Source: Candidatus Sumerlaeota bacterium | GTDB lineage: Bacteria; Sumerlaeota; Sumerlaeia; MWCT01; JAUWMI01 | Assembly (NCBI GenBank): GCA_030613245.1 | Contig: JAUWMI010000003.1 | Location: 1,062-65,061 of the forward strand | Direction: 5' to 3' | Length of the DNA stretch: 64,000 nt | Part shown: piece after piece, positions 1 through 64,000 of the stretch | How the letters are laid out: every line of letters begins with the position of its first letter | Position numbering within the stretch: position 1 is the stretch's first letter | The notes under the pieces: generated by a model | Seen by the model: only the letters and a program-made list of their open reading frames with translations | The model's database searches: none | Told to the model about the DNA's origin: nothing | Made by a program: the position numbers and the translations under genes

Positions 1-458
1 ACGACTGGGGAACGCAGACGCAGATGGTGATTTCCCCACCTCTTTGGCGCAAGATTTTCCGGCCGTGCTACGAAGCCTTGTTTGATCAGGTGCGGGCCAA
101 AGGGCGCCTGATCTTCTTTCATAGCGACGGCTACATCCTTGATATCATCGGCGATCTGATTGATCTCGGCGTGAATGCGCTGAATTGTCAGGTGGCGTGT
201 ATGGGAGTACGAATGCTGGGAGAACGGTTCAGAAGGAAGGTATGCTTCTGGGGTGAGCTGGATCGGCAGCAGCAGCTGCCGCGAGGTGATCCTGATGGGA
301 TCAGGGCAGCAATTCGCGAGTCGGTGGAGTGCTTCAGCGCGGCAGAGGGCGGTCACATTTTTCAGGCCGAAGTGAACGCTGACGTCCCTCTCGTAAATAT
401 CCAGACCATGCTAGAGGGATGGCAGGAAATGGCCGACGTGCATCAGCAAGCATCGTGA
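1..458 (+). CDS. Partial CDS with the N-terminus outside the window. It encodes a uroporphyrinogen decarboxylase (URO-D) family protein, HemE/MtaA-like, C-terminal part only.
   Basis: The ORF is open from the window edge, with frame-compatible codons from position 3. The C-terminal region 'IFFHSDGYILDIIGDLIDLGVNALNCQ' resembles the URO-D/MtaA barrel C-terminus. Confidence 0.45.
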   Translation, partial: DWGTQTQMVISPPLWRKIFRPCYEALFDQVRAKGRLIFFHSDGYILDIIGDLIDLGVNALNCQVACMGVRMLGERFRRKVCFWGELDRQQQLPRGDPDGIRAAIRESVECFSAAEGGHIFQAEVNADVPLVNIQTMLEGWQEMADVHQQAS

Positions 459-577
459 GGGAGAGATTCCTCGTTGAGTAGGGACGTTAAATTTAAGGCC
501 CTTACCAGTACAGGTGTGGCACAACCCGGTATTCTGGATCTACGAAGGGCAGTGGTATCCCGGGGCTATCGCGGATC

Positions 578-2494
578 ATGAATAGCAAAGAATCATTAAA
601 ATCGAGGCGAGGGCCGAGCAGATTGCGGGCGGGATGGCTGGCGATCATTGCGGATGCAATCGTATTTCTGGGCTATTTCGCGAGTCTGAGTTTGCTCATT
701 CTCAGCCCGGCGAGCGGCTCTCATGAGCGTGTGGTGATGGTTCACCTTGTCATGAACGCGTTGCTTTTGCTGGTAGGGGTGAGGGTGTTACGCGAGCGGG
801 GCGAGCAAAGGCGAGTGTGTGCAATTGATGTGCTGATGATTTTCTTTGTTCTTAGTGCGGCGTTGAATGTGGTGGTAGCCGAAGTGAAACACGTGGCTCT
901 GATGCGTCTTCCACTGTATGTGGATTACGCCATTGCATATTGGGTGGGCTCGGTTGTATTTTCCCGGCGGGCCGGCGCCTTCTATGCGTTGATAGTCGGG
1001 TATAGCCTGTTGATTGGTGTGGCGTTTATTGCGACCTCCGGATCTGGAGCAGTGCTGCCTGTCTCTTTGCATATGCTTGGAATAGTAGGTGCGTTTTCTC
1101 TTGCCGGATTTCTGCTTGCCATTTGTGTACGGCCCTCTGCTGCGTGGTCACGCCTGGTCACGTGGTTACTTCTTGCTGGAGTGATAGGAATCGGGCTGGT
1201 GGATTATGCCACGACGTCAGGAGGGGCCTGGCAACATGGGACACAATCAGCCCAGAAACAGGCGTATTATAGCAGCTCCGTGGCAAGGGACATGTTTCAT
1301 GCCTCGCCGATTCTCGGATATGGAATCGGCAATTTCGAGCTTGTTGGCCGACGTTACAGCCCAGTTCCGACCACAGGCGGATTACATTTACGCAATAGCC
1401 ATCTTCTGGAGCTCATTGAGATGGGGGTAGTGGGGCTCATTGTAAAGTGGCTGGTGGTGATTTCGCTGCTGGTCTGGGCGTATCTGCGGCGTGTTCCTCG
1501 CAAGTGGTGGGAAGATGCGGTGTATTACCGGCTATCGTTTAGTGTAATCTGTGTTATGCTGGTAGACGCGTTCTGGTTTCCCACGTTTGCGGATGGTGCT
1601 TGCGGACTGCTATTCTGGGGAGTTGCTGGGGTGTTGGTGGGGAAATGCCTCGGGTTAAGACGAATTACGCCATCGGACGAAACTGCTACATCTCGTCCAT
1701 CGGAGGAGGGAGACCACACTGTTCTGGCCCATGAGAGTACTGGTGAGGAGCGGGAGGTATCGAGCCTTGATCGAGAGATGTTCACTCGCAGTATGCTTCC
1801 GCGCTCTGGTAGACGGCCTGTGCGGCGTTTATCCAGCGTGCGCAAATGGGCGAATATTTGCTTACTGGTTTGCGTAGTGGTGGTTCTTAGCATTGTAGAA
1901 TCGCTACCGGTTGTTGCGAATCGGCTCGCCCGGCTGAACCGAGGCGAAGCATTATGGAGTGAGAATTACGGGAAGCGTCTCGCTTTGGCCGCTTATCTGA
2001 TGCCGTATGATCCGACTTATCAGATGAAACTGGCTATTCATTATCACGCACTGATTGAGCATACGGGCGAAGCCGCGGTCTACATGCCGTGGATTGCCCA
2101 TGCCTATGAGCGGGCTGCGGAGCTAAACCCGTATGAGGAGGAGCCCGCAGTGCAGCTCGCGCGGTTTTTCCATGTAGCAGGGGATTATCTTTCGACGATC
2201 CACAGTCTGGAGGGTAGCCTTGTGTACCTGCCAATGTCGCCAGAGCTGCATGCCTGGCTGATACGGGCCTACATTGAGGCGGGTCATTATGAGAGGGCGC
2301 TGGAAGGATTGCAGCAATTGAGTGTGTTAATGCCTGCTAATGCATCTGTTCATGCGAAAATGGAAGCGCTGTATGAGAACATCGGAGAGTACCGCGCAGC
2401 GCTACGGGAGGCGTACTATGTGATTCAGAAAAATCCAACTGCCGTTGAGATGTGGGATAAAGTCCGGTATCTCAAACTTCGGGTGGCGTATTGA
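578..2494 (+). CDS. Polytopic membrane protein of the O-antigen ligase/Wzy-like type, with a C-terminal TPR repeat domain.
   Basis: 638 aa. The N-terminal ~350 aa are highly hydrophobic with multiple predicted TM helices. The C-terminal ~200 aa have TPR-like helical repeats (AAYLMPYDPTYQMKLAIHYHAL...). O-antigen-ligase-plus-TPR fusions are a known architecture. Confidence 0.45.
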   Translation: MNSKESLKSRRGPSRLRAGWLAIIADAIVFLGYFASLSLLILSPASGSHERVVMVHLVMNALLLLVGVRVLRERGEQRRVCAIDVLMIFFVLSAALNVVVAEVKHVALMRLPLYVDYAIAYWVGSVVFSRRAGAFYALIVGYSLLIGVAFIATSGSGAVLPVSLHMLGIVGAFSLAGFLLAICVRPSAAWSRLVTWLLLAGVIGIGLVDYATTSGGAWQHGTQSAQKQAYYSSSVARDMFHASPILGYGIGNFELVGRRYSPVPTTGGLHLRNSHLLELIEMGVVGLIVKWLVVISLLVWAYLRRVPRKWWEDAVYYRLSFSVICVMLVDAFWFPTFADGACGLLFWGVAGVLVGKCLGLRRITPSDETATSRPSEEGDHTVLAHESTGEEREVSSLDREMFTRSMLPRSGRRPVRRLSSVRKWANICLLVCVVVVLSIVESLPVVANRLARLNRGEALWSENYGKRLALAAYLMPYDPTYQMKLAIHYHALIEHTGEAAVYMPWIAHAYERAAELNPYEEEPAVQLARFFHVAGDYLSTIHSLEGSLVYLPMSPELHAWLIRAYIEAGHYERALEGLQQLSVLMPANASVHAKMEALYENIGEYRAALREAYYVIQKNPTAVEMWDKVRYLKLRVAY

Positions 2495-2525
2495 GTTACT
2501 GTACGTTTTCCTCGAGTGCGTGGCC

Positions 2526-2747
2526 TCAAAGAACGGCTTCAACGCGTTCAACTTCTGGGACCGATTCCTTGAGTTTTCGTTCCACGCCCATGCGTAGGGT
2601 CATCTGAGCGCCCGGGCACCCAGCACAGGCGCCTTTCAGGCGCACATGCACGACCTTGTCTTCAATTTTCACCAACTCGATATCTCCCCCATCAGCCTGG
2701 AGTAAGGGCCGAATCTCCTCGATAGCCTGTCGAACTTTTTCTTCCAT
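2526..2747 (-). CDS. NifU-like Fe-S cluster assembly domain protein (Nfu-type).
   Basis: 73 aa with the GACAGCPG CxxC motif. The 'VVHVRLKGACAGCPGAQMTL' region is typical of the NifU C-terminal domain. Confidence 0.8.
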   Translation of the reverse strand: MEEKVRQAIEEIRPLLQADGGDIELVKIEDKVVHVRLKGACAGCPGAQMTLRMGVERKLKESVPEVERVEAVL

Positions 2748-3010
2748 TGGTTTGTCTCCCTTGATTTGATCCGAATGAGAGTTACATGAGGTATCCTTAC
2801 GCTACCGTTGACCGTGGGGTATGTGAGCTATTTCGCGTTCTGAAAGGCTTGGCATTTCGTTCTTTGCCGGTGTCGTGATGTTTGTTGCTTGTCAGTACAG
2901 CTTCTTGAGATAGAACCCCCATGCCTTCGCCGGAAAAATTTTTATTTTTCAAATTTCCCCACGGCACATTTTTCTATTTTCCAGGCGAAACCGGAAAAAA
3001 CAAGGGTTTT

Positions 3011-4111
3011 TTAACTGCCTCCGTCACTTTTTTTGGCTTTTACGATTTCCAATTTCAGCACTACCAGCCCTTTGTCCCAGTCTGCTACTAATATATAGGG
3101 AAGTTTGACGGCGATGCCGGTAGCATTTCCGGGGGTATCGTAATGAGCGAGCAGCGTCGGGGAGGTTGGGACTTCAATATCATAGAGATCAAGCCCTTCT
3201 TTGTCGCGTGTCATCAATAAGAGGTTTTGAAGCAGGTAGATGTCTTTGATTGAGCCGGAGTGTATGAGAATTTTCGCCACAGGTTTTGGATGAAGTGGAT
3301 CGCTAACCTCAATGATTATAATACCGCGGCGTCTGTTGCAAACAAAGGCAAGCGAGTTGCTGATCCTCACGGTATCACAAAAACCGCCGACAGAGAAAGA
3401 TTTCAGCAATTTGGGCTGAATCGGATCGGTTAGATCGAGGATTTTGAATGCATCGTCGTAGGAATCTGCCAGGTAGGCGTAGTGGCCTGAGATCTCGGCC
3501 ATTTTCGTGTAGTTGACGTCACTAAACCGCCCGATTTCCTGGAGCCGATTGCCCTTGACTTCCTTGATAACGGCTATGCCTTCTCCGCCGCAGCATGCGT
3601 AGATCAGATCGTCGTGCAGCACAAGTGAGGTTGTGATCCCGGGAACCTGAAGCGAGGCTGTTCGCCTGGGGTCAGCAGGCTTGCTGATATCAAAGAGCTG
3701 GACACCGTAGAAGCGGTCAGCAACATACAACCGATTTCCCTTTACCACGAGCGAGAGGGGATAGAGGCCAGTGGCCACATGGCGGAGGAGCTCAATCTGC
3801 TCAATATCGGAGATATCCAATACAGCCATGCCACCCATGTTCAGCGCCACGAAAGCGTGGTTGCCCTGAATGGCAATGTGGCGAGCCGTTCCTGGCAAAG
3901 GGAAGGTTGTAACATGAAGCAGCTGGTACTGGGGTTTGGGCTGTGACGTTGGATTTGTGTTGAGGTAAGGAAGCGACGTTGCATCAGGCCACGCTTCATG
4001 ACGGAGGCAGGCCCAGATTGTGAACAGGCCAACTGCCAACAAGGCTGGAGTAAGGCGCCTGTAGATTTTCTTAATGCTCTGAAGCAACATCTCGAAACAT
4101 ACTGTTAGCAT
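3011..4111 (-). CDS. Secreted LVIVD-repeat beta-propeller protein.
   Basis: 366 aa with an N-terminal hydrophobic signal/anchor. There are seven or more repeats of the form hydrophobic-YVAD/YLAD...G(L/I)x(V/I)(L/I)D(I/V)(S/T)(D/N)P (e.g. RLYVADRFYGVQLFDISKPADP, AYLADSYDDAFKILDLTDPIQP), which is the LVIVD repeat signature. Confidence 0.6.
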   Translation of the reverse strand: MLTVCFEMLLQSIKKIYRRLTPALLAVGLFTIWACLRHEAWPDATSLPYLNTNPTSQPKPQYQLLHVTTFPLPGTARHIAIQGNHAFVALNMGGMAVLDISDIEQIELLRHVATGLYPLSLVVKGNRLYVADRFYGVQLFDISKPADPRRTASLQVPGITTSLVLHDDLIYACCGGEGIAVIKEVKGNRLQEIGRFSDVNYTKMAEISGHYAYLADSYDDAFKILDLTDPIQPKLLKSFSVGGFCDTVRISNSLAFVCNRRRGIIIIEVSDPLHPKPVAKILIHSGSIKDIYLLQNLLLMTRDKEGLDLYDIEVPTSPTLLAHYDTPGNATGIAVKLPYILVADWDKGLVVLKLEIVKAKKSDGGS

Positions 4112-4218
4112 AGCTCTTAGGTATTGACAATATAAAATGAAGATATTAAGGAGAGTTTGCTTTTCGTACCTATGGGATTGAGCTTCATTATACTGGATTT
4201 TGCCTGTGAGGTGTACTT

Positions 4219-4680
4219 ATGGCTGCCAGACAAGGCCAACGGCGCGAGACTCACAAAGCTGTCATGTGGGGTCAGGTGATTCTGAGCTGGCTAATTCCCG
4301 GGAGTGGCTTTGTGCTGCGTAAGCACTATGCACGAGGAGTCGTTTTGTTTTTGCTGATAAATGTAACGTTTATGATCGGAGTGCTGCTGCATGGAGCGGT
4401 TGTGTGGCCGATCTGGAATCGGCACATCGAAGGCTTTAATATTGTGAATAACCTGACTTTCATAATTCAGCTTGGGAATGGGCTTTTAAGCTTGCTCAGC
4501 CTGGTGGGTCACTCGCTTGGGCCGAATGGAGTACTTACTGGCAAAGAGTGGCATGCGTATTTTGACTTGGCGTCTTTCTACTTGCTCGTATCTGGTGGCA
4601 TGAATTACTTTGTCGTTTGTCATTTTTGTGATCGGTTTTCCGGAAGGGCCAAAGACAAAAGTTCGGGCAAGTCCGCCTGA
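4219..4680 (+). CDS. Hypothetical integral membrane protein.
   Basis: 153 aa ORF with 3-4 hydrophobic helices and no recognisable family motif. Confidence 0.35.
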   Translation: MAARQGQRRETHKAVMWGQVILSWLIPGSGFVLRKHYARGVVLFLLINVTFMIGVLLHGAVVWPIWNRHIEGFNIVNNLTFIIQLGNGLLSLLSLVGHSLGPNGVLTGKEWHAYFDLASFYLLVSGGMNYFVVCHFCDRFSGRAKDKSSGKSA

Positions 4681-5071
4681 GGCGGACAGTTCCACACGGG
4701 GGTAGGAGATGTCGCTTGGTATAGTAAACATCCTGTCGTTATTATACTTATCTATGGTCGTGGCACTGGTTCTCAGTATCAGCGAGCACGAGGAGATACG
4801 GCCTATTTTACGGGCAACGTTGCGGCGCTGGGGGTTAGGGGTGGGACTACTGATTGGCTTTGGGATACTTGTTTATTTGCTGGGCAACTTGTAGAATGGT
4901 AGAATGGCAGAAAGGCGGGTCTCTGAGGGCGCCAATTGTGAAAAATTGTGAAGTAAGACCAAAAAATCTTCTTGACATCAAGGAGACACGAGGGTAAAAA
5001 TCGGTCATAAGAAAATTGGCATCGGTCAATGTAGTGAGGAAGTAAATTTTAAAGAGAAAGGAGGGATAAGT

Positions 5072-5743
5072 ATGAAAAAAATGAGAGGATTCACTCTCAT
5101 TGAGCTCCTCATCGTCGTGGCGATCATTGCGATTTTGGCAGCTATCGCAATACCGAACTTTCTGGATGCCCAGATTAGGTCAAAAGTATCGCGTGTCAAG
5201 ACAGATCAGCGCTCATTGGCAACAGGATTGGAAGCCTATTTCGTTGATTCTAACTCATATGTGGCCTATGCTGTGGGCGACCAGGGTGCAAATGGTTTTG
5301 CGATGCCCGCTCCAGGGGCTGGTAATGACCAAGTCGGGGCTACTTTGATTTATACCTTCCGGGTCCATACACCAGGAAATGAATATTTCCACACACTCAC
5401 CACCCCGATTGCGTACATGACCAGCTTTATTCGCGATCCTTTCGCGGATACGAAAATGTCTGGCTTTGGCTACTACTGCGATATCAGTGGTTGGATTATC
5501 ACTAGCTATGGTCCGGACACAGACGAAAACTGGGCTGCTTCGTCGGGTGCCAGTAAAGTGCCGGGTGACCTTCGGATGACAAATAACGAACCCGAGGTGG
5601 AGACCGTTTACACCAGCATGCATTCACAGCCAACATTGACGCTGCAGTGCCTGTTCAGTGCGCATGCGCCGGGAGAAGCCTTTACGTATGACCCAACCAA
5701 TGGAACTATTAGCCCGGGCGATGTTTATCGGGTGAAGCAGTAA
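5072..5743 (+). CDS. Prepilin-type N-terminal cleavage/methylation domain protein, a GspG/PulG-like type II secretion pseudopilin paralog.
   Basis: Canonical class-III signal 'MKKMRGFTLIELLIVVAIIAILAAIAIPNF' (G|FTLIE with Glu+5). The C-terminus has 'GPD...YDPTNGTISPGDV', shared with the three paralogs in this window. A strong RBS (GGAGGG) lies upstream. Confidence 0.85.
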   Translation: MKKMRGFTLIELLIVVAIIAILAAIAIPNFLDAQIRSKVSRVKTDQRSLATGLEAYFVDSNSYVAYAVGDQGANGFAMPAPGAGNDQVGATLIYTFRVHTPGNEYFHTLTTPIAYMTSFIRDPFADTKMSGFGYYCDISGWIITSYGPDTDENWAASSGASKVPGDLRMTNNEPEVETVYTSMHSQPTLTLQCLFSAHAPGEAFTYDPTNGTISPGDVYRVKQ

Positions 5744-5789
5744 GTGTAGCATCTGTTGGTGTTATAGACGGTTGATTGTATCTTCCAGG

Positions 5790-5823
5790 CAGACTGAGCT
5801 ACTCAGTCTGTCTGTTTTTTTTT
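5790..5823 (+). terminator. Rho-independent terminator downstream of the pseudopilin gene.
   Basis: Hairpin cagactgag-ctac-tcagtctg followed by an 11-nt T-run. Confidence 0.7.
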
Positions 5824-6067
5824 ATCTATTCCTACCTTGCACAAGTAGTTTACGCACCACATTGAACGTAGTCATCAAAACCTAGTTTAATCCGGTGTTG
5901 AAACGTTCTTTTCTCCAGCTGGTTTCAAGGCGGGATTATATGTGCTCTTAATTGGGAATTCGCAACATGGAAGATTGTTTATCCAGGGAATGAGGCCAAA
6001 AGGTATGCGTTGCATGGCTCTGGGGTGTTGCACATGGACGTGATGAAAAGCGAAGAGGCAAATGGGA

Positions 6068-6763
6068 TCAACCCTGCTTATTATACTCAGCCAGCACTTT
6101 CTTCAGATCGTTCCAGACGGTCTGGCGATTTGCGGGGTGGTAGAGGAGGCTGGCGGGATGATAGGTAGGAATCAGTGGAATATGGTGATACAAATAGCGA
6201 TTGCCCCTGAGTTTGGATATGGTAGCCGAGGTGCGCAGTAGTGTTTGGGCGGCATATCTCCCAAGGGTGCATATGACTCGCGGTTTAAGAATGTCGAGCT
6301 GTTGAACCAGGTAGTCTTCGCAGGCGGCAACTTCGTCGGCTTGCGGATCGCGATTATTCGGAGGACGACACTTTATGACGTTGCAGATGAAGACGTCGCG
6401 TCGGGTCAAGCCCATCTGCTCGATGAACTTAGTCAGAATATTGCCTGCGGCACCTACAAATGGCCGGCCTTGCAGGTCTTCGTTCTCGCCCGGAGCTTCT
6501 CCGACGAATACTACCCCGGCGTTGGGATTCCCTTCCCCAAAGACCACGTGGTTACGCGTTTTCGCCAGTCTGCACTTCACGCAGTGTTCGACCTTGGAGC
6601 GCAGCTGTTCAAGTCGTCTGCGTTTCGCTTCTGGAGATGGAGACTCAGAGACGCCAACAAAGTGCGACCCGGTGGCTTTCAGAAATGCAAGATAGTTTTT
6701 AAGGTCTCGAACGATTTTGCGGGGCGATGATGAGGATGAACTCTTCATGATGTTGCAGACCAT
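6068..6763 (-). CDS. Uracil-DNA glycosylase family 4 (phage SPO1 DNA polymerase-related type).
   Basis: Motifs 'GEGNPNAGVVFVGEAPGENED' and 'GRPFVGAAGNILTKF...VFICNVIKCRPPNNRDP' match the family-4 UDG signatures (GEAPG, xGxAG). Confidence 0.85.
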   Translation of the reverse strand: MVCNIMKSSSSSSPRKIVRDLKNYLAFLKATGSHFVGVSESPSPEAKRRRLEQLRSKVEHCVKCRLAKTRNHVVFGEGNPNAGVVFVGEAPGENEDLQGRPFVGAAGNILTKFIEQMGLTRRDVFICNVIKCRPPNNRDPQADEVAACEDYLVQQLDILKPRVICTLGRYAAQTLLRTSATISKLRGNRYLYHHIPLIPTYHPASLLYHPANRQTVWNDLKKVLAEYNKQG

Positions 6764-6808
6764 AGGAGCAGTTTGCAGTGTAATGCGACCATAGAGGAGG
6801 GGCAGGCA

Positions 6809-7909
6809 CTAAAATCCACCAATAATTCTGGAACGATCGTCACCTGCATATCCTCCGCCGACAATGCGTTTAAATGCTGGCACATCCTCGGCATTTATCA
6901 TTCCGGTTTCCAGGGTGATGAGCTTCTTGTTGTACAGATCGACTAATGATTGATCAAATGTTTGCATTCCCTCGCCGCGGTTTTTGATCACCTGCACCAT
7001 ATCGTCAACTCGATCTTCGCGCATGAGCTTTCGGACAATGTCGTTGACGATCATGATTTCTACGCAAGGAACCTGGCCTTGATTATCCGTGGCAGGGATA
7101 AGCCGCTGGGAGATTACGGCCTTCAGTGCGATGCCAAGGTCGGAGCGCAGGAGGTGCTGCTCGTCGGTGGGGAAGTAATTGATGATGCGGTTTACGGTCT
7201 GAACCGCGTTGATGGTGTGCAGAGTGCTAATGACGAGATGACCGGTCATGGCAGCGCGGATGGCGTTGGTAATAGTCTCGCGGTCGCGCATTTCGCCAAT
7301 GAGAATGACGTCCGGATCCTGGCGGAGTGTGTGGCGCAGGCTCTGCTCGAACGAGCGAGCATCTATGCCGATCTCTCGCTGCTCGATTAAGCTCATCTTG
7401 TCCTTGTGGAGAAATTCAATTGGGTCTTCGATGGTAATGATATGCTCTTTGCGGGTGGAGTTGATATAATCCACAATGGCAGCCATTGTGGTAGACTTGC
7501 CTGTGCCGGTCGGGCCGGTAATAAGGATCATGCCACGACGGTATTCTGATATTTTACTGAGAACTGGTGGGAGAGTGAGATCGTCAAAGCTCAAATGTTC
7601 GTACTGAAGACGTCGCAATGAAAGACTGAGCGTGCCTCGTTGATAGAAAGCGTTTGAGCGGAATCGGGTAGTGTTGTCAATGCTGAAAGCGAAGTCAACG
7701 GAGCCATCACGCTTGAGAAATTCCTGGAGCTTGTTCGGGACGATTTTTTCCACAATGGCGGCCACTTCTTCCTTGGTGAGAGGAGGATGCTTGATCGGCA
7801 CCAGCTCCCCGTTCACACGGTAGATCGGGACCGCACCGGTTTTGAGATGGATGTCAGATGCATTCATTGTCTCCATTTGTTTGAGCAGCTCGCTGAAATT
7901 AACGGCCAT
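6809..7909 (-). CDS. pilT: Type IV pilus retraction ATPase of the PilT/PilU family.
   Basis: 366 aa. Walker A 'GPTGTGKST', Asp-box and His-box context 'ILIGEMRDRETI', typical PilT length and layout. Confidence 0.85.
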   Translation of the reverse strand: MAVNFSELLKQMETMNASDIHLKTGAVPIYRVNGELVPIKHPPLTKEEVAAIVEKIVPNKLQEFLKRDGSVDFAFSIDNTTRFRSNAFYQRGTLSLSLRRLQYEHLSFDDLTLPPVLSKISEYRRGMILITGPTGTGKSTTMAAIVDYINSTRKEHIITIEDPIEFLHKDKMSLIEQREIGIDARSFEQSLRHTLRQDPDVILIGEMRDRETITNAIRAAMTGHLVISTLHTINAVQTVNRIINYFPTDEQHLLRSDLGIALKAVISQRLIPATDNQGQVPCVEIMIVNDIVRKLMREDRVDDMVQVIKNRGEGMQTFDQSLVDLYNKKLITLETGMINAEDVPAFKRIVGGGYAGDDRSRIIGGF

Positions 7910-7980
7910 AAATCATCACCTCTATTTCTGGAAGAAAATATTGTAAAATGCAATTTCTAATTTGCAATTTACAATTCAAC

Positions 7981-9255
7981 TCAGGATTTCCGTTTTTGCT
8001 TTTTCTTGGCCACGGGCTTTATTAGTAATGCTAGCTTATCCATGACGTGCGCGGCAACCTCTATTTTCGTCATGCGAGGAAGCGACTGGGTTGTGCCCTG
8101 TTTGTAAATAAGAGTTACTTTATTGAAATCGGACTGAAACCCCGAGTCTGACTGGCCTACGATGTTGGCGACGATCATATCAAAGCCTTTCGCGGCCAGT
8201 TTCTGTTTTGCCTGCCGCACGAGATCGCGAGTTTCTGCAGCGAAGCCGACGACAATCTGGTGTGGTGATTTCTTCTTGCAAACGGCGGCAGCGATATCGG
8301 GATTTGGGACAAGCACGGTGTGGAGGGAGGCGGAGGATTTTTTTCGTTTTTGCGGCTCCTGACTTGCCGGGCGGTAGTCTGAAACGGCTGCAGCAAGGAT
8401 GATGGCATCTGCTGTTTTGAGGCGTTTCATGACGGCCTGATGCATCTCGCGAGCAGTAATTACGCGGCGCACCATAATCCCTGGAGGATCGGGAAGGCTT
8501 GTGGGCCCTGAGATGAGGGTTACCTGGGCGCCACGGCGTGTCGCCTCCTCAGCGAGCGCATAGCCCATTTTGCCCGATGAAGGATTGGAAAGGTAGCGCA
8601 CGGGATCGAAGTATTCATGCGTTGGCCCTGCAGTGACAAGGATGCGATGTCCTGCCAGCGCAGTGCAGTGGCTGAAATATGAGGAAATGACTTCGAGAAT
8701 TCTTTCTGGCTCCTCCAGGCGGCCAATGCCTTTCTCTCCACTGGCCAGAAAGCCGGTTTGCGGTGGAATCTGGCGAATACCGCGCCCTGCCAGCTGGCGC
8801 AGGTTCTCCTGCACAATGGGATGTGTATACATGGTGCTGTTCATCGCGGGTGCAATGAAGGTGGGCCCTTGAAAGGAGAGGAACAGAGTAGATAAGGAGT
8901 CGTCGGCAATCCCCTGGGCGAATTTGCCAATAATATTGGCTGTGGCAGGGGCAACCAGGAGTAGGTCGCCCCACTCGCTGAGGGCGATGTGTTCCATCTC
9001 CCATCCATGTTCGCGGCTGAAGAGACCAGTATAGACCGGATGTCGGGACATGGCTTCAAATGTGATTGGTGCCACAAGTTTCGTGGCAGCATGAGTCATG
9101 ACGACCTTGACGTCTGCGCCTTGTTTGCGAAACAGGCTGCACAGGTCAAGGGCTTTGTAGATGGCAATGCTCCCCGAGACGCCGAGGATGATGTGTTTCT
9201 CTTTAAGCATCGGGAGTGTGGCTTTCGTGTTTTGTTTTCCATGCCTTGATTTCAT
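7981..9255 (-). CDS. coaBC: Bifunctional phosphopantothenoylcysteine decarboxylase / phosphopantothenate-cysteine ligase.
   Basis: 424 aa. N-terminal flavoprotein motif 'ILGVSGSIAIYKALDLCSLFRKQGADVKVVMT' and a C-terminal CoaB-like domain. It sits in the conserved neighbourhood with gmk and yicC. Confidence 0.9.
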   Translation of the reverse strand: MKSRHGKQNTKATLPMLKEKHIILGVSGSIAIYKALDLCSLFRKQGADVKVVMTHAATKLVAPITFEAMSRHPVYTGLFSREHGWEMEHIALSEWGDLLLVAPATANIIGKFAQGIADDSLSTLFLSFQGPTFIAPAMNSTMYTHPIVQENLRQLAGRGIRQIPPQTGFLASGEKGIGRLEEPERILEVISSYFSHCTALAGHRILVTAGPTHEYFDPVRYLSNPSSGKMGYALAEEATRRGAQVTLISGPTSLPDPPGIMVRRVITAREMHQAVMKRLKTADAIILAAAVSDYRPASQEPQKRKKSSASLHTVLVPNPDIAAAVCKKKSPHQIVVGFAAETRDLVRQAKQKLAAKGFDMIVANIVGQSDSGFQSDFNKVTLIYKQGTTQSLPRMTKIEVAAHVMDKLALLIKPVAKKKQKRKS

Positions 9256-9290
9256 TTGCCTTTTCCCCTAACCGACAAACCGACAAACTG

Positions 9291-9932
9291 TCATGAGACC
9301 TCATTTTCAGACGGCTTGATGATGCTGTTGCCAACGGCGACAGTGAGTCGCGAGGTGCGCGCTCGCTCGGCGCGAATGATGGCTTTCGCTGTCTCAATGG
9401 TCTCATCGAGAGCATCATTTACAATTACATAATCGTACTTGCCTGTATGTTCTATCTCTTTGCGACCATTGGACAGGCGTACCTGAATTATCTCTTCGCT
9501 ATCGAGTTTTCGTTCGCGTAGCCGCTTTTTCAGCTCCGCGAGGCTTGGGGGTAGTAAGAATATAATCACCGCATCGGGTGACAGGCGTTTCACGTTTAGG
9601 GCACCCTGAACATCCAGGTCCAGCAGGACATCTCTACCTTTACTGAGCTTTTCTGCAATGAGATCTTTCCGGGTGCCGTAAAGGTAATTGTGTACCCATG
9701 CCCATTCGTAGAATTGGTTTTCTTTGATCATCCGCTTGAATTCCTCTTCAGTGACGAACCAGTACGACTGGCCATGCACTTCCCCTGAGCGTGGTGGGCG
9801 GGTGGTGGCCGATACGGAGTAATCCAGCGTGTCGTCTGAAGAGAGCAGAGCGCGCAGTATGGTTGATTTCCCGCCACCAGAGGGGGCAGAGACAACAAAT
9901 AAAATACCATTTCGACTGAGGGTAATGGTCAT
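9291..9932 (-). CDS. gmk: Guanylate kinase.
   Basis: P-loop 'SAPSGGGKST' and the motif 'YSVSATTRPPRSGEVHGQSYWFV'. Confidence 0.9.
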   Translation of the reverse strand: MTITLSRNGILFVVSAPSGGGKSTILRALLSSDDTLDYSVSATTRPPRSGEVHGQSYWFVTEEEFKRMIKENQFYEWAWVHNYLYGTRKDLIAEKLSKGRDVLLDLDVQGALNVKRLSPDAVIIFLLPPSLAELKKRLRERKLDSEEIIQVRLSNGRKEIEHTGKYDYVIVNDALDETIETAKAIIRAERARTSRLTVAVGNSIIKPSENEVS

Positions 9933-10164
9933 GATGTCTGCGTTAGATTTTTCACGGATATTGTTATCAAGCCATAAGGGTGTTTTGTTTAAACACCGCC
10001 ACAGAGATCATCAGAGAATAATTCGTGCCATTCGTGTACTTGTAAAACGCAGTTAACACGAATGGGAACGAATGAAAACAAATTCCACGAATTAACTCCC
10101 TTTGCAGGGAAAACTGGATACTACTAAACGTATTCTGGACTGGGAAAATAGACTCGGCTTTTTC

Positions 10165-11055
10165 TCATTCCAGATTCTGTAATTGCTCGCGGATTTTCTC
10201 GATTTCGTTTTTCATGGTCAATACCAATGGCGCTACCGTCGTGTCGCGTGCTTTGGCCCCGATCGTGTTGGCCTCGCGTAGTAGCTCCTGGGAGAGGAAT
10301 TCGAGTCGCTTTCCTATGGGGTCGCGGCTTTTGGACTGCAGCAGCTTGCGCATCGCGTCGAGATGCGATTTGAGGCGGACCAACTCTTCTGTAATATCGG
10401 ATTTATCGGCATAGAGCAGGACTTCGGCCTCCAGGCGCTCAGACATGAGGGCTGCGCCTGAGGGTAGGATGATCTTTGCCAGGCGGTCGGTCAGATGCCG
10501 GCGGTATTTCTCGATGATTTCATTTTTTCGAGCCCAAAGGGTTTTTTGTGTCTGTTCCAACAGGCGTACCCTGTGGCTAATATCCCCGGCCAGTGCTTTG
10601 CCCTCGGCTTTACGCATGGCTTGTAGCTGACGCAGGGCTTTGCGGGTCGCGGTTTTAATGGCCGGCCAGAGGCGTTCCTTGTCAATGTGCTGTGTGGCGT
10701 GGGTGACGTTGCCGGGCAATTGCAGGAGTGATGCAAGCGGAATTTCCTGCCTGATTTTCAGTCGTTTCTTCAGGGCGGCGAGTTGACGGTAGAGTGACTG
10801 GATTGCATCGGCATTGATCTGGACTGAGGAGAGGGTTCTTGAGCGCTGCTCCCAGCCAATCCAGACGTCTACTTTACCTCGGCGAATCTCAGCCTTGAGA
10901 TGGTCACGCAGCCGGGGCTCGACAAAGCTGAGCACACCGGGGACGCGAAAGTTAAAGTCAAGGTAACGGCTATTATAGGTTTTAATTTCGACTGTTAGTT
11001 GGCCCAGCGGGTGTTTGAGAGTTGCCGAGCCAAAGCCTGTCATACTGCAGATCAC
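10165..11055 (-). CDS. yicC: YicC-family stress-induced protein.
   Basis: N-terminal 'MTGFGSATLK...TYNSRYLDFNFRVP' is the YicC N-domain signature. It lies upstream of gmk as in many bacteria. Confidence 0.85.
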   Translation of the reverse strand: MICSMTGFGSATLKHPLGQLTVEIKTYNSRYLDFNFRVPGVLSFVEPRLRDHLKAEIRRGKVDVWIGWEQRSRTLSSVQINADAIQSLYRQLAALKKRLKIRQEIPLASLLQLPGNVTHATQHIDKERLWPAIKTATRKALRQLQAMRKAEGKALAGDISHRVRLLEQTQKTLWARKNEIIEKYRRHLTDRLAKIILPSGAALMSERLEAEVLLYADKSDITEELVRLKSHLDAMRKLLQSKSRDPIGKRLEFLSQELLREANTIGAKARDTTVAPLVLTMKNEIEKIREQLQNLE

Positions 11056-11084
11056 TGTGAATCACCTCAGTGTAAGAATTGTTT

Positions 11085-11149
11085 TGTAGGGGCGTTTAAC
11101 TAAACGCCCATTGAGCTGTGTCTGGGGCGTTCAATAGAACGCCCCTACA
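11085..11149. repeat. REP-like element made of two hairpins in a GTAGGGGCG...CGCCCCTAC frame (BIME-like unit).
   Basis: tgtaGGGGCGTTTAacTAAACGCCC ... GGGGCGTTCaataGAACGCCCCtaca. Both arms are perfect or near-perfect 9-10 bp stems. Confidence 0.8.
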
Positions 11150-11172
11150 ATGCGTATCATGGCAAGATGAAT

Positions 11173-11682
11173 TTAACGCCTCTGCTGATAGATATCTTTC
11201 CAATATAGACCATGCTCAAGGTTAAAATTCTTTGATGATGGGTTTTCTCTATCCAGCTCCCAGTTTATGGGATTGTTCTGAATGTATTCCCTAATTCGGG
11301 ACAATTCCTTCTCGTTACGAATAATGTGTTCGTAATAATTACGCTGCAATTTGAAATTTGAAAAACCATTTTTTCTGCACCAATTTGTCAATGCTGTCTT
11401 ATACGTGCGGATTATTACAGACAAGGTGTTCTTCCTTGGGGATATTCTCACATGATGTGTAGGGGCGTTTAAATAAACGCCCCTCGAGCTGTGTGTTGGA
11501 TTACCAGCTGATCTATCAGGGGCGTTCAATAGAACGCCCCTACAATGTGCATCATTTTCAGTAATCATTATTATTCCATGTAGGTGGTTTGGCATGACTA
11601 TAAATTCATCCAATTGGGTATTACCATGGTGCGCTGATATCTCCTGCCAAAACTTGTCTGCTTTCTTTCCTATTGTAGACAA
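11173..11682 (-). CDS. IS200/IS605-like Y1 (HuH) transposase of the REP-associated tyrosine transposase (RAYT) type. Its reading frame runs through a REP pair.
   Basis: HuH motif 'MPNHLHGIIMI'. The C-terminal 'FKLQRNYYEHIIRNEKELSRIREYIQNNPINW' matches the RAYT tail (catalytic Tyr; YI..NP..W). Residues ~47-85 (CRGVLLNAPDRSAGNPTHSSRGVYLNAPTHHVRIS) are the translation of the REP element at 11458-11544. That stretch is therefore either an in-frame REP insertion or a recently inactivated gene. Confidence 0.6.
   Translation of the reverse strand: MSTIGKKADKFWQEISAHHGNTQLDEFIVMPNHLHGIIMITENDAHCRGVLLNAPDRSAGNPTHSSRGVYLNAPTHHVRISPRKNTLSVIIRTYKTALTNWCRKNGFSNFKLQRNYYEHIIRNEKELSRIREYIQNNPINWELDRENPSSKNFNLEHGLYWKDIYQQRR
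11458..11544. repeat. REP-like two-hairpin element lying inside the RAYT ORF.
   Basis: tgtaGGGGCGTTTAaaTAAACGCCCC ...35 nt... aGGGGCGTTCaataGAACGCCCCTaca. Confidence 0.8.
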
Positions 11683-12020
11683 GATAACGATACCTTCTTT
11701 TACATGGCCAAGACTGCAGAAGCTATTGTATGTACAAATTGTTACAAAATATGCACCTGCCTCGGAATAATCATACCCTTTCAGCCGAATAACCTTTCTA
11801 TTTTACATATCGCCTCAATAGCTGAAAGAGATCATTTTAGCCAGAGGGATTGCTTGCTAAGTCATTGGCATATTTTGACGAAACACGATACTTCAACTTC
11901 TATAAGTACCGACCCCTAGAATATGCGCTCTCGAATGCAATTCCTCCAGCATGGTGACGCATATCATAAACGATGTTCTTTTAAAAAGTAAAGGGGAATA
12001 TCTTGTTCCTATTTGCTTTT

Positions 12021-12107
12021 TGTAGGGGCGTTTTAATAAACGCCCGATGAATAGGTCCGTCTTGAATTAAGCAGGTGTGTCTGGGGCGTTCAGTAGAACG
12101 CCCCTAC
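12021..12107. repeat. REP-like two-hairpin element overlapping the 3' end of the AI-2E transporter ORF.
   Basis: tgtaGGGGCGTTTTAATAAACGCCC ... GGGGCGTTCagtaGAACGCCCCTAC. The last 13 aa of the transporter ORF (RRGVLLNAPDTPA) are the repeat's translation. Confidence 0.8.
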
Positions 12108-13266
12108 GTTTGGCTTCGCGGAGCTTGTCCCACCAAAATTCTTTGATCAGGATGCGCACGACGCAGGCCACCGGAATTGCTACGATCATCCCCCCCAGTC
12201 CGAAGTAAGCGCCAATCATCAAAGCGAGCAACACGGCCAGGGGATGGAGTTCGCTGTTCTTGCCCACAATGCGGGGCGTGAAAATCATACTGTCAATGGC
12301 CTGGATCAGGGCAAACAGGCCGATTACCTCTGCTGAACCTATCAGCTTATCCGAAAGACTGGGGAAACCGCTGGACGCGAGTACCCAGATGAGCGATGGA
12401 ACTGCCCCAAGCAGAGGTCCAAGGTAGGGAATGATGTTACCGATGCCAGCCACGACGCCAATAAGAATGGCATACTTCTTCAGGCCGATAAGCAGCAGGC
12501 CAATCGTGGTCAGCAGTCCTACAAGGCAGCAAATAGTCAACTGGCCCCGCAAAAACCCACCAACTGCCTCATCAATCCGGTTGAGAATGCTGAATACTCG
12601 TTCTTCGTGCTTCGTCGGGATAACTGTTGATACCAGACCCTTGATCTTATGGAAATCCAGCAGGAAGTAAAAATTGATTATGACCACAAGAATCACGAAT
12701 GAGGTCAACGAGAAAAATAATCCGAATCCGGCGGCCACTCTTTTGGCCACCGCACCTGCTACAGAGACTCCCTCTGCGGCTGCGCCGTGCAGTCCCGGAA
12801 GCATGGCGCCGAGAACGCTGCGAAGATCAGTTCCCAGGGATTCTAATGTGTCTGTGATCTTCTGCATTTGCGCTTCGTTCAGTGTGATATCGTATCTCTT
12901 CATGAGCGTGTTGAGCTGAGCCGGTATGACTTCGCTGAGGCGCTTAATGAGTTCGCTGATCTGATGGTAGAGATTGGGTAGTAAGAAGAGCATGAACGCG
13001 GCGATCAACAGCAGAATGATGACGTAGAATGTGACAAGACCCAGGATGCGCGAGAGTTTGAGCCGCTGCTGAACGAACGTCACAATGGGATTAAAAAGGT
13101 AGGCAATAATCAATGCGACGCAGAACGGTGCCAGGATGTTGGCAATTATGCGCAAAACAGGGCTGAGCTGCACCAGTGCATACACTGCAACGGCGATGAT
13201 AAGCATGTATCCGATCACGAGCAGCGTTTTCTTTAGCTTCGTATCAAGATCAGGTATGCTTCCCAT
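12067..13266 (-). CDS. AI-2E family transporter (UPF0118/PerM-like).
   Basis: 399 aa, ~8 TM segments. 'ILAPFCVALIIAYLFNPIV' and the overall topology are typical of AI-2E family permeases. The annotated C-terminus runs into the REP element, so the true stop may be functionally the same. Confidence 0.7.
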   Translation of the reverse strand: MGSIPDLDTKLKKTLLVIGYMLIIAVAVYALVQLSPVLRIIANILAPFCVALIIAYLFNPIVTFVQQRLKLSRILGLVTFYVIILLLIAAFMLFLLPNLYHQISELIKRLSEVIPAQLNTLMKRYDITLNEAQMQKITDTLESLGTDLRSVLGAMLPGLHGAAAEGVSVAGAVAKRVAAGFGLFFSLTSFVILVVIINFYFLLDFHKIKGLVSTVIPTKHEERVFSILNRIDEAVGGFLRGQLTICCLVGLLTTIGLLLIGLKKYAILIGVVAGIGNIIPYLGPLLGAVPSLIWVLASSGFPSLSDKLIGSAEVIGLFALIQAIDSMIFTPRIVGKNSELHPLAVLLALMIGAYFGLGGMIVAIPVACVVRILIKEFWWDKLREAKRRGVLLNAPDTPA

Positions 13267-13513
13267 GGGTTTGTCCTTCCATTATGAAGCGGACGAGCGA
13301 GTAGTCTATGGTGCGTCTCCTGACGCTTCTTCGCCATCAGCGTGAACAGACACAGTCTGGCAAAGCCTGCGGAAGAGCGCAATTCTTTTCTACACGGAGG
13401 GATGGCTGTAGAAGAAGGGGGTGAGGATTGGCGTCCATCAGGTTCGGCACTGCAAGGCGTCCCATGGCGGAGATGAAGGCGAAACGCCTTAACGACCGTT
13501 GCAGGGGGTTTGA

Positions 13514-14509
13514 CTAATCAAACCCCCTCTCATCTTCATCGGCTTCATCGAGGGAGGAGTAGATGCGTTCTTCTTCCTCCCAGACGCGCAGTTGTTCCCG
13601 GCGCTCGCGCTGTTTTCTAATGTAGGCGAGGATGAACAGAAGCGCGACGAGAAACCACAATACGGAGGTGCTGGTGAGCACGAGCAGCCAGTTCTTGAAT
13701 ATACTGCCGAGCGAGCGCTGCCACGCCGTTTCTAAGCCGTCGCGCATCATGGGATCCCAGAGACGCTCGATCAGGCGTGGGCCGAGTTTCGAGTCGGCCA
13801 GGTCGAGCAGGAAGCCATCGAGCCCCTTGTCGGCATAGGCGCGTTTGATCAGGAAGTTAATTATGGAATAGCTCTGTAGGTAGGCGAGGTGGAGTTGACG
13901 GCCGTCCTGAGGGAATGTGGCCACGAGCTGGCGAAATGGGATAAGCGTGCCGAAAATACGAGCCCAGGTGAGGGTAAGCGAACCGCCGAACGACCGTTGG
14001 CCGGCGAGATGCATGGCAAGGCCTTCGTCAGCCCAGCGCGGTAAACGTGCCGGAAGCTTGCGCCCGAGAAAGAGGTGTGCATATTCGTGGACGAGGGTCT
14101 TGCGGACTTGCGATGCAGGAAGTGAATGGATCTTTTCGGCATTCAGGTAGATTGTTAGGGTCTTAGATACAGCGGCGGCGACAATGCTTTCACTGGCGAA
14201 ATTGGTGCGCGATTGAAATTCCTTTTGCGTGCGGCAAATGACGAGCCGGGTTTGCTCCCGAAATGAAACAGCAGTGCGTTTGAAAATCCGAATGCGCGCT
14301 TGCTCTGCCATTTCAAGCATGCCACGAGCGAGCGGCTCGTTTGACTGCGGAAAGACGACGGTGAAGTTTTCCGATCTGAGCTCGCGTTGCTCTTGCGCGC
14401 CAAGGTCGCTGGTGCCCAGCATCCCGGCTGAGTGCAAAAGAGACAGAAGCCACAGGAATAACACTAGCCGAAGCAGCGGCGCATAATATGGTTTTCGGTT
14501 GATGAACAT
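13514..14509 (-). CDS. Putative secreted/membrane-tethered zinc metallopeptidase (peptidase_MA-like, HEXXH).
   Basis: N-terminal signal peptide, 'TLVHEYAHLFLG' HEXXH motif with a downstream 'ADEGLAMHL' (third ligand Glu), a C-terminal TM helix and an acidic tail. Confidence 0.5.
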   Translation of the reverse strand: MFINRKPYYAPLLRLVLFLWLLSLLHSAGMLGTSDLGAQEQRELRSENFTVVFPQSNEPLARGMLEMAEQARIRIFKRTAVSFREQTRLVICRTQKEFQSRTNFASESIVAAAVSKTLTIYLNAEKIHSLPASQVRKTLVHEYAHLFLGRKLPARLPRWADEGLAMHLAGQRSFGGSLTLTWARIFGTLIPFRQLVATFPQDGRQLHLAYLQSYSIINFLIKRAYADKGLDGFLLDLADSKLGPRLIERLWDPMMRDGLETAWQRSLGSIFKNWLLVLTSTSVLWFLVALLFILAYIRKQRERREQLRVWEEEERIYSSLDEADEDERGFD

Positions 14510-14621
14510 AAATAATCACGCTTGAGAAATTATTTGCAGGGCAAAAGCATTTGCCGCACTCTGCCGCTTATCATGCACACATACATGGGTTACCCTAACG
14601 AATGAGGGTAGAGATTGTAAA

Positions 14622-14894
14622 CAGGTTTTCGTCACGATGCGATCTGGAGGCGCTATCTTTATGCTCACACTGAACAAGGTATGTTGCACAGGCAAGGATG
14701 CCTGTGCCACCAATTACAATGGGCAATGCAAGAGGAAATACGTGAAAATGAAAAAATTAAAAATGGTAGAACAGGCTTCCAGCCTGTTATCAGGTTTTCG
14801 TCACGATGCGATCTGGAAGCGCTATTTTTATGCTCACACTGAACAAGGTATGCTGCACAGGCAAGGATGCCTGTGCCACCAATTACAATGGGCA
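14622..14894. repeat. Two ~105-bp direct repeats (14622-14726 and 14791-14894, ~95% identical). Each contains the perfect hairpin CACAGGCAaggaTGCCTGTG.
   Basis: Direct sequence comparison. The repeats lie in the intergenic region between the GT39-like gene (upstream on the minus strand) and the HEXXH peptidase gene start. Confidence 0.8.
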
Positions 14895-14903
14895 TGGTAG
14901 TAC

Positions 14904-16592
14904 TCATAGCTTATAGATTTTAATAATCGGGCCTGAGGAGCGAAATTTTTCAGGTGCGAATTGGCGCAACAGGGTGGTCTGGTCGTCGAGGCGCTGATAG
15001 AAGGCCTTGACGTTTTCAAATCCTGTGCCGCGGTACTCAAAGAATCGCTGATACATATAGCTACTGGTGATCACGTGGGTGATACCAGCGGCATGCAGAT
15101 CAGAGAGATGGGGGACGGTTTGCTCTGAAGTTTTGCCGTCAATGATCAGGGCGGGAAAGGCGATAAAGTGCGAAGTGTATTGCGGTGCACCTTCGTTGTA
15201 ACGAAGTGCTTTGGAGAAATAGAGGCCGCTTTCACCTGCTGCTTCCTGTTCCTGAGCGAGCTCCCTATATACCGCGTCGCTAAACCGAATAGCAGGGTAA
15301 TAATGGAAGTAAAATGGGCCATCTATGAGCAGCGTGGCTGTGGCAGGGATGTTTTGTTCGATCCATTTCCCGGCTTGCATTCTGGTGTCAGTGCCGAGGA
15401 GAGTGACGTCATAGGGAACAATTCGAGATAGCTGCCACACGACAATTGTAATGACCAGCAGAGTCCGAATCCGTGGTTTGAACCAGGGGAACGCGGTGAG
15501 TCCTCGTGCAGCAATCACAGAGCAGAGCGGCGTGACCATTGTAATGTACTGGTAGTCAAGGTGGTGCGAGAGCGCTAGCATGAGCAGATAGACGAATAGG
15601 AAGACGAAGATGAGCACGAAGGGCGGCTGGCGTTTTGCGAGCAGTGCGAAGGTGGCTACAACGATAAGGAGCAATAGTATCCAGCCGTATTCCTTCAACA
15701 TGGTCAGGGCCAGAAAGCCTATGCCCGATTGTTGCTCGTAGCCCAGAACGATCTTCTTCCCGGTAATCTGTTCCAGGATCATTGTGTGGCGGAGTTCGCG
15801 CAGGAAATCTAGCGGATGCAGAAGCGCGTAGGGTGTGCCGAGTAGGAATGCGAAAAGCACGGCGCCAATGGCGAGGAGGAGGCGAGCGTCCGCAGGCTGA
15901 AGAGCGAAGCTCGCATGCGCATGGTTTGATTGTTTTCGCACGAAGAAGTGTGCAACCAGAAGAAAGAGCAAAGCCGGAGCAGCGTTGTATTTCGTTGAAA
16001 CAGCAAAGCCAATGGCCAGGCCGCACCAGAGGTAGGCCCACGGTGTGGGTGTCTTGAGGATACGCAGCGCTCCGAGCAGTGCCAGGCTGACAAAGAGCGC
16101 GGCCAGAATGTCCGTCTTGGCGTAATGCGCGTATTGAATTGACAACACCGCAACTGCCATGAATGCGGCGGCAAGCAGACCAGTGCGTTGATCTGCCACG
16201 CGTTTGCCGATCCAATAGACCACGATGATTTGCAGCGTACCGGCAAGTGCGGACGTAAGACGTGCCAGCAGATAGAAAAGCGAGGGATTCACGAAAAAGA
16301 GGCGTTCAAATGCAGAAATAGTTAGAACAATCCCAAGGAGCTTGAGGAAGATAAACGCCGCTGTATATTCGACGAACAGGACGATATTGTATAGCGTCGG
16401 TTTGTTCAGGTGTCGGGGCTTGAGATCGCCGCTTGAAAATTTGAGCGCTTTCGAGACGTTATCAATTTCGTCGGACGCAAGGTAGCCGGGATTTGGGAGT
16501 CCGTATCCGATACCGACCACGCGAAGACCCAGACCGAGGATGATGATTCCCAGAAGAAGTACAAGTGTCTTATGCTGTGCAAGGCTCGCCAC
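14904..16592 (-). CDS. Polytopic membrane glycosyltransferase, GT39/ArnT/PMT-like (dolichyl-phosphate-mannose protein mannosyltransferase family).
   Basis: 562 aa with >10 TM helices. The first periplasmic loop carries the acidic 'ASDEIDNV' motif characteristic of GT-C family 39/83 enzymes. The C-terminal soluble domain is ~200 aa. Confidence 0.5.
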   Translation of the reverse strand: MASLAQHKTLVLLLGIIILGLGLRVVGIGYGLPNPGYLASDEIDNVSKALKFSSGDLKPRHLNKPTLYNIVLFVEYTAAFIFLKLLGIVLTISAFERLFFVNPSLFYLLARLTSALAGTLQIIVVYWIGKRVADQRTGLLAAAFMAVAVLSIQYAHYAKTDILAALFVSLALLGALRILKTPTPWAYLWCGLAIGFAVSTKYNAAPALLFLLVAHFFVRKQSNHAHASFALQPADARLLLAIGAVLFAFLLGTPYALLHPLDFLRELRHTMILEQITGKKIVLGYEQQSGIGFLALTMLKEYGWILLLLIVVATFALLAKRQPPFVLIFVFLFVYLLMLALSHHLDYQYITMVTPLCSVIAARGLTAFPWFKPRIRTLLVITIVVWQLSRIVPYDVTLLGTDTRMQAGKWIEQNIPATATLLIDGPFYFHYYPAIRFSDAVYRELAQEQEAAGESGLYFSKALRYNEGAPQYTSHFIAFPALIIDGKTSEQTVPHLSDLHAAGITHVITSSYMYQRFFEYRGTGFENVKAFYQRLDDQTTLLRQFAPEKFRSSGPIIKIYKL

Positions 16593-16803
16593 GAATTATG
16601 TACATTCCTGAATCAGTAGTGCGAGTTGCTCCTGCTTGGATAACGCGCCGGAGGCGCATAAACGCATACAATCCCGTTTATGCAAAGAAGCCGGAGGAAA
16701 GGCAAGGGGAAAAAATCAGATGGGTGTGGAGTGATTTATGCGCCTACGGCGCATTCACGTCGTGGCGTCGTGGTTTGATAGTTCTTTTTGTTAGGTGCTA
16801 TTA

Positions 16804-16990
16804 GTCTGTGTTAATCTGTGTTCATCTGTGGTTTCAATATATGTTAATATCGCAACCGCTGATACACGCAGATACACGCGGATTTTGTAGGGGCACGCCG
16901 CTGCGTGCCCCTACCTTATAAATCTCTGTGTCTCTGCGTCTCTGTGGCTGTTTTTTACCACGGAGCATGCGCAAGGCCGATGGAGCAACG
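16804..16990. repeat. Copy A of a ~190-bp composite repeat. It contains tctgtgtt(a/c)a iterons and an embedded GC-type REP hairpin (16886-16915).
   Basis: >90% identical to 17889-18085. The palindrome GTAGGGGCACGC-cgct-GCGTGCCCCTAC sits inside it. Confidence 0.85.
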
Positions 16991-17097
16991 TAATTGTTGC
17001 AAAATATAAGAATTCGTGTTGACTTTTTGGAAGGCATGATAATAGCATTAGGACGAAAAATTGGAAGATTAGAGACAGCAAGCTCATTTCTTAAATC

Positions 17098-17307
17098 ATG
17101 GGTAAGGTGTGGGAAGCTAAAGACATGATACAAAAAATTGTGACCAAACGTAGCTTGCGAGATTCTCGTTCCAAGAATCATGACCTGGCCTATTGGATGG
17201 GCAAGAGCCCCGAGGAACGAGTAGCCACTGTAGACTATTTGCGAAGGCAGTACTATGGAAGTTCAGCCAGACTTCAGAGATCTGCTCGGGTTGTTCAACG
17301 TACATAA
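17098..17307 (+). CDS. Small ORF overlapping the nucleotidyltransferase start. It is a possible cognate partner (antitoxin-like).
   Basis: 69 aa ORF that overlaps the downstream gene by 53 nt in another frame. It is basic, with 'KSPEERVATVDYLRRQYYG'. There is no strong family signature. Confidence 0.3.
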   Translation: MGKVWEAKDMIQKIVTKRSLRDSRSKNHDLAYWMGKSPEERVATVDYLRRQYYGSSARLQRSARVVQRT

Positions 17308-17701
17308 AGTTGAATATATGATTGTAGGGGCCTATGCGCTAGCCTTTCACGGGGTGCCGCGTTTTACTGGTGATCTTGACATTTTTATCAAACCCGATTC
17401 TGAAAACGCTCGGCGCATTTTGCAGGCGCTCGACGAATTTGGTTTTAAATCTGTTGGTCTGACCTTAGAGGATTTTCAGAGCACCGACAAGGTTGTCCAA
17501 CTCGGCGTTCCTCCGGTTCGTGTAGATATCATAACATCTCTGACTGGTGTCTCATGGGAAGAGGCGTTTTCAGGCAGAGCTGAAGGTAAATACGGAGATA
17601 CGCCAGTTTACTACATTGGGCGTGAACAGTTCATTGCGAACAAACGTGCCATGGGAAGAAAGAGAGATTTTGCTGACTTAGAAGCTCTTGGTGAAGAGTG
17701 A
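17255..17701 (+). CDS. Minimal nucleotidyltransferase (Pol-beta superfamily) domain protein, probably a toxin-antitoxin component.
   Basis: 'IVGAYALAFHGVPRFTGDLDIFIKPD' fits the G[SA]x9-13Dx[DE] NTase motif (GDLDIF). 148 aa, stand-alone, flanked by repeats. Confidence 0.6.
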   Translation: MEVQPDFRDLLGLFNVHKVEYMIVGAYALAFHGVPRFTGDLDIFIKPDSENARRILQALDEFGFKSVGLTLEDFQSTDKVVQLGVPPVRVDIITSLTGVSWEEAFSGRAEGKYGDTPVYYIGREQFIANKRAMGRKRDFADLEALGEE

Positions 17702-17888
17702 TGTCGCGAGTTCAGGGTTCGGTAAACAGAGCGCTCCAAAGCTTAAAGGCTCCCTTCTAAAGCGGCTACGAACTTCCCTACCTTCCTCCCAGCGGCTATA
17801 AATTCCAACCCCGCTGGTAGAATACATCCATCCATTTCAATTTCCTGCAATGTGTAATTACGCCACAGAGACACGGAGTGTGTGCATA

Positions 17889-18085
17889 AGTTTTAATCCG
17901 TGTTCATCTGTGTTCATCTGTGGTTTCAATATATGTTAATGTCGCAACCGCTGAAGCACGCAGATACACACGGATTTTGTAGGGGCACGCCGCTGCGTGC
18001 CCCTACCATATAAATCTCTGTGTCTCTGCGCCTCTGTGGCTGTTTTTCTTACATATCACCACGGAGTCACGGAGTAGGTACAAAA
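17889..18085. repeat. Copy B of the ~190-bp composite repeat, with an embedded GC-type REP hairpin (17978-18007).
   Basis: Near-identical to 16804-16990. A third, shorter copy at 18091-18215 lacks the ~90-bp REP-containing core. Confidence 0.85.
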
Positions 18086-18090
18086 GTTTT

Positions 18091-18215
18091 AATCCGTGTT
18101 CATCTGTGTTAATCTGTGGTTTCAATCTGATCTATTTGTGATTTATATCTCCGTGTCTCTGCGCCTCCGTGGCTGTTTTTTACCACGCAGCATGCGCAAG
18201 GCCGAAAGAGTAGGC
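18091..18215. repeat. Copy C of the composite repeat. The REP-containing core is absent.
   Basis: The 5' 34 nt and 3' ~70 nt align to copies A and B. The middle ~90 bp (including GTAGGGGCACGC...) is replaced by 26 bp. Confidence 0.8.
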
Positions 18216-18476
18216 CAATTGGTGAAAAATACGAGAGTCGAGCTTGACTTTTTGGGGGCTATAATAATAAGTTTATAATCGCATAATTGGTTGAATTACC
18301 GTGAATTGCTGCGCTTGGGTATGAAGAGTGGTTTTCCCTGAAGAAATCCCCATTGGTGCATATTGGTGATTTGAGTGAAATTAAGGATCACGCAGCTTCA
18401 GGCGTTCACCTGAGTTAGACAGCATAAAATGAATCGTTTGTAGAATCGTTTAGGCCGGATAATCAGAGGTAAGGTT

Positions 18477-18953
18477 TTGTGGAGAACATTCAGCAACATG
18501 AATGGCGGTGATGTCATGGTATTCAAAGCAAGAAGGTTGCGCCTTTTTGCGGTGGTTATGGCAATCTGTTGGATTGTTGGTGGGATTACTTATTTGTTTC
18601 GCGGCGATAACGGAGATTGTGTGTTATTCTTGAGGTATATATCTTCTTACACAATCTTGGGCGTCGCTTATAGCGCCATTATGATTATTGGAACTATTGG
18701 TGAGCATATCGTTCTGACGGCAGACGCAGTCCAGGGTGCAGAACACTCCTCTTTCTGGAAAGCGAGAAGAATCTCAGTATCATTAAACTCGATCGATTTG
18801 TCCAAAAGCGATAAAGGGTCGTTTTGGAGAAACGCTGTTATAGTGACATCTGATGGCCATAAGATAACCATAGCTTCTTATCTCGGCAGGAAGCAGGTGG
18901 ATAAGATATTTAAAGAACTGGAGCAAAGACTTGCCAGTAAATCTTCTGCCTGA
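18477..18953 (+). CDS. Hypothetical membrane-associated protein.
   Basis: 158 aa with two N-terminal hydrophobic helices followed by a soluble domain. No motif recognised. Confidence 0.35.
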   Translation: MWRTFSNMNGGDVMVFKARRLRLFAVVMAICWIVGGITYLFRGDNGDCVLFLRYISSYTILGVAYSAIMIIGTIGEHIVLTADAVQGAEHSSFWKARRISVSLNSIDLSKSDKGSFWRNAVIVTSDGHKITIASYLGRKQVDKIFKELEQRLASKSSA

Positions 18954-19037
18954 AAAGACGATCTTTGTGTAAAGAAAGCCACTGAGGCACGGAGGCTGTC
19001 TCTTAATAAATACTATTCGGCAAGGAGAGAGGATCAT

Positions 19038-19475
19038 ATGGCGGTGATGAAAAAGGTAACACCGGCGAAGATGTTTATGGGTAAGCTCACGTATGGTGCT
19101 GATTTGCTGGAGGAGCTCACTGAACTTTGCAGAAGGGAAAACATTCACCTCGGGCGTGTGGAGGCGCTGGGAGCGGTTTCGCGAGTGCGTCTTGCATTCT
19201 ACGATCAGCAGACGCGCGAGTACCAATTCTTTGAACTGGATCAGCCGCTGGAAATTACCAAGCTCGTTGGCAATGTTTCAATAAAGGATGGAAAACCCAT
19301 GGTGCATGCGCACGTCACCCTGGCGGACGAGGCTGGAAAAGCCTTTGGTGGGCATCTCGCACCGGGGACAATAGTTTTCGCTTGCGAATTCATCTTGCAA
19401 GCGTTTGAAGGGCCGGTGTTTGAAAGGGGATTTGACGAACAGACCGGCCTGCCTTTGTGGACAATGTCAGAGTGA
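19038..19475 (+). CDS. PPC (PCC/DUF296) domain protein.
   Basis: 'GKLTYGADLLEELTELCRRENIHLGRVEALGAVSRVRLAFYD...HAHVTLADEAGKAFGGHLAPGTIVFACEF' matches the DUF296/PPC fold pattern found in AT-hook PPC proteins. Confidence 0.6.
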   Translation: MAVMKKVTPAKMFMGKLTYGADLLEELTELCRRENIHLGRVEALGAVSRVRLAFYDQQTREYQFFELDQPLEITKLVGNVSIKDGKPMVHAHVTLADEAGKAFGGHLAPGTIVFACEFILQAFEGPVFERGFDEQTGLPLWTMSE

Positions 19476-19490
19476 AGGGGTATGAATAAT

Positions 19491-19554
19491 GGCGAACGGC
19501 AAGGTGCAGCTGCCTTGGTATTCCGCGTCGCTCCATACCAAGCAGCTGAGCTGC
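19491..19554. repeat. ~60-bp hairpin-forming repeat, copy 1 (the second copy is at 20851-20910).
   Basis: AGGTGCAGCTGcCTTGGTATtccgcgtcgctccATACCAAGCAGCTGAGCT. This is a long imperfect stem. An identical core occurs after the next gene. Confidence 0.8.
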
Positions 19555-19582
19555 TGATCGTTCGGCCTGAGGAGAGCAATAA

Positions 19583-20809
19583 ATGGTGAAACGCCTTTTG
19601 ATTAGCGTGTTTATGTTTACTCTCTGGCTCACGCTGTGCGCTTCAGTTCATGGTTACATTTCCAACCCATTCAATGCAAAGCGTCTCCTTGATTCGGCAG
19701 ATTTAGTCTGCCATGGAAAGGTTGTTTCAGTTACCGCGCATGAAGTCGAGAAGGACTCCCGATTCCATCCGCCTTTGGAAACTGAGGGAGGTATGGCGAG
19801 GATACGCATAATCAATATCATCAAGGGAAAGGTTCCTGGTGTTATTGACGTTGTATTCAGGAAGCCTGCTTCGACAGTGCTTTACACTCAACTGGCGCAA
19901 GACGAAGAGTGTATTCTTTTCTTAAGGTCAACAAAAGGATACTACCGGTTTGTTGACGACCACAACGGCAAACTCTCTATTCCGCCTCATAAGGCGATTC
20001 AGTACAAGTCCGAATCCCCTGAAGATCGAATGGTTGCGGAGCTGATATTTGGCACTGAGGCTGATTCGGGCCGTATCCGGCTCGTCTGTGCCGAACAGCT
20101 CGGAGACTTTGCGCATACTGAGGCGGTAGCTCGTCTGAAGGCTCTTAGCTTAGTCAACGGCATGGAGCTGCAAGGCGTCGCCTACGCAGCTTTGATTCGG
20201 CTGGACCACCCCCCGGAGGCCAAAGAGCTTGCCGGTTTCTTTGCACGGCAAGACAATACTGGGTCTTCCGAGCGATTCGGTACAACAAAATACAGCAATG
20301 GGCACCTAAAGGGAAAGATTCTCATCGAGCTTCACCAACGATTCAACGTGATATGCCGAGACTTTAATCTTCCTTACAGCAGTTCTAAGCATGTCGCCCG
20401 TAAGGAGGCCGCAAGAAAAGCGGCAGGGCAATGGAAAGACTTCGACCTCATCCACTTTCTTAACTCAGCGCCGTGGAAAGATTGCGATACCAGCTCTGTC
20501 ATCTACAACCGGGTCATAGCCGACATTGTGGGCGACCAAATTGATAGACAGGGGGCGCCCGCTGTTAGCAATAAGACATATCGCAAGGGAAGCAAGTCGA
20601 TCGTGTTGGGCCTGCTTGAAAGTGAAAATAGCGAGATTCGTTGCGCGGCAGCACGCGCTATAGACAGAATGATTGCCGAACCCCACAAGTTTCCCTATCC
20701 ACAATACAGAAACGGTGTTAGAAAAATAGAGGAGGTTGATGCGTACGTTAATGCCTGTCGCGAATGGATTGCTGCTCACAAAGAGTGGGTCAATGAAAAC
20801 GAGAAATAG
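19583..20809 (+). CDS. Secreted hypothetical protein with HEAT/PBS-lyase-like helical repeats.
   Basis: Signal peptide 'MVKRLLISVFMFTLWLTLCASVHG'. The middle region has helical repeats with 'RLVCAEQLGDFAHTEAVARLKAL' HEAT-like units. Confidence 0.4.
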   Translation: MVKRLLISVFMFTLWLTLCASVHGYISNPFNAKRLLDSADLVCHGKVVSVTAHEVEKDSRFHPPLETEGGMARIRIINIIKGKVPGVIDVVFRKPASTVLYTQLAQDEECILFLRSTKGYYRFVDDHNGKLSIPPHKAIQYKSESPEDRMVAELIFGTEADSGRIRLVCAEQLGDFAHTEAVARLKALSLVNGMELQGVAYAALIRLDHPPEAKELAGFFARQDNTGSSERFGTTKYSNGHLKGKILIELHQRFNVICRDFNLPYSSSKHVARKEAARKAAGQWKDFDLIHFLNSAPWKDCDTSSVIYNRVIADIVGDQIDRQGAPAVSNKTYRKGSKSIVLGLLESENSEIRCAAARAIDRMIAEPHKFPYPQYRNGVRKIEEVDAYVNACREWIAAHKEWVNENEK

Positions 20810-20850
20810 AGTTTCATGCCAGGTACTAGTCTTGCGTCATGAAGAGGCCG

Positions 20851-20910
20851 GAGCAGAGAAGGTGCAGCTGACTTGGTATTCCGCGTCGCTCCATACCAAG
20901 CAGCTGAGCT
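20851..20910. repeat. ~60-bp hairpin-forming repeat, copy 2.
   Basis: AGGTGCAGCTGaCTTGGTATTCCGCGTCGCTCCATACCAAGCAGCTGAGCT, the same core as 19491-19554. Confidence 0.8.
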
Positions 20911-20989
20911 AAACCGTTAGGCGGCCACACCTCAAGCCCACGAGTCAAGACTGCTGGTGGGTGTGTGATTCAACGATAATTGGGGGCAA

Positions 20990-21685
20990 TTGGGCAACAC
21001 GAAACTGGTCGAAAGGATGTTTGGAGCAAATATGAAGCAAGTAAAGATTTTTAGAGAGCTGTTTGACAAAAAGGCACTTAGAGTATTTTCTCGCCTCGAC
21101 AGCCCGATCAAGATTCAAGATTTCCTGGATGGACTCCCCTATAGCACGGAAGACACTTATCGTTGTCCTCGGAGTGTCTTGCGAGATCGTCAGGCGGACT
21201 GTTTTGACGGTGCCTTGTTTGCGGCGGCAGCGTTGCGGCACATTGGGCATCCCCCGTTGATTCTCAATATGCTGCCAAACAATCGCGATGATGATCATGT
21301 GGTGGCGCTGTACAAGCGTGCTGGATGCTGGGGTGCAGTGGGGAAGTCAAATTATTTCGGGCTGCGTTTTCGCGAGCCTATTTATCGCACCGTGCGCGAA
21401 CTGGTTATGTCGTACTTTGAGCTTTACTTCAACGTGAGGGGCGAAAAGACGCTGCGCAGCTACACGGGGCCTCTGAATTTGCAGAGCTTTGATAAGCTCA
21501 ACTGGATGGTGAGCGACGAACCCTTGGAGGCGATTGCGGATCGTTTAGACGAAATTCGAAGAGTCCCGCTCATCACGAGGCGTATGGCGGCTCGGCTTTC
21601 ACTTGCGGACAAGCGGTCTTACCAGGCGGGGATGCTCGGCGTGAATCTGGCAGGGGTTTTTAAGCCGCGGAGAAAAAGTACGTAA
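20990..21685 (+). CDS. Putative transglutaminase-like/papain-fold cysteine peptidase domain protein.
   Basis: Candidate catalytic Cys in 'RQADCFDGALFAAAALRHIG' and His in 'DDHVVALYKRAGCWGAVGKSNY'. The spacing resembles transglutaminase-like/BtrH-type cysteine peptidases. Weak call. Confidence 0.35.
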   Translation: MGNTKLVERMFGANMKQVKIFRELFDKKALRVFSRLDSPIKIQDFLDGLPYSTEDTYRCPRSVLRDRQADCFDGALFAAAALRHIGHPPLILNMLPNNRDDDHVVALYKRAGCWGAVGKSNYFGLRFREPIYRTVRELVMSYFELYFNVRGEKTLRSYTGPLNLQSFDKLNWMVSDEPLEAIADRLDEIRRVPLITRRMAARLSLADKRSYQAGMLGVNLAGVFKPRRKST

Positions 21686-22407
21686 GGAAGATTTGCAAAA
21701 AATGTAGACAGAAGGTGTTTTATTGACTCGTTTTGTACCAGAAAGTGCTAAGAATGCCGTATGTCCCCATTTTGTCTCCCCTTTTGTCCCAACGGATGAT
21801 TCTCAATGCAAATCCGCGCGTGTATCCGTGGTATTAATAGTAAGTCAATTTACTCAGATTAAACCGCAGATGAACACAGACAAACACAAAAATAATTCAT
21901 ATATTTAAACCGCAGATGAACGCAGATAAATACTTAAGAAAAGACAGATTAAGAATTTACAGGAATGTAAACGAATGTGATGTATTTATTCGTGTCTATT
22001 TGTGCCTATTTGTGTCCATTCGTGGTAAATTGTTTGTACATTTCTTTGTTATTTGAATTGTAACCGCAGATGAACGCAGATGGACACAGATAAATATTTA
22101 AGAAAAGACCGAACACGAATTTACACGAATAAATGCCTATTTTAAGCAAGAGTGCGTAGTGCTGCGCGTACTCAATACTGCAAAAATACACCAGGCACAG
22201 TGCAAAGCTGCGCTATTTTGCATTTCATGGAAAGATGGTGTTACAAAATGCGGACGCGCACTTCCATGTCAGGAAGCAGCGGAACTGGTGGGAGCGTGAC
22301 TTACCAGTAGTGCCACGCACATGAGGAGCGAAACAGCCGAAAAGAGGCGGCACCGAAGACGTAATCGTTGGAGGGGCGCCATGGGCACGTGGGAGTTGAA
22401 TCTCCTG

Positions 22408-23898
22408 CTAGGGTTCGTGATTTTCAAGCATTTTGCTATGAGCTTGAGCGATCAATTCTCGGACAGTCGCCTTCTTGGTAGTGCACTCAATGGTGGCGAT
22501 GTCAAGCCGGATACGCCGATCTGTCTTATCAATCGCGATGCTTCTTACGCGAATCTGTTCTTTCAGGCGGCCCGCCAGCGCCTGAGCTTGCTGGAGCGGA
22601 GTTTCAGGTAGAAGAATAACAAACGTGCTTTCTTCAAAGCGCGCCAGGAAGTCGGTGTCGCGAATTGCATCTTTGAGACACTGCGTGGCATTGCGGAGCA
22701 GCTTGGTGGCTTCGTTTGGCCCCTTGAGTTTCAGGTAACCGTCGAAATAGTGGATGCCAACCATCATCAGGGTCAACGGCCGGTCGTAGCGCTTATAGCG
22801 GTTCAGCTCTTCCTGGAATTTGCCATGGAAATATTTAAAATTGAGAATTTCTAGCCCGGTATCCAGAAAAGCCTGATCAAGGGTAGTTTCATAGAGATTG
22901 CCAGTGGCCGCAGCCATTTTCCCACGCGGCGTAATCTTGTAGCGGTAAACACTGCGCAAGATCGCCTCGGCGAGCTTGAATTGCTTTTGACAATTAAGGC
23001 AGAAGCAATTGATCCCGGGCTGGGGAAAGACTACTGCACAGACATTACAGACAAAACTCTCGCTCGGCTTCTCGTAGTCAACTCCGATGTGCCGAAGAAC
23101 CTCTTCGCATTTCGGGCAGACTAGCTCCATGCCGCGCTGGAACTCCTGCTTGGGCCCCACGTATGCGCACTTGAAATGATGGATCAACTCGGTCATGGTC
23201 ATGTCGGGATTCTTGCAGTCAGGGCAGACCTCCATGAAACTCAGATTATACACGTTGCAGAACGGACACAGGTGAATGTTCGTGTAAAAGTTCTTCTCCA
23301 GACAGCCTTTAAGGGAGAGATCAGCAAGATGTTGATCAGTTTCCGCTGCGCTAGCCTCAAGGATCTCCCGAGCTTCGGGATAGGAGTAGCCGAAGGAGGA
23401 GTGGATGTCAGGCAAGGGTAAGAGTTCCTTATCCGGCGTTTCTGAGAGGCGCTTAAGCAGTTCAATTTTTTTCAGGTCAATAGCGCTAATGGTTGGCAAT
23501 GCCGATTGCAGAATACGCGTGCGACTGATGATGGCTTTTACGCGAGTCAGAAAATCTTCAGGATCGTAGGGCTTCAGGATGTAATCGAATGCACCCACGT
23601 CAAAGTCTTTTTCCTTGTCAGCAATCTCACGCTTTTTGCCAGTGAGAAAGAGGTAGGGAATCAACGCTGTTTCTGGATCGCGCTTCAGGGTATGAGCCAC
23701 GGCAAGTCCGTCAATGTCAGGCATGCCGACGTCGAGTATGATTAGATGGGGCCGAAAGATTTTTGCTGCGTCCAGGGTATCAGCACCACGCTCAATTGAT
23801 TTCACCTCATAGTTTTCGCTGCGCAGATGCTCATGCAGGAGTGCTGCTTGATCGGGATCATTCTCAACAACGAGAATTTTCAACTTTGGCATTGGCAA
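22408..23898 (-). CDS. Response regulator with an N-terminal REC domain, a Cys-rich zinc-ribbon (TackOD1-like) middle domain and a degenerate, probably inactive, GGDEF-like C-terminal domain.
   Basis: REC: 'KILVVENDPDQ...HLIILDVGMPDIDGL...KPYD'. Middle: five CxxC pairs (CPFC, CPDC, CPKC, CNVC, CLNC). C-terminal: GGDEF-fold signatures ('RYDRPLTLMMVGIHYFD', 'DFLARFEESTFVILLPET') with GG[DE]EF replaced by EESTF. Confidence 0.65.
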   Translation of the reverse strand: MPMPKLKILVVENDPDQAALLHEHLRSENYEVKSIERGADTLDAAKIFRPHLIILDVGMPDIDGLAVAHTLKRDPETALIPYLFLTGKKREIADKEKDFDVGAFDYILKPYDPEDFLTRVKAIISRTRILQSALPTISAIDLKKIELLKRLSETPDKELLPLPDIHSSFGYSYPEAREILEASAAETDQHLADLSLKGCLEKNFYTNIHLCPFCNVYNLSFMEVCPDCKNPDMTMTELIHHFKCAYVGPKQEFQRGMELVCPKCEEVLRHIGVDYEKPSESFVCNVCAVVFPQPGINCFCLNCQKQFKLAEAILRSVYRYKITPRGKMAAATGNLYETTLDQAFLDTGLEILNFKYFHGKFQEELNRYKRYDRPLTLMMVGIHYFDGYLKLKGPNEATKLLRNATQCLKDAIRDTDFLARFEESTFVILLPETPLQQAQALAGRLKEQIRVRSIAIDKTDRRIRLDIATIECTTKKATVRELIAQAHSKMLENHEP

Positions 23899-24188
23899 GC
23901 CTCATTAATAAAAAATCATTTATGAAAATTAAACATAATAAGAATAAAAGCTGAGATAACTACTGTTTTCTTAGACCTATATATCCATCTTCTCAGGTGT
24001 CAAGGCTTTTTAGGGAGCACTTGCTCAAAAAATTGTTCTGGATATTAATACTTTGCAGATAATGCTGCAATTTGTTGCAGTCGGGATGGAAACGTAGTGG
24101 ACTGCTTGTGTTGAATAAAATTGGTGAGTGCGTGTAGTAGGGCCACCGAGACACGGAGGCACAGAGTAAATGGATAAGGCGGCAGGGT

Positions 24189-24839
24189 TCAAAATGCCGT
24201 TTTTTGAGAAAGAACGATGTCGCCTTCAGAGACTGTTCCGTTCGTTGGATCGTACGGCATATGGTTCGAGAAGACGGAATAGAGCTCATAAAGGTTCACA
24301 AGCCCGTCAGGGCCAACAGAGAGGAGTTTCCATTCGCCGTATTTGGCAATGCCAGCCAGGCATGCGTCCTCACTGACCGAGGGGCGCCATCCAATCCAAC
24401 TCGGGCCGAGGCCACCCCAATTCTCAAGGTTTGCCTCATAGTTGAGATAGCGATATTGGAAGAAATAGCGGAAGTAGGTAGTAACCTGGCGCTCGGAACG
24501 AAATGGGTCAAAGAAGAGTTCAGCCGAGACGTATGGCACAGGCGTGGTGAGCTGAATTGTGGGATACCATGGCCAGCCATCTTCGACGTCATTAGGGTAA
24601 TGAAGGTTGTCAATGCGATAGGATTCGAGCGCCATGGCCAGGGCGGTCATGTCGGTTTTGGCTGCGGCAATGCGATGGTTGACAAGGGCCTGGAAAAAGT
24701 TTGATGCGGTAGCTGCACCCAGTGTCGCTACCATCAGGCCGATGAGGCACCATTTGGCCATGGTTTCGATTTTCAGGATCATAATCCGCTGGAGAAATAC
24801 GCGGAAGCGCGCCCGCACAGTCTGAAGTTTTTGTGTCAT
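24189..24839 (-). CDS. GspG-like pseudopilin paralog with a non-canonical N-terminus (no G|FTLIE cleavage motif).
   Basis: Full-length homology to the 5072 and 50878 proteins ('ALESYRIDNLHYPNDVEDGWPWYPTIQLTTPVPYVS...GPD...YDPTNGTVSEGDIV'). The N-terminus is '...MAKWCLIGLMVATLGAATAS', so the TM helix is retained but the prepilin peptidase site and Glu+5 are not. Confidence 0.7.
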   Translation of the reverse strand: MTQKLQTVRARFRVFLQRIMILKIETMAKWCLIGLMVATLGAATASNFFQALVNHRIAAAKTDMTALAMALESYRIDNLHYPNDVEDGWPWYPTIQLTTPVPYVSAELFFDPFRSERQVTTYFRYFFQYRYLNYEANLENWGGLGPSWIGWRPSVSEDACLAGIAKYGEWKLLSVGPDGLVNLYELYSVFSNHMPYDPTNGTVSEGDIVLSQKTAF

Positions 24840-24927
24840 TTCTAGTCCTCCTGGAGTGGCCTAGGGTTTTTAGGTTTTTTCGCTCAGCCTTGTTGAAATT
24901 CGCAGAGGGCTATCTCTGCGCCTGCCT

Positions 24928-25521
24928 TTATTGTTTCTGATAACGAATGATATCGCCTTCAGAGTCAATTCCATTGGTTGGATCGTAAAGTAAATTGTTC
25001 GTGAAGAAGAAATACTGAATATTGTCATAGGATACATGCATATCAGGCCCAACAGAGAGCAGTTTCCATTTGCCGTATTTGGCCATGCCAGCCAGGCACT
25101 CCTCCTCACTGACCGCAGGGCGCCAATGAATCCACCCCGGGCCGACGCTCTTCCAACGCTCAAGGTTTGCCTCGTAGTTGATGTAGCGATGGAGGCGCCA
25201 GTAGCGGTGATAGGTAGGGGCTTGATATTCCGCACCACGAAAGGGATCGTGAAAGAGTTCGGGCGAGACGTAAGCGACCGGTGTGGTGAGTTGTACCGTG
25301 GGGAACCATGGCCAGCCATCTTCGACGTCGTTTGGGTATTTGAGATGGTCGAGGTGATACGCTTCCAGCGCCATGGCGAGCACAGACAGCTGGGTTTCGG
25401 TGGTGGCGATACGCTGACGTATGAGCGCGTCAAGGTAATTTATTTGTGTTGCGGCGCACAAGCTGACTGCCAGTACTGCACCGAGAAATAATTTTATGAA
25501 TAATCCATGTTTGCGTATCAT
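24928..25521 (-). CDS. GspG-like pseudopilin paralog with a degenerate prepilin signal (G-LFIKL, no Glu+5).
   Basis: 'MIRKHGLFIKLFLGAVLAVSLCAA...' aligns to 'KKGFTLIELLIVVAIIAILAA' of the canonical paralog. The C-terminus has 'SVGPDMHVSYDN...YDPTNGIDSEGDIIRYQKQ'. Confidence 0.7.
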   Translation of the reverse strand: MIRKHGLFIKLFLGAVLAVSLCAATQINYLDALIRQRIATTETQLSVLAMALEAYHLDHLKYPNDVEDGWPWFPTVQLTTPVAYVSPELFHDPFRGAEYQAPTYHRYWRLHRYINYEANLERWKSVGPGWIHWRPAVSEEECLAGMAKYGKWKLLSVGPDMHVSYDNIQYFFFTNNLLYDPTNGIDSEGDIIRYQKQ

Positions 25522-25562
25522 AGGAATTCTCTTCTAGTCAGTATTGCCTCGCACGCAGCTCA

Positions 25563-26753
25563 TCAGTAGTAGAGCTGCCAATTGGATGCATCGGTAGAAT
25601 AGAAAAGCACCATTCCCGATACGAAGCCACTCCCATCCGCATCGCCTTCATCTTCCTCATCATCGTAAATTCGCGTGTCAGCCCAGAAGTAGTTTGTCGT
25701 CCATGTATTGCCGTATGCAAAGATTTCGTTCGGGCTGTAATTTGCAAAATCATAGGGATTATTATTTTTGATGAGATTTCTTCCCAGGTCAGATGGAGTT
25801 CCGAAGTCGGGCAGGGCAGAGCGAAACGTGGTGACCCCGCCACAGCCGGGGCCGTTGTTTTCGATAGTATTGCTGCGGCAGAGCGGGTTCGCATCATCGG
25901 TGATCGCTATGCCGGCGTTGGTATTGTTCTGGATGGTATTATAGTAAAGTCCCGGGGCAGCACTTCGCCGGATGATTACGCCGTGGTCGTTTGCCGACAT
26001 GGTGTTTGCGTTTATGGTGGAGTGCGTGTTACCCGTGCAATAGAGGCCGGCCCAGGCGTTGCCGGTCAAAGAGGTTTCAGAGAGCGTGAGAGTTGAAGGC
26101 GCGTCGAGCAACATGAGGCCGGTGCCGTTGTTGGTTAAGGTATTATCGCTGAGATCCGAGATGTCAGGATCGGAAAGGAAGAGGCCAATGGCTTCAGAAT
26201 TGTTGGTGATTGTATTGTATTGCAGAAAGGGCCGGGCTTGCCCATACGCGTATATGGCCCCGTATTGACAGTGGGAGATGGTGGAGTTGGTAATCGTAGG
26301 GTCGCAGCCATAGCATGAAATGCCAATGGTGGCGTATTTCACCTCACAGTAATCTATCAGCGAGGACGTGCTGGTTGGCGAGAATACCAGCCCATGCCAG
26401 GTGCCCGGCGTCTCGGGATTGGCGGTAAAGATTACCGGACCTTGCGCTGTGTCCTGCGCCTGTAGCTGGCCGGCAATTTTAACGTAGTAGCCCGGCAGTG
26501 TTGGCTCCGAAGGGGCCAGCGCAACTAGCGTCTCGTTGGAGATTATTTCAAGCGCATCTCCTGAGGCAATCGTGAGATTTCCCTCCAGATAAAAGGTTGG
26601 CGAACTGCCGGTCACCGTTGGGCTGGAGATACTCACCAGGTCGGTCAGGGTGTACGTTTGTCCGGTTCCCGGGGTCTCAAAGTCTGCGCCACTCGCAAAG
26701 CGAGCAGCAAGCAGGATGACAGAGAATAAACCAACTCCCAGTAGTCTTCTCAT
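25563..26753 (-). CDS. Secreted right-handed parallel beta-helix repeat protein (NosD/pectin-lyase-fold-like) with a conserved acidic C-terminal tail.
   Basis: Signal peptide, then repeated 'N(T/S)I(T/S)xNxxxGI' beta-helix rungs (TITNSTISHCQYGAIYAYG, NTITNNSEAIGLFLSD, NTLTNNGTGLMLLD...). The C-terminus is '...YDDEEDEGDADGSGFVSG...NWQLYY'. Confidence 0.7.
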   Translation of the reverse strand: MRRLLGVGLFSVILLAARFASGADFETPGTGQTYTLTDLVSISSPTVTGSSPTFYLEGNLTIASGDALEIISNETLVALAPSEPTLPGYYVKIAGQLQAQDTAQGPVIFTANPETPGTWHGLVFSPTSTSSLIDYCEVKYATIGISCYGCDPTITNSTISHCQYGAIYAYGQARPFLQYNTITNNSEAIGLFLSDPDISDLSDNTLTNNGTGLMLLDAPSTLTLSETSLTGNAWAGLYCTGNTHSTINANTMSANDHGVIIRRSAAPGLYYNTIQNNTNAGIAITDDANPLCRSNTIENNGPGCGGVTTFRSALPDFGTPSDLGRNLIKNNNPYDFANYSPNEIFAYGNTWTTNYFWADTRIYDDEEDEGDADGSGFVSGMVLFYSTDASNWQLYY

Positions 26754-26773
26754 TTTTCCCCTCGCCTATTATC

Positions 26774-28000
26774 TTAATAGTAAAGCTGCCAACACGACTC
26801 TGCAGCTGTGGCTTCGTAGTGGACAATACCGGAGATAAAACCACTCCCATCCGCATCGCCAATGTCTTCTTCATCGTCGTAAATTACTGAGTCAATGTTC
26901 TGGGGAATGGTCCAGGAATTCCCGAAGGCCAGCAGATTATTCGTTGTAAAATTGACAAAATCGTATTCCAGATTGTCGCGGAAGGTATTCCCGCCAGGAG
27001 ATTCCACGAAACCAAGGTCCGGACGAGAGTCGTCAAACGCCACGAAGCCTCCAATGGCTGTGCTATTATTGGCAATTATGTTCTTGCGCACAACAGGGGA
27101 AGCATTCGCCGCCGTGGCGATGCCGAGCAGGGTATTGGACGACACCGTATTGCCGTCGAGCGTGGCGGTGGAATGGCTGGCAATCACGATGCCGGCATTG
27201 TTCCATTCAATCTGGTTGTTGCGAATAGAAGATGTGTCGTATCCAGCCGCATAGAGGCCGATCTCGGTATTGTAAGCTATTCGATTGTGTGCGACACTGG
27301 TGGCAGCTGCTGGGTCTGCGAGCACTACGCCGGCCTGGTTATCAGTGATGGTATTATTGGAGAGGGTTGCTCTGGAGAATCGGCTGAGCACGATGCCGGC
27401 GCCAGAATGGATAGCGAGAATCCTGGTGTCTGAAATGAAGGGCTCTGCAGCGCCATAGCAGTAAATCCCAGCATACTTGCACTGCGAGATAACACAGTGA
27501 TCAATTATGGGGCTTGCACCATAGCAAGTAATGCCAGCCACGGCATTCGAAAGTGCACAGTAGATCATCTCGCTTCCGGTTGATGTAGGGAGTATTTGAA
27601 TTCCGTACCACATGCCAGCGCGATCCGTGAGGGACGTCAGCATGCAGTAGGCATGCGGGTAGCCATAAGCCAGTAGGCGTCCGGCAATCTTGATGGCATA
27701 GCCAATGCTGGTGGGATCATCTGCGACGAAAAGTAGCTGGCCTCCAGCAAAATACAGCGTATCGCCGGGAGAGATTGTTAGGTTTCCGTTTAACTGAAAA
27801 TAGGCGCCATAGTATTGCACCGTACCTCCGGATAGAGCTGCAAGGGCATAGAGGTCGAATATTTCTCCTCGCCCCGGGGTTACGTAGTCTCTGGCACTAG
27901 CAGTGGCTGCGCAGATAGTTAGGATGAGAAAGAGTGTTGCACCATAAAAGAATCTCTTGCCCCGTATAAGAGGAGAATTTGACACCTGCTCAAGCTCCAT
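26774..28000 (-). CDS. Secreted right-handed parallel beta-helix repeat protein, paralog of 25563-26753.
   Basis: Same repeat type (HCVISQCKYAGIYCYGA, NNTITDNQAGVVLAD, NNQIEWNNAGIVIAS...). The C-terminus '...YDDEEDIGDADGSGFISGIVHY...CWQLYY' is nearly identical to the paralog's tail. Confidence 0.7.
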   Translation of the reverse strand: MELEQVSNSPLIRGKRFFYGATLFLILTICAATASARDYVTPGRGEIFDLYALAALSGGTVQYYGAYFQLNGNLTISPGDTLYFAGGQLLFVADDPTSIGYAIKIAGRLLAYGYPHAYCMLTSLTDRAGMWYGIQILPTSTGSEMIYCALSNAVAGITCYGASPIIDHCVISQCKYAGIYCYGAAEPFISDTRILAIHSGAGIVLSRFSRATLSNNTITDNQAGVVLADPAAATSVAHNRIAYNTEIGLYAAGYDTSSIRNNQIEWNNAGIVIASHSTATLDGNTVSSNTLLGIATAANASPVVRKNIIANNSTAIGGFVAFDDSRPDLGFVESPGGNTFRDNLEYDFVNFTTNNLLAFGNSWTIPQNIDSVIYDDEEDIGDADGSGFISGIVHYEATAAESCWQLYY

Positions 28001-28432
28001 AGAGGTCTAGAACCTGACTATTTGATAATGCAAAAAGCTTGCCAATAGCAAGGGAAAAAACAGGCAGAATCTTAAGTCCAGTAAAAACAATATCCCGGAG
28101 CATATTTTTGTGGGGTGCGTTATCTGAAGATCATGTCGGGCGGATCAAGAATGAAGAATATTCTTCAATTTTGTAGAATGGATTGTAGATAATTCTGCAG
28201 TGAGATTAAGGAATCAATGATGAATGTGCCTCTAATGGGCGGGGAGAAAGGAAAACTGTTGATAGGATCCAAGCTGAATGCTTGCCTGCTGCTGCTGGCT
28301 ATTATTGGCTGCTATTTCTTTTCAAACATTTTGTCTACAGATTGTTTGCTTATCTTTCTTTCAGTTGATCGGGTGTAGCGCGTCCGCTGTAACGAGATGT
28401 TAGACGACCAGGCCATTGATGTGGCTTGGCTA

Positions 28433-28951
28433 TCAAGTTTCTTTGCGCAGCCGAATAACTACAGACCTGGCAATGAAGTCGTGTATTGCCCGTCGCTTCT
28501 TATTTGTAAGCATGGTTACCAGTTCGGCAAGAAACCATATGGACAATGTGTAGCTAAGAATCCAGCTCCACAAACTTAGCTCTCGAACCTCATATGGATT
28601 TACTCCTTTGAGAATGGTCGGCAGGTAAAACGCTGTTTGAATTGCCACAAATGCAATGGCCACGCTGTCCCTGAGTAACGCCTGGAACATGGATAGTTTC
28701 GACTCCGATAAATCAAGGACTTTGACTCGTGTTACCATCTTGCCAAGCGTTTGCCCGAAATTCCCATGCATCAACACGCTATAGGCTAGGTATGAGAATG
28801 ATGAGATGATGAACCAAATGGCCAATACACCTTTTGCCGTAATACTGGCAAAGACCCACGAGTGTAAAAAGGAGAGCGGAAGAAACACAAATCCGTCGAT
28901 TACGCCAGCCCAGAATCTACGCCAGAAGGTTTTATACTTGAGTTCGATCAT
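28433..28951 (-). CDS. RDD family membrane protein.
   Basis: 'KTFWRRFWAGVIDGFVFLPL' N-terminal RDD-type motif, three TM helices, conserved Arg/Asp positions. Confidence 0.55.
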   Translation of the reverse strand: MIELKYKTFWRRFWAGVIDGFVFLPLSFLHSWVFASITAKGVLAIWFIISSFSYLAYSVLMHGNFGQTLGKMVTRVKVLDLSESKLSMFQALLRDSVAIAFVAIQTAFYLPTILKGVNPYEVRELSLWSWILSYTLSIWFLAELVTMLTNKKRRAIHDFIARSVVIRLRKET

Positions 28952-29062
28952 TTCGCCGCCTTATATAGCCGCTTCATTTAGTTATTGGGTTTGGGTTCCA
29001 GCGATCTGCAACAGCTGCGGTGCGGGTTGACAAGTAGGCTGCGTTTCATGGTCAGGTGGTCT

Positions 29063-30043
29063 TTATTCCAATGTGTTTGGAGTAATCTCGATTTCGACGA
29101 CGTTGGAAGGGATTCTCATGTCTGTCATAGTGACTTTTCCATGGTGCCCAGCGTCGCCGTGTTCTTCTATCCTTTCAAATATTTGAATGCCCTTCCCGCT
29201 GAACTGCACTTTGTACTTGCCTGGGGTTGTGAAAGCGTACTGACTGCTAATATCGAAGTTGTCGAAAAGAACATCACGCTCACCGGGCTTTATTGCATGG
29301 GAGGCGCCGAATATCTGAAATTCGTCTGCAGTACAGGGGATACGATCTCCGTGCTCGTCGGTTATGGTCATTGAGTTGTTCACATTGATATACCCTAACT
29401 CCAACTCTCCATCATTGATGAGCTCGAGGCGGAACAGCAAGGGCTGGCCGAGAATAAACGTATCGCTCACCGGACTCAAACGAATTTCGACGTCTTTCAA
29501 TTTTTGCTCCAGGGCCTTCCGTTGCCCCGCATATTCTTCGGATTGGCGCTTTTTCCGAAGTGTTTCCTGTTCAATCCATAGTTCAAGAGGTATTGGCTCA
29601 AAGTCAATAAGCCATCCTGCCTCGGTTTTGTTGACGGTCCATTTCCAGCTGATTGTTGGTTTAATACCTGGCTCTCGGAATCGCATAGAGCACCCGAAAC
29701 TGGTCTGTTCTTTTTCGCGCAGCCCTTGCCATCGCGATACGGGGAAGCTCTTCATCTGAACAAGTTGTTTAACGGGCACCACGTCGCGAAAGAAGGCTTC
29801 TGTTGACTCATATTTTTTAGCTTTTGTAATGACGCTTTCTGAACAACACGATAGAGCCTTCTCCCATTCACATTCTTTAAGGTCCTGCTGAAATCGATGC
29901 ATCACGCTTAAAGCTTCCTCAGATAGTGTGAGTATCCTGACGGGTTTTCCGAGGCGGCTCTCCTCCTGCGCCGAAACTTGATAAGCGTATAGCGCCACAA
30001 GAGCAATGAGAACAATTGCAACTGTTATGAACCGGGTTTTCAT
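29063..30043 (-). CDS. Hypothetical secreted protein.
   Basis: 326 aa. N-terminal signal/anchor 'MKTRFITVAIVLIALVALYAYQVSAQ'. No recognisable catalytic motif. Confidence 0.4.
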   Translation of the reverse strand: MKTRFITVAIVLIALVALYAYQVSAQEESRLGKPVRILTLSEEALSVMHRFQQDLKECEWEKALSCCSESVITKAKKYESTEAFFRDVVPVKQLVQMKSFPVSRWQGLREKEQTSFGCSMRFREPGIKPTISWKWTVNKTEAGWLIDFEPIPLELWIEQETLRKKRQSEEYAGQRKALEQKLKDVEIRLSPVSDTFILGQPLLFRLELINDGELELGYINVNNSMTITDEHGDRIPCTADEFQIFGASHAIKPGERDVLFDNFDISSQYAFTTPGKYKVQFSGKGIQIFERIEEHGDAGHHGKVTMTDMRIPSNVVEIEITPNTLE

Positions 30044-30113
30044 GGTCTTCCTCCTAAGCGGGAGTTTATGGGGTTTCGTAGTCTGTCCCCTTGAGCACTT
30101 TGTTATGCACTCT

Positions 30114-30647
30114 CTACTTCACTTTCTTCTTCGGGTAAGATATGCCGAGGTCTTTCGCTATCTGCTCAAATCCGCGTTCGTCCTTGTACTGTTCGATATC
30201 TAGGCCGCGCGTTTGGACTTTCTGCCAAGACGAGCGTGCGTCGTGATGCCTTCGGATGAACGATGCTGGAAACGTGTAGAACTCTGGAGCGCTGGCACCG
30301 TCACGCACGGGGTGCCGCTTTCTCATTTGAAGGAAGTAGCCAACGTTCATGAAGACAACTATAAGGTAATCGAAGGCATCGAGTGTCTTCTCTTTCACAG
30401 GGAATCCACGGTCGCAGTCTGTGGCGAGGCGGCTCTTAACTTGGACGCGGATTTGCCTTCCGCTCCGCCGGGGGTTTGGATGAATGCAGATCAGGTCGTA
30501 ACCCTCGTTTTGAGGAGGCGCCTTGTATGTGAGGATATCCCTCCGCATCAAGTTCCCCATGACAAGATACTCGGCGCCATATGATATTACAGGATACCTG
30601 GTGAACACCGATTTACCCTTTTTCATCGTATTCCTCTTGAGTGGCAA
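30114..30647 (-). CDS. Hypothetical protein with a possible PD-(D/E)xK nuclease-like core.
   Basis: 'EGYDLICIHPN...RQIRVQVKSR' gives a D...(Q/E)VK arrangement reminiscent of Hjc/NucS-type 'iEVKs' motifs. Weak call. Confidence 0.3.
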   Translation of the reverse strand: MPLKRNTMKKGKSVFTRYPVISYGAEYLVMGNLMRRDILTYKAPPQNEGYDLICIHPNPRRSGRQIRVQVKSRLATDCDRGFPVKEKTLDAFDYLIVVFMNVGYFLQMRKRHPVRDGASAPEFYTFPASFIRRHHDARSSWQKVQTRGLDIEQYKDERGFEQIAKDLGISYPKKKVK

Positions 30648-30745
30648 AACTGTGCCAAATGAACTTCAAAATGGGGAGCGACGGTATTTCTGACTTCCCT
30701 TGAAGCACCATTCAAAATGCCATCTGTCGCTATTTTACCCATAGG

Positions 30746-31705
30746 TTAGGCCTTCCTGGTAACTGAAATCGCTTCTTCTACCGCTAACCTGGCTAGGAGT
30801 TTTACCACACACACGTCTGCCGCGAGCTCGAAGTAGGAACTATCAAAGTTGACAGGTACGATGTGATGCCCATGAGCCAGTCCGCAACGGTTGGTATTAT
30901 AAAGGTATTTTGCTACGCCAGCCGGGTCCCGCCACTTGATCAGGAGTTCGTCAATACGCTCTTGAGCTCGAAACATGTAGAACGCGATTGCGTCAACGGG
31001 ATCGGCGCCGGGATATTCGCTGTGATGAACGAAGATGCGGTCTTCTGTGAGGGACTTAAGGTCCCGGAGGCTTTCACCAATCCATCTTTTGCCGTTGTTC
31101 CCCGTATGGCTTTCTATGGCTCGATAGTAGCACAGATATTCCGAGGAGTGATCCATCTGCCTGAGGCCAACGGCGTAAAGGTGAATGCTGCGGGCGGCCA
31201 CGGAGTAGAGATCGCGAAGAGGGAGTTGATCTCCGTGCCTTTGATTAAAGTCGACAAATGTCAACGGACCGTGCCGAGATTCTCGGGCCATTTCCAGACA
31301 ATGCAAGTAGTCGCGGATGAAAAAAGTTTGCTCGAGAGTACCTGGCTGAAACGGCTTAATGGGCCGGTAGCTAACAGAGTCGCGAGCCTCATCTACAAGG
31401 GTCAAAACAGCCCCCTGCTGGGTGCCACCGTTCACGTAGCGATATTTATAGCGTTCGAATTCCTCAAAAGCGGGCCGCACAAATGCTGGAGAATCGTGGA
31501 GATACGCCAGGCAATCCGCCCAGAATAAAGCATCTTCCAGTGTGACTTGTGGCGACTTGACCAGTGGCAGCGTCCAAAGTATCCCTGACGGATGATCATT
31601 ATGTAGAACCACGCGATCGTCGATCACTAGGCCATCCGCTTGCTCGGCGTTCAGGCCGCACACTACAATCGGAAACACATCCTTACGTTCTTCGTCTACC
31701 TTCAC
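30746..31705 (-). CDS. Hypothetical protein with a HEPN-like R-x4-HG motif.
   Basis: 319 aa. Near the C-terminus 'YNTNRCGLAHGHH' matches the HEPN/Abi Rx4HG signature (RNxxAHG-like). No other family signature. Confidence 0.35.
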   Translation of the reverse strand: MKVDEERKDVFPIVVCGLNAEQADGLVIDDRVVLHNDHPSGILWTLPLVKSPQVTLEDALFWADCLAYLHDSPAFVRPAFEEFERYKYRYVNGGTQQGAVLTLVDEARDSVSYRPIKPFQPGTLEQTFFIRDYLHCLEMARESRHGPLTFVDFNQRHGDQLPLRDLYSVAARSIHLYAVGLRQMDHSSEYLCYYRAIESHTGNNGKRWIGESLRDLKSLTEDRIFVHHSEYPGADPVDAIAFYMFRAQERIDELLIKWRDPAGVAKYLYNTNRCGLAHGHHIVPVNFDSSYFELAADVCVVKLLARLAVEEAISVTRKA

Positions 31706-31759
31706 TGTTAAGAGACCTCAGGAGAGCTAACGGATCAGCTTGATTGCACAGTTAGATGG

Positions 31760-32440
31760 TTATTCAGAATCTTGATCTTCACCCCAAAGAAACTTCACTC
31801 CTGTGAAGCGGACCAACGTATTTTTCTTGAGCCAATTAGGAGGTTTAATTCCACCTTGATCATGAAAATGAAGCAACATTTGTTGCGCAATATTACAGTA
31901 TTTATCCGTTGGCGTTTTGTAACCTATGCGCTTTAAATTTTTATTAAAAAGCTGATCCTCTGGATATGGGTGAACTATAAAATGCCGTGAATCCTCATTG
32001 AGTTCTTTAAAATCCTGCCATAGTATAGGATTTACTTCATGTGGTTTTTTATAATTTAATAAATCGCATAATGTTTTTATTCTTTCTGATAATTCCCGCG
32101 CTTTTTTATGCCTGGCTAATTTTCTAAAATCATCGACTTCTCCAAATAACTCGCGAAAACGCTTTGACCTTTGGCAAGTATCGTCTCTCTTTTCCCATAT
32201 TCTGTAAAGTTGATAGTTAACAAAAGATTCAATAGCTAAGTAGCTATAGATTATTGTTACAGAAACAACACTAATTGTAGCATTTATGATTGGATTACAG
32301 CCATGTTTTTCAATAAGTCGATCTACATTTGGGTGATCCAGCTTGAGAGAAACGATCGATGATCTTGCAATCTCAAGATAACAATGTGTTAGATTTAGAG
32401 TGAATCTAGGATTACCGCTTGTCATTTTCATATCTTCCAA
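31760..32440 (-). CDS. Hypothetical protein, AT-rich, with an R-x4-H motif.
   Basis: 226 aa. Markedly AT-rich coding sequence. 'EDSRHFIVHPYP' contains Rx4H. Lys-rich. Confidence 0.3.
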   Translation of the reverse strand: MEDMKMTSGNPRFTLNLTHCYLEIARSSIVSLKLDHPNVDRLIEKHGCNPIINATISVVSVTIIYSYLAIESFVNYQLYRIWEKRDDTCQRSKRFRELFGEVDDFRKLARHKKARELSERIKTLCDLLNYKKPHEVNPILWQDFKELNEDSRHFIVHPYPEDQLFNKNLKRIGYKTPTDKYCNIAQQMLLHFHDQGGIKPPNWLKKNTLVRFTGVKFLWGEDQDSE

Positions 32441-32474
32441 TTAACCCGTCTAACGTTTGGCTCAGCGGCGGGCG

Positions 32475-33611
32475 CTATTCCTTGTCGGCTGGATCTGTTT
32501 GTTGGGATCGTTTTTTTCTCTTTTCATAGGATTTCGCCAAAGCGGCTGCCTTCAAGTATACACGCTGCTGCAACTCTTGATCGCTTATGTCGCCGCGCAA
32601 GAATGCTTCCGTATCTGGTGTTGTGGCCTGCAACACGGCCACCTCGAAATCCATTTCCTCGTCCTCGCACAATCCTGGCGGCTTGGGGATATTAAGGGAC
32701 CATCCGACCTCTCGGGTTGGGCCGCCCCGAACGAAAAATGGCTCGCGGCCCCCCTGCGTGAGCGTATTACCTTCTGCCTTCTTCTCTTTGTAGTAACACT
32801 CTAGGTGGGGAGGTAGTTCCCACTTCTTGGTCGACAGGGAGTAGTGGGCACCCAGAATCTTCAGGACACTCTTTGACTTCTCGATTGAGCAATTGAGGCG
32901 CTCAGCAAGCTCACGCGAACTGACGGATGTATTTTCGCCAAGATATCGCGCTGCCTTGAAGAGAATTCCATCCGGTGCCGAAAGGGCCTTAAGCCCAGCC
33001 AGTCTTCGATTAAGGTAGATGAACGCACTCTCGAAAACGCGTTCAAAATCGTCACCCATCTGGACGGGAGCTCCCTGCACAAGGGGTTCTACTTTCTTTA
33101 TGTGTGCCTTGGGCAGACGCTCCCACATTCTGCGACCTTGCTTTTTTAGAAGGTCGTAGGAGATTCCGCCGAGGATGCCTGATGCCACGAAGGAGGCGAT
33201 GAGGAGAACCGCATCGACAATGAAGCCCATCCGGTAGTGTGTTTCGGGAACCGACACTTCATACAGGGCCGGAATGTCGTCAGGTTTGCATACCTGTTTG
33301 AAACCGTTCCATGCGTCAGGAAAGAACGTCTCGTAAGTCTCTGCTGTGACGTAGAAATGGATGCTGTACGCAGTTAGCGCAAACGGGCCGCAAAGCTCAT
33401 CGCCGTGTGTGCTTAGGTAGTGGCATTGATAGCGGGGTATTCTGGCCACTCGGAGAAAACGGGCATCCTTGTCACGGCAGTCTTCACATTGCCCCAAGCT
33501 CGATGTTAGGAACTCCGGATCGCTGCCAAGCAATTCGAGAAACTGCCCGCGGAGGGCTTTGCCACAGCCGAGACAGTAGCCCAGGTTCAGCGTTTCCGAT
33601 GTCCTCTTCAT
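32475..33611 (-). CDS. Hypothetical protein with an N-terminal zinc ribbon, a single TM helix and a C-terminal winged-helix-like region.
   Basis: 'CLGCGKAL...CEDCRDKD' is a four-Cys ribbon. The TM helix is 'FIVDAVLLIASFVASGILGGI'. The C-terminal region 'ENTSVSSRELAERLNCSIEKSKSVLKIL' looks like a wHTH. Confidence 0.35.
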   Translation of the reverse strand: MKRTSETLNLGYCLGCGKALRGQFLELLGSDPEFLTSSLGQCEDCRDKDARFLRVARIPRYQCHYLSTHGDELCGPFALTAYSIHFYVTAETYETFFPDAWNGFKQVCKPDDIPALYEVSVPETHYRMGFIVDAVLLIASFVASGILGGISYDLLKKQGRRMWERLPKAHIKKVEPLVQGAPVQMGDDFERVFESAFIYLNRRLAGLKALSAPDGILFKAARYLGENTSVSSRELAERLNCSIEKSKSVLKILGAHYSLSTKKWELPPHLECYYKEKKAEGNTLTQGGREPFFVRGGPTREVGWSLNIPKPPGLCEDEEMDFEVAVLQATTPDTEAFLRGDISDQELQQRVYLKAAALAKSYEKRKKRSQQTDPADKE

Positions 33612-34029
33612 TCGTCGATCCCAACTATTGTTTATATGGTTTCCGTATAAGAAGCTTTAACCGGCTATTGCGCCAGATAACTTCTCTCTTAGCGATGTAA
33701 CACATTTGCGCTTACCTGGCTCAAAGAGCGTCTGGCGGGCTTCGTACCCCTTTGCCTCGTCGATTGAGAACATGGGTATAGATCATCGCCTTTTTCACAT
33801 CTCTAGCCTAACTAACAAACAAGAATATCCCAGCCTCTAATATAATTGCAAGTTTTTTCTGTTATGCCAATCCAGGTGCGAGCATAATATAGCCCAAATT
33901 TTGCAGTTGAGTTTAATGAAAGTGACAAGATCATTATGCAAAATACAGAAAAAGCTTTGATTAGTATTTTACCACGAAGGCACTAAGGCACGAAGGCCAC
34001 GAAGATTTCTTGACAAAAAAATGACAGAA

Positions 34030-34567
34030 ACTATTAGACAGGATGAAAAAACGTAAAGAATCTTGTAAATCTTGTAAATCATGTCCAAAAAAAAGTAAAA
34101 AGAAGGACAGAAATTATCAGACAGGATTGACAAGATTAACAGGATTTAAAGACGTAAAGAATCTTGTAAATCATGTAGATCTTGTCCAAAAGAATTTAAA
34201 AAGAAGCACAAACATTATTAGACAGAATTAACAAGATTAACAGGATTTAAAAACATAAAGAATCTTGTAAATCATGTAAATCTTGTCCAAAAAATTAAAA
34301 CGAAGCACAAAAACTATCAGACAGGATTGACAAGATTAACAGGATGAAAAACGCAAAGAATCTTGTAAGTCATGTAAATCGTGTCCAAAAGAAATGACAA
34401 GAATTATTAGACAGGATTAACAAGATTAACAGGATTTAAAGACGTAAAGAATCTTGTAAATCTTGTAAATCATGTCCCAAAAGAAATGACAAAAATTATT
34501 AGACCGGATTAACAAGATTAACAGGATTTAAAAACGTAAAGAATCTTGTAAATCGTGTCCAAAAAGC
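34030..34567. repeat. Minisatellite of ~5.5 tandem copies of a 95-100-bp unit. It is not a CRISPR array.
   Basis: The unit is approximately agacaggattaacaagattaacaggatttaaagacgtaaagaatcttgtaaatcatgtaaatcttgtccaaaagaaatgacaagaattatt. Both the 'repeat' and 'spacer' parts are conserved between units. Each unit has the internal inverted repeat acaagatt/aatcttgt. Confidence 0.85.
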
Positions 34568-34712
34568 ATTCCCCGATCTTCAGAGCCGCCAGGGAAAATT
34601 GCTTTTGACATTAGGGGGTCGTTATGAGAAGGATATTTTTACATCCTGCCAGGAAGGTAGGGCGTGAATATGGCGTATTTAAAACGGGTGAATTTGTAGA
34701 GCGGTTGGTGAT

Positions 34713-34970
34713 ATGGCGAAAAAGTCTGAAGAGCTTGTAAAGTTTGAAGAGGCCTTAAAGCGGCTGGAAAAGATTGTTGAAAAGCTGGAAGGAGGCGAGA
34801 CCTCACTGGAGGAATCGCTTAAGCTCTTTGAAGAAGGCAAACGTCTGAGCACCAATTGTCTGAAGCAGCTTACCGAGATTGAAAAGAAGGTGCAGAAGAT
34901 CGTTGAGAAAGATGAAGGCAAGGTGAAGCTGGAGGATTTTGCGCCTGAGACAGAGAGCGAGAAGAACTGA
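34713..34970 (+). CDS. xseB: Exodeoxyribonuclease VII small subunit.
   Basis: 85 aa. 'FEEALKRLEKIVEKLEGGETSLEESLKLFEEGKRL' is the XseB signature. It lies upstream of dxs, as in the common xseB-(ispA)-dxs arrangement. Confidence 0.9.
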   Translation: MAKKSEELVKFEEALKRLEKIVEKLEGGETSLEESLKLFEEGKRLSTNCLKQLTEIEKKVQKIVEKDEGKVKLEDFAPETESEKN

Positions 34971-35443
34971 TCACCAGGAAGATCATTATATCTGGCTCTT
35001 TTTCAAATGAGTCAGCAGTTTGCTCAAGAAATTATCCCCCTCACCTCAATCCTCTCCCACAAGGGGAGAGGAGGCAAGGTTAATGACTGAAGATGGCGAT
35101 CCACAAGGGGATGAGGAAGTAAGGTTGGGCAATGACTGAAGGTTCCGAATAGCAAAGAGCACCCTGTCAATTCACGCCATCTTCTTGAAGGAACCTTCAA
35201 GCACTAAAAGCAAAATGCAGTTGGGGAAGAAGTCGTATTATTGATCTTCGTATAAATAAAGAAACAGCCAAAGCCGCTGAAGGCCTTATTTTTGTGCGAA
35301 CGCTTGGCCTTCGACTGTGCCATTCAACGTGGCACGTGCATCACGCCCCAGGCGCATTTTCCAATTGCGCGTGTAGATTCATCCGTCTAGGCGAATGCCA
35401 CGCATAGACCAAAAGAGGTTCTTGGGATTCTATAGTTGGTAGT

Positions 35444-35474
35444 TGTAGGGGCGTTTAATTAAACGCCCCCTACA
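35444..35474. repeat. Single REP-like palindrome.
   Basis: tgtaGGGGCGTTTaattAAACGCCCCctaca, a 14-bp near-perfect palindrome. Confidence 0.8.
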
Positions 35475-35578
35475 TGCTGACCTATCTGACAAAGGGCCTT
35501 ATACCTTATATCAATGTTGGAAAGACATAATACAGCCCACGGGTTATTCGGGATTAAGAGCGAGGTTAGATTAGCACG

Positions 35579-37501
35579 GTGAAGGACGAAAATCTGTTAC
35601 AGTTGATTCAGACACCACGGGATATCAGGCAGTTGACGTTGGAGCAGCTCGTGCAACTGGCCGAGGAGTTGCGTGAGGAAATCATTCAGGTGGTGTCGAA
35701 AGTCGGGGGTCATCTGGCATCGTCACTAGGAACAGTGGAGCTGGCCCTGGCGCTCCATTACGTGTTTGACACGCCGGTGGACAAGATTATCTGGGACGTG
35801 GGGCACCAGGCGTATGCGCATAAGCTATTGACCGGGCGCGGTGATGCGTTTCAAACGCTGCGTCAGTACGGTGGCATCAGCGGGTTCTGCAAGCCAGAGG
35901 AGAGCGAGTACGATGCGTTTGGGGTCGGCCATGCCAGCACATCAATTGCGGCGGCACTTGGGATGGCGTGTGCGCGGGATTTGCAGAATGAGCAATACAA
36001 GATCGTGGCCGTGATCGGCGATGGGGCGATGACTGGTGGGCTTGCCTACGAGGCGCTCAACAATATAGGGCATTTGAACAAGGACGTTCTGGTTGTGCTG
36101 AATGATAATGAGATGAGCATTTCTTCCAATGTTGGGGCGATAGCGCGCATTTTGAACCGGCTTATTACGGGGAATTTCTATAATATTGCGAAAGAAGATC
36201 TGGAGAAGTTTTTGCGCCGCTTCTCGCGTCTGGGCAAACGGATGCTTCGCTTCACACACAGGGTGGAGGAAAGCATCAAGGGATTAATTGTGCCGGGCAT
36301 CTTCTTTGAAGAGATGGGCTTGCGCTATATTGGACCAATAGACGGGCATAATCTTGAGAGTCTAATCGAGACATTCAAGAAAGTGAAGGAACTGGGGGGC
36401 CCGATGCTCGTGCATACACTGACCCAAAAGGGGAAAGGCTACTCGTTTGCCGAGAAGGACCCTGAGCGGTTCCACAGTGCGGCGAAATTCGATATTGCCA
36501 CGGGGAAGACATCTTCCGATGGTGTCACCTATACGCAGGTATTTGGCGACACGATGTGTGAGCTGGCAGAGCGAAATGAGCGGATCGTAGCAATCACGGC
36601 AGCCATGCCATTGGGCACAGGGCTAAGTATGTTTGCCCAGCGCTATCCAGAGCGCTTTTTTGATGTAGGAATTGCAGAGGGGTGCGGGGTGACCATGGCA
36701 GCAGGGATGGCCCGGCGGGGATTGCGGCCGGTGGTTGCTATCTATTCAACTTTCCTGCAGCGCGCTTTTGATCATATGGTTCATGACGTCGCATTGCAGA
36801 AGCTCCCTGTGGTATTTGCCCTCGACCGCGGCGGCGTGGTTGGCAGAGACGGGCCGACACACCACGGCGCCTTTGATCTCTCTTACATGCGGCTGATCCC
36901 AAACATGGTGGTGATGGCGCCGAAGGACGAGGCGGAATTGCGTGACATGCTGCTGACGGCTATTGAGTATGACGAGGGACCCGTTGCCATTCGTTATCCT
37001 CGTGCCGCAGGGGTTGGCAGAGACATTTCGCATCCGCCCAGGCAGATTCCAATTGGCAGGGCCGAGCTTCTTAAGGAAGGCGAGCAGGCAATGATTCTTG
37101 CGCTCGGGCATCCGGTGCAGGCGGCTCTTGAAGCGGCGCGGCTCGTCGAAGGCGAGGGAATCCATATCGGCGTGGCGAATATGCGGTTTGCCAAGCCGCT
37201 GGACACGGAATTCTTGCGGTATGCAGTTAGGAAGTATCAGGTGCTTTTCTCATTAGAAGATAATGTGATCAGTGGTGGATTCGGCTCAGGAATCAACGAG
37301 ATGCTCGTGCAGATGGGTATAACAGATCGCTTTTGTATTCCCATTGCCTTGCCTGACAAATTCATTGAACATGGTACGCAGAAGCAGCTCTATGCAAAAT
37401 ACGGACTCGCCTCAGGCGAGATTGCCCGGCGGGTGCGGATAAGTTTGGGACTTCCTTCGAAGTCTGAGGCGCGAGCCAAGGCCTCGAAGCTTGCTCAGTG
37501 A
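35579..37501 (+). CDS. dxs: 1-deoxy-D-xylulose-5-phosphate synthase.
   Basis: 640 aa. 'GGHLASSLGTVELALALHYVFDTPVDKIIWDVGHQAYAHKLLTGR', the TPP-binding 'GDGAMTGG' and a transketolase-like C-terminal domain. Confidence 0.92.
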   Translation: MKDENLLQLIQTPRDIRQLTLEQLVQLAEELREEIIQVVSKVGGHLASSLGTVELALALHYVFDTPVDKIIWDVGHQAYAHKLLTGRGDAFQTLRQYGGISGFCKPEESEYDAFGVGHASTSIAAALGMACARDLQNEQYKIVAVIGDGAMTGGLAYEALNNIGHLNKDVLVVLNDNEMSISSNVGAIARILNRLITGNFYNIAKEDLEKFLRRFSRLGKRMLRFTHRVEESIKGLIVPGIFFEEMGLRYIGPIDGHNLESLIETFKKVKELGGPMLVHTLTQKGKGYSFAEKDPERFHSAAKFDIATGKTSSDGVTYTQVFGDTMCELAERNERIVAITAAMPLGTGLSMFAQRYPERFFDVGIAEGCGVTMAAGMARRGLRPVVAIYSTFLQRAFDHMVHDVALQKLPVVFALDRGGVVGRDGPTHHGAFDLSYMRLIPNMVVMAPKDEAELRDMLLTAIEYDEGPVAIRYPRAAGVGRDISHPPRQIPIGRAELLKEGEQAMILALGHPVQAALEAARLVEGEGIHIGVANMRFAKPLDTEFLRYAVRKYQVLFSLEDNVISGGFGSGINEMLVQMGITDRFCIPIALPDKFIEHGTQKQLYAKYGLASGEIARRVRISLGLPSKSEARAKASKLAQ

Positions 37502-39438
37502 TGCAAACAGATCTTACCGAACCGACGCCTTCTCCATTGTCCTCCCCATGTCGCGTTTCTTCGTTTTTCCATCCTCAGATTGCGGTAATTTTGCTCCTTG
37601 CTAATTTTCTCCTGCACGGCTGGGTGCTGACAGGATATTTCCAGACGGACGATTGGTATAATATTGAGCCGCGCAGTGGGGCACAGGTATTGCAGACGTT
37701 TGTGGGCGACTGGCATGTGGGACAGCAGGGAGTCGGTGGATTTTACCGTCCGCTGGTGCGGGTGAGTTTTTCGGTGGATACCTTACTCTACGGTACGTGG
37801 GCGGCGGGCTACCATCTCACGAATTTTCTTTTTCACTTCCTGACGGTCTACCTGTTCTTTCTTCTTTGTAATACGCTGCTACGAAATCGTTGGGGAGCGG
37901 CGCTGGGCAGCGCGCTGCTCTTTAGCGCGTTTCCGACGCACCCGGAGGCGGTGTTCTGGTTGAGTGGACGTACGGATCTGATGGCAGCTGGCTTTCTGAT
38001 GCTCTGCGTGTGGAGTTACGCCAGGTATCGGCTGGAGCAGCGGCGTGGAGCGTATTGGGTGGCGTTGGTAGCATTTGTGGGTGCCTTGATGTCGAAGGAG
38101 ACAGGCCTGGCAGGCATCCTTTTGCTGGGAGTTCTTGAGTTGCTGTACAATAGTGGGAAGGACTTGGGATCCCGCGTGCTGTCGCGGGTTCGCCCGCTTC
38201 TCCCATTTCTTTTTATTGTGATCTGCTATATGTTCCTGCGCTTTCTTTTCCTGGGAGGGATTGGAGGATACGCGATTCGTCCCGGTGAACAGGCAGTTGG
38301 TTTTTCAACGCTCGCGCAGACTTACGATGCGTTTGCCAACGCGCTGGCTGCACCGTTTCGCTGGTGTCTACCAATATTGAGCAAGAGCGGATTGCTCGGC
38401 TTGCTGATGCTCGGCTTTATTCTGATGTGGGCGGTGCGCTTCGACCGGGTGGCGGTGTTCGGGTTTGCATGGGTTCTCATTAGTATCCTTCCCATGCTGA
38501 AGCTGCTTCCCTCGGTGAATGAAGGAGGACGACTTGTCTATCTGCCTGCTGCAGGGTATTGCCTGTTGCTCGGTTTTGCGTTCTGGCGTGGGGTGCGGGC
38601 GCAGGGGGTATGGCTACCGGGCAGGATTCTCCTCGGCGCTATTTTTATTATTGCAGTGCTGGGAAGTTTTACAATGCAAACCCTTCAGCGAAACCTTGAG
38701 TGGAAGCAAGCGTCGAGCGTTGCGCGCATGATTGCTACTCAGGGAACAGAGCTGATTCGTGAAAGCGGAGAGGACAAACGATTTGCCCTGATCGGAGCAC
38801 CGGACGATTATCAGGGATGCTTTGTGTTTCGCGGAGACAGTCCGATCCAGGCGTTTCGCGTGCTCCTGAGAAATCCAGCTCTTAAGTTACACGTCGGTTT
38901 TGATCCTTCTGATGATTCACAGACCGTGGTCTTGCGTGTTGACCACACGTATTACGTGCATCGAGAGGCGATTCAGGAGGTTGAGCGACTCCACTGGAGC
39001 GGTGAAGAGCTACTGGCCTGGAACACAGGTGAAGGGCTTACACCGCTGGAGCTAGAGGAAGGAATTGCCGAGACAAACATTATCAGTCAGCCATTCTCCG
39101 GACTTCAGAGTCCACCCCTCCATATGGAGGCAGTGTGGGTATTGGTCGTGCTGCGGCAAAAGGTCACGGGCGGGCAGTACGGAAAGATTTACTGGCGAGG
39201 TCCGCTGGAGCCCTATTCTGAAGAGCGCTCTACGTTGATCTATAATAATCGTCGCCGCGTGTTCCAGGATCATCATCGGAACCTGGGGTATGTGGCGCAG
39301 TTGGAGCAGCTGTTGATTCAGCCAACAGACAGTTACAGCCGTGTGGCAATAGCGGAAATTGACGTTGTGGGCTATCGGCTTACCAGTATGCCAGACGGGG
39401 ACTCGCTCGTCCGGGTCCAGGAAATGGCCGGGGAATAG
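37498..39438 (+). CDS. Large polytopic membrane protein, probably a GT-C-type glycosyltransferase (GT39/TMTC/DUF2723-like).
   Basis: 646 aa with ~11 TM helices at the N-terminus ('GGFYRPLVRVSFSVD' loop motif) and a ~250-aa soluble C-terminal domain. A 4-bp ATGA overlap with dxs suggests co-transcription. Confidence 0.4.
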   Translation: MMQTDLTEPTPSPLSSPCRVSSFFHPQIAVILLLANFLLHGWVLTGYFQTDDWYNIEPRSGAQVLQTFVGDWHVGQQGVGGFYRPLVRVSFSVDTLLYGTWAAGYHLTNFLFHFLTVYLFFLLCNTLLRNRWGAALGSALLFSAFPTHPEAVFWLSGRTDLMAAGFLMLCVWSYARYRLEQRRGAYWVALVAFVGALMSKETGLAGILLLGVLELLYNSGKDLGSRVLSRVRPLLPFLFIVICYMFLRFLFLGGIGGYAIRPGEQAVGFSTLAQTYDAFANALAAPFRWCLPILSKSGLLGLLMLGFILMWAVRFDRVAVFGFAWVLISILPMLKLLPSVNEGGRLVYLPAAGYCLLLGFAFWRGVRAQGVWLPGRILLGAIFIIAVLGSFTMQTLQRNLEWKQASSVARMIATQGTELIRESGEDKRFALIGAPDDYQGCFVFRGDSPIQAFRVLLRNPALKLHVGFDPSDDSQTVVLRVDHTYYVHREAIQEVERLHWSGEELLAWNTGEGLTPLELEEGIAETNIISQPFSGLQSPPLHMEAVWVLVVLRQKVTGGQYGKIYWRGPLEPYSEERSTLIYNNRRRVFQDHHRNLGYVAQLEQLLIQPTDSYSRVAIAEIDVVGYRLTSMPDGDSLVRVQEMAGE

Positions 39439-39442
39439 TTAC

Positions 39443-40249
39443 ATGGTCGAGAAAGTCCGAGTTGATCAGCTGCTCGTTGAGCGAGATCTGGTGGAGAGCC
39501 AAGAGCAGGCGCAGCGGCTGATCATGGCAGGAGCAGTGGAGGTTGAGGGAAAGCGCATTGAGAAACCGGGAGTGCGGATTCTGTCCACAGCACAGGTCAG
39601 AGTAAGTGCGCGGGGGCAAAAGTATGTGAGTCGCGGAGGACTGAAGCTGGAAGCAGTGGTTGAACATTTCGGCGCAGAGGTGACTGGTAAGGTGGTGGCG
39701 GACATTGGGGCGTCAACCGGCGGATTCACGGATTGTCTGCTGCAGCGCGGTGCTGCGCGGGTGTATGCGATTGACGTGGGCTATGGTCAGCTACACTGGC
39801 GTCTGCGGTGCGATTCGCGAGTGATTTGTATGGAGCGCTGCAATGCGCGGTATCTGAGTTCCGATTCGCTCCCAGAGCAGGTAGATTTCGTGACGATTGA
39901 CGTTTCCTTCATTTCATTGGCAAAGATATTGCCAGCGGTATGGCGGATTTGTCGCAACGATGCGATGGCAATTTGCCTGGTTAAGCCGCAATTTGAGGCA
40001 GGCAGACGCGACGTGCCGAAAGGCGGGGTAGTGAAGAATCCAGACATACATCGGGCAGTGCTGAAGCGAGTTGTGGCTGCTGCGCGGGATAGCGGTTTCT
40101 TGGTGACGGGCGCCATGGCGAGCCCTATTCGAGGGGCTGAAGGAAATCGCGAGTACTTCCTTGCATTGCAACGCAGCTCTGTCCGGCACGAGCAAGGGGA
40201 AGAAAACATAAATCTTGACGAAATCGTGAGAAATGCCTTTAAGATGTAA
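39443..40249 (+). CDS. tlyA: TlyA-family rRNA (cytidine-2'-O)-methyltransferase (hemolysin A-like).
   Basis: S4 RNA-binding N-terminus 'RVDQLLVERDLVESQEQAQRLIMAGAV' and the FtsJ-like MTase motif 'VVADIGASTGGFTDCLLQRGAARVYAIDVGYGQL'. The start was trimmed to the ATG at 39443 after the upstream gene's stop at 39438. Confidence 0.85.
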   Translation: MVEKVRVDQLLVERDLVESQEQAQRLIMAGAVEVEGKRIEKPGVRILSTAQVRVSARGQKYVSRGGLKLEAVVEHFGAEVTGKVVADIGASTGGFTDCLLQRGAARVYAIDVGYGQLHWRLRCDSRVICMERCNARYLSSDSLPEQVDFVTIDVSFISLAKILPAVWRICRNDAMAICLVKPQFEAGRRDVPKGGVVKNPDIHRAVLKRVVAAARDSGFLVTGAMASPIRGAEGNREYFLALQRSSVRHEQGEENINLDEIVRNAFKM

Positions 40250-40366
40250 GATCACAAGGTCAGATGGATATAGCGTGGAACGGCCTTTTTTCTTCTTAAT
40301 TCGTCCTGGATGGGAGGCGTATGCCTCGGTACGGTAGCGTGAAGGAAAGGAGCTAGAGAGGGGCCA

Positions 40367-41263
40367 GTGAAAAGAACGCGAACTGCGATTCGGGTTATTG
40401 GGGTGATGGGGAACGTCAGGAAGCGTGATGTTCTGGGCGTGTGCCGTAAGATACTTGCGTGGTGCAAGCGCAGGAGCATTCGGGCAATTGTTGAGAAGGA
40501 TTTACTTGAGCGGCTGCGGCTTTCGGACAAGGAGGCGCGGGCCTATAGAGGCAATGTCAAGCAGGCGGATTTAATTCTGACGCTTGGAGGCGACGGATTT
40601 CTCTTTTCAGCGGCGCGGCATTTATATCCGTGTTCGGTTCCTCTCCTGCATGTTAATCTTGGAAGCCTGGGTTACAATGCACAGGCGACAGCGGATGAGA
40701 TGTTTCACATGCTTGACGAGATGCGCCAGCACCCCCTGGAATGTCAGGAGCGCCTGATTCTGCAAGGGGAGCTGTGGCGTGGGCGCAAGCGTCTGCAAAG
40801 GTTTTATGCGCTGAATGACATCGTGGTCCAGAAGTCTACAGAGTCACGAATCATCCATCTGGCATTGAGCATAGACGGGCAGCTTGTGAATGAGTACCGA
40901 GCCGACGGGTTGATCGTGTCAACGCCAACCGGGTCAACGGCATACAACCTTGCAGCAGGCGGGCCAGTGTTACATCCTGGAGTCGAAGCGATTGTGATAG
41001 CAGCGCTATGTCCGCACAGCATTTCAAATCGAGCTGTAGTGGTGCCACCAACGTCTCTCCTGGAGATTCAGTTTCGCAAGCATAAGGATCGGGAAGACGC
41101 GGTAGTGTCGGTTGATTGCCAGGAGTGGCATACGTTGGAGCCGGACGACCGGGTACGAATTTGTCGGGCGCCGAAGAAGATGCGCCTTGTGGTAAATCCT
41201 AATTTGAGCTATTTCCGAGTGCTTCACGAAAAACTCGGCTGGGGAGAATCTATTGATGTGTAG
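40367..41263 (+). CDS. nadK: NAD(+) kinase.
   Basis: 'GGDGFLFSAARHL', 'NDIVVQKS' and 'DGLIVSTPTGSTAYNLAAGGPVLHP' are the NadK signatures. Confidence 0.9.
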   Translation: MKRTRTAIRVIGVMGNVRKRDVLGVCRKILAWCKRRSIRAIVEKDLLERLRLSDKEARAYRGNVKQADLILTLGGDGFLFSAARHLYPCSVPLLHVNLGSLGYNAQATADEMFHMLDEMRQHPLECQERLILQGELWRGRKRLQRFYALNDIVVQKSTESRIIHLALSIDGQLVNEYRADGLIVSTPTGSTAYNLAAGGPVLHPGVEAIVIAALCPHSISNRAVVVPPTSLLEIQFRKHKDREDAVVSVDCQEWHTLEPDDRVRICRAPKKMRLVVNPNLSYFRVLHEKLGWGESIDV

Positions 41264-43883
41264 CGTTGTATTTATGCGAAAGAGTATATTCTTCGGGATT
41301 CTGATGAGTGGCATGGCGTTAGTATACGGCTGTGGGTGCGTGACAGCATCGGGGCCTGAAGGAGAGAGCCATGTCCTTTTGGTTGAGATTCAGAATGTTG
41401 AACCACCCCACAACCGACTAACCGGCCAACCGACTAACCGACTGGTCGCTGTTGAGGGAAAGCCGCTATTCAGTGATGAAGTGCGGGAATTATTTGTAGA
41501 GTTTGGTATAAACCAGGGGTGCAATGTGATGCCTGCCGAGCCGGAAAAGGAAGACAAGGCCGGGCAGGCCAAGACGCACGCGTATCAGCAGTATCTGCGC
41601 GGTGCATGGCTTTTTGAAAACCGCCGCTATAAGGAGGCGCTTGAGTATTTTGAGCAGGCGAGTAGCGAAGACCCTGGATCGTTGCACATCCGCTATTCTA
41701 TCGCGACCTGTTACTTGCGTCTGGGGAAGCTTGAGAAAGTGCTGGAAGTGTGCGAAGCCGTTCTCAAAAAAAACCCAGGGGCCGCAGATGCCTTAATTCT
41801 TAAGGCCGAGACGTTCGCGGCCATGGATAACTATCGAAAGGCCCAGGAGCTCTACGAACAGGTGCTCGAAACCGAACCGAAGAATGTTCGAGCACTGGAG
41901 GCCCTGGGCAAGATTTATTTCAAGATTCAGGGCAATCTCGACAAGACGATTTCTGTGTATGAAAAAATCCTCTCGGTGAATCCGAAGGATCTCTATGCTC
42001 TGGTTATACTCGGCTCTGTATATGCTCTCAAGAACGATGTGGATAAGAGTCTGGCCTATTACGACCGAGTTCTGCAGCATCAGCCAGGCCTATTGAATAA
42101 GTTTATTCAGATGGGCACATTGCTGGAAGAGCATAAGCAATATGAAGGGGCGCTAAAGGTATATCGGCGGGCTGTCGTTTACGATTCAAAAAATCCGCTT
42201 GCACTGCAGAATTTTGAGCGTCTGGTGCTAAAGTTGCAAGGACGCGATGGGCTGCTTGCAGCATATCAGGCGCTGGCTGAGGAGTATCCGGTTGTCATTG
42301 AGCTTCAAGAATTGTATGCCAACCAACTCATGGAGATGGGGCGTTATGAAGAGGCGAGTAAGCAATTTGGCGTGGTGCAGGTGTTGAGTCCGGAGAATGT
42401 GCATGTGCAAGTTGCGCTGGCAAAGATTGCGCTGGCAGAGGGTAAGGAGAAAGAGGCTGGGGCTGCGTTGCGTAAGGCGCTTGAGCTGAGCTTGAATAAA
42501 GCGGATGTTTATACGCAGCTGGGGCTCTTTTGCCAGCAGCGGAAGGCCTACGCGCAAGCAGCCTCGTATTTTGAGCAGGCGAGGGAGCTGGCGCCGAAAA
42601 ATGCTGTTGTGATAATGCACTTGCTCCGCACGTATTATCGGCTGCAAGCGTATGACAAGATGGAAGCGCTGATCAAACAGAGCATTGCGGAGAATGAAAA
42701 ATCAGATCATCTGCATGCCCTCCTGGGAGGGTTCTATAGGGATCAGAAAAGGACGCAAGACGCCATTGAGTTATACCAGAAAGCAATAGCGCTGAAGCCA
42801 GCGGAGCTGTCCTACGTTGCGGCGCTAGGAGAGTTGTATTTGCAAACAGACCAGCTCGAGGAATTTCAGACGTTCGTTCAGGCGCAAGAGCAGCATTTTG
42901 AGAAGAATGCAAAAAGGTTCGACATGCTCATTGCCTCTTTTTACAATGACTACGGGAAGTTTTCCAAGGCCTTACCGTATTTACAGAAGGCTCTGGCTAT
43001 TGACCCAGCCGATCTTAGTCTGTATGGCTATTTAAGCTGGACGTATAATCGGCTGTATCAGTATGACCAGGCGATAGAGATTCTGGAAAAGGCCAAGGCG
43101 GAGCTTGGCGAGAAGGCCGAGTCTGTCGAGTACGACATGCTGCTTGCCACGGCGTATACAGACCAGAAGAAGTACGAACAAGCTGTGGCGCTCTACGAGA
43201 AGGTGCTTGAGCGTTCTCCAACCAATATTGAGGCGTACCGCTCGATCACGTTTTGTCTTAATAAGCAAGGCAAGCATAAGAAGGCCATTGACTATGTGGA
43301 GAAGGCGGAGAAGGCGATTGGCAAAGAGAAACCAGAGGTGGCGGATCTTCGGGCGCAGGCTCTTCTGGATCAGAAGCAGTATGACGAGGCAGCGGCGATT
43401 TACCAGCGGCTGATTGACCAGGATAAAACGAATGACCGCTACTATTTTCTGCTCGGTCAGGTCTACTATGACGCGAAGCGATTTACGGAAGCAGAAGTAG
43501 CGTTTCGCAAGGCCATTGAGTTGAATAAGAATAACGTGGATGCTTATAATAATCTCGGCTACATGTTTGCCGAGAACAAAATGCATCTCGACGAAGCCCA
43601 GAAGTTAATTGAGAAGGCGCTCGAGTTGCATCCGAATGCGGGCTACATTATTGATAGCCTCGGATGGGTCTATTTTCAAAAAGGAGACGTAGAAAAGGCC
43701 CTGGAGCTGCTCGAGAAGGCAATGTCGCTCTCCGCGGATGACCCTGTCATGTTTGATCATCTGGGCGACGCCTATCGGGCGAAAGGTGAGATAGACAAAG
43801 CACTGGAGTACTGGGAACGGGCTATCGAGATTGATCCGTCAATGCCAGATGTGAAAAGGAAAATTGACGAGCTGAAGAAATAA
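41253..43883 (+). CDS. Large TPR-repeat lipoprotein-like protein.
   Basis: 876 aa. N-terminal signal with 'LVYGCGC'. The rest is almost entirely 34-aa TPR units (W/LG/Y/A/F/A/P pattern). Confidence 0.6.
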   Translation: MMCSVVFMRKSIFFGILMSGMALVYGCGCVTASGPEGESHVLLVEIQNVEPPHNRLTGQPTNRLVAVEGKPLFSDEVRELFVEFGINQGCNVMPAEPEKEDKAGQAKTHAYQQYLRGAWLFENRRYKEALEYFEQASSEDPGSLHIRYSIATCYLRLGKLEKVLEVCEAVLKKNPGAADALILKAETFAAMDNYRKAQELYEQVLETEPKNVRALEALGKIYFKIQGNLDKTISVYEKILSVNPKDLYALVILGSVYALKNDVDKSLAYYDRVLQHQPGLLNKFIQMGTLLEEHKQYEGALKVYRRAVVYDSKNPLALQNFERLVLKLQGRDGLLAAYQALAEEYPVVIELQELYANQLMEMGRYEEASKQFGVVQVLSPENVHVQVALAKIALAEGKEKEAGAALRKALELSLNKADVYTQLGLFCQQRKAYAQAASYFEQARELAPKNAVVIMHLLRTYYRLQAYDKMEALIKQSIAENEKSDHLHALLGGFYRDQKRTQDAIELYQKAIALKPAELSYVAALGELYLQTDQLEEFQTFVQAQEQHFEKNAKRFDMLIASFYNDYGKFSKALPYLQKALAIDPADLSLYGYLSWTYNRLYQYDQAIEILEKAKAELGEKAESVEYDMLLATAYTDQKKYEQAVALYEKVLERSPTNIEAYRSITFCLNKQGKHKKAIDYVEKAEKAIGKEKPEVADLRAQALLDQKQYDEAAAIYQRLIDQDKTNDRYYFLLGQVYYDAKRFTEAEVAFRKAIELNKNNVDAYNNLGYMFAENKMHLDEAQKLIEKALELHPNAGYIIDSLGWVYFQKGDVEKALELLEKAMSLSADDPVMFDHLGDAYRAKGEIDKALEYWERAIEIDPSMPDVKRKIDELKK

Positions 43884-44068
43884 ATTCTTCTGCCAGTTTA
43901 TTGTATTCTCTTGAGTTAGATTTTCTTAGTGCTAACACACCCACATTGCTTTTCCTTATTCCTCTATCCTTTCCATTAACCGACAAACGGGCAAACGGAT
44001 TTTGGATGAAACGTCCCTTGATAACCGCGAGGAGCACGTAGAGTCTCGTACCCGCGCCACTTTTTCTC

Positions 44069-46054
44069 TTGCACGCAAGCCGCCATTTTGATTATCTAAT
44101 AATGAACCGTAGGAGTAAGAATATGAGGCTTTTTCTTTACAGTAATGAGGGGAAACCGCAGAAGGAATTTGATCTGGGAATAGGAGAACACGTGCTCGGA
44201 ATCTCCAGCGGGCATGAATTTGTAGAGTTAACGTCACAAGAAGAAGGCAAACGTCTTTTTCAGGTAGAAGTGACGGAAGACGATTCCGCAGTTATTTTGG
44301 ACTGCGGATGTGAAAATGGTTTATTCCTCAACGAGAAGAAGGTGAGCAAGGCGCATTTGAAAGCCGGCGATGAAATCGTTGCCGAAGATCATTTGCTCGT
44401 CTGCGAACAAAAGAAGGTGGTTCGCAATTATATATTTGTTTCGGAAGAGAGCAAAGACCCAGTGGAGCTTACTGACGATGCTGGCAATGTGACCATCGCC
44501 TGGATGCTATCCAGCTCAGAGGTGCTGGATCCTTCAGCACTGCTTGAGTCTGGTAGCGCTTATAGTCTGGAGAAGAGCCACAAGCAGTTGTTTTCGCTGC
44601 TCGAGATCAGCCAGGAGGTGAATTCGACATTTAATCTGTCGCACCTACTCGAGAAGATTGTTGACTACCTATTCCAGGTGATGCTGATTGAACATGCCAT
44701 TATCATGCTCACCCAGGGGCCCGGACAACCGCTGCCAATAAAGGTTGCAGTGCGGCGGGGCGTACGCAGCGATACGATTCCAGTGAGTCGAACGATTGTG
44801 AATACTGTTTTGCACGATGGGATCTCGGTGGCAACGGCAAATGCTCTGGAGGATCCACGGTTTCGCACCAAGGATAGTGTTGTGGAACAGCAGATTCGCT
44901 CGGCCATGTGTGTACCGCTGCTGCGCGCGGGCAAGGTGGTTGGAGTGATCTACGTTGACTCTCGGAATCCGGCAGTGACTTTTGAGCAGGAAGATTTGCG
45001 GTTTCTTGCGATTCTGGCGAACCTCACGTCCATTGCGATTGAGAATGCCACTCGCGTCAACAGGCTGGAATTAGAAATCAGCGGCTGGCGCGAGGAGTGT
45101 AAGCCGGACGAATACATCATTGGCAAATCGCCCAAGAGCATTCAGCTGTACGAGCTCATTAGGCGGGTAGCTGGAAGCAGTGTGACGGTGCTGCTGATGG
45201 GGGAAAGTGGGACGGGGAAAGAGATGGTAGCCCGCGCCGTCCATCAGTTAGGTCCGCGGCATGAGAGTCCCTTTGTAACCATCAACTGTGCGATTCTTTC
45301 AGAGAATCTGTTGGAGAGCGAGTTATTCGGCTATGAGAAGGGTGCGTTCACGGGGGCTGTGAACTCAAAGCCGGGGCGGTTTGAAATTGCGAGCGACGGA
45401 ACGGTCTTTCTCGACGAGATTGGCGAGATCAGCCCGGCGTTTCAGTCCAAATTGCTGCGGGTACTGGAGGGTGCCGGATTTGAGCGCGTGGGCGGCATTA
45501 GAACCATTACGTCCAGCGCTCGTGTCATTGCAGCTACGAATAAAGATCTGGAGGCCGAGGTCGCAAAAGGCAAGTTTCGAAGTGACCTGTTTTTCCGCCT
45601 GAATGTTTTCCCAATTTATCTCCCACCGCTATGTGAGCGGAAAGAGGACATCCTGATCCTGGCCGACTATTTCCTCAACAAATTCGCCACAGAGGATGTT
45701 AAGCATATTCAGGGTTTCACGGCAGATGCCAAGGCCTGGTTTTTGGAATATCACTGGCCGGGCAATGTGCGCGAGCTCAAAAACGTCATCGAACGGGCCG
45801 TACTCCTCTGTGATGAACAGCTCATCACCAAAGCAATGCTTCTCCATCCGTGTGGCGAGGGAGAGATATCCGGGCTGGACGTGCGTACCAGCAAATCCCT
45901 TTGGAAACGAGAAGAGGAGGCGATCGTTAATGCCCTGCGAGAGGCGGGGTGGAATAAAACCAAAGCCGCAAAAATCCTTGGTATTGCACGTCATCAGCTC
46001 ATTTATCGCATGAGCAAGTACCATATAGAAGAAGTTGATCTGGGAAAACCATAA
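44069..46054 (+). CDS. Sigma-54-dependent transcriptional activator with FHA and GAF sensor domains.
   Basis: N-terminal FHA-like ('[15 protein letters not shown]...GLFLNEKKV'), then GAF ('[16 protein letters not shown]'), then AAA+ with 'GESGTGKE' and the sigma-54 contact motif 'GAFTGA', and a C-terminal Fis-type HTH '[16 protein letters not shown]'. The true start may be the internal ATG (MRLFLYS, ~44123). Confidence 0.85.
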
Positions 46055-46219
46055 CCAGATCAGCGCGGCGGTGCGGCCAGCTGCTTGCAATAGGTGCCTG
46101 ATCGGACGCAGTGAGTAGAACACAGGCTTTTTAACATCTCCAGTACATCTTGCTCTATGTTCAAGATCCTGAAGTGGTACTGCTGGCGCAACAATTCAAT
46201 CTGCTTATAGAGGTGAGCA

Positions 46220-46876
46220 ATGACTGTGTATCAGATGATCAGTTTGGCCGGTATGGCCTCCTCGGCTACTAACAACGGTGCCAGGCCCGAGTTTGTCACC
46301 GTTCCTTACGAGAAGTTCTTTTCTCTGCTTCTGGTCATCAGCATCTTCATTCTTGTTGTAGGGGTTGTGTTGCTGATTGTGCGGTATTTTCTAGGGTTTT
46401 TAGAGCAGCAGAGAGAAGAGGCAGCCTCCGCCGCCAGATTCGAAGGACAGGTGTTGCGGGAATTTGGCGGGGCGAGCGGGCCAAAGGCTGAGCCATCATT
46501 GCATATGGCTCCTGCCGCTGCTGCACAACAGGTACCAGCCGATGAACACAGCCCGCCAGTGCCCCAAGCGCCGTCGGGCTCTAAAAAGGCGGACATGGAC
46601 CGTGCCACGGCAGAGCTGATAAAGAAGTTGCAAGCAGGAGGGCTTTACACGGGGACGGAGGGCACGATTTCGATGGAACAAGGTGGTGCTCAGGCGCAGA
46701 TTATTCGTTTGCAGGACAACAAGATCGCCCTGATCGTACCCTCCTACCAGTCAGAGCAATCCCTCGCGCAGTATGCGAAGCGCTTCGACTTTCTCTTTGT
46801 TATGTTAAGCGGGGACCAGGTGCTCGTGATACAGAGGTATCAGGATTTCGTCGCGGACAGGATGTCATTAGATTAG
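46220..46876 (+). CDS. Hypothetical single-pass membrane protein.
   Basis: 218 aa. TM helix 'LLVISIFILVVGVVLLIV', a Pro/Ala-rich linker and a C-terminal globular region. Confidence 0.35.
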   Translation: MTVYQMISLAGMASSATNNGARPEFVTVPYEKFFSLLLVISIFILVVGVVLLIVRYFLGFLEQQREEAASAARFEGQVLREFGGASGPKAEPSLHMAPAAAAQQVPADEHSPPVPQAPSGSKKADMDRATAELIKKLQAGGLYTGTEGTISMEQGGAQAQIIRLQDNKIALIVPSYQSEQSLAQYAKRFDFLFVMLSGDQVLVIQRYQDFVADRMSLD

Positions 46877-47148
46877 TTACTCAAAGTGCCCGAAAATATG
46901 GCGGGCATTTCGTGCATTTATCCGCCTCTGGTGGATAGCCTGGCTGTGGCGCCCCAGCTATAATACCTCAGCAAGCACAGATTCCTGAGCGAGACGTAAT
47001 GATGGCGCTCCGAGACGAATAACAACCGATCTCTAAAGCATTGGTTGTACAGGAGTTGAAAAATTAATAGCCGCTTTTAATAACATAATTGTTCAGAACT
47101 GACCGGGTGCAATTGGGTTGACGCTGTCCATGTATAGGCTATACTTTA

Positions 47149-49134
47149 TTGAAGCACTGTAAGCGTCTCGGTGTCACAATATTCTGTTGGGTGCATTTGA
47201 TTTATTCCCTGAGGATCATTGTATTGACAAGGCATACACGACCAAACCTTGGCATCACACTGACCCTGCTGCTCGGTCTGGCATGGGTGTTCGGGTATGT
47301 ATTTGTTCATGCAGCGGATGAAATCCACCTTAATGACGGCCGAATTGTAGTTGGTTCTATCATTGAAACAACAGATTCCTACGTTCTGGTCCGAACGACC
47401 CAGAGCGAGTTTCGCATTGATAAGTCTCGGATTGTGAAGATTATACAGCAGCGTGACACGAGCAAAGAAGAGATCGAGGGGGATATGGCTTTGGAGGCGG
47501 GCCAGCTGGAGAAAGCATTGAATTTCTATCGTGCAGCACTGGCTCTGAAACAAAACGAAGAGGAGCTGGACCGTAAGATTCGGAACGTGCAGAAGCTCAT
47601 AAAGGACCGCGAAGAGCAGTATTTCGGCGAGTCGCTCAAGCAGATTGACGAGCTGATCCAAGAGGGGAGCTTGGACGCAGCAGAAGCAATGTTGCTCGAG
47701 ATTCTCAAGCCGGTGCCAGAAGGCCCGACCCGCGAGCGTCTTGAGGTCAGGCGTGCCAATATTCATTACCAAAAAGCCTTGGATTATCTCAATCGAGTGG
47801 ACTATCTGAAGGCGGAAGATGAACTTCGGCGCTCCATCGCGGTTCAGGAAGAATTTTATCCTGCTCACCTAAAGCTGGCCGAGCTCTTTTCCAAGCTTGC
47901 GCCCACTAAGCGCGTTGCCATCCAGGAATATCTGAAAGGCATGAAATATGGGGCAGACTCACTCTCCGAGGAAGAAATGTGCGAGTACAACTTTTCCGTG
48001 GCGTCGTTGTATTACGAACTCGCGGATTACCTTCCCGCGATCAAGCACTTTCGGATTGTGGCTGACATGGGGATTATGAAAACCTTGCAATGCAAGATGC
48101 GCATAGCCGAGGGGTACTATAGGCTGGCTGATGCTGCTGAGCAAAATGGTAATGTGTCACAGGCCGTAGCATATCTTCACCAGGCTGTCGAGGTGCTGCC
48201 AAGTTTCAAAGAGAGCTGGTTTAAGTTGGGCTATCTCTATCTTAAGCAGAACAAGTGCAAGGAAGCCATTGATTATCTTGAGGAGGCCTTACGCATTGAC
48301 AATTGGATTCCCGATGCGCACTATTACCTGGCCATGTGTTATCATGAGCAGAAGAACCAAGAGCGGGCGCTACGCGAGCTGGATAATGAGGTTCTCTACA
48401 ATCCAGCTAATTATAATGCGCTGTGTATGAGAGGGGAGATTTATTTTGCTGGTGGGAAATATGAAGAGGCGACCGAGGATTTTAAAAAGGCACGCGATAT
48501 CAATGATCAGAAGTTTCGAGCCTACTTTGGCCTGGGCAAGGCGTATCTGAGGCTCAAGGACCTGGCGAGGGCTGAGGAAAATTTGAGACGGGTGCTGGAC
48601 ATCGAACCCAGGCATCCCGAAGCGATTCTGCTGATGGGAACGATTTATCGAGAATGGAAGCGCTATGAAGAGGCGCGGGAGCTGTTTGAGAAGGTTATCG
48701 AAACCCTGAAGCGCTACGAGTTATCGCTATCTGAAGAAAATAAGGCTATACTTACTACAGCGCTGAACGAACGTGGGGGCATTGAGTTGATCATGGAACG
48801 CCCACGCACGGCAATTGACGACTTTGAAGAGGCGCTCAACTATAATCCTCGCCGTGCGGAGACCTATTCTAACCTGGGCCAAGCCTACAGACAGCTTGGC
48901 AGGATTCCGCAGGCGGAGAGTCACTATATTCGCGCGATTGAGCTAGACCCTAAGAATCCTGACTATTATCTTGGGCTTGGGATTATCTATCATAATTACC
49001 TGAAGAGATTAGACAAAGCCGTTGAGTATTACACCAAGTACATCTTATTTAACGGGCCAGACGCGCTCACGGTCAACAAGTGGATCGAAGAGTGCGGAGG
49101 GAAACCGGTCGATCTCACAACAGTAAAACAGTGA
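47149..49134 (+). CDS. TPR-repeat protein with an N-terminal signal/anchor.
   Basis: 661 aa. Hydrophobic 'ITLTLLLGLAWVFGYVFVHAA', then multiple TPR units ('AIDYLEEALRIDNWIPDAHYYLAMCY', 'YFGLGKAYLRLKD...'). The true start may be downstream of 47149. Confidence 0.55.
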   Translation: MKHCKRLGVTIFCWVHLIYSLRIIVLTRHTRPNLGITLTLLLGLAWVFGYVFVHAADEIHLNDGRIVVGSIIETTDSYVLVRTTQSEFRIDKSRIVKIIQQRDTSKEEIEGDMALEAGQLEKALNFYRAALALKQNEEELDRKIRNVQKLIKDREEQYFGESLKQIDELIQEGSLDAAEAMLLEILKPVPEGPTRERLEVRRANIHYQKALDYLNRVDYLKAEDELRRSIAVQEEFYPAHLKLAELFSKLAPTKRVAIQEYLKGMKYGADSLSEEEMCEYNFSVASLYYELADYLPAIKHFRIVADMGIMKTLQCKMRIAEGYYRLADAAEQNGNVSQAVAYLHQAVEVLPSFKESWFKLGYLYLKQNKCKEAIDYLEEALRIDNWIPDAHYYLAMCYHEQKNQERALRELDNEVLYNPANYNALCMRGEIYFAGGKYEEATEDFKKARDINDQKFRAYFGLGKAYLRLKDLARAEENLRRVLDIEPRHPEAILLMGTIYREWKRYEEARELFEKVIETLKRYELSLSEENKAILTTALNERGGIELIMERPRTAIDDFEEALNYNPRRAETYSNLGQAYRQLGRIPQAESHYIRAIELDPKNPDYYLGLGIIYHNYLKRLDKAVEYYTKYILFNGPDALTVNKWIEECGGKPVDLTTVKQ

Positions 49135-49244
49135 GCGGTCTACTTGGCGCGAAACGTCGCCCTCGCCTAGGCGAGTGCAAAACGCTTCGGGGCGTCTCGC
49201 CCAGCCACTTTGATGCGACAGCTAACACTTCACTTTTCAGCCCA

Positions 49245-50165
49245 ATGATCTGCTTGACGAGGCCCTTGGCAATTCTGATACTCCTTGCGCTTCTCGCCCT
49301 CTCGAGCGCAAGTCTCCGATGTGCCGCCCACCGGCGGGAACTTCCCGTGTATCCTTATGAAAATCTCTTGAGCATTCTGGCAGATTTTCAGTGGCATCTT
49401 GAGGACGACATCTACCGCTTTCCATATCCTCGGGATGCGGCTGGCAACAATATCTTCAAGATTACCATTGTCCGGCTGGCGAACTACCAGGAGCTTTATC
49501 CCGGCAGATTTTACGATATCGTGGCATTTGCCCGTGCCCAGGCCTATGAACGCCTGGGGGATTATCAACAGGCGATTGCTAATTACCAGCAGGTGCTGGG
49601 CAGTAACACAGAATTGAAACCATTGGCGCAAGAGAAGATGGCTATAGCCGAGGAATTTAATGAGACTATCAACCAGCCGCTGGAGCAGAGGACATTGCAG
49701 GGGTATATGGATGCCCTCAAGGATAAGATTGCACAGTTGGATCAGCTCATTACGCTCTACGAGGAAACACCGTATGAGGCGCTGGCAGAGGTGGAGAAAG
49801 AAAACGCTGAGGTTGAATATGCTGTTTTGCTGATAGAGAATCGCATGGTAATAAGAGATGGGGTTGAAAAGGCCGTCATCCAAATCCAGAAGCTGATCCA
49901 GGACAACGGCGAGAGCAAGAGAATTTATGCACATCGCGTACTGCTGGCGGATTTCTATTTTGCCCTGGCAAAGGAGTATGTTCTGCTGAACGATCCGGAA
50001 CAGGCTGCTTTCAAAATAAAGGAGTTCGAGGCTCTTGTGTCGGCCGCGCGAGCTCAGTACTACCAAGTTGAGCAGGCCGATGGGTACGAAGAGAAGCTTG
50101 AGGCCAGGGCCAAGTTGGAGGCGCTCAGGGAGTTTGCAAACACGATTGCCGCGCGGGCCAGGTAA
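49245..50165 (+). CDS. Hypothetical secreted alpha-helical protein.
   Basis: Start trimmed to the ATG at 49245 (signal peptide 'MICLTRPLAILILLALLALSSASL'). The rest is helical and TPR-like. The longer ORF from 49080 overlaps the upstream gene. Confidence 0.4.
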   Translation: MICLTRPLAILILLALLALSSASLRCAAHRRELPVYPYENLLSILADFQWHLEDDIYRFPYPRDAAGNNIFKITIVRLANYQELYPGRFYDIVAFARAQAYERLGDYQQAIANYQQVLGSNTELKPLAQEKMAIAEEFNETINQPLEQRTLQGYMDALKDKIAQLDQLITLYEETPYEALAEVEKENAEVEYAVLLIENRMVIRDGVEKAVIQIQKLIQDNGESKRIYAHRVLLADFYFALAKEYVLLNDPEQAAFKIKEFEALVSAARAQYYQVEQADGYEEKLEARAKLEALREFANTIAARAR

Positions 50166-50877
50166 TTGACGATCAGGCTCACCAGTAGCGCCTGAGGATG
50201 AGCGTCCTTTGGCAAGCTGATGGATTGCCTCGTCTGCTCGGCAGAGCCCCGGCATTCCTGCTTAGATTGGTCGGTGGAGGGCACCTAGAAAGCCCGGTAT
50301 TTGAGTCGCGTGGCACTTGCAAAAGTCAGAACATAATTGTGCTCCTCTCAGTGCCTGTAGCTGGAATCTGGCTTCATAGTCCAGACGAGAAATGTGGTCC
50401 GGGATTAGAAAAGATAGTTATTGGTTATTGTGTTCAACAATGCCCTGCGCAGTCATGACCATTTGCAGGTACGCTATGCCGAGGCTTTGCGCGTCATTTG
50501 CTCCCATGTGGCTATTAGTCTTTGGATGGTACAATGATTGGCGCTGAAAGTGCTATATATTTGAAAACATTGAAAATAGAGCTGATTCTTCACCACTCTG
50601 AAAGGTGCATAAACACTGTTGAGCATAGGCATATTCCGGATAGGCCGCTGGTTAGAATATTTCGTGTGGTGAGACGATTTTTCTTGATTTTCCTGACTCA
50701 AAGGGCTAATCGATATAACTTGTTCTGTAGAAGTGGTGATAGGATTTAGGGCAGGCTAGCTGGCAGGGCGGAATAAATCGCGAAAGGAATGAATTTTTAT
50801 ATTGACACGGGGAGAAATATGTTTTTAGAATATGCCAATATCAAGTGAGGAAATTTAAAAAAGGGAGGTGACATTTA

Positions 50878-51498
50878 ATGAGGCCTAAAAAAGGGTTTAC
50901 TTTGATCGAATTGTTGATCGTTGTAGCTATTATTGCCATTTTGGCCGCCATTGCTATTCCGAATTTTCTCGAGGCGCAGATTCGGTCAAAGGTCTCAAAA
51001 GCAAAGGCTGATATGAGAACGGCCACCACTGGGCTGGAGTCTTATTTTGTTGATCACAATAAATACCCTAACGATGTGGAAGCTGGGTGGCCCTGGTATT
51101 TTACCGTGCAATTAACGACCCCGATCTCATATCTGACCAGCACTAATCTACTCGATCCATTTCGGGACACTCATGTTCGAACCGGCCATGTGTACTGGAG
51201 ACGCTACCGTTACATTAACTACCCGGCGAATCTGGACAATTGGGGCGGTCTCGGGCCGAGTTGGATTGGATGGAGGCCGTCGGTTACTGAGTCGGAGTGC
51301 CTGGCGGGCATGCGCAAATACGGCATGTGGAAATTGTCGTCTGCGGGACCGGATCGGTTCATTAGCTACGACTCGGAGCATGGCTTCTTCACCAACGAAA
51401 TGGTCTACGATCCGACCAATGGAACGGTTTCAGTTGGAGACATTATCAGGTCGCAAAAGGATCCGGATGTCAGGAGCCAAGAGTATATTGATCCGTAG
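50878..51498 (+). CDS. Prepilin-type N-terminal cleavage/methylation domain protein, GspG-like pseudopilin paralog.
   Basis: 'MRPKKGFTLIELLIVVAIIAILAAIAIPNF' canonical class-III signal with a strong RBS (AAGGGAGGTG). The C-terminus has 'AGPDRFISYD...YDPTNGTVSVGDIIRSQKD'. Confidence 0.85.
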   Translation: MRPKKGFTLIELLIVVAIIAILAAIAIPNFLEAQIRSKVSKAKADMRTATTGLESYFVDHNKYPNDVEAGWPWYFTVQLTTPISYLTSTNLLDPFRDTHVRTGHVYWRRYRYINYPANLDNWGGLGPSWIGWRPSVTESECLAGMRKYGMWKLSSAGPDRFISYDSEHGFFTNEMVYDPTNGTVSVGDIIRSQKDPDVRSQEYIDP

Positions 51499-51559
51499 TG
51501 CATGACGGGCCGAATTGGTCACCGTTCACATAGTCGGCTGACGAGATTTCAAAGTTTAA

Positions 51560-51596
51560 TTAGCGTTGGGATTTCATCCCAACGCTAATTTTTTTT
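51560..51596 (+). terminator. Rho-independent terminator.
   Basis: TTAGCGTTGGGA-tttc-ATCCCAACGCTAA followed by T8. Confidence 0.75.
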
Positions 51597-51867
51597 GTCA
51601 CTATGGGGCGCGTCTTGGTAAGCACGAGAAGGACGTTGAATCTGCTTTTCGATATGGGCTGCTTGCTTACAGCGGGAGACAGCCCAGGATTTGTGTGACA
51701 ACGATAGGGAAGGGCGGACGCCAGCTGGGGGAATTGGAGTTGATCGGTTTAAAAATACGTTTTCTGATGTTACACAATAAGATCGCGCGGAGCAAGGACG
51801 TCACGGCGTGCTGCAGCGAAATGCACGAAAAGGTGCCGCGCGCACCACACCTGGCGAGCCGAAGGGA

Positions 51868-52176
51868 TCACACAGGTAGCTTTGCTTTGTTCTGAGGCAG
51901 CATCATCAAGTCCACGTTACGATCCGCACGAAGCCCCGATTGTCTGCCTCCGCCCACTGGCAATAAGATCTTTATTCGGGCATCTTCATGCAAAATTGTG
52001 TCTGGCGTTGCAGATGCCTCATTCACGAAGATGCTTAGGTGGCGTTGCTCGGACGCTGAGAAAGCAAGACGGTCAAGTACATCTCTCACCGTGCATCCCT
52101 GCGGCACGTCCAGTGATTGGGACGGTGTGTGATGGGCACGGCGTAAAGCGCCAAACAGTTCAACTCTTACCTGCAT
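51868..52176 (-). CDS. MoaD/ThiS-family sulfur-carrier-like protein with a 25-aa extension after the Gly-Gly.
   Basis: Residues 1-77 fit the MoaD beta-grasp pattern and end in '...ILLPVGGG'. The ORF then continues with 'RQSGLRADRNVDLMMLPQNKAKLPV' before the stop. It lies immediately downstream of the molybdo-oxidoreductase operon. Confidence 0.55.
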   Translation of the reverse strand: MQVRVELFGALRRAHHTPSQSLDVPQGCTVRDVLDRLAFSASEQRHLSIFVNEASATPDTILHEDARIKILLPVGGGRQSGLRADRNVDLMMLPQNKAKLPV

Positions 52177-52266
52177 GTGTTCTTTCTTCCTTCATTTGAC
52201 TAATGGCCGCGCGTTTCCTCTGTATCTGGTCTGCGCTGTGATAGTGGGGTAGAGAGTTTTGAATCC

Positions 52267-54609
52267 CTAAAGTTTCTTCTGGCGCCCTTGGTTGCGCAGC
52301 GCGTCCAGGACGTGCTGAGGAGTAAATGGAGCGTGACGGAGCCGAATGCCCACCGCGTGGTAGACCGCATTAGAGATTGCAGGAAGCGGGCCGTTTATTG
52401 AGATCTCGGCAATGCTTTTTGCGCCAAAGGGGCCTGTTGGCTCGTGTGTCGGCACGAGTATGGCCTTTATGGGCGGTACGTCGCGTGCTGAGAAGATGCT
52501 GTAGTAGTTGAAATTGGGATTCAGCATGCGTCCCCGGGCGTCAAAGTGGAACTCCTCGATCAGGGCGAAGCTGATGCCATTGACAATAGCACCCTCGGTC
52601 TGGCCTTCAGCCAGTGCGGGATTGATGGCGGTTCCACAGTCGACTGCTGCGACGTACTCGAGCACACGGATTTCTCCTGTTTCAGTATCAACTTCGACTT
52701 CAGCGAAATGAGCGGCGAAGGGTGGCGGAGAGATATGGGTATGCTGCGAGGCAGTTGCACTGATGTGGAATTGGTTTTTCTGATACAGCGAATAATGGGC
52801 AACGTCCGCGAGCGAGACCCTGCGTGTGGTAGTCTTCTGGTGCATAACTGTGCCTTTGCGGAGCATCAGCATAGATGGCTCGGTGTTGAGCATTTCAGAG
52901 GCGACCCGAAGGATTTGTTGGCGGACCTGTTCAGCGGCGTGTTTCACTGCGTTTCCTGAGAGGTAGGTGGTGCTGGACGCATAGGCGCCGACATCGAACG
53001 GCGTGAAGTCGGTGTCCGAGGAATGCACGACGATCTGATCGGTTGTGACGCTGAGGATTTCAGCAGCGATTTGCGCCAACACCGTGTCGCTGCCTGTGCC
53101 CAGGTCCGTAGCGCCGGCGAGTAGAATGAAGGAGCCGTCGTCGTTCATGGTGATTGTTGCGGCGGCCATGTCAATCTCCGGAATTGCAGAGCCTTGCATA
53201 AGGCAGACCATGCCGACGCCGCGCCTGCGCACGCCTTTGTCGCGGCGGCGCCGCTTTGTATGCCAGGAAATAGCACGCGCACCCTGATCAATGCACGCAT
53301 CAAGGCCGCACGTGTTGAGTTTCATCTCAACGCCCTTTTTCCCTTCACCCAGAGCCTGGAACACTGGAGATCCCTCGCCTGCACGAATGTGGTTTCGTTT
53401 ATGAAACGTCGGGGGATCCATGCCAATGGCATGAGCCATTTCATCCATCTGTACACCCATGGCAAAGAAGGCCTGGGTGGCGCCATAGCCGCGGTAGGCG
53501 CCGCCGATGGGTAGGTTTGTGTATGCGGTATTGCCTTCAAAGCGTACGTTCGGGCAGCGATAGAGCGGCAGGGTTTTGCTGCCCGAGTTGCAGACAACCG
53601 TGAGTGCATGCGGTCCGTACGCACCGGCGTTCATGAGAATACTGAGATCAAGTGCGGTGAGCGAGCCGTCCTTTTTTACACCTGACTTCAGGCGAATATG
53701 CTGGGGATGACGGGTGCGTGTACACATAAATTCTTCTTCGCGCGTGAGTTGCAGTTTCACGGGTCGCCGGGTGAGCAGTGTCAGGGCTCCGCTAATTGCC
53801 TCAAGTATTATTTCCTGCTTGCCACCAAACGCACCACCAATGCGGGGTTTCACTACGCGGATGCGGCTGACTGGTTGCTGAAGCACACGCGCAACAATGC
53901 GCCGGACGTGAAACGGCACCTGCGTGCTGGTGCGAATGACCAGCCGGTTCTGTTCGTCCAAATAGGTGATAACAATGTGTGTTTCGAGTGCCGCATGGGC
54001 GCCATAGTGGGTGCTGTACTGATTGTCAAGCAGGACATCTGCTTGGTGAAAACCGGCTTCGACGTCGCCAATTTCCATATCAACGTGCGCAGCAAGATTG
54101 CGCTGCGGCTCGTAGATGACAGGTAGGGGAGCATACGCATCCGGCTCGTCATGAATAATCGGTGCATCTTTCTGAAGCGCCTGGTGTGGGTCGAACACCG
54201 GGTCGAGTATCTCGTAATCAACCTGAATAAGCTGGAGTGCCTGGTTTGCGATTTGCAGCGTGTCAGCTGCCACGGCAGCCACTGCATCGCCAACATAGCG
54301 AACTTTTCGGTCGAACAGAAAAGTATCGTAGGGCGACGGCTCTGGATGTCCCTGCCCCGCAGTGGTATGAGCTACACGGGGCACATTTTTGTAGGTTAAA
54401 ATTCCATGTACACCCGGCAAGCGCGCGGCCTCAGACGTATCAATCTTGCGAATCCGGGCATGGGCATGAGGACTGCGGAGCATCCTGGCATGGAGCATGC
54501 TGCGCAGCTCAAAGTCGTCAGTGAATTGTGCGCTGCCAGTAGCCAGACTCACGCCATCTACTTTCGGGACGCTTATGCCGACAATGTTGAATGTGCGTTT
54601 CTGTGGCAT
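52267..54609 (-). CDS. Xanthine dehydrogenase/aldehyde oxidoreductase family molybdopterin-binding large subunit (CoxL/XdhA-like).
   Basis: 780 aa. 'IGGAFGGKQE' Mo-cofactor domain signature and the a/b-hammerhead N-terminus 'VPKVDGVSLATGSAQFTDD'. Confidence 0.85.
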   Translation of the reverse strand: MPQKRTFNIVGISVPKVDGVSLATGSAQFTDDFELRSMLHARMLRSPHAHARIRKIDTSEAARLPGVHGILTYKNVPRVAHTTAGQGHPEPSPYDTFLFDRKVRYVGDAVAAVAADTLQIANQALQLIQVDYEILDPVFDPHQALQKDAPIIHDEPDAYAPLPVIYEPQRNLAAHVDMEIGDVEAGFHQADVLLDNQYSTHYGAHAALETHIVITYLDEQNRLVIRTSTQVPFHVRRIVARVLQQPVSRIRVVKPRIGGAFGGKQEIILEAISGALTLLTRRPVKLQLTREEEFMCTRTRHPQHIRLKSGVKKDGSLTALDLSILMNAGAYGPHALTVVCNSGSKTLPLYRCPNVRFEGNTAYTNLPIGGAYRGYGATQAFFAMGVQMDEMAHAIGMDPPTFHKRNHIRAGEGSPVFQALGEGKKGVEMKLNTCGLDACIDQGARAISWHTKRRRRDKGVRRRGVGMVCLMQGSAIPEIDMAAATITMNDDGSFILLAGATDLGTGSDTVLAQIAAEILSVTTDQIVVHSSDTDFTPFDVGAYASSTTYLSGNAVKHAAEQVRQQILRVASEMLNTEPSMLMLRKGTVMHQKTTTRRVSLADVAHYSLYQKNQFHISATASQHTHISPPPFAAHFAEVEVDTETGEIRVLEYVAAVDCGTAINPALAEGQTEGAIVNGISFALIEEFHFDARGRMLNPNFNYYSIFSARDVPPIKAILVPTHEPTGPFGAKSIAEISINGPLPAISNAVYHAVGIRLRHAPFTPQHVLDALRNQGRQKKL

Positions 54610-54614
54610 GAAAT

Positions 54615-55076
54615 CTATCTCTTTAAGATCCTGCTGGCAGCCAAAACTGCCTGCACTTGCTTAACGTAGCCTGTGCAACGGCACAGATTTCCATCAAGGG
54701 CCTCGCGGACTTGTGCTTCGCTTGGATGAGGAATTTCGTCAAGCAAGGCTTTTGCCGACAGCATGGCGCCAGGCGTGCAGTATCCGCACTGAATAGCGCC
54801 AGCGTCAACGAAGGTACGCTGCAGGGGATGGGGCGCGTCGGGCGTGCCAAGGCCTTCAATGGTTGTTATCTGCTGGCCGGCGGCTCGTACGGCCAGAATC
54901 AGGCAGGAATTAACTGCCTTCCCGTTGAGCAGAATCACGCATGCCCCGCACGTGCCTTTGCGGCACCCTTCCTTCACGCCCTTATATCCTTCGCGGCGCA
55001 GAACGTCCAGGAGCACGTCATTTGGCTCGACACTAAGCACCTTTTTCTGGCCATTAATGGCTGTTGTGATTTTCAC
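54615..55076 (-). CDS. (2Fe-2S)-binding small subunit of the molybdo-oxidoreductase (CoxS-like).
   Basis: 'CRKGTCGACVILLNG' plant-type ferredoxin Cys cluster plus a second 'CGYCTPGAML...CRCTGY' cluster. The start is assigned to the GTG at 55076, which forms a GTGA overlap with the upstream gene's stop. The longer ATG-started ORF overlaps that gene by 97 nt. Confidence 0.8.
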   Translation of the reverse strand: MKITTAINGQKKVLSVEPNDVLLDVLRREGYKGVKEGCRKGTCGACVILLNGKAVNSCLILAVRAAGQQITTIEGLGTPDAPHPLQRTFVDAGAIQCGYCTPGAMLSAKALLDEIPHPSEAQVREALDGNLCRCTGYVKQVQAVLAASRILKR

Positions 55077-56014
55077 GCGGTGCCTCCTGATGATTTTCTC
55101 TTGCGAGATGCGGTCGGACGTCTCTTTCTCCCCCCGGAAACCGCCTGGGTCTGGGCGGCACGTGCCCATGCCTCCTGGATGGCCCGTTTTACCAGTACGC
55201 CAGCAACTTCTTTTCTGTACTCTGGATCAGCTCGCATATCCGCTACGGGTTTAACGATCTGTGCAGTCATGCTTTTCGCCTGTTCGAGGAGGCTCGGAGT
55301 AAGCGGCGCATTTTCGAGCAAATCTTCTACTTTTCGGAGACGAAACGGCAGGGCCGTAGCCGCGCCGATAACCAGGCGGACGTTGTGACACGCTCTGCCC
55401 CGGCGCTCGAGTACACAGGCCACGTTCAGCATGGCATAGCCCGTGTGTGTGCGTGCAAACTTGATAAACGCGCCTCCGCAGGAAGAGGAAGTTTTTGGCA
55501 CAACAACCTCGGTCACGAGCTCATGAAAGGCCAGATGCCTTTTTGGATGAGAACGGAAAAACGCTGCGGCACTGATGCTCCGACGACCGCTTTTTCCCTG
55601 AATCCGGATTGTCGCATCAAGGGCGAGGAGAGCGACTGGCAAACTGGACCAGAAGAAGAGCTGCACAATGTTGCCACCGACGGTGACAAGGTTACGGGTC
55701 GGAGTAGCTCCCACTGCATGGGCCGCCTGCTGGAGCACACCGCCAGCAACACGATCAACCGCGGCGTGCTTGCACAAATCTTTCATTACGGCTGTAGCGC
55801 CAATTCTTATTGACCGTTGGCTCTCCTTTATATACCTAAGCTTCAGGTCAGAAAGGTCGAGCAGGCCCGTGATCTTTCGACTGGTAGAGAGCGCGAGGCT
55901 TGTGCCACCGGCAAGAGGAACGCGGCGACCTTTACCTTTGGAGAGAAGAGTGATCGCCGTAGCCACTGACCTTGGCCTGAAGTATTCGGTGAGTTTTGGA
56001 AGTATCTGTTGCAT
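55073..56014 (-). CDS. FAD-binding subunit of the molybdo-oxidoreductase (CoxM-like).
   Basis: FAD-binding motif 'AITLLSKGKGRRVPLAGGTSLAL'. The start was trimmed to the ATG at 56014 (MQQILPKL), giving ~314 aa, which is typical for this subunit. The upstream 100 codons of the long ORF are Arg/Pro-rich low-complexity. Confidence 0.7.
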   Translation of the reverse strand: MQQILPKLTEYFRPRSVATAITLLSKGKGRRVPLAGGTSLALSTSRKITGLLDLSDLKLRYIKESQRSIRIGATAVMKDLCKHAAVDRVAGGVLQQAAHAVGATPTRNLVTVGGNIVQLFFWSSLPVALLALDATIRIQGKSGRRSISAAAFFRSHPKRHLAFHELVTEVVVPKTSSSCGGAFIKFARTHTGYAMLNVACVLERRGRACHNVRLVIGAATALPFRLRKVEDLLENAPLTPSLLEQAKSMTAQIVKPVADMRADPEYRKEVAGVLVKRAIQEAWARAAQTQAVSGGRKRRPTASRKRKSSGGTA

Positions 56015-56209
56015 TCTGTTCTTTGGCGGAATTCGTGTTAACTCAGTATACAAGGCAGAACAAAGGACGCGATGCTGCGCTCCGGCACTGCGTAGCATGC
56101 ATCTCTTGTAACGAGTTGAAATAATAGGGGAAGGGGTTTGGCGTAGTAAAGGATTTCTTTTTATTTTGAGAGGCAGGCGGATTGTTATTGAGCAAGGAGG
56201 AAGCAAGGT

Positions 56210-57883
56210 ATGCGAGGCAAAAGAAAGGGCGTTGTCATCGGCGTGGACGTTGGTACTGCGAGCGTGCGTGCAGGGATTTTTGATCTGCGCGGGAAGATGC
56301 TTGCCAGTGCCACGCATCCGATTGCCGTATTCCGACCAGAAGAGGATTTCGTAGAACAGTCATCGCGGAACATCTGGGCCGGTGTGGGGAAGACAGTGAA
56401 GAAGGCAATGCATGACGCTCAGGTGAGCAGAGATCAGGTGGCAGGGATCGGATTTGACGCTACATGCTCGCTGGTGGTGCTCGATGCAAAGGATCAGCCG
56501 GTTACGATTTCGAAATCTCGCGATCCGGAGCGCAACGTCATAGTCTGGATGGATCATCGCGCAAAGGAGCAGGCCGTGCGAATTAACGCAACAGGGCATT
56601 GCGTACTGAAGTACGTTGGCGGTCAGCTTTCGCCGGAACAGGAGCCGCCGAAACTTCTCTGGATCAAGGAGAATCTTCCCAAAACCTGGGCAAAGGCGGC
56701 AAAATTCATGGATCTGGCCGACTTTCTGACGTACCAGGCGACCAAGAACGATGTGCGCAGCATGTGCACGACGGTATGCAAATGGACGTACCTGAGACAC
56801 GAAGGGCCAAGCGGGAGCTGGGATATGAGTTTTTTCCAGGCTGTGAATCTGGCTGATCTGTTCGAGGGAGATCGGGCAGGCAAGATAGTCAGTCCGCTGG
56901 GTAAACGGGCAGGCGATCTGGCGCCGGATGCAGCCAAAGACCTGGGACTGCGGCCAGGTATCCCGGTGGCTGTGGGTATCATTGATGCGCATGCGGGCGG
57001 GATCGGCGTGCTGGGTATGTCGAAGAAAGGTACGGAAGCGGCTGTGACGCCAGAGGAGCTGGAACAGCGCGTTGCATTGATTGGAGGGACATCGTCGTGT
57101 CATATGGCGGTGTCGCGCAAGCCGAATTTCATCCCCGGCATCTGGGGGCCATACTTCAGTGCGATGGTGCCTGGCCTGTGGCTTACGGAAGGTGGGCAGA
57201 GCGCCACAGGAGCATTGATTGATCATCTGATTGATGGTCACAGTGCCGGTACAGTGCTCCAAAAACGTGCTGTACGCGAGAAGCGGACGGTGTACGAGCT
57301 TCTGAACAACACAGTGAGACGACTTGCCAGGGGTCTTACGTTTCCTGCTCAGCTCACCGGTGAGCTGCACGTGCTCCCGTATTTTCACGGCAATCGGTCG
57401 CCGCGTGCCAATCCGCATCTGAAGGGCATGGTGAGCGGGCTTACTCTGGATAATTCACCTGAGGCGCTGGCGCGAATCTACTATGCAGGTGTCCAGGCTG
57501 TGGCATACGGAACGCGGCATATTATCGAAGAGATGAATAAGGGAGGATATCGCATCAGCCAGATTTACGCATGCGGTGGAGGGACGAAAAATCCACTCTG
57601 GCTGCAGGAGCATGCGGATATTACAGGGTGCGAGATTCTGCTGCCGCACGAGTCCGAGGCGGTACTGCTCGGGTCGGCGATACTCTGCGCTGTGGCGGCA
57701 GGGTGCTTTGAGTCGGTGCTTCACGGCATGCACGCGATGAGCCGCTGCGGCAAAACGATCGCGCCAAATCCGAAAACCCGCACATACCACGATGCAAAGT
57801 ACAATATTTTTCATCGTATGTATGATCACCAGATGGAATACAAGGAGCTCATGAAACCCGGGCAGAAAGCTGGAAATACGTAG
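56210..57883 (+). CDS. FGGY-family carbohydrate (pentulose) kinase, ribulokinase-like.
   Basis: 'VVIGVDVGTASVRAGIFD' N-terminal actin-fold motif and the second FGGY domain 'ACGGGTKNPLWLQEHADITG'. 557 aa. Confidence 0.8.
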   Translation: MRGKRKGVVIGVDVGTASVRAGIFDLRGKMLASATHPIAVFRPEEDFVEQSSRNIWAGVGKTVKKAMHDAQVSRDQVAGIGFDATCSLVVLDAKDQPVTISKSRDPERNVIVWMDHRAKEQAVRINATGHCVLKYVGGQLSPEQEPPKLLWIKENLPKTWAKAAKFMDLADFLTYQATKNDVRSMCTTVCKWTYLRHEGPSGSWDMSFFQAVNLADLFEGDRAGKIVSPLGKRAGDLAPDAAKDLGLRPGIPVAVGIIDAHAGGIGVLGMSKKGTEAAVTPEELEQRVALIGGTSSCHMAVSRKPNFIPGIWGPYFSAMVPGLWLTEGGQSATGALIDHLIDGHSAGTVLQKRAVREKRTVYELLNNTVRRLARGLTFPAQLTGELHVLPYFHGNRSPRANPHLKGMVSGLTLDNSPEALARIYYAGVQAVAYGTRHIIEEMNKGGYRISQIYACGGGTKNPLWLQEHADITGCEILLPHESEAVLLGSAILCAVAAGCFESVLHGMHAMSRCGKTIAPNPKTRTYHDAKYNIFHRMYDHQMEYKELMKPGQKAGNT

Positions 57884-58115
57884 AAAAGCCCGACGCCTTG
57901 GCTTCTTCTATTCGGGAATTGTTAATAATGTAGCGTCTGCCTCAGGCAGGCTATTGGGGAAACTCGAAAAACCAATGCAGAATTCCGTTTCCGCTTGACC
58001 GGATTCCGCATTTGAGAGATTCTTCGGACGATCACACGGCCTCAAGGTGTGAGAAAGAAACCATATAAACCATAGTTATATTGATGTAAGTTCATATCGA
58101 GAGAAAGGAGGGAGT

Positions 58116-59648
58116 ATGGCAATGAAAAAAGAAAAAAATGAAAGAAAAAAAAGGAGACTTACTACAGCTTTTGGAATCCCTGTTGCTGACGACCAGAACA
58201 GTCAAACCGCTGGTCCACGGGGTCCTGTACTAATGCAGGACGTTCACTTGCTGGAGAAGTTAACCCACTTCGACCGTGAGCGCATTCCTGAACGAGTGGT
58301 GCATGCAAAAGGAGCGGGAGCGTACGGCTATTTTGAGGTTACTGCCGATGTGACCAGGTACACCAAAACCAAGTTTCTTTCCGAAGTAGGCAAGCGCACC
58401 GAAGTGTTCTTACGATTTTCCACGGTTGGCGGTGAGCGGGGTTCTGCTGATGCTGCACGAGATCCACGCGGCTTTGCAATCAAATTCTACACGGAAGAAG
58501 GCAATTATGACCTGGCAGGGAACAACACGCCGGTATTCTTTATCCGCGACCCCCTTAAGTTTCCCGACTTTATTCACACTCAGAAGCGGAATCCTGCGAC
58601 CAATCTGCCTGATCCGGATATGTTTTGGGACTTTCTGTCCCTGACACCCGAATCCATTCATCAAGTCACAATCCTTTTCTCCGACAGGGGAACACCAGCT
58701 ACCTTTCGGCACATGAACGGCTACAGTAGCCACACCTTCAAGTGGTACAATGACACGGGCAAGTACTTCTGGGTACAGTACCATTTCAAGACGGATCAGG
58801 GTATCAAGAACCTGACCCGAGAGGAATCGAGGCGTCTTTGCGGCGAAGATCCGGATCACGCCACTCGTGACCTGTATAAGGCCATCGAGCAGGGCGACTA
58901 TCCTTCCTGGACTCTTGAGATGCAGATTCTGACACCAGAGAAGGCCAAGGATTTCCCTTGGGATATCCTTGACATCACCAAAGTCTGGCCACATGGAGAG
59001 GTCCCGCCTATTAAAGTTGGAAAGCTGGTTCTGAACCGGAACCCGGTCAACTATTTTGCAGAAGTGGAACAGGCGGCTTTCTGCCCGGGAAACGTGGTTC
59101 CCGGCATCGCCATCTCACCGGACAAGATGTTGCAAGCGAGGGTTTTTTCTTACCACGATACGCACATTCACCGACTGGGACCCAACTATCATCTGATTCC
59201 AGTTAACGCGCCCAAACACGCTCCTGAAAACAGTTACCAGCGTGACGGGCTCATGCGCGTTGACGCCAACGCGGGTGGCGGACCCAACTACTGGCCGAAT
59301 AGCTTTGGCGGATTTGGGCCGGACCCGACGGCAGGCGAGCCTCCTTTTGAGCTTTCCGGCCAGGCCGGTCGTCACCCCTTCACACATCCAAATGACGACT
59401 TTGTGCAGGCGGGTACCCTCTACCGCAAAGTCATGTCAGACAAGGATCGAGATCACCTCATCGGCAACATTGTGGATCACCTGGGCAAGGCACAGAAACG
59501 CATCCAATTGCGCCAAACCGCCTTGTTCTACAAGGCAGACAAGGAGTACGGCCGCCGCGTAGCAGAAGGAATAGGCCTCGATGTGAATGAAGTCAAGCGA
59601 TTGGCGGATATGTCTCAAGAGGAACGGGCAAAGGCTACCGAGAAGTGA
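58116..59648 (+). CDS. katA: Monofunctional heme catalase.
   Basis: '[25 protein letters not shown]' (distal His region) and '[17 protein letters not shown]' (proximal Tyr region). Confidence 0.92.
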
Positions 59649-59880
59649 ATCTCGTCTTATCTGTGGAGAGTGATTGTCAGATCTGTTTTTTCAGACAAAT
59701 CGTTACAGATTAGCGCATGAATATTGTCAAATAGCAACCGGCTGCACCAGACCCGCCGCGGCGGGCGGGTCGTCCCTACATTCTGAATTCTTAATGCTAC
59801 TAAGGCGCGTGCGCGTCGTGCCGTCGTGGTTTAATAGTTTTTTTGTCAGGTGCTCTTATTATAATATGGAGGAGGTCAAT

Positions 59881-60618
59881 ATGAAGACCATAACTTTATT
59901 TATGTTTTTCCCGATCATGATGTTCGCATCTTTTTCAGCCGCGCAAAATCAATTTGAGTCTGATACAATCAGCACTTCATCAGGGGATTTGAAAATCACC
60001 TTTGTCGGCCATGGGACTTTGTTATTTCATTTTAATGAAAAGGTAATCCATGTTGATCCAGTCAGTGGATATGCAGACTATTCAAAATTGCCCAAGGCCG
60101 ATATTATTCTTGTCACTCATCATCATGGTGATCACTTTGACAAAAAAGCATTAGAACAGATCAAGACACCGAACACGGATTTGATATTGACAGAAACGTG
60201 CGCTGAACAAATCCAAAACGGTATTGTAATGAAAAATGGTGATGTGAAGACAATTAAAGGAATAAAAGTGAAAGCCGTTCCAGCGTATAACATTGTTCAC
60301 AAAAGAGCGAATGGTGAGCCTTTTCACCCAAAAGGTATTGGTAACGGCTATGTGATAACATTTGGGGATAAGAAAGTATATATCGCTGGAGATACAGAGA
60401 ATGTTCCAGAAATGAAGGAGTTATCTGGAATAGATTGCGCCTTTTTACCGATGAACTTACCTTATACCATGACACCCGAAATGGTTGCTGAGGCAGTCAA
60501 GATGTTTAATCCTAAAATCCTTTATCCATATCATTTCGGAAATACGAACGTAAATGAGCTGGTTGAACTATTAAAAGATAAAAAAGACTGCGAAGTACGC
60601 ATCAGGAAAATGCAGTAG
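59881..60618 (+). CDS. Secreted MBL-fold metallo-hydrolase.
   Basis: Start trimmed to the ATG at 59881 with an RBS (GGAGGAGG). Signal peptide 'MKTITLFMFFPIMMFASFSAAQ'. 'ILVTHHHGDHFD' is the HxHxDH zinc motif. The coding sequence is AT-rich. Confidence 0.75.
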   Translation: MKTITLFMFFPIMMFASFSAAQNQFESDTISTSSGDLKITFVGHGTLLFHFNEKVIHVDPVSGYADYSKLPKADIILVTHHHGDHFDKKALEQIKTPNTDLILTETCAEQIQNGIVMKNGDVKTIKGIKVKAVPAYNIVHKRANGEPFHPKGIGNGYVITFGDKKVYIAGDTENVPEMKELSGIDCAFLPMNLPYTMTPEMVAEAVKMFNPKILYPYHFGNTNVNELVELLKDKKDCEVRIRKMQ

Positions 60619-60737
60619 CTAAATATTAAGGAGGGATTCGGGGACAGGCGACTATTTTTCCCTATCGCTTTTTGAGAATTAGCTTTTGAATATCGTAAAT
60701 AAAAAAGTAGCCTGTCCTTTTTCCAAAAAGTAATTGA

Positions 60738-60765
60738 GTAGGGACAGATTATAATCTGTCCCTAC
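60738..60765. repeat. REP-like palindrome of the GTAGGG...CCCTAC type.
   Basis: GTAGGGACAGAT-tataa-TCTGTCCCTAC, a perfect 12-bp stem. Confidence 0.8.
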
Positions 60766-60786
60766 AATATAGGCCACAGACCACGC

Positions 60787-60910
60787 ATCATGAGTAGTCA
60801 GCTCTTTCTGGCTAGCGTAAGCTCGTGGTGATAATCTTGGAGGGTTTTCAGGGTAGGTTTGGTAGATCGGAGGGCTTTAATGCCCTCAACAGCGGCCTTG
60901 GCGGCGGCTG
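60787..60910 (-). pseudogene. Relic fragment encoding a CarB C-terminus (~40 aa), a divergent duplicate of the carB 3' end.
   Basis: The minus-strand translation '...ISAAAKAAVEGIKALRSTKPTLKLTLQDYHHELTLARKS*' matches the carB C-terminus '...IAAARAAVEGIESLRTTKPTLKALQDYHHELDIARKKCVK*' at 61674-61800. DNA identity is about 75%. Confidence 0.7.
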
Positions 60911-61007
60911 AGATTGGTCGTTAGTCTTCGCATATATCAAAAAAACGGTTGACTCCCGGTTCTGTTATACGTATACTATACGTGTAATAAATAAAGGAGA
61001 ACTGGCG

Positions 61008-61238
61008 ATGCAGAAAAAATTAACCATCACTATTGATGAGGAAGTTTATTTTGGACTGCACAATGTCATAGGTCCAAGAAAAATTAGCAAATTTGTTGAA
61101 AACTTGGTTCGTCCACACGTCGTCAAACATGAGCTCGAATCGGCGTATGCTGAAATGGCGAAAGATAAACATCGGGAAAAGGAAGCTCTGGAATGGGCTG
61201 AGGCCACCTTCGGAGACAGCGCTCATGAAAAGAGGTGA
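61008..61238 (+). CDS. MazE/PemI-like antitoxin.
   Basis: 76 aa ORF immediately upstream of, and overlapping, the MazF/PemK-family toxin gene. The N-terminal '[15 protein letters not shown]' fits a swapped-hairpin/RHH antitoxin. Confidence 0.65.
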
Positions 61239-61548
61239 AGTGTGGTGGGTAAATTTTGGCCGTTCCATTGGTGGAGAGATTCGCAAGAAACGCCCTGCAG
61301 TAATAGTTAGCAATGATGCCTCCAATAAGTTCCTGAATAGAGTTCAGGTTGTTCCGCTTACCGGTAAAATTGACCGCCTCTATCCCAGTGAAACATATGT
61401 ACTTGTTAATCGTAAACAAAGCAAAGCCATGGCTGATCAATTAGCAACAGTAAGCAAATTACGCCTGTTCAATAAAATTGGCTTTCTTTCGACAGACGAC
61501 ATGCAAAAGGTTGGAGAGGCGCTGAAGATTCAACTTGATCTTAAATAG
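61225..61548 (+). CDS. MazF/PemK-family endoribonuclease toxin.
   Basis: '[46 protein letters not shown]' is the PemK/MazF signature. The start is trimmed to the ATG at 61225, which overlaps the antitoxin stop by 14 nt. Confidence 0.85.
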
Positions 61549-61596
61549 AAGCCTAACCAGCGGCTCACGAATTTTTCTGAATTTTTCAAATCCCGT

Positions 61597-61655
61597 TGTA
61601 GGGGCAGGCCTTGTGCCTGCCCTATTATTTTGGGCACGCCGCGGCGTGCCCCTAC
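61597..61655. repeat. Pair of GC-type REP-like hairpins.
   Basis: tGTAGGGGCAGGCcttgtGCCTGCCCtat ... GGGCACGCcgcgGCGTGCCCCTAC. These lie between the mazF stop and the carB stop. Confidence 0.75.
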
Positions 61656-61673
61656 GATTTCATGTTATGTCCT

Positions 61674-64000
61674 TCATTTCACACATTTCTTTCTGGCGAT
61701 GTCCAGCTCGTGGTGGTAATCCTGCAGGGCTTTCAGCGTGGGTTTGGTAGTTCGGAGCGATTCGATACCCTCAACAGCGGCGCGTGCTGCGGCAATAGTG
61801 GTGAGCAGCGTAATGTTGCGGGCAATGGCGTTGCTGCGAATCGCCTTCTGGTCGGCTTTTGAGTCTTTGTCAAGCGGTGTGTTGATGACCATTTGAATCT
61901 CGTTATTGATCATTAAGTCAACGACGTTTGGGCGCCCCTCAGCGATCTTATAGACTATCTGGGTCTGGATGCCGTGGGATTGCAGGAACTCGAGTGTGCC
62001 ACGTGTGGCGTAGAGCCGGAAGCCAAGGGCGTGGAGGCGTTTAGCAATCGGCAGGAAGCGCGGCTTATCCTGGTCGTGGAGGCTGATGAAAATTCCGCCC
62101 TCGAGCGGTAGTGCGGAGTTCGCTGCACTTTGTGATTTGGCAAAAGCTAATCCATAATTCGGGTCTATGCCCATAACTTCGCCTGTTGAACGCATTTCGG
62201 GGCCAAGGATGATATCACATCCTGGAAATTTGGCGAAGGGGAGGACTGCTTCCTTAACTGTGTAGAAGGGGATGCGTGGTTCTTCGGTGAAGCCAAGCTC
62301 CTCAAGCGTTTTTCCTACCATAATGCGGGCTGCCAACCGGGCAATAGGAATACCAATTGATTTGCTCACGTAGGGCACAGTGCGGCTCGCGCGTGGATTG
62401 ACCTCCAGCACGTAGACCTTACCATCCTTCACCGCGTATTGAATATTCATCAGGCCGCGCACGTTTAAACCGCGTCCAAGTGCCTCGGTATACTGACGAA
62501 TGGTCTGGAGGATCTCGGGCGACAGGGAGCGCGGCGGAATCACGCACGCGCTATCGCCCGAGTGAATTCCCGCCTGCTCGATGTGTTCCATAATTGCGCA
62601 GATCACCACGCGATTTCCGTCTGCCAGGGCGTCAACATCCATCTCGATTGCTTCGTCGAGAAATTTGTCAATCAGAATGGGATGCTCTGGCGATACTTCT
62701 CCCGCCTCTTTCATAAATACGCGCAGCTGCGCATCGTCATAAACAATCTCCATGGCGCGTCCACCGAGCACGTAGGATGGACGAACCATCAGGGGGTAGC
62801 CGATTGAATGTGCAATTCCCTCGATCTCTTCGTAGGTATACCCAGCACTATTGGGTGCCTGGGGAATGCCGAGCTGGGCAAGCAACGCTCCGAAGCGTTT
62901 GCGATCTTCCGCGAGGTCAATACTTTCGGGTGAAGTGCCCAGGATGTTCACGCCTGCAGCCTCCAGGAACTTTGCCAGATTCAGCGGTGTCTGACCGCCG
63001 AATTGGACAATCACGCCGAATGGCTGCTCGTTCTCGATGATGTGGAGTACGTCCTCTGTGGTCAGGGGCTCGAAGTAGAGCTTGTCGGCGGTGTCGTAGT
63101 CGGTGCTTACGGTTTCAGGATTGCTGTTTATCATTATGGTTTCATAGCCATCTTTCTTAAGAGCGATCACTGCCTGGACGCAGCAGTAGTCAAACTCAAT
63201 GCCCTGGCCGATGCGATTTGGCCCTCCGCCAAGAATGATGATCTTTTTTTTGTCAGAGGGATGCGATTCGTTGGTCTGGTCATAGGCCGAGTAGAAGTAG
63301 GGCGTCTGGGCCAGGAATTCACCTGCGCAGGTGTCAACGGCTTTGAAGACCGGTCGAATGCCCAGATGCTTGCGGAGGCGGCACACCTGCGCTTCGGTCG
63401 TGTGCGTGAGGTGGGCAATTTGGCGGTCGGAGAACCCGTTCTGTTTGGCTTTGCGGAGCAGCTTCGCACAGAATTCGCGCTCCTCCTGCTCGCCGGGCTG
63501 AGGAGCAGCGGACTCTGGTTGGTCTAGTTTGTCAAGACATCCGACCAGGAACGATGAAGTCTTCACCTGGTTTTCGACCTCAATTATTTCACGGATGTTC
63601 TCGATAAACCAGGGATCGATGCCGGTGAGGTTTGCTATTTCGTCAATGGAGAGCCCTTCGTAGAGGGCGTACTTGACGTAAAAGATGCGTTCGGGATGGG
63701 GAGTATTCAGGCGACGAATGAGTCGTTCGCGATTGAACTTGTCCTTCCCGTCGGCACCCAGGCCATAGCGGCCAATTTCAAGGGAGCGGAGGCCTTTTTG
63801 CAAGGCTTCCTTGAACGTGCGGCCAATGCTCATAGTTTCGCCGACGGATTTCATCTGCGTGCCAAGGGTAGGATCTGAGCCCGGGAATTTCTCGAATGTA
63901 AATCGCGGTATTTTCACCACACAGTAGTCAATAGTCGGCTCGAAGCATGCTGGCGTCTTTTTTGTGATATCGTTCGGCAGCTCATCGAGGCGATAGCCGA
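61674..64000 (-). CDS. carB: Carbamoyl-phosphate synthase large subunit, partial (N-terminal ~300 aa lie beyond the window edge).
   Basis: Strong matches throughout ('KIPRFTFEKFPGSDPTLGTQMKSVGE', second ATP-grasp domain, MGS-like C-terminus). The ORF continues upstream of the first Met through to position 64000 without a stop ('GYRLDELPNDITKKTPACFEPTIDYCV' matches the CarB oligomerisation domain). Confidence 0.95.
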   Translation of the reverse strand, partial: GYRLDELPNDITKKTPACFEPTIDYCVVKIPRFTFEKFPGSDPTLGTQMKSVGETMSIGRTFKEALQKGLRSLEIGRYGLGADGKDKFNRERLIRRLNTPHPERIFYVKYALYEGLSIDEIANLTGIDPWFIENIREIIEVENQVKTSSFLVGCLDKLDQPESAAPQPGEQEEREFCAKLLRKAKQNGFSDRQIAHLTHTTEAQVCRLRKHLGIRPVFKAVDTCAGEFLAQTPYFYSAYDQTNESHPSDKKKIIILGGGPNRIGQGIEFDYCCVQAVIALKKDGYETIMINSNPETVSTDYDTADKLYFEPLTTEDVLHIIENEQPFGVIVQFGGQTPLNLAKFLEAAGVNILGTSPESIDLAEDRKRFGALLAQLGIPQAPNSAGYTYEEIEGIAHSIGYPLMVRPSYVLGGRAMEIVYDDAQLRVFMKEAGEVSPEHPILIDKFLDEAIEMDVDALADGNRVVICAIMEHIEQAGIHSGDSACVIPPRSLSPEILQTIRQYTEALGRGLNVRGLMNIQYAVKDGKVYVLEVNPRASRTVPYVSKSIGIPIARLAARIMVGKTLEELGFTEEPRIPFYTVKEAVLPFAKFPGCDIILGPEMRSTGEVMGIDPNYGLAFAKSQSAANSALPLEGGIFISLHDQDKPRFLPIAKRLHALGFRLYATRGTLEFLQSHGIQTQIVYKIAEGRPNVVDLMINNEIQMVINTPLDKDSKADQKAIRSNAIARNITLLTTIAAARAAVEGIESLRTTKPTLKALQDYHHELDIARKKCVK

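Follow-up and report, generated by a model that had tools for sequence, protein, structure and literature searches.

A RAYT gene, probably of subclass 2.4 and probably inactive, with an in-frame REP doublet in a Candidatus Sumerlaeota genome

The locus described here is, with high probability, a REPtron: a RAYT gene of subclass 2.4 and its cognate GTAG-footed REPs, in which the REP inside the gene was inherited and is tolerated and the gene copy itself is probably inactive. It was found in the window, that is, the whole 64-kb stretch of DNA analysed, where the putative REPtron lies between an AI-2E transporter gene and yicC of a Sumerlaeota genome. Since the in-frame REP layout was already published in 2018 as the hallmark of a RAYT subclass, the locus is real but ordinary; it adds an example from a Sumerlaeota genome, probably pseudogenised, to an already described RAYT type. 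An earlier note, made from the DNA letters of the window, had proposed a RAYT-like HuH transposase. That identity is borne out, with cognate REP doublets on either side of the gene and one in frame inside it. The following features are referred to in the text.

11173 to 11808, minus strand: RAYT (TnpA_REP) gene of 211 codons, recognised by its translation, homologues and fold; probably a pseudogene
11803 to 11805, minus strand: in-frame TAA at codon 2; the codon is AAA (Lys, in ATG AAA) in the related contigs L001 and L082
11575 to 11592, minus strand: HuH motif PNHLHG, residues 73-78; H75 and H77 are invariant in the alignment of homologues
11458 to 11544, minus strand: in-gene REP doublet of 87 nt, codons 89-117, peptide CRGVLLNAPDRSAGNPTHSSRGVYLNAPT
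11317 to 11352, minus strand: GTAG-recognition segment K-L-QRNYYEHIIR, residues 153-164, KLQRNYYEHIIR, placed by the 4ER8 alignment
11269 to 11286, minus strand: Y motif YIQNNP, residues 175-180, with the presumed catalytic Tyr175, placed by the 4ER8 alignment
11085 to 11149, no strand assigned: REP doublet of 65 nt that separates the stop of the RAYT gene from the start of yicC, with a spacer 22-25 nt shorter than those of the other copies
12021 to 12107, no strand assigned: REP doublet of 87 nt upstream of the RAYT gene
12067 to 13266, minus strand: gene of an AI-2E family transporter (Pfam PF01594, E 3.3e-48, domain ending at residue 376 of 399)
35444 to 35473, no strand assigned: isolated 'double-foot' REP, GTAGGGGCGTTTAATTAAACGCCCCCTAC, which belongs to the same family and lies at a distance of 23 kb from the RAYT gene

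The RAYT protein and its fold

The RAYT had been placed by the earlier note in the open reading frame 11173-11682. This frame does enclose the middle REP, but it runs further upstream, to the ATG 11808-11806. Its upstream part reads M, a stop and then NRKVIRLKGYDYS... (also given as M, a stop and NRKVIRLKGYDYSEAGAYFVTICT...). The catalytic tail that had been seen in the stretch from YYEH to YIQNNP has to be divided: YIQNNP holds the catalytic Tyr (Y175), whereas YYEH is part of the GTAG-recognition segment WQRNYYEHIIR. Both roles were assigned by alignment to the numbering of E. coli TnpA_REP, in which the GTAG foot is bound by W94, Q95, E100, H101 and R104 (Quentin 2018, PMC6006769). The WQRNYYEHIIR of the orthologues matches positions 92-104 of the E. 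coli structure 4ER8 residue for residue, and the window copy has L for W. In the same alignment, the PNHLHG segment pairs with PEHMHC of 4ER8.

When the family profile was compared with the PDB, 4ER8 (E. coli TnpA_REP) was the sole match (E 8.3e-5), and the matched region spans both the HuH motif and W-Q-x4-E-H-x2-R-x10-Y-I-x-N-P. The AlphaFold model has a mean pLDDT of 77, with values of 85-98 in the core. A Foldseek search with this model returned 4er8_A as the best hit, followed by the TnpA proteins of ISDra2, IS608 and IS200, with E values of 2e-5 to 5e-4. The features of a Y1 HuH enzyme, PNHLHG and YIQNNP on an IS200-like fold, are present according to sequence, AlphaFold and Foldseek.

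The only Pfam and NCBIfam matches of the window protein were Y1_Tnp and REP_Tyr_transpos, both below threshold. Pfam PF01797 (Y1_Tnp) scored 16.8 bits, or 19.4 bits without the REP, at a gathering threshold of 23; among relatives, L001 scored 25.4 bits, which is above 23, and L081 21.6 bits. NCBIfam NF047646 (REP_Tyr_transpos) scored 48.4 bits against an equivalog cut-off of 80; after deletion of the REP codons the match formed one contiguous stretch of 57 bits (cut-off 80). In RAYT genes of this kind the REP interrupts the domain, which is why their scores stay under the thresholds of Pfam and NCBIfam. NF047646, we presume, represents E. coli-type enzymes.

According to the earlier note, the middle REP is translated in frame without a stop and makes up the 39-residue linker. 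The first statement was confirmed, for codons 89-117 of the minus strand; the second holds for 29 of the 39 residues (83-121) but not for the other 10. In the AlphaFold model, residues 84-123 with the REP-coded linker have a pLDDT below 50 and lie between the strand 73-80 and the helix 126-144; as modelled, the REP-coded segment is a disordered loop. The suggestion that the RAYT tolerates an in-frame REP is supported by this low-confidence loop.

Three REP doublets and a lone hairpin

Three two-hairpin elements had been reported, at 11085-11149, 11458-11544 and 12021-12107, and these coordinates are right. Their build is also as claimed: each doublet consists of two GGGGCGTT...AACGCCCC hairpins, with TGTAGGGG at the left and CCCCTACA at the right. 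A search of the 64-kb window with the pattern GGGGCGTTNNNNNRAACGCCC, allowing at most one mismatch, gave 14 matches, i.e. seven hairpins read on both strands, compared with an expected 0.00 from 100 dinucleotide-preserving shuffles. Six of the seven hairpins form the three doublets and the seventh is the lone palindrome at about 35444-35473. The RAYT gene is thus flanked on both sides by cognate GTAG-footed doublets, with one further copy 23 kb away in the window, where away from the REPtron the hairpin of type A (the GTAGGGGCGTT type) occurs once.

The in-gene doublet comprises two GTAG-footed hairpins and a 33-nt spacer. All three doublets are direct repeats of each other, and their similarity spans the spacer and extends about 10-15 nt past the feet; they are therefore copies of one unit and not chance hairpins. 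Identity to the reference copy amounts to 85% and 66% in the 47-nt family and to 93% and 78% in the 40-nt family. Folded as RNA, each doublet forms either two hairpins or one long hairpin, at -38 to -47 kcal/mol. A search of the whole window with Rfam gave zero families at gathering score. A second RAYT that would explain the other palindrome families was not found in the 64-kb window.

In a metagenome scan, the type-A hairpin was found in at least 120 DNA stretches. Among the 129 sites listed, 127 lie outside RAYT genes and 2 in a RAYT linker. Because almost all of these sites are outside RAYT linkers, type A is a true dispersed repeat.

Orthologues and the age of the in-gene REP

A protein search yielded 6703 homologues, the best of which has 211 aa and 93% identity. 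The closest homologues, with 70-93% identity, are mostly 211-217 aa long and contain the same REP-coded linker; the exceptions in length are a 173-aa fragment and a protein of 242 aa that results from read-through into a flanking REP. The AI-2E/yicC site holds a RAYT in four related assemblies, and the window contains one RAYT per 64 kb. Vertical descent as a single chromosomal copy would fit these observations, but the divergent allele at this site in L081 and a second, different RAYT (L009) in the related MAG would not.

A genome scan yielded L001, a contig from a MAG of Candidatus Sumerlaeota. It is 90-93% identical to the window in nucleotides and has the same gene order, AI-2E, RAYT, yicC, gmk and onward. 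Its RAYT gene (L001:1836-2471) is intact (MKSRKV...), has 36 differences from that of the window in 636 nt (94% identity) and contains the 87-nt doublet at identical codons, with 4 differences in 87 nt. The contigs L082 and L083 are also syntenic, at 76-78% nucleotide identity. In L082 both hairpins are in frame, and the spacer between them is longer and unrelated to that of the window. The number of REPs varies at orthologous sites, with two tandem doublets 3' of AI-2E in L001 and one in the window.

These comparisons refute the proposal that a REP had very recently inserted into its own RAYT gene in the source genome, a history that we now find hardly credible. It could draw on the apparently broken state of the window gene and on the right in-gene hairpin, which together with its 3' flank is 93% identical over 40 nt to the copy downstream of the gene. 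However, the element is at the same codons of the intact L001 gene, both hairpins persist at the distance of L082 (about 76%), and all of the homologues P0001-P0007 (70-93% amino-acid identity) have it; the similarity within the genome is better explained by homogenisation between copies. Judged from the sequences compared, the in-gene REP is inherited, not recent, and is the norm for subclass 2.4.

Probable inactivation of the window copy

The stop at codon 2 of the window gene (TAA 11805-11803) was passed over in the earlier reading of the RAYT. A second change affects codon 154, where TGG has become TTG, such that the conserved W of the WQ motif, the equivalent of E. coli W94, is Leu in the window. 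In view of the TAA at codon 2 and the W154L exchange, the window RAYT is most likely inactive. It is probably dead, a relic that, to judge from its sequence, was inactivated recently. Relative to L001, the gene has 19 codons with non-synonymous and 12 with synonymous changes. The homologue P0002 shares the W-to-L change, yet its codon 2 is intact. An assembly error could account for the codon-2 TAA. Translation from the TTG at 11682 (codon 43), the first canonical start further on in this frame, would drop the first strands of the fold. ORF callers cut the gene short at this internal TTG, and the locus offers a clean worked example for annotation.

A divergent allele in L081

In L081 (GCA_976011075.1), the flanks are 90-92% identical to the window. 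The RAYT is more divergent, with 71% identity in its N-terminal half and 84% in its C-terminal half. Its in-gene palindrome is single and of another type (GTAGGGGTTCAAAATTTTGAACCCCTAC), unlike the flanking REP; a type-A REP overlaps the stop codon of the gene. The block that cannot be aligned covers window positions 12110 to 11069; it begins at the outer foot of one of the flanking REPs and ends shortly past the other REP. The sequences suggest replacement of a whole REPtron cassette in L081.

The in-gene palindrome across the family

The in-gene REP was surveyed in 82 homologous genes, whose DNA was taken from 80 genome loci of many phyla. Within the 135 nt after the HuH motif, 66 of the 82 genes have a near-perfect palindrome with a score of at least 9, and in 41 the score is at least 12. 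Shuffled linkers gave 0 of 82, and adjacent 135-nt stretches of the same genes 2-3 of 82. In these 66 genes the palindrome is located between the HuH strand and the next helix. Most of the in-gene palindromes are of the 'double-foot' kind, GTAGGGGC...GCCCCTAC or GTAGAGAC...GTCTCTAC. In most relatives the gene contains a single palindrome; that of the window contains a full doublet homologous to the flanking doublets, including the spacer. A few members, e.g. L068 and L078, have a short linker without a palindrome. The homologues of the window protein thus have an equivalent linker, and it is not unrelated to REPs, as the earlier note had envisaged for the case that its reading was wrong: the linker is itself REP sequence.

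The GTAG foot was read in frame 0 (GTA GGG) in 31 genes and in frame 1 (xGT AGG) in 18, and none of the surveyed family genes has it in frame 2, which would create a TAG stop. A cognate copy elsewhere in the locus was found for 33 of 66 genes compared with 73 of 3906 non-cognate controls, typically 300-450 nt off and on either side of the gene. This fraction depends on the criteria: identity of the inner 9 nt within 600 nt gives 15 of 63, and the looser test over the whole locus gives the 33 of 66.

Distant homologues of about 50% identity, from Bacteroidota, Deltaproteobacteria, Edwardsbacteria and other hosts, show 'CRGVQLNAP' or 'VGVQNFEPL' at the position of the REP linker. The recurrence of the consensus 'CRGVQLNAP' could indicate that selection at the protein level acts on the linker as a functional peptide and that the extragenic REPs derive from this piece of the gene. 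This is very improbable. The peptides vary widely with the palindromy kept, silent sites are conserved, and the type-A palindrome is outside RAYT genes at the 127 of 129 listed metagenome sites mentioned above. The linker peptide as the selected feature was rejected, as one DNA palindrome is read in two frames to give unrelated peptides (VGA... or CRG...) and the segment is predicted to be disordered.

Conservation of the in-gene hairpins

The observations in this section and on the L081 allele go beyond the published account of subclass 2.4 and are tentative. When the window is compared with L082, changes are seen at 6 of 57 nt and at 2 of 19 third positions of the hairpin codons, in contrast to 127 of 516 nt and 73 of 172 third positions in the catalytic core (Fisher p=0.006 versus the hairpin codons); in the spacer 18 of 30 positions differ. 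The low divergence implies that either selection or homogenisation with other copies keeps the nucleotides of the hairpins unchanged. The base in the loop is the same in the copies of one genome and differs between genomes, AATAG in two window copies and AATTG in three L001 copies, a sequence pattern that points to homogenisation within genomes. Pure tolerance leaves the conservation of silent sites in the hairpins unexplained.

These data raise the possibility, to which we assign a low probability, that maintenance acts on the DNA of the in-gene REP. The element might be a protected 'master' able to re-seed the REP family, a substrate that is renewed again and again through gene conversion or exchange by the RAYT, or a cis-acting hairpin of the gene or mRNA through which the RAYT or the cell controls RAYT expression. 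Besides the silent sites and the loop base, two results of the survey favour maintenance. The inner bases of the palindrome change by lineage and across phyla with self-complementarity kept perfect and a loop of zero in 43 of 66 genes. The in-gene copy is also commoner than flanking copies: of the 63 genes whose flanks are complete, 53 contain the in-gene palindrome, whereas 37 have any strong hairpin in the 600 nt to either side, and in 22 the in-gene copy stands without a flanking hairpin over that distance. Against maintenance, the silent-site test comprises 19 codons of one pair, ordinary gene conversion with nearby copies gives the same pattern without function, some members (L068, L078) have a short linker free of palindromes, and the in-gene palindrome of L081 is unlike the REP that flanks it. 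It is accordingly doubtful that in subclass 2.4 the in-gene REP is more than a tolerated passenger, namely a DNA or RNA element under active maintenance that persists longest within its family and stays palindromic at its silent sites. If it were, it could serve as a protected seed of the family, as a site of self-recognition by which the expression of the RAYT or the exchange of its alleles is coupled to the RAYT's own substrate, or as both, and the divergent allele of L081 would reflect the exchange of whole REP-bounded REPtron cassettes. The silent-site conservation of the in-gene hairpins and their excess over flanking REPs merit a dedicated study, because Quentin 2018 (PMC6006769) treats the inserts as neutral.

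Relation to known RAYTs, insertion sequences and REPs

The preferred reading, an inherited and tolerated REP in a RAYT of subclass 2.4, agrees with published precedent. The subclass is defined by the signature NH[IFV]H, WQ and YIxNNP and by a mean length of 194 aa (Quentin, Siguier, Chandler & Fichant 2018, BMC Genomics 19:475, PMC6006769), and corresponds to RAYT group 4 of Bertels, Gallie & Rainey 2017 (Quentin 2018, PMC6006769). In-frame REP inserts in the β3-αC loop are a hallmark of subclass 2.4, within which their 'predominance' was reported, and were modelled as a peripheral extension (PMC6006769). The window RAYT was assigned by these published motif signatures. Points against the preferred reading are the sub-threshold Pfam and NCBIfam scores and the sparse occurrence of the REP family in the window, with one copy outside the REPtron in 64 kb. 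It contains NHLH, LQ and YIQNNP, Leu being common in the family at the middle position of the HuH motif, and L001 and L082 contain NHVH, WQ and YIQNNP in proteins of 211-217 aa. The insert at codons 89-117 fits the β3-αC trait, as do those of 66 of 82 relatives. Further likenesses are the length of about 200 aa, the enlarged distance from HuH to Y, the long and 'double-foot' GT[AG]G REPs beside the gene and the patchy distribution across phyla. The window locus differs from subclass 2.4 in that its in-gene element is a full doublet with a spacer instead of a single palindrome, and in its codon-2 stop and W-to-L change. The REP table of PMC6006769 lists many GTAGGGGC and GTAGAGAC REPs; the GTAGGGGCGTT type and the host phylum Sumerlaeota are absent from it. 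Our literature search found no later paper that takes the in-gene REPs of subclass 2.4 beyond Quentin 2018.

E. coli TnpA_REP (4ER8), which belongs to subclass 2.2 (group 2), aligns with the window RAYT at the HuH motif, at W-Q-x4-E-H-x2-R and at the Tyr of YIxxNP. It has only 19% identity to the window RAYT and a different C-terminal extension, and it lacks both the loop insertion after the HuH strand and an in-gene REP; the stem of the E. coli REPs is bulged. The TnpA proteins of IS200/IS605 elements (IS608, ISDra2) share the Y1 HuH fold, at Foldseek E values of about 1e-5 to 1e-4, and, by analogy, probably the recognition of hairpins in single-stranded DNA. However, these elements are true multi-copy insertion sequences with subterminal hairpins and have neither a GTAG foot nor an in-gene hairpin, unlike the window RAYT, which occurs once in 64 kb and occupies a conserved site of the chromosome. 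REPINs and BIMEs, in which REPs are paired in inverted orientation, resemble the doublets as units of two hairpins and a spacer that can fold into one long hairpin. The window differs from REPINs and from other in-frame REPs in its few copies, in the target, which is the RAYT itself, and in the conservation of the site across the subclass.

Proposed mechanism

Only the E. coli enzyme is known to cleave single-stranded REP DNA at the GTAG foot and to rejoin it (PMC3733652, PMC6006769). By analogy with that TnpA_REP of subclass 2.2, the subclass 2.4 enzyme would bind REP hairpins in single-stranded DNA, its WQ..EH..R segment would read the 5' GTAG foot, and the Tyr of YIQNNP would cut and rejoin the DNA; this transposase activity would create and maintain the REP family. 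One REP doublet would have come to lie in frame in the loop between the HuH strand (β3) and helix αC. Since that loop is predicted to be disordered and peripheral, the protein would tolerate the insert, and only those frames that avoid the TAG of GTAG would ever be occupied. The codon-2 stop and the W-to-L change in the GTAG-recognition motif would be later events that most likely turned the window RAYT into an inactive relic.

The REP-coded end of the AI-2E gene

The earlier note was right that the AI-2E gene has its last 13 codons and its stop (12107 to 12067) inside a REP, with the tail RRGVLLNAPDTPA followed by the stop; the first 41 nt of the 12021-12107 doublet supply this end. The REP-coded tails read ...REAKRRGVLLNAPDTPA in the window and ...RRGVQLNAPDRRA in L001, each followed by a stop. 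In L081 and L082, the AI-2E protein ends in an unrelated native tail, ...STADA and a stop, and the REP is absent after the gene. As the interval between AI-2E and RAYT cannot be aligned beyond the REP, no target site is definable, and comparison with L081 and L082 yielded no clean insertion junction; the alignment of L081 to the window ends at 12110, three bases short of the REP foot. The absence of the REP from the more distant L082 suggests that the REP was gained in the lineage of the window and L001, where, to judge by the aligned tails, it probably replaced about 14 native AI-2E codons. In the proposed mechanism, the C-terminal codons native to this neighbour of the RAYT would likewise have given way to a REP doublet in the lineage of the source genome. 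REPs that in frame 'decorate' or end ordinary proteins are documented (PMC3733652), and the AI-2E tail is one such case of REPs or Rickettsia RPEs in frame in ordinary genes.

Variation at the REPtron site

The REPtron site, which holds the RAYT gene and its cognate GTAG-footed REP hairpins between the AI-2E transporter gene and yicC, differs between related genomes. Where the window has one REP doublet behind the AI-2E gene, the syntenic contig of the Sumerlaeota MAG, which has an intact RAYT, carries two in tandem at the orthologous position (L001:1427-1626). This shows that REP copy number has changed at a fixed site between genomes that are about 90% identical. In GCA_976011075.1 (locus L081), whose flanking sequence matches the window at 90-92% identity, a divergent version takes the place of the entire REPtron block (L081:2294-3335 compared with window positions 12110-11069). 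Identity between the RAYT encoded there and the window RAYT is 71% over the N-terminal part and 84% over the C-terminal part. The palindrome inside this gene, read as the peptide VGVQNFEPLQ, belongs to another type than that of the window, the upstream REP is absent from the block, and the stop codon is overlapped by one single REP of type A, the family of the window RAYT. The REP type inside the RAYT gene of that genome differs from the flanking type.

RAYT/REP pairs in homologues

The Sumerlaeota MAG of L001 encodes a second RAYT:

L009, 354-902, second RAYT gene, 43% identical

Inside this gene lies a palindrome of its own, TTGTAGGGGTTTGATTAATCAAACCCCTACAA, and NQTPT recurs as a peptide pattern in the linker. 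One genome therefore harbours several RAYT/REP pairs. RAYTs from Dehalococcoidia, Nitrosomonas and Anaerolineae (L017, L018, L031, L044, L045) share one identical in-gene palindrome, GTAGGGGCACGGCATGCCGTGCCCCTAC, a sign that either RAYT/REP pairs have spread horizontally or the hairpins have converged on a few preferred forms. In the linkers of several homologues (L012, L034, L041, L061, L070), half-palindromes occur in tandem repeats, e.g. RAPTLRRAPTLRRAPTVERAPT and GQTQGLGQAQGLGQAQGPAPT, and the C-termini of the homologues P0004 and P0008 arise by read-through of the stop region into the downstream REP (...TCRGVLLNTPD... and ...TSTCRGV). Such features suggest that the in-gene hairpin is subject to slippage or is processed repeatedly.

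Further GTAG-REP families in the window

Additional GTAG-footed elements lie elsewhere in the window:

16801-16955 and 17893-18047, direct repeat of 155 nt, copies 94% identical
16887-16914 and 17979-18006, GTAG double-foot palindromes GTAGGGGCACGCCGCTGCGTGCCCCTAC, one within each repeat copy
60738-60765, perfect double-foot palindrome of 28 nt, GTAGGGACAGATTATAATCTGTCCCTAC
61598-61655, two-hairpin element with hairpins unlike each other (GGGGCAGGCC.. and GGGCACGCCGCGGCGTGCCC), about 850 nt beyond the preceding palindrome

The window therefore contains three or more further GTAG-REP families, and no RAYT matching these families was found within the 64 kb. The GTAGGGGCACGCCGCTGCGTGCCCCTAC palindromes form a second GTAG double-foot family. 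The 155-nt copies in which they reside bracket a segment of 1.1 kb that contains two small ORFs, one at 17098-17307 and one at 17255-17701; the second of these has a weak, sub-threshold match to an AbiEii nucleotidyltransferase. The segment may be a small cassette that was inserted or duplicated between REP-bearing repeats.

What the first reader, a model, noticed from the sequence alone, without database searches (positions are those of the whole stretch)
16804..18215. Stand-alone nucleotidyltransferase with a small overlapping partner ORF, bracketed by three copies of a ~190-bp composite repeat, one of which lacks the REP core
The 148-aa Pol-beta-type nucleotidyltransferase (GDLDIF motif) and an overlapping upstream 69-aa ORF form a toxin-antitoxin-like pair. 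The pair lies between near-identical copies of a complex repeat: A at 16804-16990 and B at 17889-18085. A third, truncated copy C follows immediately at 18091-18215.

Copies A and B contain the GC-type REP hairpin. Copy C has the same flanks, but the ~90-bp REP-bearing core is replaced by 26 bp. This looks like a natural before-and-after snapshot of REP insertion or excision.

The repeat also contains tctgtgtt(a/c)a iterons and the ccacagagacacggag inverted motifs. A related CCAC(C)GAGACACGGAG motif recurs at 24148.
Basis: seen in the sequence. Interest (0 to 1): 0.6.

Follow-up and report, generated by a model that had tools for sequence, protein, structure and literature searches.

The report
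Toxin-like cassette flanked by mosaic palindromes
A small two-gene, toxin-antitoxin-like cassette sits in a recombination-prone stack of hairpin repeats in a Sumerlaeota chromosome, and those repeats look like gene-less copies of the arms that flank a very large, uncharacterised family of small nuclease genes in many phyla.

Summary
Three copies of a composite repeat bracket a 148-aa nucleotidyltransferase and an overlapping small ORF. The third copy lacks an ~87-nt core.

The gene pair is real and mobile. The small gene (60 aa, true start 17125) has 80 homologue clusters. It accompanies the NTase in unrelated genomes, always with a ~53-nt out-of-frame overlap. The NTase's nearest solved relative is the tRNA-modifying toxin MenT1 (shared PRFTxDxDI motif). 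Its Pfam AbiEii score falls just below cut-off.

The repeat is a mosaic with four parts:
- an outer stem of tandem octamers followed by a T-run;
- a hairpin of tandem decamers;
- a GTAG-type REP, with a RAYT transposase homologue 6 kb away;
- a ~125-nt promoter-like extension.

Three related haplotypes carry different cassettes between these repeats, which indicates recombinational shuffling. Copy C is not a clean REP-empty site. A better before/after pair exists in a sister genome.

Unexpectedly, the decamer and octamer arrays occur across many phyla. In 10 of 10 loci inspected they flank GxxExxY (PD-(D/E)XK) genes, and I found no description of this. Toxicity, termination and mobility are inferred, not shown.

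The parts
16804..16833 (+). Copy A, R1: array of three tandem decamers (GTCTGTGTTA ATCTGTGTTC ATCTGTGGTT)
16854..16883 (+). Copy A, F1: complementary decamer array (AACCGCTGAT ACACGCAGAT ACACGCGGAT). It pairs with R1 or with R2.
16887..16914 (+). Copy A, GTAG-type REP hairpin (GTAGGGGCACGC CGCT GCGTGCCCCTAC)
16922..16956 (+). Copy A, R2: three tandem octamers (CTCTGTGT CTCTGCGT CTCTGTGG) followed by GCTGTTTTTT
16957..17048 (+). Conserved extension of the repeat (ACCACGGAGCATGCGCAAGGCCGA...), ending in TTGACT (17019-17024) and a GATAAT/TAGCAT box. It is promoter-like, and sequence diverges by cassette after it.
17125..17307 (+). Predicted helical; putative antitoxin.
17255..17701 (+). 148-aa minimal Pol-beta-type nucleotidyltransferase, MenT1/TM1012-like. 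It overlaps the small gene by 53 nt in the +1 frame.
17863..17878 (+). Copy B, F2: octamer array (CCACAGAG ACACGGAG), the 5' strand of the outer stem
17896..17925 (+). Copy B, R1 decamer array
17946..17975 (+). Copy B, F1 decamer array
17979..18006 (+). Copy B, GTAG-type REP hairpin, identical to that of copy A
18014..18047 (+). Copy B, R2 octamer array plus T-run. With F2 it closes a three-way junction (-87 kcal/mol, z = -9.3).
18059..18074 (+). Copy C, F2 (CCACGGAG TCACGGAG). The A-to-G change is matched by a T-to-C change in C's R2.
18092..18121 (+). Copy C, R1 decamer array. The F1 arm and the REP are absent after it.
18147..18181 (+). Copy C, R2 octamer array (CTCCGTGT CTCTGCGC CTCCGTGG) plus T-run
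18182..18272 (+). Copy C, conserved extension with TTGACT (18244-18249) and an ATAATAAT box, upstream of the DUF2244 gene (18477-18953)
11173..11802 (-). Context: RAYT (REP-associated tyrosine transposase) homologue. It is flanked by GTAGGGGCGTT-type REP doublets and carries one such doublet in frame. It is the likely mobiliser of the GTAG REP family.

Best explanation
The interval is one cassette of a hypervariable intergenic island in a Sumerlaeota (BRC1) chromosome. The island lies between a PMT_2 glycosyltransferase gene and the DUF2244/PCC genes.

(1) The cassette. It is a horizontally mobile two-gene module spanning about 17110-17701. A 60-aa helical protein is encoded upstream of a 148-aa minimal nucleotidyltransferase and overlaps it by 53 nt. 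By analogy with MenA1/MenT1, the NTase is a toxin that adds nucleotides to tRNA 3' ends, and the small protein neutralises it by direct binding. This step is inferred.

(2) The flanking 'composite repeat'. It is a mosaic of extragenic palindromes:
- tandem-octamer arms (F2/R2) followed by a T-run;
- tandem-decamer arms (R1/F1);
- a GTAG-type REP lying in the loop of an F1..R2 hairpin;
- a ~125-nt extension with a promoter-like box.
These units most likely act as terminator-plus-promoter spacers between cassettes. This is inferred from the hairpin plus T-run, the position downstream of genes, and the conserved TTGACT box.

(3) Recombination. Because the units are similar to each other, they serve as substrates for homologous recombination and gene conversion, which add, remove and reshuffle cassettes. 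Comparison of three haplotypes shows this.

(4) Origin of the parts. The REP belongs to a family served by a RAYT transposase homologue 6 kb away. The decamer and octamer arrays are gene-less relatives of the arms that flank GxxExxY (PD-(D/E)XK) genes in many phyla.
For: Module:
- The NTase has 4537 homologues at 75-98% identity across phyla.
- The small ORF has 80 clusters of mostly 60-62 aa with a conserved start, stop and C-terminus.
- The pair occurs in six unrelated contexts. Homology starts about 10-15 nt before the small gene's ATG and ends at the NTase stop.
- Nucleotide identity in the overlap is 0.89-0.92, against 0.71-0.82 outside it, as dual coding predicts.
- The NTase model matches TM1012 and MenT1 (TM 0.61, probability 1.0).
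- A profile search puts MenT1 first (E 0.0011), with PRFTgDlDI aligned to MenT1 PRFTRDVDI.
- MenA1 is a 68-aa helical antitoxin (PMC10435456). The small protein is predicted to have three helices.

Repeats:
- Copy B folds at -87 kcal/mol (z = -9.3), and an alternative two-hairpin fold is only about 10 kcal/mol weaker.
- There is a compensatory change between B (CCACAGAG/CTCTGTGG) and C (CCACGGAG/CTCCGTGG).

Variability:
- L002 has an extra 77+76-aa cassette and more repeat units at the same site.
- L126 has an ACT-domain gene before a B-like copy.
- Window copy A is 89% identical to B-type copies but only 74% to its positional counterpart in L002.

REP and RAYT:
- NCBIfam REP_Tyr_transpos, E 4.8e-13.
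- HUH and Tyr motifs align to E. coli TnpA-REP, PDB 4er8.
- The gene is flanked by GTAGGGGC REP doublets.

Arrays:
- The CRCRRAK x2 grammar gives 14 matches against 0.24 expected at period 10, and 9 against 0.18 at period 8.
- The decamer motif gives at least 119 loci across many phyla, against about 0.5 expected from database size.
- Hairpins lie mostly between tandem (24) or convergent (9) genes and rarely between divergent genes (3). The sequence is A-rich before them and T-rich after.
- 10 of 10 GxxExxY genes inspected are flanked by such arms.
Against: - No experiment shows toxicity or neutralisation.
- The NTase is shorter than MenT1 (148 vs 196 aa). It scores just below the Pfam AbiEii cut-off (21.5 vs 22.5 bits) and matches nothing in PADLOC or NCBIfam.
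- The small protein has no detectable similarity to any known antitoxin. Its model is of low confidence (pLDDT 64).
- The TTGACT and ATAAT boxes are only 13 nt apart. The generic promoter scan found no excess over shuffles and picked a different -10 hexamer.
- Copy A lies in a divergent intergenic region, where it cannot terminate an upstream + strand gene.
- G.U versus A.C mismatches show no strand asymmetry (28 vs 22), and both strands fold equally well. Action at the RNA level is therefore not demonstrated.
- No haplotype lacking only the NTase cassette was recovered.
- No GxxExxY gene is present in the window or in the sister contigs.
Confidence: 0.6

Rival explanations
1. The island is an integron-like cassette array. 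The composite repeats are attC-type recombination sites used by a site-specific integrase encoded elsewhere (a CALIN-like cluster), not substrates of homologous recombination.
For: - Cassettes of one or two small genes are separated by structured imperfect palindromes.
- Cassette content differs between three haplotypes at one chromosomal site.
- Toxin-antitoxin-like cassettes are typical of chromosomal integrons (established knowledge).
Against: - No integrase was found among the neighbouring genes scanned.
- The repeat units are 190-330 nt mosaics whose sub-modules occur independently elsewhere in the window and in other phyla.
- Each cassette carries its own promoter-like box.
- Breakpoints fall inside repeats at different positions. 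One copy appears to have been converted (74% vs 89% identity).
- No attC model was available to run.
Confidence: 0.07
2. The NTase pair plus its flanking arms is itself a transposable unit. The inverted R2 (16922-16947) and F2 (17863-17878) arrays act as terminal inverted repeats that carry the cassette.
For: - R2 of copy A and F2 of copy B are inverted repeats 913 nt apart that enclose the promoter box and both genes (pair I7).
- Similar arms flank GxxExxY genes elsewhere.
Against: - In six other genomic contexts the same gene pair has no such arms. Homology stops within about 15 nt of the genes.
- The same arms flank different genes in L002 and L126.
- No target-site duplication is evident.
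Confidence: 0.1
3. The NTase is not a toxin but a modifying or resistance enzyme (ANT/Lnu-like) or a housekeeping enzyme. The small overlapping ORF is then a translationally coupled leader or chaperone.
For: - There are weak matches to aminoglycoside 2''-adenylyltransferase (Pfam, E 0.027) and to lincosamide resistance proteins (PDB, E 0.16).
- TM1012, the best structural match, has no known function.
Against: - The best profile match and the shared PRFTxDxDI motif point to MenT1.
- The upstream-small, downstream-NTase order, the patchy cross-phylum distribution at 75-85% identity, and the placement among other small mobile gene pairs all fit toxin-antitoxin modules.
Confidence: 0.2
4. The composite repeats are genes for structured non-coding RNAs, for example antisense or sponge RNAs that regulate the cassette, rather than DNA-level or terminator elements.
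For: - Folding is very stable (z about -9).
- There is a compensatory change in the outer stem between B and C.
- G.U pairs appear on the + strand in the R1:F1 hairpin.
Against: - No Rfam family matches, even at E up to 10.
- Both strands fold equally well.
- 70 hairpins show no G.U strand bias.
- Copies vary by whole-module indels, which a functional RNA would not tolerate.
Confidence: 0.08

Closest known systems
MenAT1 (MenA1/MenT1, Rv0078B/Rv0078A) and the wider AbiE/MenT DUF1814 nucleotidyltransferase toxin-antitoxin systems
   Same: - Both have a Pol-beta NTase fold.
- The catalytic motif PRFTxDxDI is shared. It includes the Thr that MenT1 auto-phosphorylates.
- A short helical protein of 60-68 aa is encoded next to the toxin gene.
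- Both show patchy, horizontally transferred distribution.
(PMC10435456, PMC11375011)
   Different: - The NTase is shorter (148 vs 196 aa) and about 20-24% identical.
- It scores below the Pfam AbiEii gathering score.
- The partner shows no similarity to MenA1 or AbiEi.
- The two genes overlap by 53 nt out of frame.
- No activity has been shown.
TM1012 (PDB 2ewr/2fcl/4hx0), putative nucleotidyltransferase of Thermotoga maritima
   Same: It is the best structural match (E 3e-4, TM 0.61) and is of similar size, about 160 aa.
   Different: Sequence identity is 20%, its function is unknown, and no partner protein has been described.
REP/REPIN elements with RAYT transposases, and E. coli BIMEs (mosaics of REPs and other motifs)
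   Same: - A GC-rich palindrome with GTAG tags.
- Extragenic position.
- A RAYT homologue flanked by related REP doublets in the same window.
- A mosaic, variable arrangement with other motifs.
- Presence/absence of the REP at corresponding sites.
(PMC3733652, PMC3116915)
   Different: - The REP is one module among tandem-oligomer palindromes that lack GTAG or CGTC tags.
- The REP sits in the loop of another hairpin.
- The unit carries a promoter-like extension and separates gene cassettes.
GxxExxY protein genes (TIGR04256 / Pfam PF13366 PDDEXK_3)
   Same: Arms made of tandem decamers with the same CRCAGAT-type cores, (A)AACCAC...GTGGTT(T), flank these genes in 10 of 10 loci inspected. The start codon often lies inside the arm, giving MNTD or MNAD.
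   Different: The window's units carry no such gene. They enclose only short loops, another hairpin or a REP. Whether the nuclease mobilises the arms is unknown.
Chromosomal integron cassette arrays (attC sites)
   Same: Small cassettes, often toxin-antitoxin pairs, are separated by structured repeats, and cassette content varies at one locus.
   Different: No integrase or attC signature was found, the cassettes have their own promoter-like boxes, and the repeats are dispersed mosaics.
BOX elements of Streptococcus pneumoniae and other modular MITE-like repeats (Correia/NEMIS, ERIC)
   Same: These are modular intergenic repeats with variable numbers of sub-units that form stable hairpins and lie near gene ends. 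This comparison rests on my own knowledge and was not tested here.
   Different: There is no sequence relationship. The sub-units here are 8-10-mers rather than about 45-mers, and the grammar is shared across phyla.

Membership tests
MenT/AbiEii (DUF1814) NTase toxin-antitoxin | Pol-beta nucleotidyltransferase fold with the catalytic T/S-x-D-x-D motif | tested here: met
   Foldseek finds MenT1 8an5_B (probability 1.0, TM 0.61). The profile alignment pairs PRFTgDlDI with PRFTRDVDI. T38, D40 and D42 are invariant in 27 homologues.
MenT/AbiEii (DUF1814) NTase toxin-antitoxin | Reaches the curated Pfam AbiEii (PF08843) score | tested here: not met
   21.5 bits against a cut-off of 22.5, covering residues 24-68 only. 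There is no NCBIfam or PADLOC hit.
MenT/AbiEii (DUF1814) NTase toxin-antitoxin | Conserved adjacent partner gene that could be an antitoxin | tested here: met
   The 60-62-aa partner is conserved upstream in all seven loci examined and forms 80 clusters.
MenT/AbiEii (DUF1814) NTase toxin-antitoxin | Partner homologous to a known antitoxin (MenA1, or AbiEi/COG5340) | tested here: not met
   There is no Pfam, NCBIfam, PADLOC, PDB-sequence or fold match.
MenT/AbiEii (DUF1814) NTase toxin-antitoxin | Toxicity of the NTase and neutralisation by the partner | not testable with these tools
   This needs expression assays.
GTAG-type REP / REPIN-RAYT system | Short GC-rich palindrome with a terminal GTAG tag | tested here: met
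   GTAGGGGCACGC-CGCT-GCGTGCCCCTAC is present at 16887 and 17979.
GTAG-type REP / REPIN-RAYT system | Cognate RAYT gene flanked by REPs | tested here: met
   The ORF at 11173-11802 (-) matches NF047646 at E 4.8e-13, below the equivalog cut-off. Its HUH and Tyr motifs align to 4er8. GTAGGGGCGTT REP doublets lie on both sides. The REP in the composite repeat shares only the GTAGGGGC head with these.
GTAG-type REP / REPIN-RAYT system | Many dispersed copies in the genome | tested here: inconclusive
   The window holds only 2 copies of this exact type and about 7 of the related type. The whole genome was not available.
GTAG-type REP / REPIN-RAYT system | Presence/absence polymorphism at corresponding sites | tested here: met
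   L002 5381-5528 has 12 nt where window A, window B and L002 6574-6736 have the 29-nt REP.
Integron cassette array | intI integrase and attC sites (R''/L''/L'/R' with GTTRRRY) | tested here: inconclusive
   No integrase was found among the 26 window ORFs scanned. Not all ORFs were scanned, and no attC model was available.
MITE | Terminal inverted repeats plus target-site duplication | tested here: inconclusive
   Inverted arms are present. No target-site duplication was recognised, and no empty site was compared for the arms themselves.
Arms of GxxExxY-gene elements (tandem-oligomer palindromes) | Inverted arrays of at least two tandem 8-10-mers with CRCRRAK cores, with outer ends (A)ACCAC...GTGGT(T) | tested here: met
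   14 and 9 matches against 0.24 and 0.18 expected. The same sequences flank GxxExxY genes.
Arms of GxxExxY-gene elements (tandem-oligomer palindromes) | A GxxExxY gene between the arms | tested here: not met
   tblastn finds none in the window, L002 or L126.

The most novel reading that the evidence does not exclude
The decamer and octamer 'iterons' belong to an undescribed superfamily of tandem-oligomer palindromes that spans bacterial phyla and archaea.
- Full-length members carry a GxxExxY PD-(D/E)XK nuclease gene between the arms, with its start codon buried in the stem.
- Gene-less miniature copies litter intergenic regions.
- These copies act as landing pads for REPs and as recombination joints that assemble islands of small toxin-antitoxin or defence cassettes.

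If so, the GxxExxY nuclease would be the mobilising or homing enzyme of these elements. That would give a function to a family of more than 8000 protein clusters.
Probability: 0.3. Interest if true: 0.75.

Novelty: new variant of a known kind. Interest (0 to 1): 0.6.

Why it matters
Three reasons.

1. The gene pair is a very common but unnamed module: 4537 NTase homologues spread across phyla. It probably extends the MenT/AbiE family of tRNA-targeting toxins to a minimal 148-aa form with a new 60-aa partner and an unusual conserved 53-nt dual-coding overlap. It would be easy to test.

2. The locus gives a natural series of states: hairpin with an empty loop, hairpin with a REP in the loop, arm lost, and cassette present, absent or replaced. 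The series shows how REP-type and other palindromes nest into each other and drive cassette turnover without an integrase.

3. The tandem-oligomer arrays link this locus to the arms of GxxExxY nuclease genes. That family is huge and its function is unknown. The link suggests these genes and thousands of orphan hairpins are two forms of one mobile element. I found no description of this in the searchable literature.

Tried and rejected
RNA family:
- Rfam at gathering threshold over the whole window, and at E up to 10 over the locus, returned only noise from miRNA-like hairpins.

Literature:
- Six searches on the repeat sequences and on related terms found nothing relevant.
- Elhai 2008 on small dispersed repeats in cyanobacteria could not be read. 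A prior description there or elsewhere is therefore not excluded.

NTase tied to the decamer motif:
- Rejected. Among 119 motif-selected loci the NTase occurs only in the sister contig.

RNA-level selection:
- The G.U versus A.C strand-asymmetry test was negative (28 vs 22). It is also partly circular, because the search grammar allows R/Y variation.

Sigma-70 promoter and terminator scan:
- No excess over shuffles. Only C's R2 was flagged as terminator-like.

Small-protein fold search:
- No hits, and the model confidence is low.

TIRYT/TIRtron terminal repeats (Di Nocera 2013):
- These share a GGGGWSAS motif, not the arrays seen here.

Phage vectors for the arrays:
- Only 13 matches in IMG/VR, which is uninformative.

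CsrA-site and pause-signal readings of the arrays:
- Considered from memory only. Dropped as too low in information to test.
Full report
OBSERVATION

Copy A (16801-16955) and copy B (17893-18047) are 94% identical without gaps. Copy C (from 18059) shares both flanks but has about 24 nt where A has about 87 nt. The GC hairpin GTAGGGGCACGCCGCTGCGTGCCCCTAC is exact in A and B, against 0 expected. The decamer motif gives 10 matches against 0.07 expected. The motif near 24148 is present.

The repeat is longer than reported. After the T-run it continues for about 125 nt to a TTGACT...ATAAT box in A and C, and likewise in the three L002 copies and the one L126 copy that were aligned. Beyond the box the sequence diverges according to the downstream cassette.

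ANATOMY OF THE REPEAT

Each unit is built from arrays of short tandem units. I call the CAC-rich orientation F and its complement R.

In copy B the order is:
- F2, CCACAGAG ACACGGAG (17863-17878);
- R1, three decamers ending ATCTGTGGTT (17896-17925);
- F1, AACCGCTGAA GCACGCAGAT ACACACGGAT (17946-17975);
- the REP (17979-18006);
- R2, CTCTGTGT CTCTGCGC CTCTGTGG (18014-18039);
- then GCTGTTTTT.

The minimum-energy fold is a three-way junction of F2:R2, R1:F1 and the REP. Its energy is -87.2 kcal/mol with z = -9.3, and the minus strand folds almost as well. An alternative fold is only about 10 kcal/mol weaker: two tandem hairpins, F2:R1 and F1:[REP]:R2. In that view the REP sits in the loop of an ordinary F..R hairpin.

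Between B and C the outer stem changes on both sides, from CCACAGAG/CTCTGTGG to CCACGGAG/CTCCGTGG.

IS COPY C A 'BEFORE' STATE?

Only in part. The sister contig L002 supplies intermediates:
- L002 5381-5528 has the F1 arm but carries 12 nt (TAGAGTTATGAT) where A, B and L002 6574-6736 carry the 29-nt REP.
- L002 4114-4240 has a truncated F1 and no REP.
- Window C and L126 C lack both.

So C differs by at least two events, and the REP difference is a replacement rather than a clean insertion. The L002 5381-5528 hairpin with its empty loop is the best before/after partner.

The REP is of the GTAG-tagged kind (PMC3733652). Six kb away the window holds a RAYT homologue:
- NCBIfam REP_Tyr_transpos, E 4.8e-13, below the equivalog cut-off;
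- HUH and Tyr motifs aligned to E. coli TnpA-REP, PDB 4er8;
- Pfam Y1_Tnp only weakly matched.

It is flanked on both sides by GTAGGGGCGTT-type REP doublets and reads in frame through a third doublet. That it mobilises the GTAGGGGCACGC hairpin is an inference from the shared head sequence.

THE GENE PAIR

The NTase has 4537 homologues, typically 148 aa. They are 75-85% identical in MAGs labelled Deltaproteobacteria, BRC1 and others.

The small ORF is conserved at 81-82% amino-acid identity upstream of the NTase in two unrelated genomes where it was not annotated. A direct search gives 80 clusters, mostly 60-62 aa, starting MIQK (window 17125) and ending ...ARLQRSARVIQR. In two further loci it is annotated and overlaps the NTase start by 53-59 nt.

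Across seven loci, homology begins 10-15 nt before the small gene's ATG and ends at the NTase stop. The overlap is more conserved at the DNA level (0.89-0.92) than either flank (0.71-0.82), as two constrained frames predict.

The NTase scores just under the Pfam AbiEii cut-off. Its AlphaFold model (pLDDT 69) best matches TM1012 and the toxin MenT1. A profile of 27 homologues ranks MenT1 first among solved structures (E 0.0011), aligning PRFTgDlDI to PRFTRDVDI. T38, D40, D42, K130 and D141 are invariant.

MenT1 extends tRNA acceptor stems and is blocked by MenA1, a 68-aa helical protein that bridges two toxin protomers (PMC10435456). The window's small protein is predicted to form three helices at low confidence. 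It matches no known family or fold.

I therefore read the pair as a minimal MenAT1-like toxin-antitoxin module. The architecture and the catalytic motif are shown. Toxicity and neutralisation are inferred.

THE LOCUS IS A VARIABLE ISLAND

L002 is a Candidatus Sumerlaeota MAG contig (title) that is syntenic with window 13.5-19.5 kb.
- Between the same PMT_2 and PCC genes it has about 1.5 kb that the window lacks: three more repeat units and a 77+76-aa gene pair.
- It also has extra hairpin modules after the NTase and a duplicated DUF2244-like gene.

A third haplotype, L126, has an ACT-domain gene followed by a B-like REP-bearing copy and then a C-like copy.

Window copy A is 89% identical to B-type copies but only 74% to L002's copy at the same position. 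The adjoining cassette is about 94.5% identical between the two contigs. A has therefore been replaced or converted. These data show recombinational turnover between the repeats. They do not show excision of the NTase cassette itself.

No integrase was found among the neighbouring genes scanned.

THE ARRAYS ARE NOT LOCAL

Distribution of the motifs:
- The 21-mer ATCTGTGTTMATCTGTGGTTT occurs in at least 119 stretches of GTDB representative genomes. About 0.5 would be expected from database size (my calculation).
- The hosts include cyanobacteria, Acidobacteriota, Planctomycetota, Verrucomicrobiota, Nitrospirota, NC10, Desulfosporosinus, spirochaetes and two archaea.
- The usual form there is a hairpin, AACCACAGATGAACACAGAT...ATCTGTGTTCATCTGTGGTT.
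- The R2 module occurs in 24 metagenome contigs. Typically it is the 3' arm of a long stem whose loop holds other palindromes.

Grammar and position:
- The cores follow a restricted grammar, CRCRRAK, repeated every 8-10 nt.
- In the window this grammar gives 14 matches at period 10 and 9 at period 8, against about 0.2 expected. All fall in a few intergenic regions.
- In the fetched loci, 70 F..R hairpins have loops of 8-187 nt, and only 4 lie inside ORFs.
- They lie between tandem (24) or convergent (9) genes far more often than between divergent genes (3).
- They sit tens of bases from stop and start codons. The sequence is A-rich before them and T-rich after. This resembles REPs and bidirectional terminators.
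- There is no G.U strand bias, so I cannot say whether they act as RNA or as DNA.

LINK TO GxxExxY GENES

Looking for arms separated by more than 300 nt revealed six loci, with a gene of 120-139 aa between F and R. These are GxxExxY proteins (TIGR04256, E down to 3e-45; Pfam PDDEXK_3). All six GxxExxY genes in the fetched loci are flanked this way.

Four loci chosen by protein alone are flanked too, some with other decamer cores.

In 67 of the 120 best homologues the protein starts MNTD or MNAD. That corresponds to ATG AAC RCA GAT, so the start codon lies inside the arm.

The family has at least 8000 clusters. It is listed as of unknown function with multiple inter-domain transfers (PMC3424549). 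I found no paper describing the arms.

The window's arrays carry no such gene. They look like gene-less relatives, as REPs are to RAYTs or MITEs to insertion sequences. That relationship is an inference. The restricted grammar could also produce identical arms in different phyla without recent transfer.

From memory, and not tested here: the arrangement resembles intervening sequences of 23S rRNA genes, whose inverted ends form an RNase III-cleaved stem around a small ORF.

VERDICT

The gene pair is a new, minimal variant of a known toxin-antitoxin kind. The repeats are a new mosaic variant of extragenic palindromes.

Noticed in passing
window 11080-12119 (ORF 11173-11802, minus strand): A RAYT (REP-associated tyrosine transposase) homologue is flanked by GTAGGGGCGTT-type REP doublets. 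A third doublet (11453-11555) lies inside the gene and is read through in frame, between the HUH and Tyr motifs. No canonical start codon precedes the conserved N-terminus.
   Followed up: partly
L010 1920-2348, L014 7431-7845, L044 3493-3903, L064 5154-5585, L068 4987-5474, L082 2109-2593, L164, L165, L166, L170: GxxExxY (PF13366, PD-(D/E)XK) genes sit between inverted arrays of tandem decamers. These are the same kind of arrays as the window's 'iterons'. The start codon is often inside the arm (MNTD/MNAD).
   Followed up: yes
window 34033-34575: About 5.4 tandem copies of a ~101-nt unit. Each unit contains a hairpin built from 9-mers (GATTAACAAGATTAACAGGATT / AATCTTGTAAATCTTGTAAATC). An octamer array, CACGAAGG x4, lies just upstream at 33973-34004.
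   Followed up: no
window 21860-22130: A cluster of decamer arrays with other cores (CGCAGAT, CACGAAT, CACAAAT). The same module occurs in the opposite orientation in the sister contig, at L002 3918-4014 and 6367-6483, next to the NTase cassette.
   Followed up: partly
window 17255-17307: The small gene and the NTase overlap by 53 nt in different frames. The overlap is conserved in all seven loci examined and is more conserved at the DNA level than the flanks. Whether it serves translational coupling or frameshifting is unknown.
   Followed up: partly
window 14616-14894: A 169-nt unit is repeated in tandem twice here. The sister contig L002 carries further copies of the unit or its sub-segments (starts at 1284, 1364, 1453 and 1614). 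The repeat lies in the spacer between the peptidase_MA_2 and PMT_2 genes.
   Followed up: no
window 19501-19552 and 20859-20910: A 52-nt direct repeat (98% identical) lies on either side of the 408-aa HEAT-repeat gene (19583-20809).
   Followed up: no
L002 4513-4982; L148 1338-1640: The extra cassette of the sister genome encodes a 77-aa and a 76-aa protein with no family match. A 45%-identical relative of the 76-aa protein lies next to the NTase pair in an unrelated metagenome contig, beside two DUF2283 genes.
   Followed up: partly
window 9251-9290, 41412-41443, 43959-43996: Octamer arrays of another type (AACCGACA / AACCGACT) recur at three places.
   Followed up: no
window 16834-17181 (minus strand); L001 1-273; L002 5485-5754: Gene callers annotate an antisense ORF of about 90-115 aa that runs through the repeat and the small gene. 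It is probably spurious, because it is the plus-strand small ORF that is conserved across phyla.
   Followed up: partly
window 24145-24166: An orphan F-type octamer array (CCACCGAG ACACGGAG GCACAGAG) with no complementary partner within about 250 nt upstream or the 34 nt of downstream sequence examined.
   Followed up: partly

Follow-up and report, generated by a model that had tools for sequence, protein, structure and literature searches.

How does a pair of genes for secreted beta-helix proteins come to be followed by a pair of genes for pilin relatives that carry no prepilin signal, and do the four products act together? The locus in question, designated here as genes A, B, C, and D, lies within a stretch of 64,000 nucleotides from Candidatus Sumerlaeota (GCA_030613245.1, JAUWMI010000003.1:1062-65061), which is referred to as the window. 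With a probability that we put at roughly 40%, the cluster is a clade-specific Sumerlaeota operon for four Sec-exported envelope proteins, in which non-polymerising pilin heads would serve as partners of glycan-type beta-helix proteins.

Organization and Conservation of the Gene Cluster

The ORF listing of the window places A (26774..28000), B (25563..26753), C (24928..25521), and D (24189..24839) on the minus strand, all co-directional and separated by 20 bp (A-B), 41 bp (B-C), and 88 bp (C-D), in agreement with the close packing described in the first-pass annotation. No terminator-like site was found in the A-D intergenic spacers. Immediately ahead of A, a sequence resembling a sigma-70 promoter (28017..28045, minus strand) is weak evidence for a promoter, as such matches are no more numerous in this region than expected from shuffling.

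At least five related lineages of Sumerlaeota keep the order A-B-C-D (loci L001-L005, L007, L008, L009, and L014; partial order was counted where a contig holds only part of the cluster), and gene order and short gaps persist at 70-92% protein identity. Each of the four genes is under purifying selection (dN/dS = 0.11-0.16, with an underlying dS of ~1-1.6); against the L001 orthologues, dN/dS is 0.115 for C and 0.159 for D. These data support A-B-C-D as a conserved unit. It is confined to one narrow clade of uncultured Sumerlaeota, a phylum for which polysaccharide scavenging has been inferred (PMC8092238).

The synteny might nonetheless be devoid of functional coupling, with C and D as drifting pilin-like duplicates that landed by chance beside two beta-helix genes. 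Such an origin would be consistent with the narrow distribution of the association, with the distant beta-helix family members that do without it, and with a 334-bp insert between A and B in L009 that has no apparent harm. However, the dN/dS values at this depth of synonymous divergence indicate that C and D are both maintained, the arrangement has persisted at 70-92% protein identity, and the remodelled N-termini (see below) have derived features that C and D hold in common in every lineage. We consider uncoupled synteny very unlikely.

Beta-Helix Proteins A and B

A is a 408-aa protein with a predicted signal peptide ending at approximately CAATASA/RDY (here and below, a slash marks a cleavage site), and B is its 396-aa paralogue, with a signal peptide predicted to end at FASGA/DFETPG and a ribosome-binding site GAGGGG ahead of the gene. 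Both are parallel beta-helix repeat proteins (PF13229/TIGR03804) of the right-handed type: Pfam Beta_helix matches them at E values of 6e-25 (A) and 1e-27 (B), in addition to NosD-type repeats, and the repeat models give 97 and 88 bits (PF13229) and 39.6 and 54.5 bits (TIGR03804, cut-off 19.45). A falls within a family of ~390-aa proteins that have a conserved N-terminal D(Y/F)xTPGxG and an acidic tail. The AlphaFold model of B (pLDDT 81.6) is a regular beta-helix over residues 25-350, with values >90 for most rungs, and its closest PDB folds are AlgG/AlgE epimerases, PL6 lyases, and tailspikes.

The best PDB sequence matches of A and B are NosD and AlgG, and the proteins resemble the NosD/AlgG/AlgE group in Pfam Beta_helix and NosD repeats and in fold (TM 0.63 to AlgG; also the AlgE4 and AlgE6 A-modules), but unlike that group they lack a DPH(D/E) motif and have no nos or alg genes nearby. 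Assignment to NosD was rejected, given that TIGR04247 has a cut-off of 300 bits and scores 23.1 and 42.2 here, and that there is no nosZ/F/Y context; the window holds no nos genes at all. Assignment to the mannuronan C5-epimerases (AlgG/AlgE) was also rejected, with DPH absent from either protein and a likeness at the level of fold only (13-14% identity). Because the DPH(D/E) epimerase motif is missing, no catalytic activity is assignable to A or B; based on the structural model, we infer a carbohydrate-binding or carbohydrate-modifying fold class.

Pilin Ancestry of C and D

C (197 aa) derives from the type IV pilins but lacks a class III signal, and D (216 aa, with AGGAGG 7 nt before the ATG at 24839) is its paralogue, at 58% identity. 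Both align end to end, at ~51% identity, with the product of a canonical pilin-like gene outside the operon (50878..51498, plus strand), which carries KKG/FTLIE and Pfam N_methyl and whose own synteny is conserved in L013. Identity to P0008 and P0009 is also ~51%, and the relationship to the gene at 5072-5743 is looser (30%). C and D are thus full-length homologues of the canonical pilin-like genes of the window, as had been proposed; they have the alpha-1C and globular head of type IV pilins, and the alignments indicate that their ancestor was a canonical pilin-like gene of the 50878 type.

The earlier label "GspG-like" claims somewhat too much. Matches to the GspG models (T2SSG/TIGR01710) cover alpha-1 only (profile positions 6-40 of 108) and are at or below cut-offs: 25.7 and 19.1 bits for TIGR01710 (cut-off 88.85), and 21.9 bits (D) and 17.7 bits (C) for PF08334 (cut-off 21). 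Below the whole-domain score, and with no gsp operon context (secretin, ATPase, platform genes), C and D were rejected as the T2SS major pseudopilin; the genes around them are of the beta-helix, RR-GGDEF, RDD, and unknown types, and the only T2SSE-type ATPase lies 17 kb off. In comparisons with solved structures only residues 3-64 match, the best being type IV pilins in general; the C model has a pLDDT of 41. C and D share with type IV pilins and pseudopilins full-length homology to an N_methyl-positive protein and an alpha-1 that matches solved pilins and GspG, but, unlike them, have no G/F-x-x-x-E, Pro22, N_methyl match, or T2SS/T4P operon context.

Remodelled N-Termini of C and D

The loss of the prepilin signature noted in the first-pass annotation is real and conserved in orthologues. 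GFTLIE is absent from the C and D ORFs and, as these are maximal, no in-frame upstream start restores G-F-T-L-I-E. The Glu5 position is occupied by Lys in 6/6 C/D-type sequences, none of which has Phe1, and Pro22 is absent; Gly-1 is present in the C of the window and in the P0002/L009 orthologues, whereas P0003 has Ser and P0004 has Thr at this position, and neither D sequence has the Gly. Pfam N_methyl (PF07963) gave no match to C or D at E<=1, compared with 1e-9 to 1e-10 for the canonical paralogues. With Gly(-1) not conserved, Glu+5 and Phe+1 lost, a weak alpha-1N, and no N_methyl, C and D were rejected as class III signal pilins.

In place of G/FTLIE and the hydrophobic alpha-1N, the first 25 residues of C (MIRKHGLFIKLFLGAVLAVSLCAAT; 25447..25521, minus strand) resemble a Sec-type signal peptide. 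The first 45 residues of D (24705..24839, minus strand) comprise an Arg-rich n-region of 29 residues, a hydrophobic core of 11-12 residues (WCLIGLMVATLG), and AATA/SN; this N-terminal extension is kept in the orthologue P0005 (RIRQFIQRIMILKTE..AKWCL). By inspection, both proteins fit the Sec/signal-peptidase-I pattern (KLFLGAVLAVSLCAA/TQ in C; KWCLIGLMVATLGAATA/SN in D), and their c-regions (CAA/TQ and AATA/SN) resemble the signal-peptide end of A. The transmembrane helix and membrane anchoring previously attributed to C and D are doubtful: the hydrophobic core that follows the conserved Lys is ~11 residues long, Kyte-Doolittle 19-residue maxima are 1.6-2.3 vs 3.19 in the canonical paralogues, and sites of small residues come after this core. 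The N-termini have the look of signal peptides for Sec and signal peptidase I, not of anchors that were retained, and cleavage by signal peptidase I would be expected. The -3/-1 rule alone does not discriminate, because canonical pilins also carry A-x-A (AIA/IP), and the unusually long basic n-region of D is as compatible with a signal anchor as with a peptide that is cleaved. For the C of the window alone, prepilin-peptidase cleavage may be possible, given Lys-His-Gly before the hydrophobic stretch.

The K-H-G in this C and its closest orthologues is also among the features that would suit non-polymerising subunits of a type IV filament machine (cap, primer, terminator, or platform-docking regulator), with A and B as cargo or tip adhesins. 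So would the high conservation of alpha-1C and the head relative to the canonical pilin-like paralogue, and the presence of canonical pilin-like genes and a PilT-type ATPase elsewhere in the window. GspK, a minor pseudopilin without Glu5, provides a comparison, since Glu5 is dispensable in GspK-type tip subunits. However, GspK keeps a normal alpha-1N and Gly-1, whereas in C and D the charge of Glu5 is reversed, Pro22 is lost, the hydrophobicity of alpha-1N has collapsed, and Gly-1 is inconstant among C orthologues and missing from D. Moreover, no T2SS or T4P assembly genes were found adjoining the cluster or in its conserved neighbourhood. Membership of such a machine appears unlikely.

The C-Terminal Tail of A and B

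The tail reads IYDDEEDIGDADGSGFISGIVHYEATAAESCWQLYY in A (26777..26884, minus strand) and IYDDEEDEGDADGSGFVSGMVLFYSTDASNWQLYY in B (25566..25670, minus strand). A and B are 39% identical overall, 72% over the last 36 aligned residues and 36% over the rest, which confirms the claim that divergent bodies converge on a near-identical tail. Synonymous divergence is saturated alike in the tail and the rest (pS 0.70 and 0.73), which indicates that the likeness has been kept by selection at the protein level rather than by recent gene conversion or chance. The tail is the best-conserved part of A and B; that of A is 94% identical to its L001 orthologue, vs 74% for the rest of the protein. Within the window, YDDEED.GDADGSGF(V/I)SG...WQLYY occurs in A and B only. 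The B model is not confident over the tail (residues 353-396, pLDDT <50).

A search of the tail profile against 1.84 billion proteins recovered the same core motif at internal positions in the multidomain beta-helix proteins P0047, P0049, and P0050, where Beta_helix directly precedes it and Por_Secre_tail, cohesin, or dockerin domains follow. In these proteins, as in A and B, GN.WG...I...I.D.EED...G.V.F.P directly follows the last beta-helix rung; unlike them, A and B end soon after the motif, add GDADGSGF and W.LY, and have no downstream sorting domain. Members of the tail-bearing family at three distant loci (L010, L011, and L012) have no pilin-like neighbour. Given its internal position in multidomain relatives and its occurrence without pilin-like neighbours, the core (GN.W...I..IYDDEED...G.V.F.P) is a fold end-cap. 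Judged from these homologues, the A/B tail is mostly a normal beta-helix end-cap with a generic core; the only parts specific to the family of ~390-residue proteins are an insert of 8 residues, GDADGSGF, and W.LY at the terminus. The acidic DxDG-type insert is possibly a Ca2+ site.

Models for sorting domains (PEP-CTERM, LPXTG, GlyGly-CTERM, T9SS Por_Secre_tail, and similar) gave no NCBIfam or Pfam match to A or B at E<=1, and the tail contains neither Lys nor Arg and lacks a hydrophobic helix. With no model match, no transmembrane segment or basic cluster, and a homologous motif that is internal elsewhere, a C-terminal protein-sorting domain was rejected, and the proposal of a dedicated sorting or recognition signal tied to the pilin-like genes is not supported. 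A tail general to beta-helix proteins irrespective of neighbourhood had been named in the first-pass annotation as grounds for refuting its proposal, and the findings come close to this, with the family-specific insert and W.LY as the qualification.

These results bear on the possibility of a dedicated surface-display or secretion module in which C and D, as uncleaved pilin-like proteins anchored in the membrane, would recognise the acidic tail of A and B. There is precedent in TcpF-TcpB and CofJ-CofB, in which a short flexible terminal peptide of the secreted protein is the recognition element for the pilin (PMC10120004, PMC9565799, PMC6048534). As in those systems, a secreted protein is encoded in an operon with a pilin-family partner; the tight linkage of the four genes in one clade, the conservation of the tail above all other parts of A and B, and a family-specific insert and W.LY that are otherwise without explanation would also fit. 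However, those systems rely on a true minor pilin that is assembled, and on a recognition peptide at the N-terminus, whereas C and D have lost the assembly determinants and the C-terminal tail core of A and B is generic to the fold; in the multidomain relatives, genuine sorting domains come after it. Tail-bearing homologues without pilin-like neighbours, a tail lacking the attributes of a sorting signal, hydrophobic segments in C and D that are weak, and short, by the standard of membrane anchors, and the lack of adjacent T2SS/T4P assembly genes further argue against it. Simple charge complementarity is also missing, because the tail is acidic and so are C and D in their mature form (pI 5.6 and 4.7). 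On balance, we think a display module of this type improbable.

A Possible Two-Component Envelope Module

On the reading of the cluster as an operon for four exported envelope proteins, the class III signal of a pilin-like gene would have become a signal peptide of the Sec/signal-peptidase-I type in a single ancestral event: Gly-1 and Phe1 would have been lost, Glu5 replaced by Lys, the hydrophobic core shortened, Pro22 lost, and a small-residue cleavage site created. Duplication of the remodelled gene would then have yielded C and D. As a consequence of the remodelled signal, the pilin head would no longer be able to polymerise into a filament, and would instead be free, or only loosely tethered, in the periplasm or cell envelope, where C and D would most likely act as binding partners or accessory subunits of A and B on a glycan substrate, in physical association with them. 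It is conceivable, although doubtful, that C and D serve as soluble or loosely tethered partner subunits of the secreted beta-helix proteins and may recognise the acidic Ca2+-type insert or W.LY; the cluster would then represent a previously undescribed two-component envelope module.

Downstream of D is a gene for a response regulator-TackOD1-GGDEF protein of the diguanylate cyclase type (22408..23898, minus strand; Pfam), raising the possibility of c-di-GMP control of the cluster. It may be a separate transcript, because a 290-bp gap separates it from D. The gene occupies the same place after D in L001, L002, and L007, and its product is 82% identical to the L001 orthologue.

Gene Organization and Conservation

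The locus comprises genes for two secreted beta-helix paralogs, A (26774–28000; 408 aa) and B (25563–26753; 396 aa), followed by genes for two type IV pilin-derived paralogs, C (24928–25521; 197 aa) and D (24189–24839; 216 aa), all on the minus strand and all maximal ORFs, with spacers of 20 bp (A–B), 41 bp (B–C), and 88 bp (C–D); the co-directional, closely spaced set described in the first-pass annotation, made from the sequence alone, is thus confirmed. Ribosome-binding sites are clear for B (GAGGGG) and D (AGGAGG), the sigma-70-like match directly upstream of A is weak, and no terminator-like site was found in the A–B, B–C, or C–D spacers. Immediately 3' of the C stop codon, the C–D spacer (24840–24927, minus strand) contains a 7-bp inverted repeat without a T-run (CGCAGAG ATAGCC CTCTGCG), which could form an mRNA-stability or attenuation hairpin inside the operon. 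Alternative-frame ORFs of 151–187 aa that overlap C and D (24204–24704, plus strand; 24870–25433, minus strand; 25036–25491, plus strand) have no family matches and are most simply a by-product of pilin-like gene composition.

Related loci were recovered by exact-protein look-ups and a scan of species-representative genomes, the latter indicating uncultured Candidatus Sumerlaeota as the host. The order A-B-C-D, followed by a response-regulator–TackOD1–GGDEF gene, is found in L001 and L002; L003 and L004 have A-B-C plus a partial D at the contig end, L005 a partial A, then B, C, and a partial D, L007 a partial B, then C, D, and the start of the GGDEF gene, L014 B-C-D, L008 an A-like and then a C-like gene, and L009 A-B-C reaching the contig end. 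In the genome scan, identity to B was 92% in L009 and 34% in L010. Relative to the L001 orthologs, protein identity is 72–77% and dS about 0.9–1.6, with dN/dS of 0.11 (A), 0.16 (B), 0.12 (C), and 0.16 (D). The conserved gene order and these low ratios indicate that a single clade maintains A–D as a unit, across five or more of its lineages. Of the three rival explanations considered, synteny without functional coupling is made the least likely by this purifying selection.

The GGDEF gene (22408–23898, minus strand), which the first-pass annotation does not mention, lies directly downstream of D after a 290-bp gap and keeps this place in L001, L002, and L007; it is therefore part of the conserved neighborhood, and a link to c-di-GMP is suggested at the level of synteny only. 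In L009, the 92%-identical relative, the A–B spacer (5667–6000) measures 334 bp vs 20 bp in the window, and a 26-bp direct repeat, ATGCGCCTTAGTACATTAAAATTTCA, encloses the extra DNA, suggesting that a small, MITE-like mobile element was inserted.

Pilin Ancestry and Proposed Export Signals of C and D

C and D are 58% identical and align end to end (~51% identity) with a canonical pilin-like gene (50878–51498, plus strand), the product of which begins MRPKKG↓FTLIELLIVVAIIAILAAIAIPNF (arrow, cleavage site) and matches Pfam N_methyl. The full-length homology proposed in the first-pass annotation therefore stands, although its GspG-like label is generous: C and D match T2SSG alone, at or below cut-off and confined to the alpha-1 helix. 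When C was searched against 5.8 billion clusters, only a handful of close relatives lacked N_methyl, namely the C-/D-type orthologs P0002–P0007, and every further match was a canonical pilin-like protein carrying G↓(F/L)TL(I/V)E. Among solved structures, only positions 3–64 match, to both type IV pilins and GspG, which makes “type IV pilin-derived” a more accurate description than “GspG homolog.” The model of C, built from an 8-sequence alignment, has a pLDDT of 41, and the pilin fold of its head is predicted by sequence homology only. The canonical paralog is itself an orphan, as assembly genes are missing from its surroundings; it is syntenic with genes for two TPR proteins and a GAF-sigma54 activator (44069–50165), an arrangement kept in the related organism of L013. 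Another orphan pilin-like gene (5072–5743) lies 1 kb from a lone PilT/PilU-type T2SSE ATPase (6809–7909, minus strand; 366 aa), which adjoins coaBC and guanylate kinase.

The reported loss of the prepilin site holds, because the C and D ORFs are already maximal and no upstream in-frame start can restore it. All C-/D-type sequences carry Lys (IKL, MKW, AKW) at the position of Glu5 and have lost Pro22, and their uninterrupted hydrophobic stretch after the Lys is ~11 residues long and leads into small residues (LCAA↓TQ in C; LGAATA↓SN or GAAAS↓S in D); Kyte–Doolittle 19-residue maxima are 1.6–2.3 vs 3.19 for canonical paralogs. Gly-1 is retained in the window C (KHG↓LFIKL) and its closest orthologs; P0003 has Ser in its place, P0004 has Thr, and D lacks the Gly altogether. 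The c-regions of both proteins resemble the end of the A signal peptide (ICAATASA↓RDY), the cleavage point of which is fixed by its family-conserved mature N-terminus. We infer that a class III signal was converted once, before the C/D duplication, into a Sec/signal-peptidase-I-type signal peptide, and that signal peptidase I would cleave both C and D. The E5K replacement would have supplied the charge of the n-region, and the head domain (residues about 60–197) would have remained under strong constraint. The loss of the prepilin signal is real, conserved, and modestly surprising.

The n-region of D is an Arg-rich extension of 29 residues (24753–24839, minus strand; TVRARFRVFLQRIMILKIE), kept in P0005 as TRIRQFIQRIMILKTE, and would also suit a signal anchor. 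It resembles, but does not match, the Tat motif (RRxFLK): a Tat signal (RARFRVFLQ; TRIRQFIQ in P0005) is not supported, because the twin Arg is missing and charged residues lie between motif and h-region. C was rejected as a lipoprotein despite its conserved LCAA, since a lipobox rarely suits Leu at -1 and no Cys of D corresponds to that of C.

Beta-Helix Proteins and Their C-Terminal Tail

A and B match Pfam Beta_helix and NosD repeats. The model of B, with a mean pLDDT of 81.6, shows a regular right-handed beta-helix (mostly above 90 over residues 25–350), with low confidence at the signal peptide and the tail (residues 353–396). In the PDB, its fold is closest to the alginate epimerases AlgG (TM 0.63) and AlgE4/AlgE6, then to PL6 lyases and phage tailspikes; the best PDB sequence matches, NosD and AlgG, are confined to the repeats. 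Identification as NosD (family model score far below cut-off) or as AlgG-type epimerases (DPH(D/E) epimerase motif absent) was rejected, and the safe statement is that A and B have a predicted glycan-binding or glycan-modifying fold class, in keeping with a phylum for which polysaccharide scavenging has been inferred (PMC8092238).

As first described, the two proteins diverge over most of their length and converge on a near-identical C-terminal segment (39% identity overall; 72% over the final 36 residues and 36% over the remainder). Both parts are saturated at synonymous sites (pS 0.70 and 0.73), which rules out recent gene conversion as the cause and indicates that the tail is held by protein-level selection. 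A profile of the two tails gave 26 matches at E ≤ 1e-3 (HMMER, 1.84 billion representative proteins), about 18 of them beta-helix proteins of 370–470 residues with the architecture of A and B (signal peptide, conserved D(Y/F)xTPGxG start, beta-helix, and a tail that ends the protein); no candidates came from a word-index search that used just the 71-residue tail. The tail is thus a trait by which one small orthologous family is marked, rather than a tag common to otherwise unrelated proteins.

The tail core, A.GN.W(G)......I...IYDDEED...G.V.(F/Y).P, also occurs within multidomain beta-helix proteins, P0047 (residues 424–490 of 581), P0049 (435–510 of 1143), and P0050 (81–145 of 559), directly C-terminal to Pfam Beta_helix and followed by Por_Secre_tail, FlgD_ig, cohesin, or dockerin. 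Being internal in relatives and ahead of genuine sorting domains, the core is best read as the end-cap that closes the beta-helix domain at its C-terminal side. A and B match none of the Pfam or NCBIfam sorting-domain models, and the tail has neither a hydrophobic helix nor a basic residue. Moreover, more distant tail-family members in L010, L011, and L012 have no pilin-like gene nearby (at least three loci, a small count, with at least two confirmed by metagenome scan), with a second beta-helix gene, hisA, and thioredoxin flanking the family gene in L010 and L011. A tail that is generic to beta-helix proteins regardless of neighborhood, the outcome named in the first-pass annotation as refuting its reading, is thus largely borne out, and the shared sorting tail is largely explained away. 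The result documents that NosD-type beta-helix domains widely carry a C-terminal end-cap motif, one readily taken for a sorting tag.

Specific to the A/B family and a few relatives are the 8-residue insert GDADGSGF, a DxDG-type acidic loop, and the terminal W-x-(L/I/F)-(Y/F). Upstream of the tail-family gene, L010 (458–1873) and L011 (3367–4755) encode different beta-helix proteins (471 and 462 aa) that end in VWSLY or VWSVY without the acidic motif, an echo of the A/B terminal W.LY; in this lineage, W-x-L-Y may characterize secreted beta-helix proteins as a feature in its own right.

Proposed Roles of A–D

In the best-supported reading, all four products would exit the cytoplasm via Sec, A and B as envelope or secreted beta-helix proteins and C and D as pilin head domains unable to enter a filament, since they lack the Phe1/Glu5 pair, a long alpha-1N, and a conserved peptidase site. 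C and D would probably be accessory binding partners of A and B. GspK also lacks Glu5, and by analogy C and D might instead be non-polymerizing components of a type IV filament machine. The display or secretion module of the first-pass annotation is a further rival, and any of the three rivals may yet be correct.

The evidence does not support C or D binding the tail directly, because the core is generic, tail homologs occur without such partners, and mature C and D (pI 5.6 and 4.7) are acidic like the tail, for which reason electrostatic complementarity was rejected; Ca2+-bridged binding to the family-specific insert may occur. The closest functional precedents for a secreted protein docking on a pilin via a terminal peptide are TcpF–TcpB and CofJ–CofB, although in these systems the pilins do assemble and recognition is through an N-terminal peptide (PMC10120004, PMC9565799, PMC6048534).

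The locus combines known kinds of protein, the type IV pilin family and beta-helix proteins. In the literature searched, we found no description of Sumerlaeota pilins, of naturally Sec-targeted pilin-family proteins, or of the A–D operon, an absence that is not proof. A class III signal peptide and polymerization are the defining traits of type IV pilin-family proteins; if our reading is true, the pilin fold is reusable outside filaments, with the class III signal traded for a Sec-type leader and the head domain kept, and “pseudopilin-like” matches without N_methyl are not necessarily pseudogenes or mis-called starts. Practical reach is limited, with the operon found only in one clade of an uncultured phylum.

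Elsewhere in the window are a xanthine-dehydrogenase-family three-gene set (52267–56317, minus strand), a catalase (58116–59648, plus strand), and a PemK/MazF-type toxin gene (61093–61548, plus strand).
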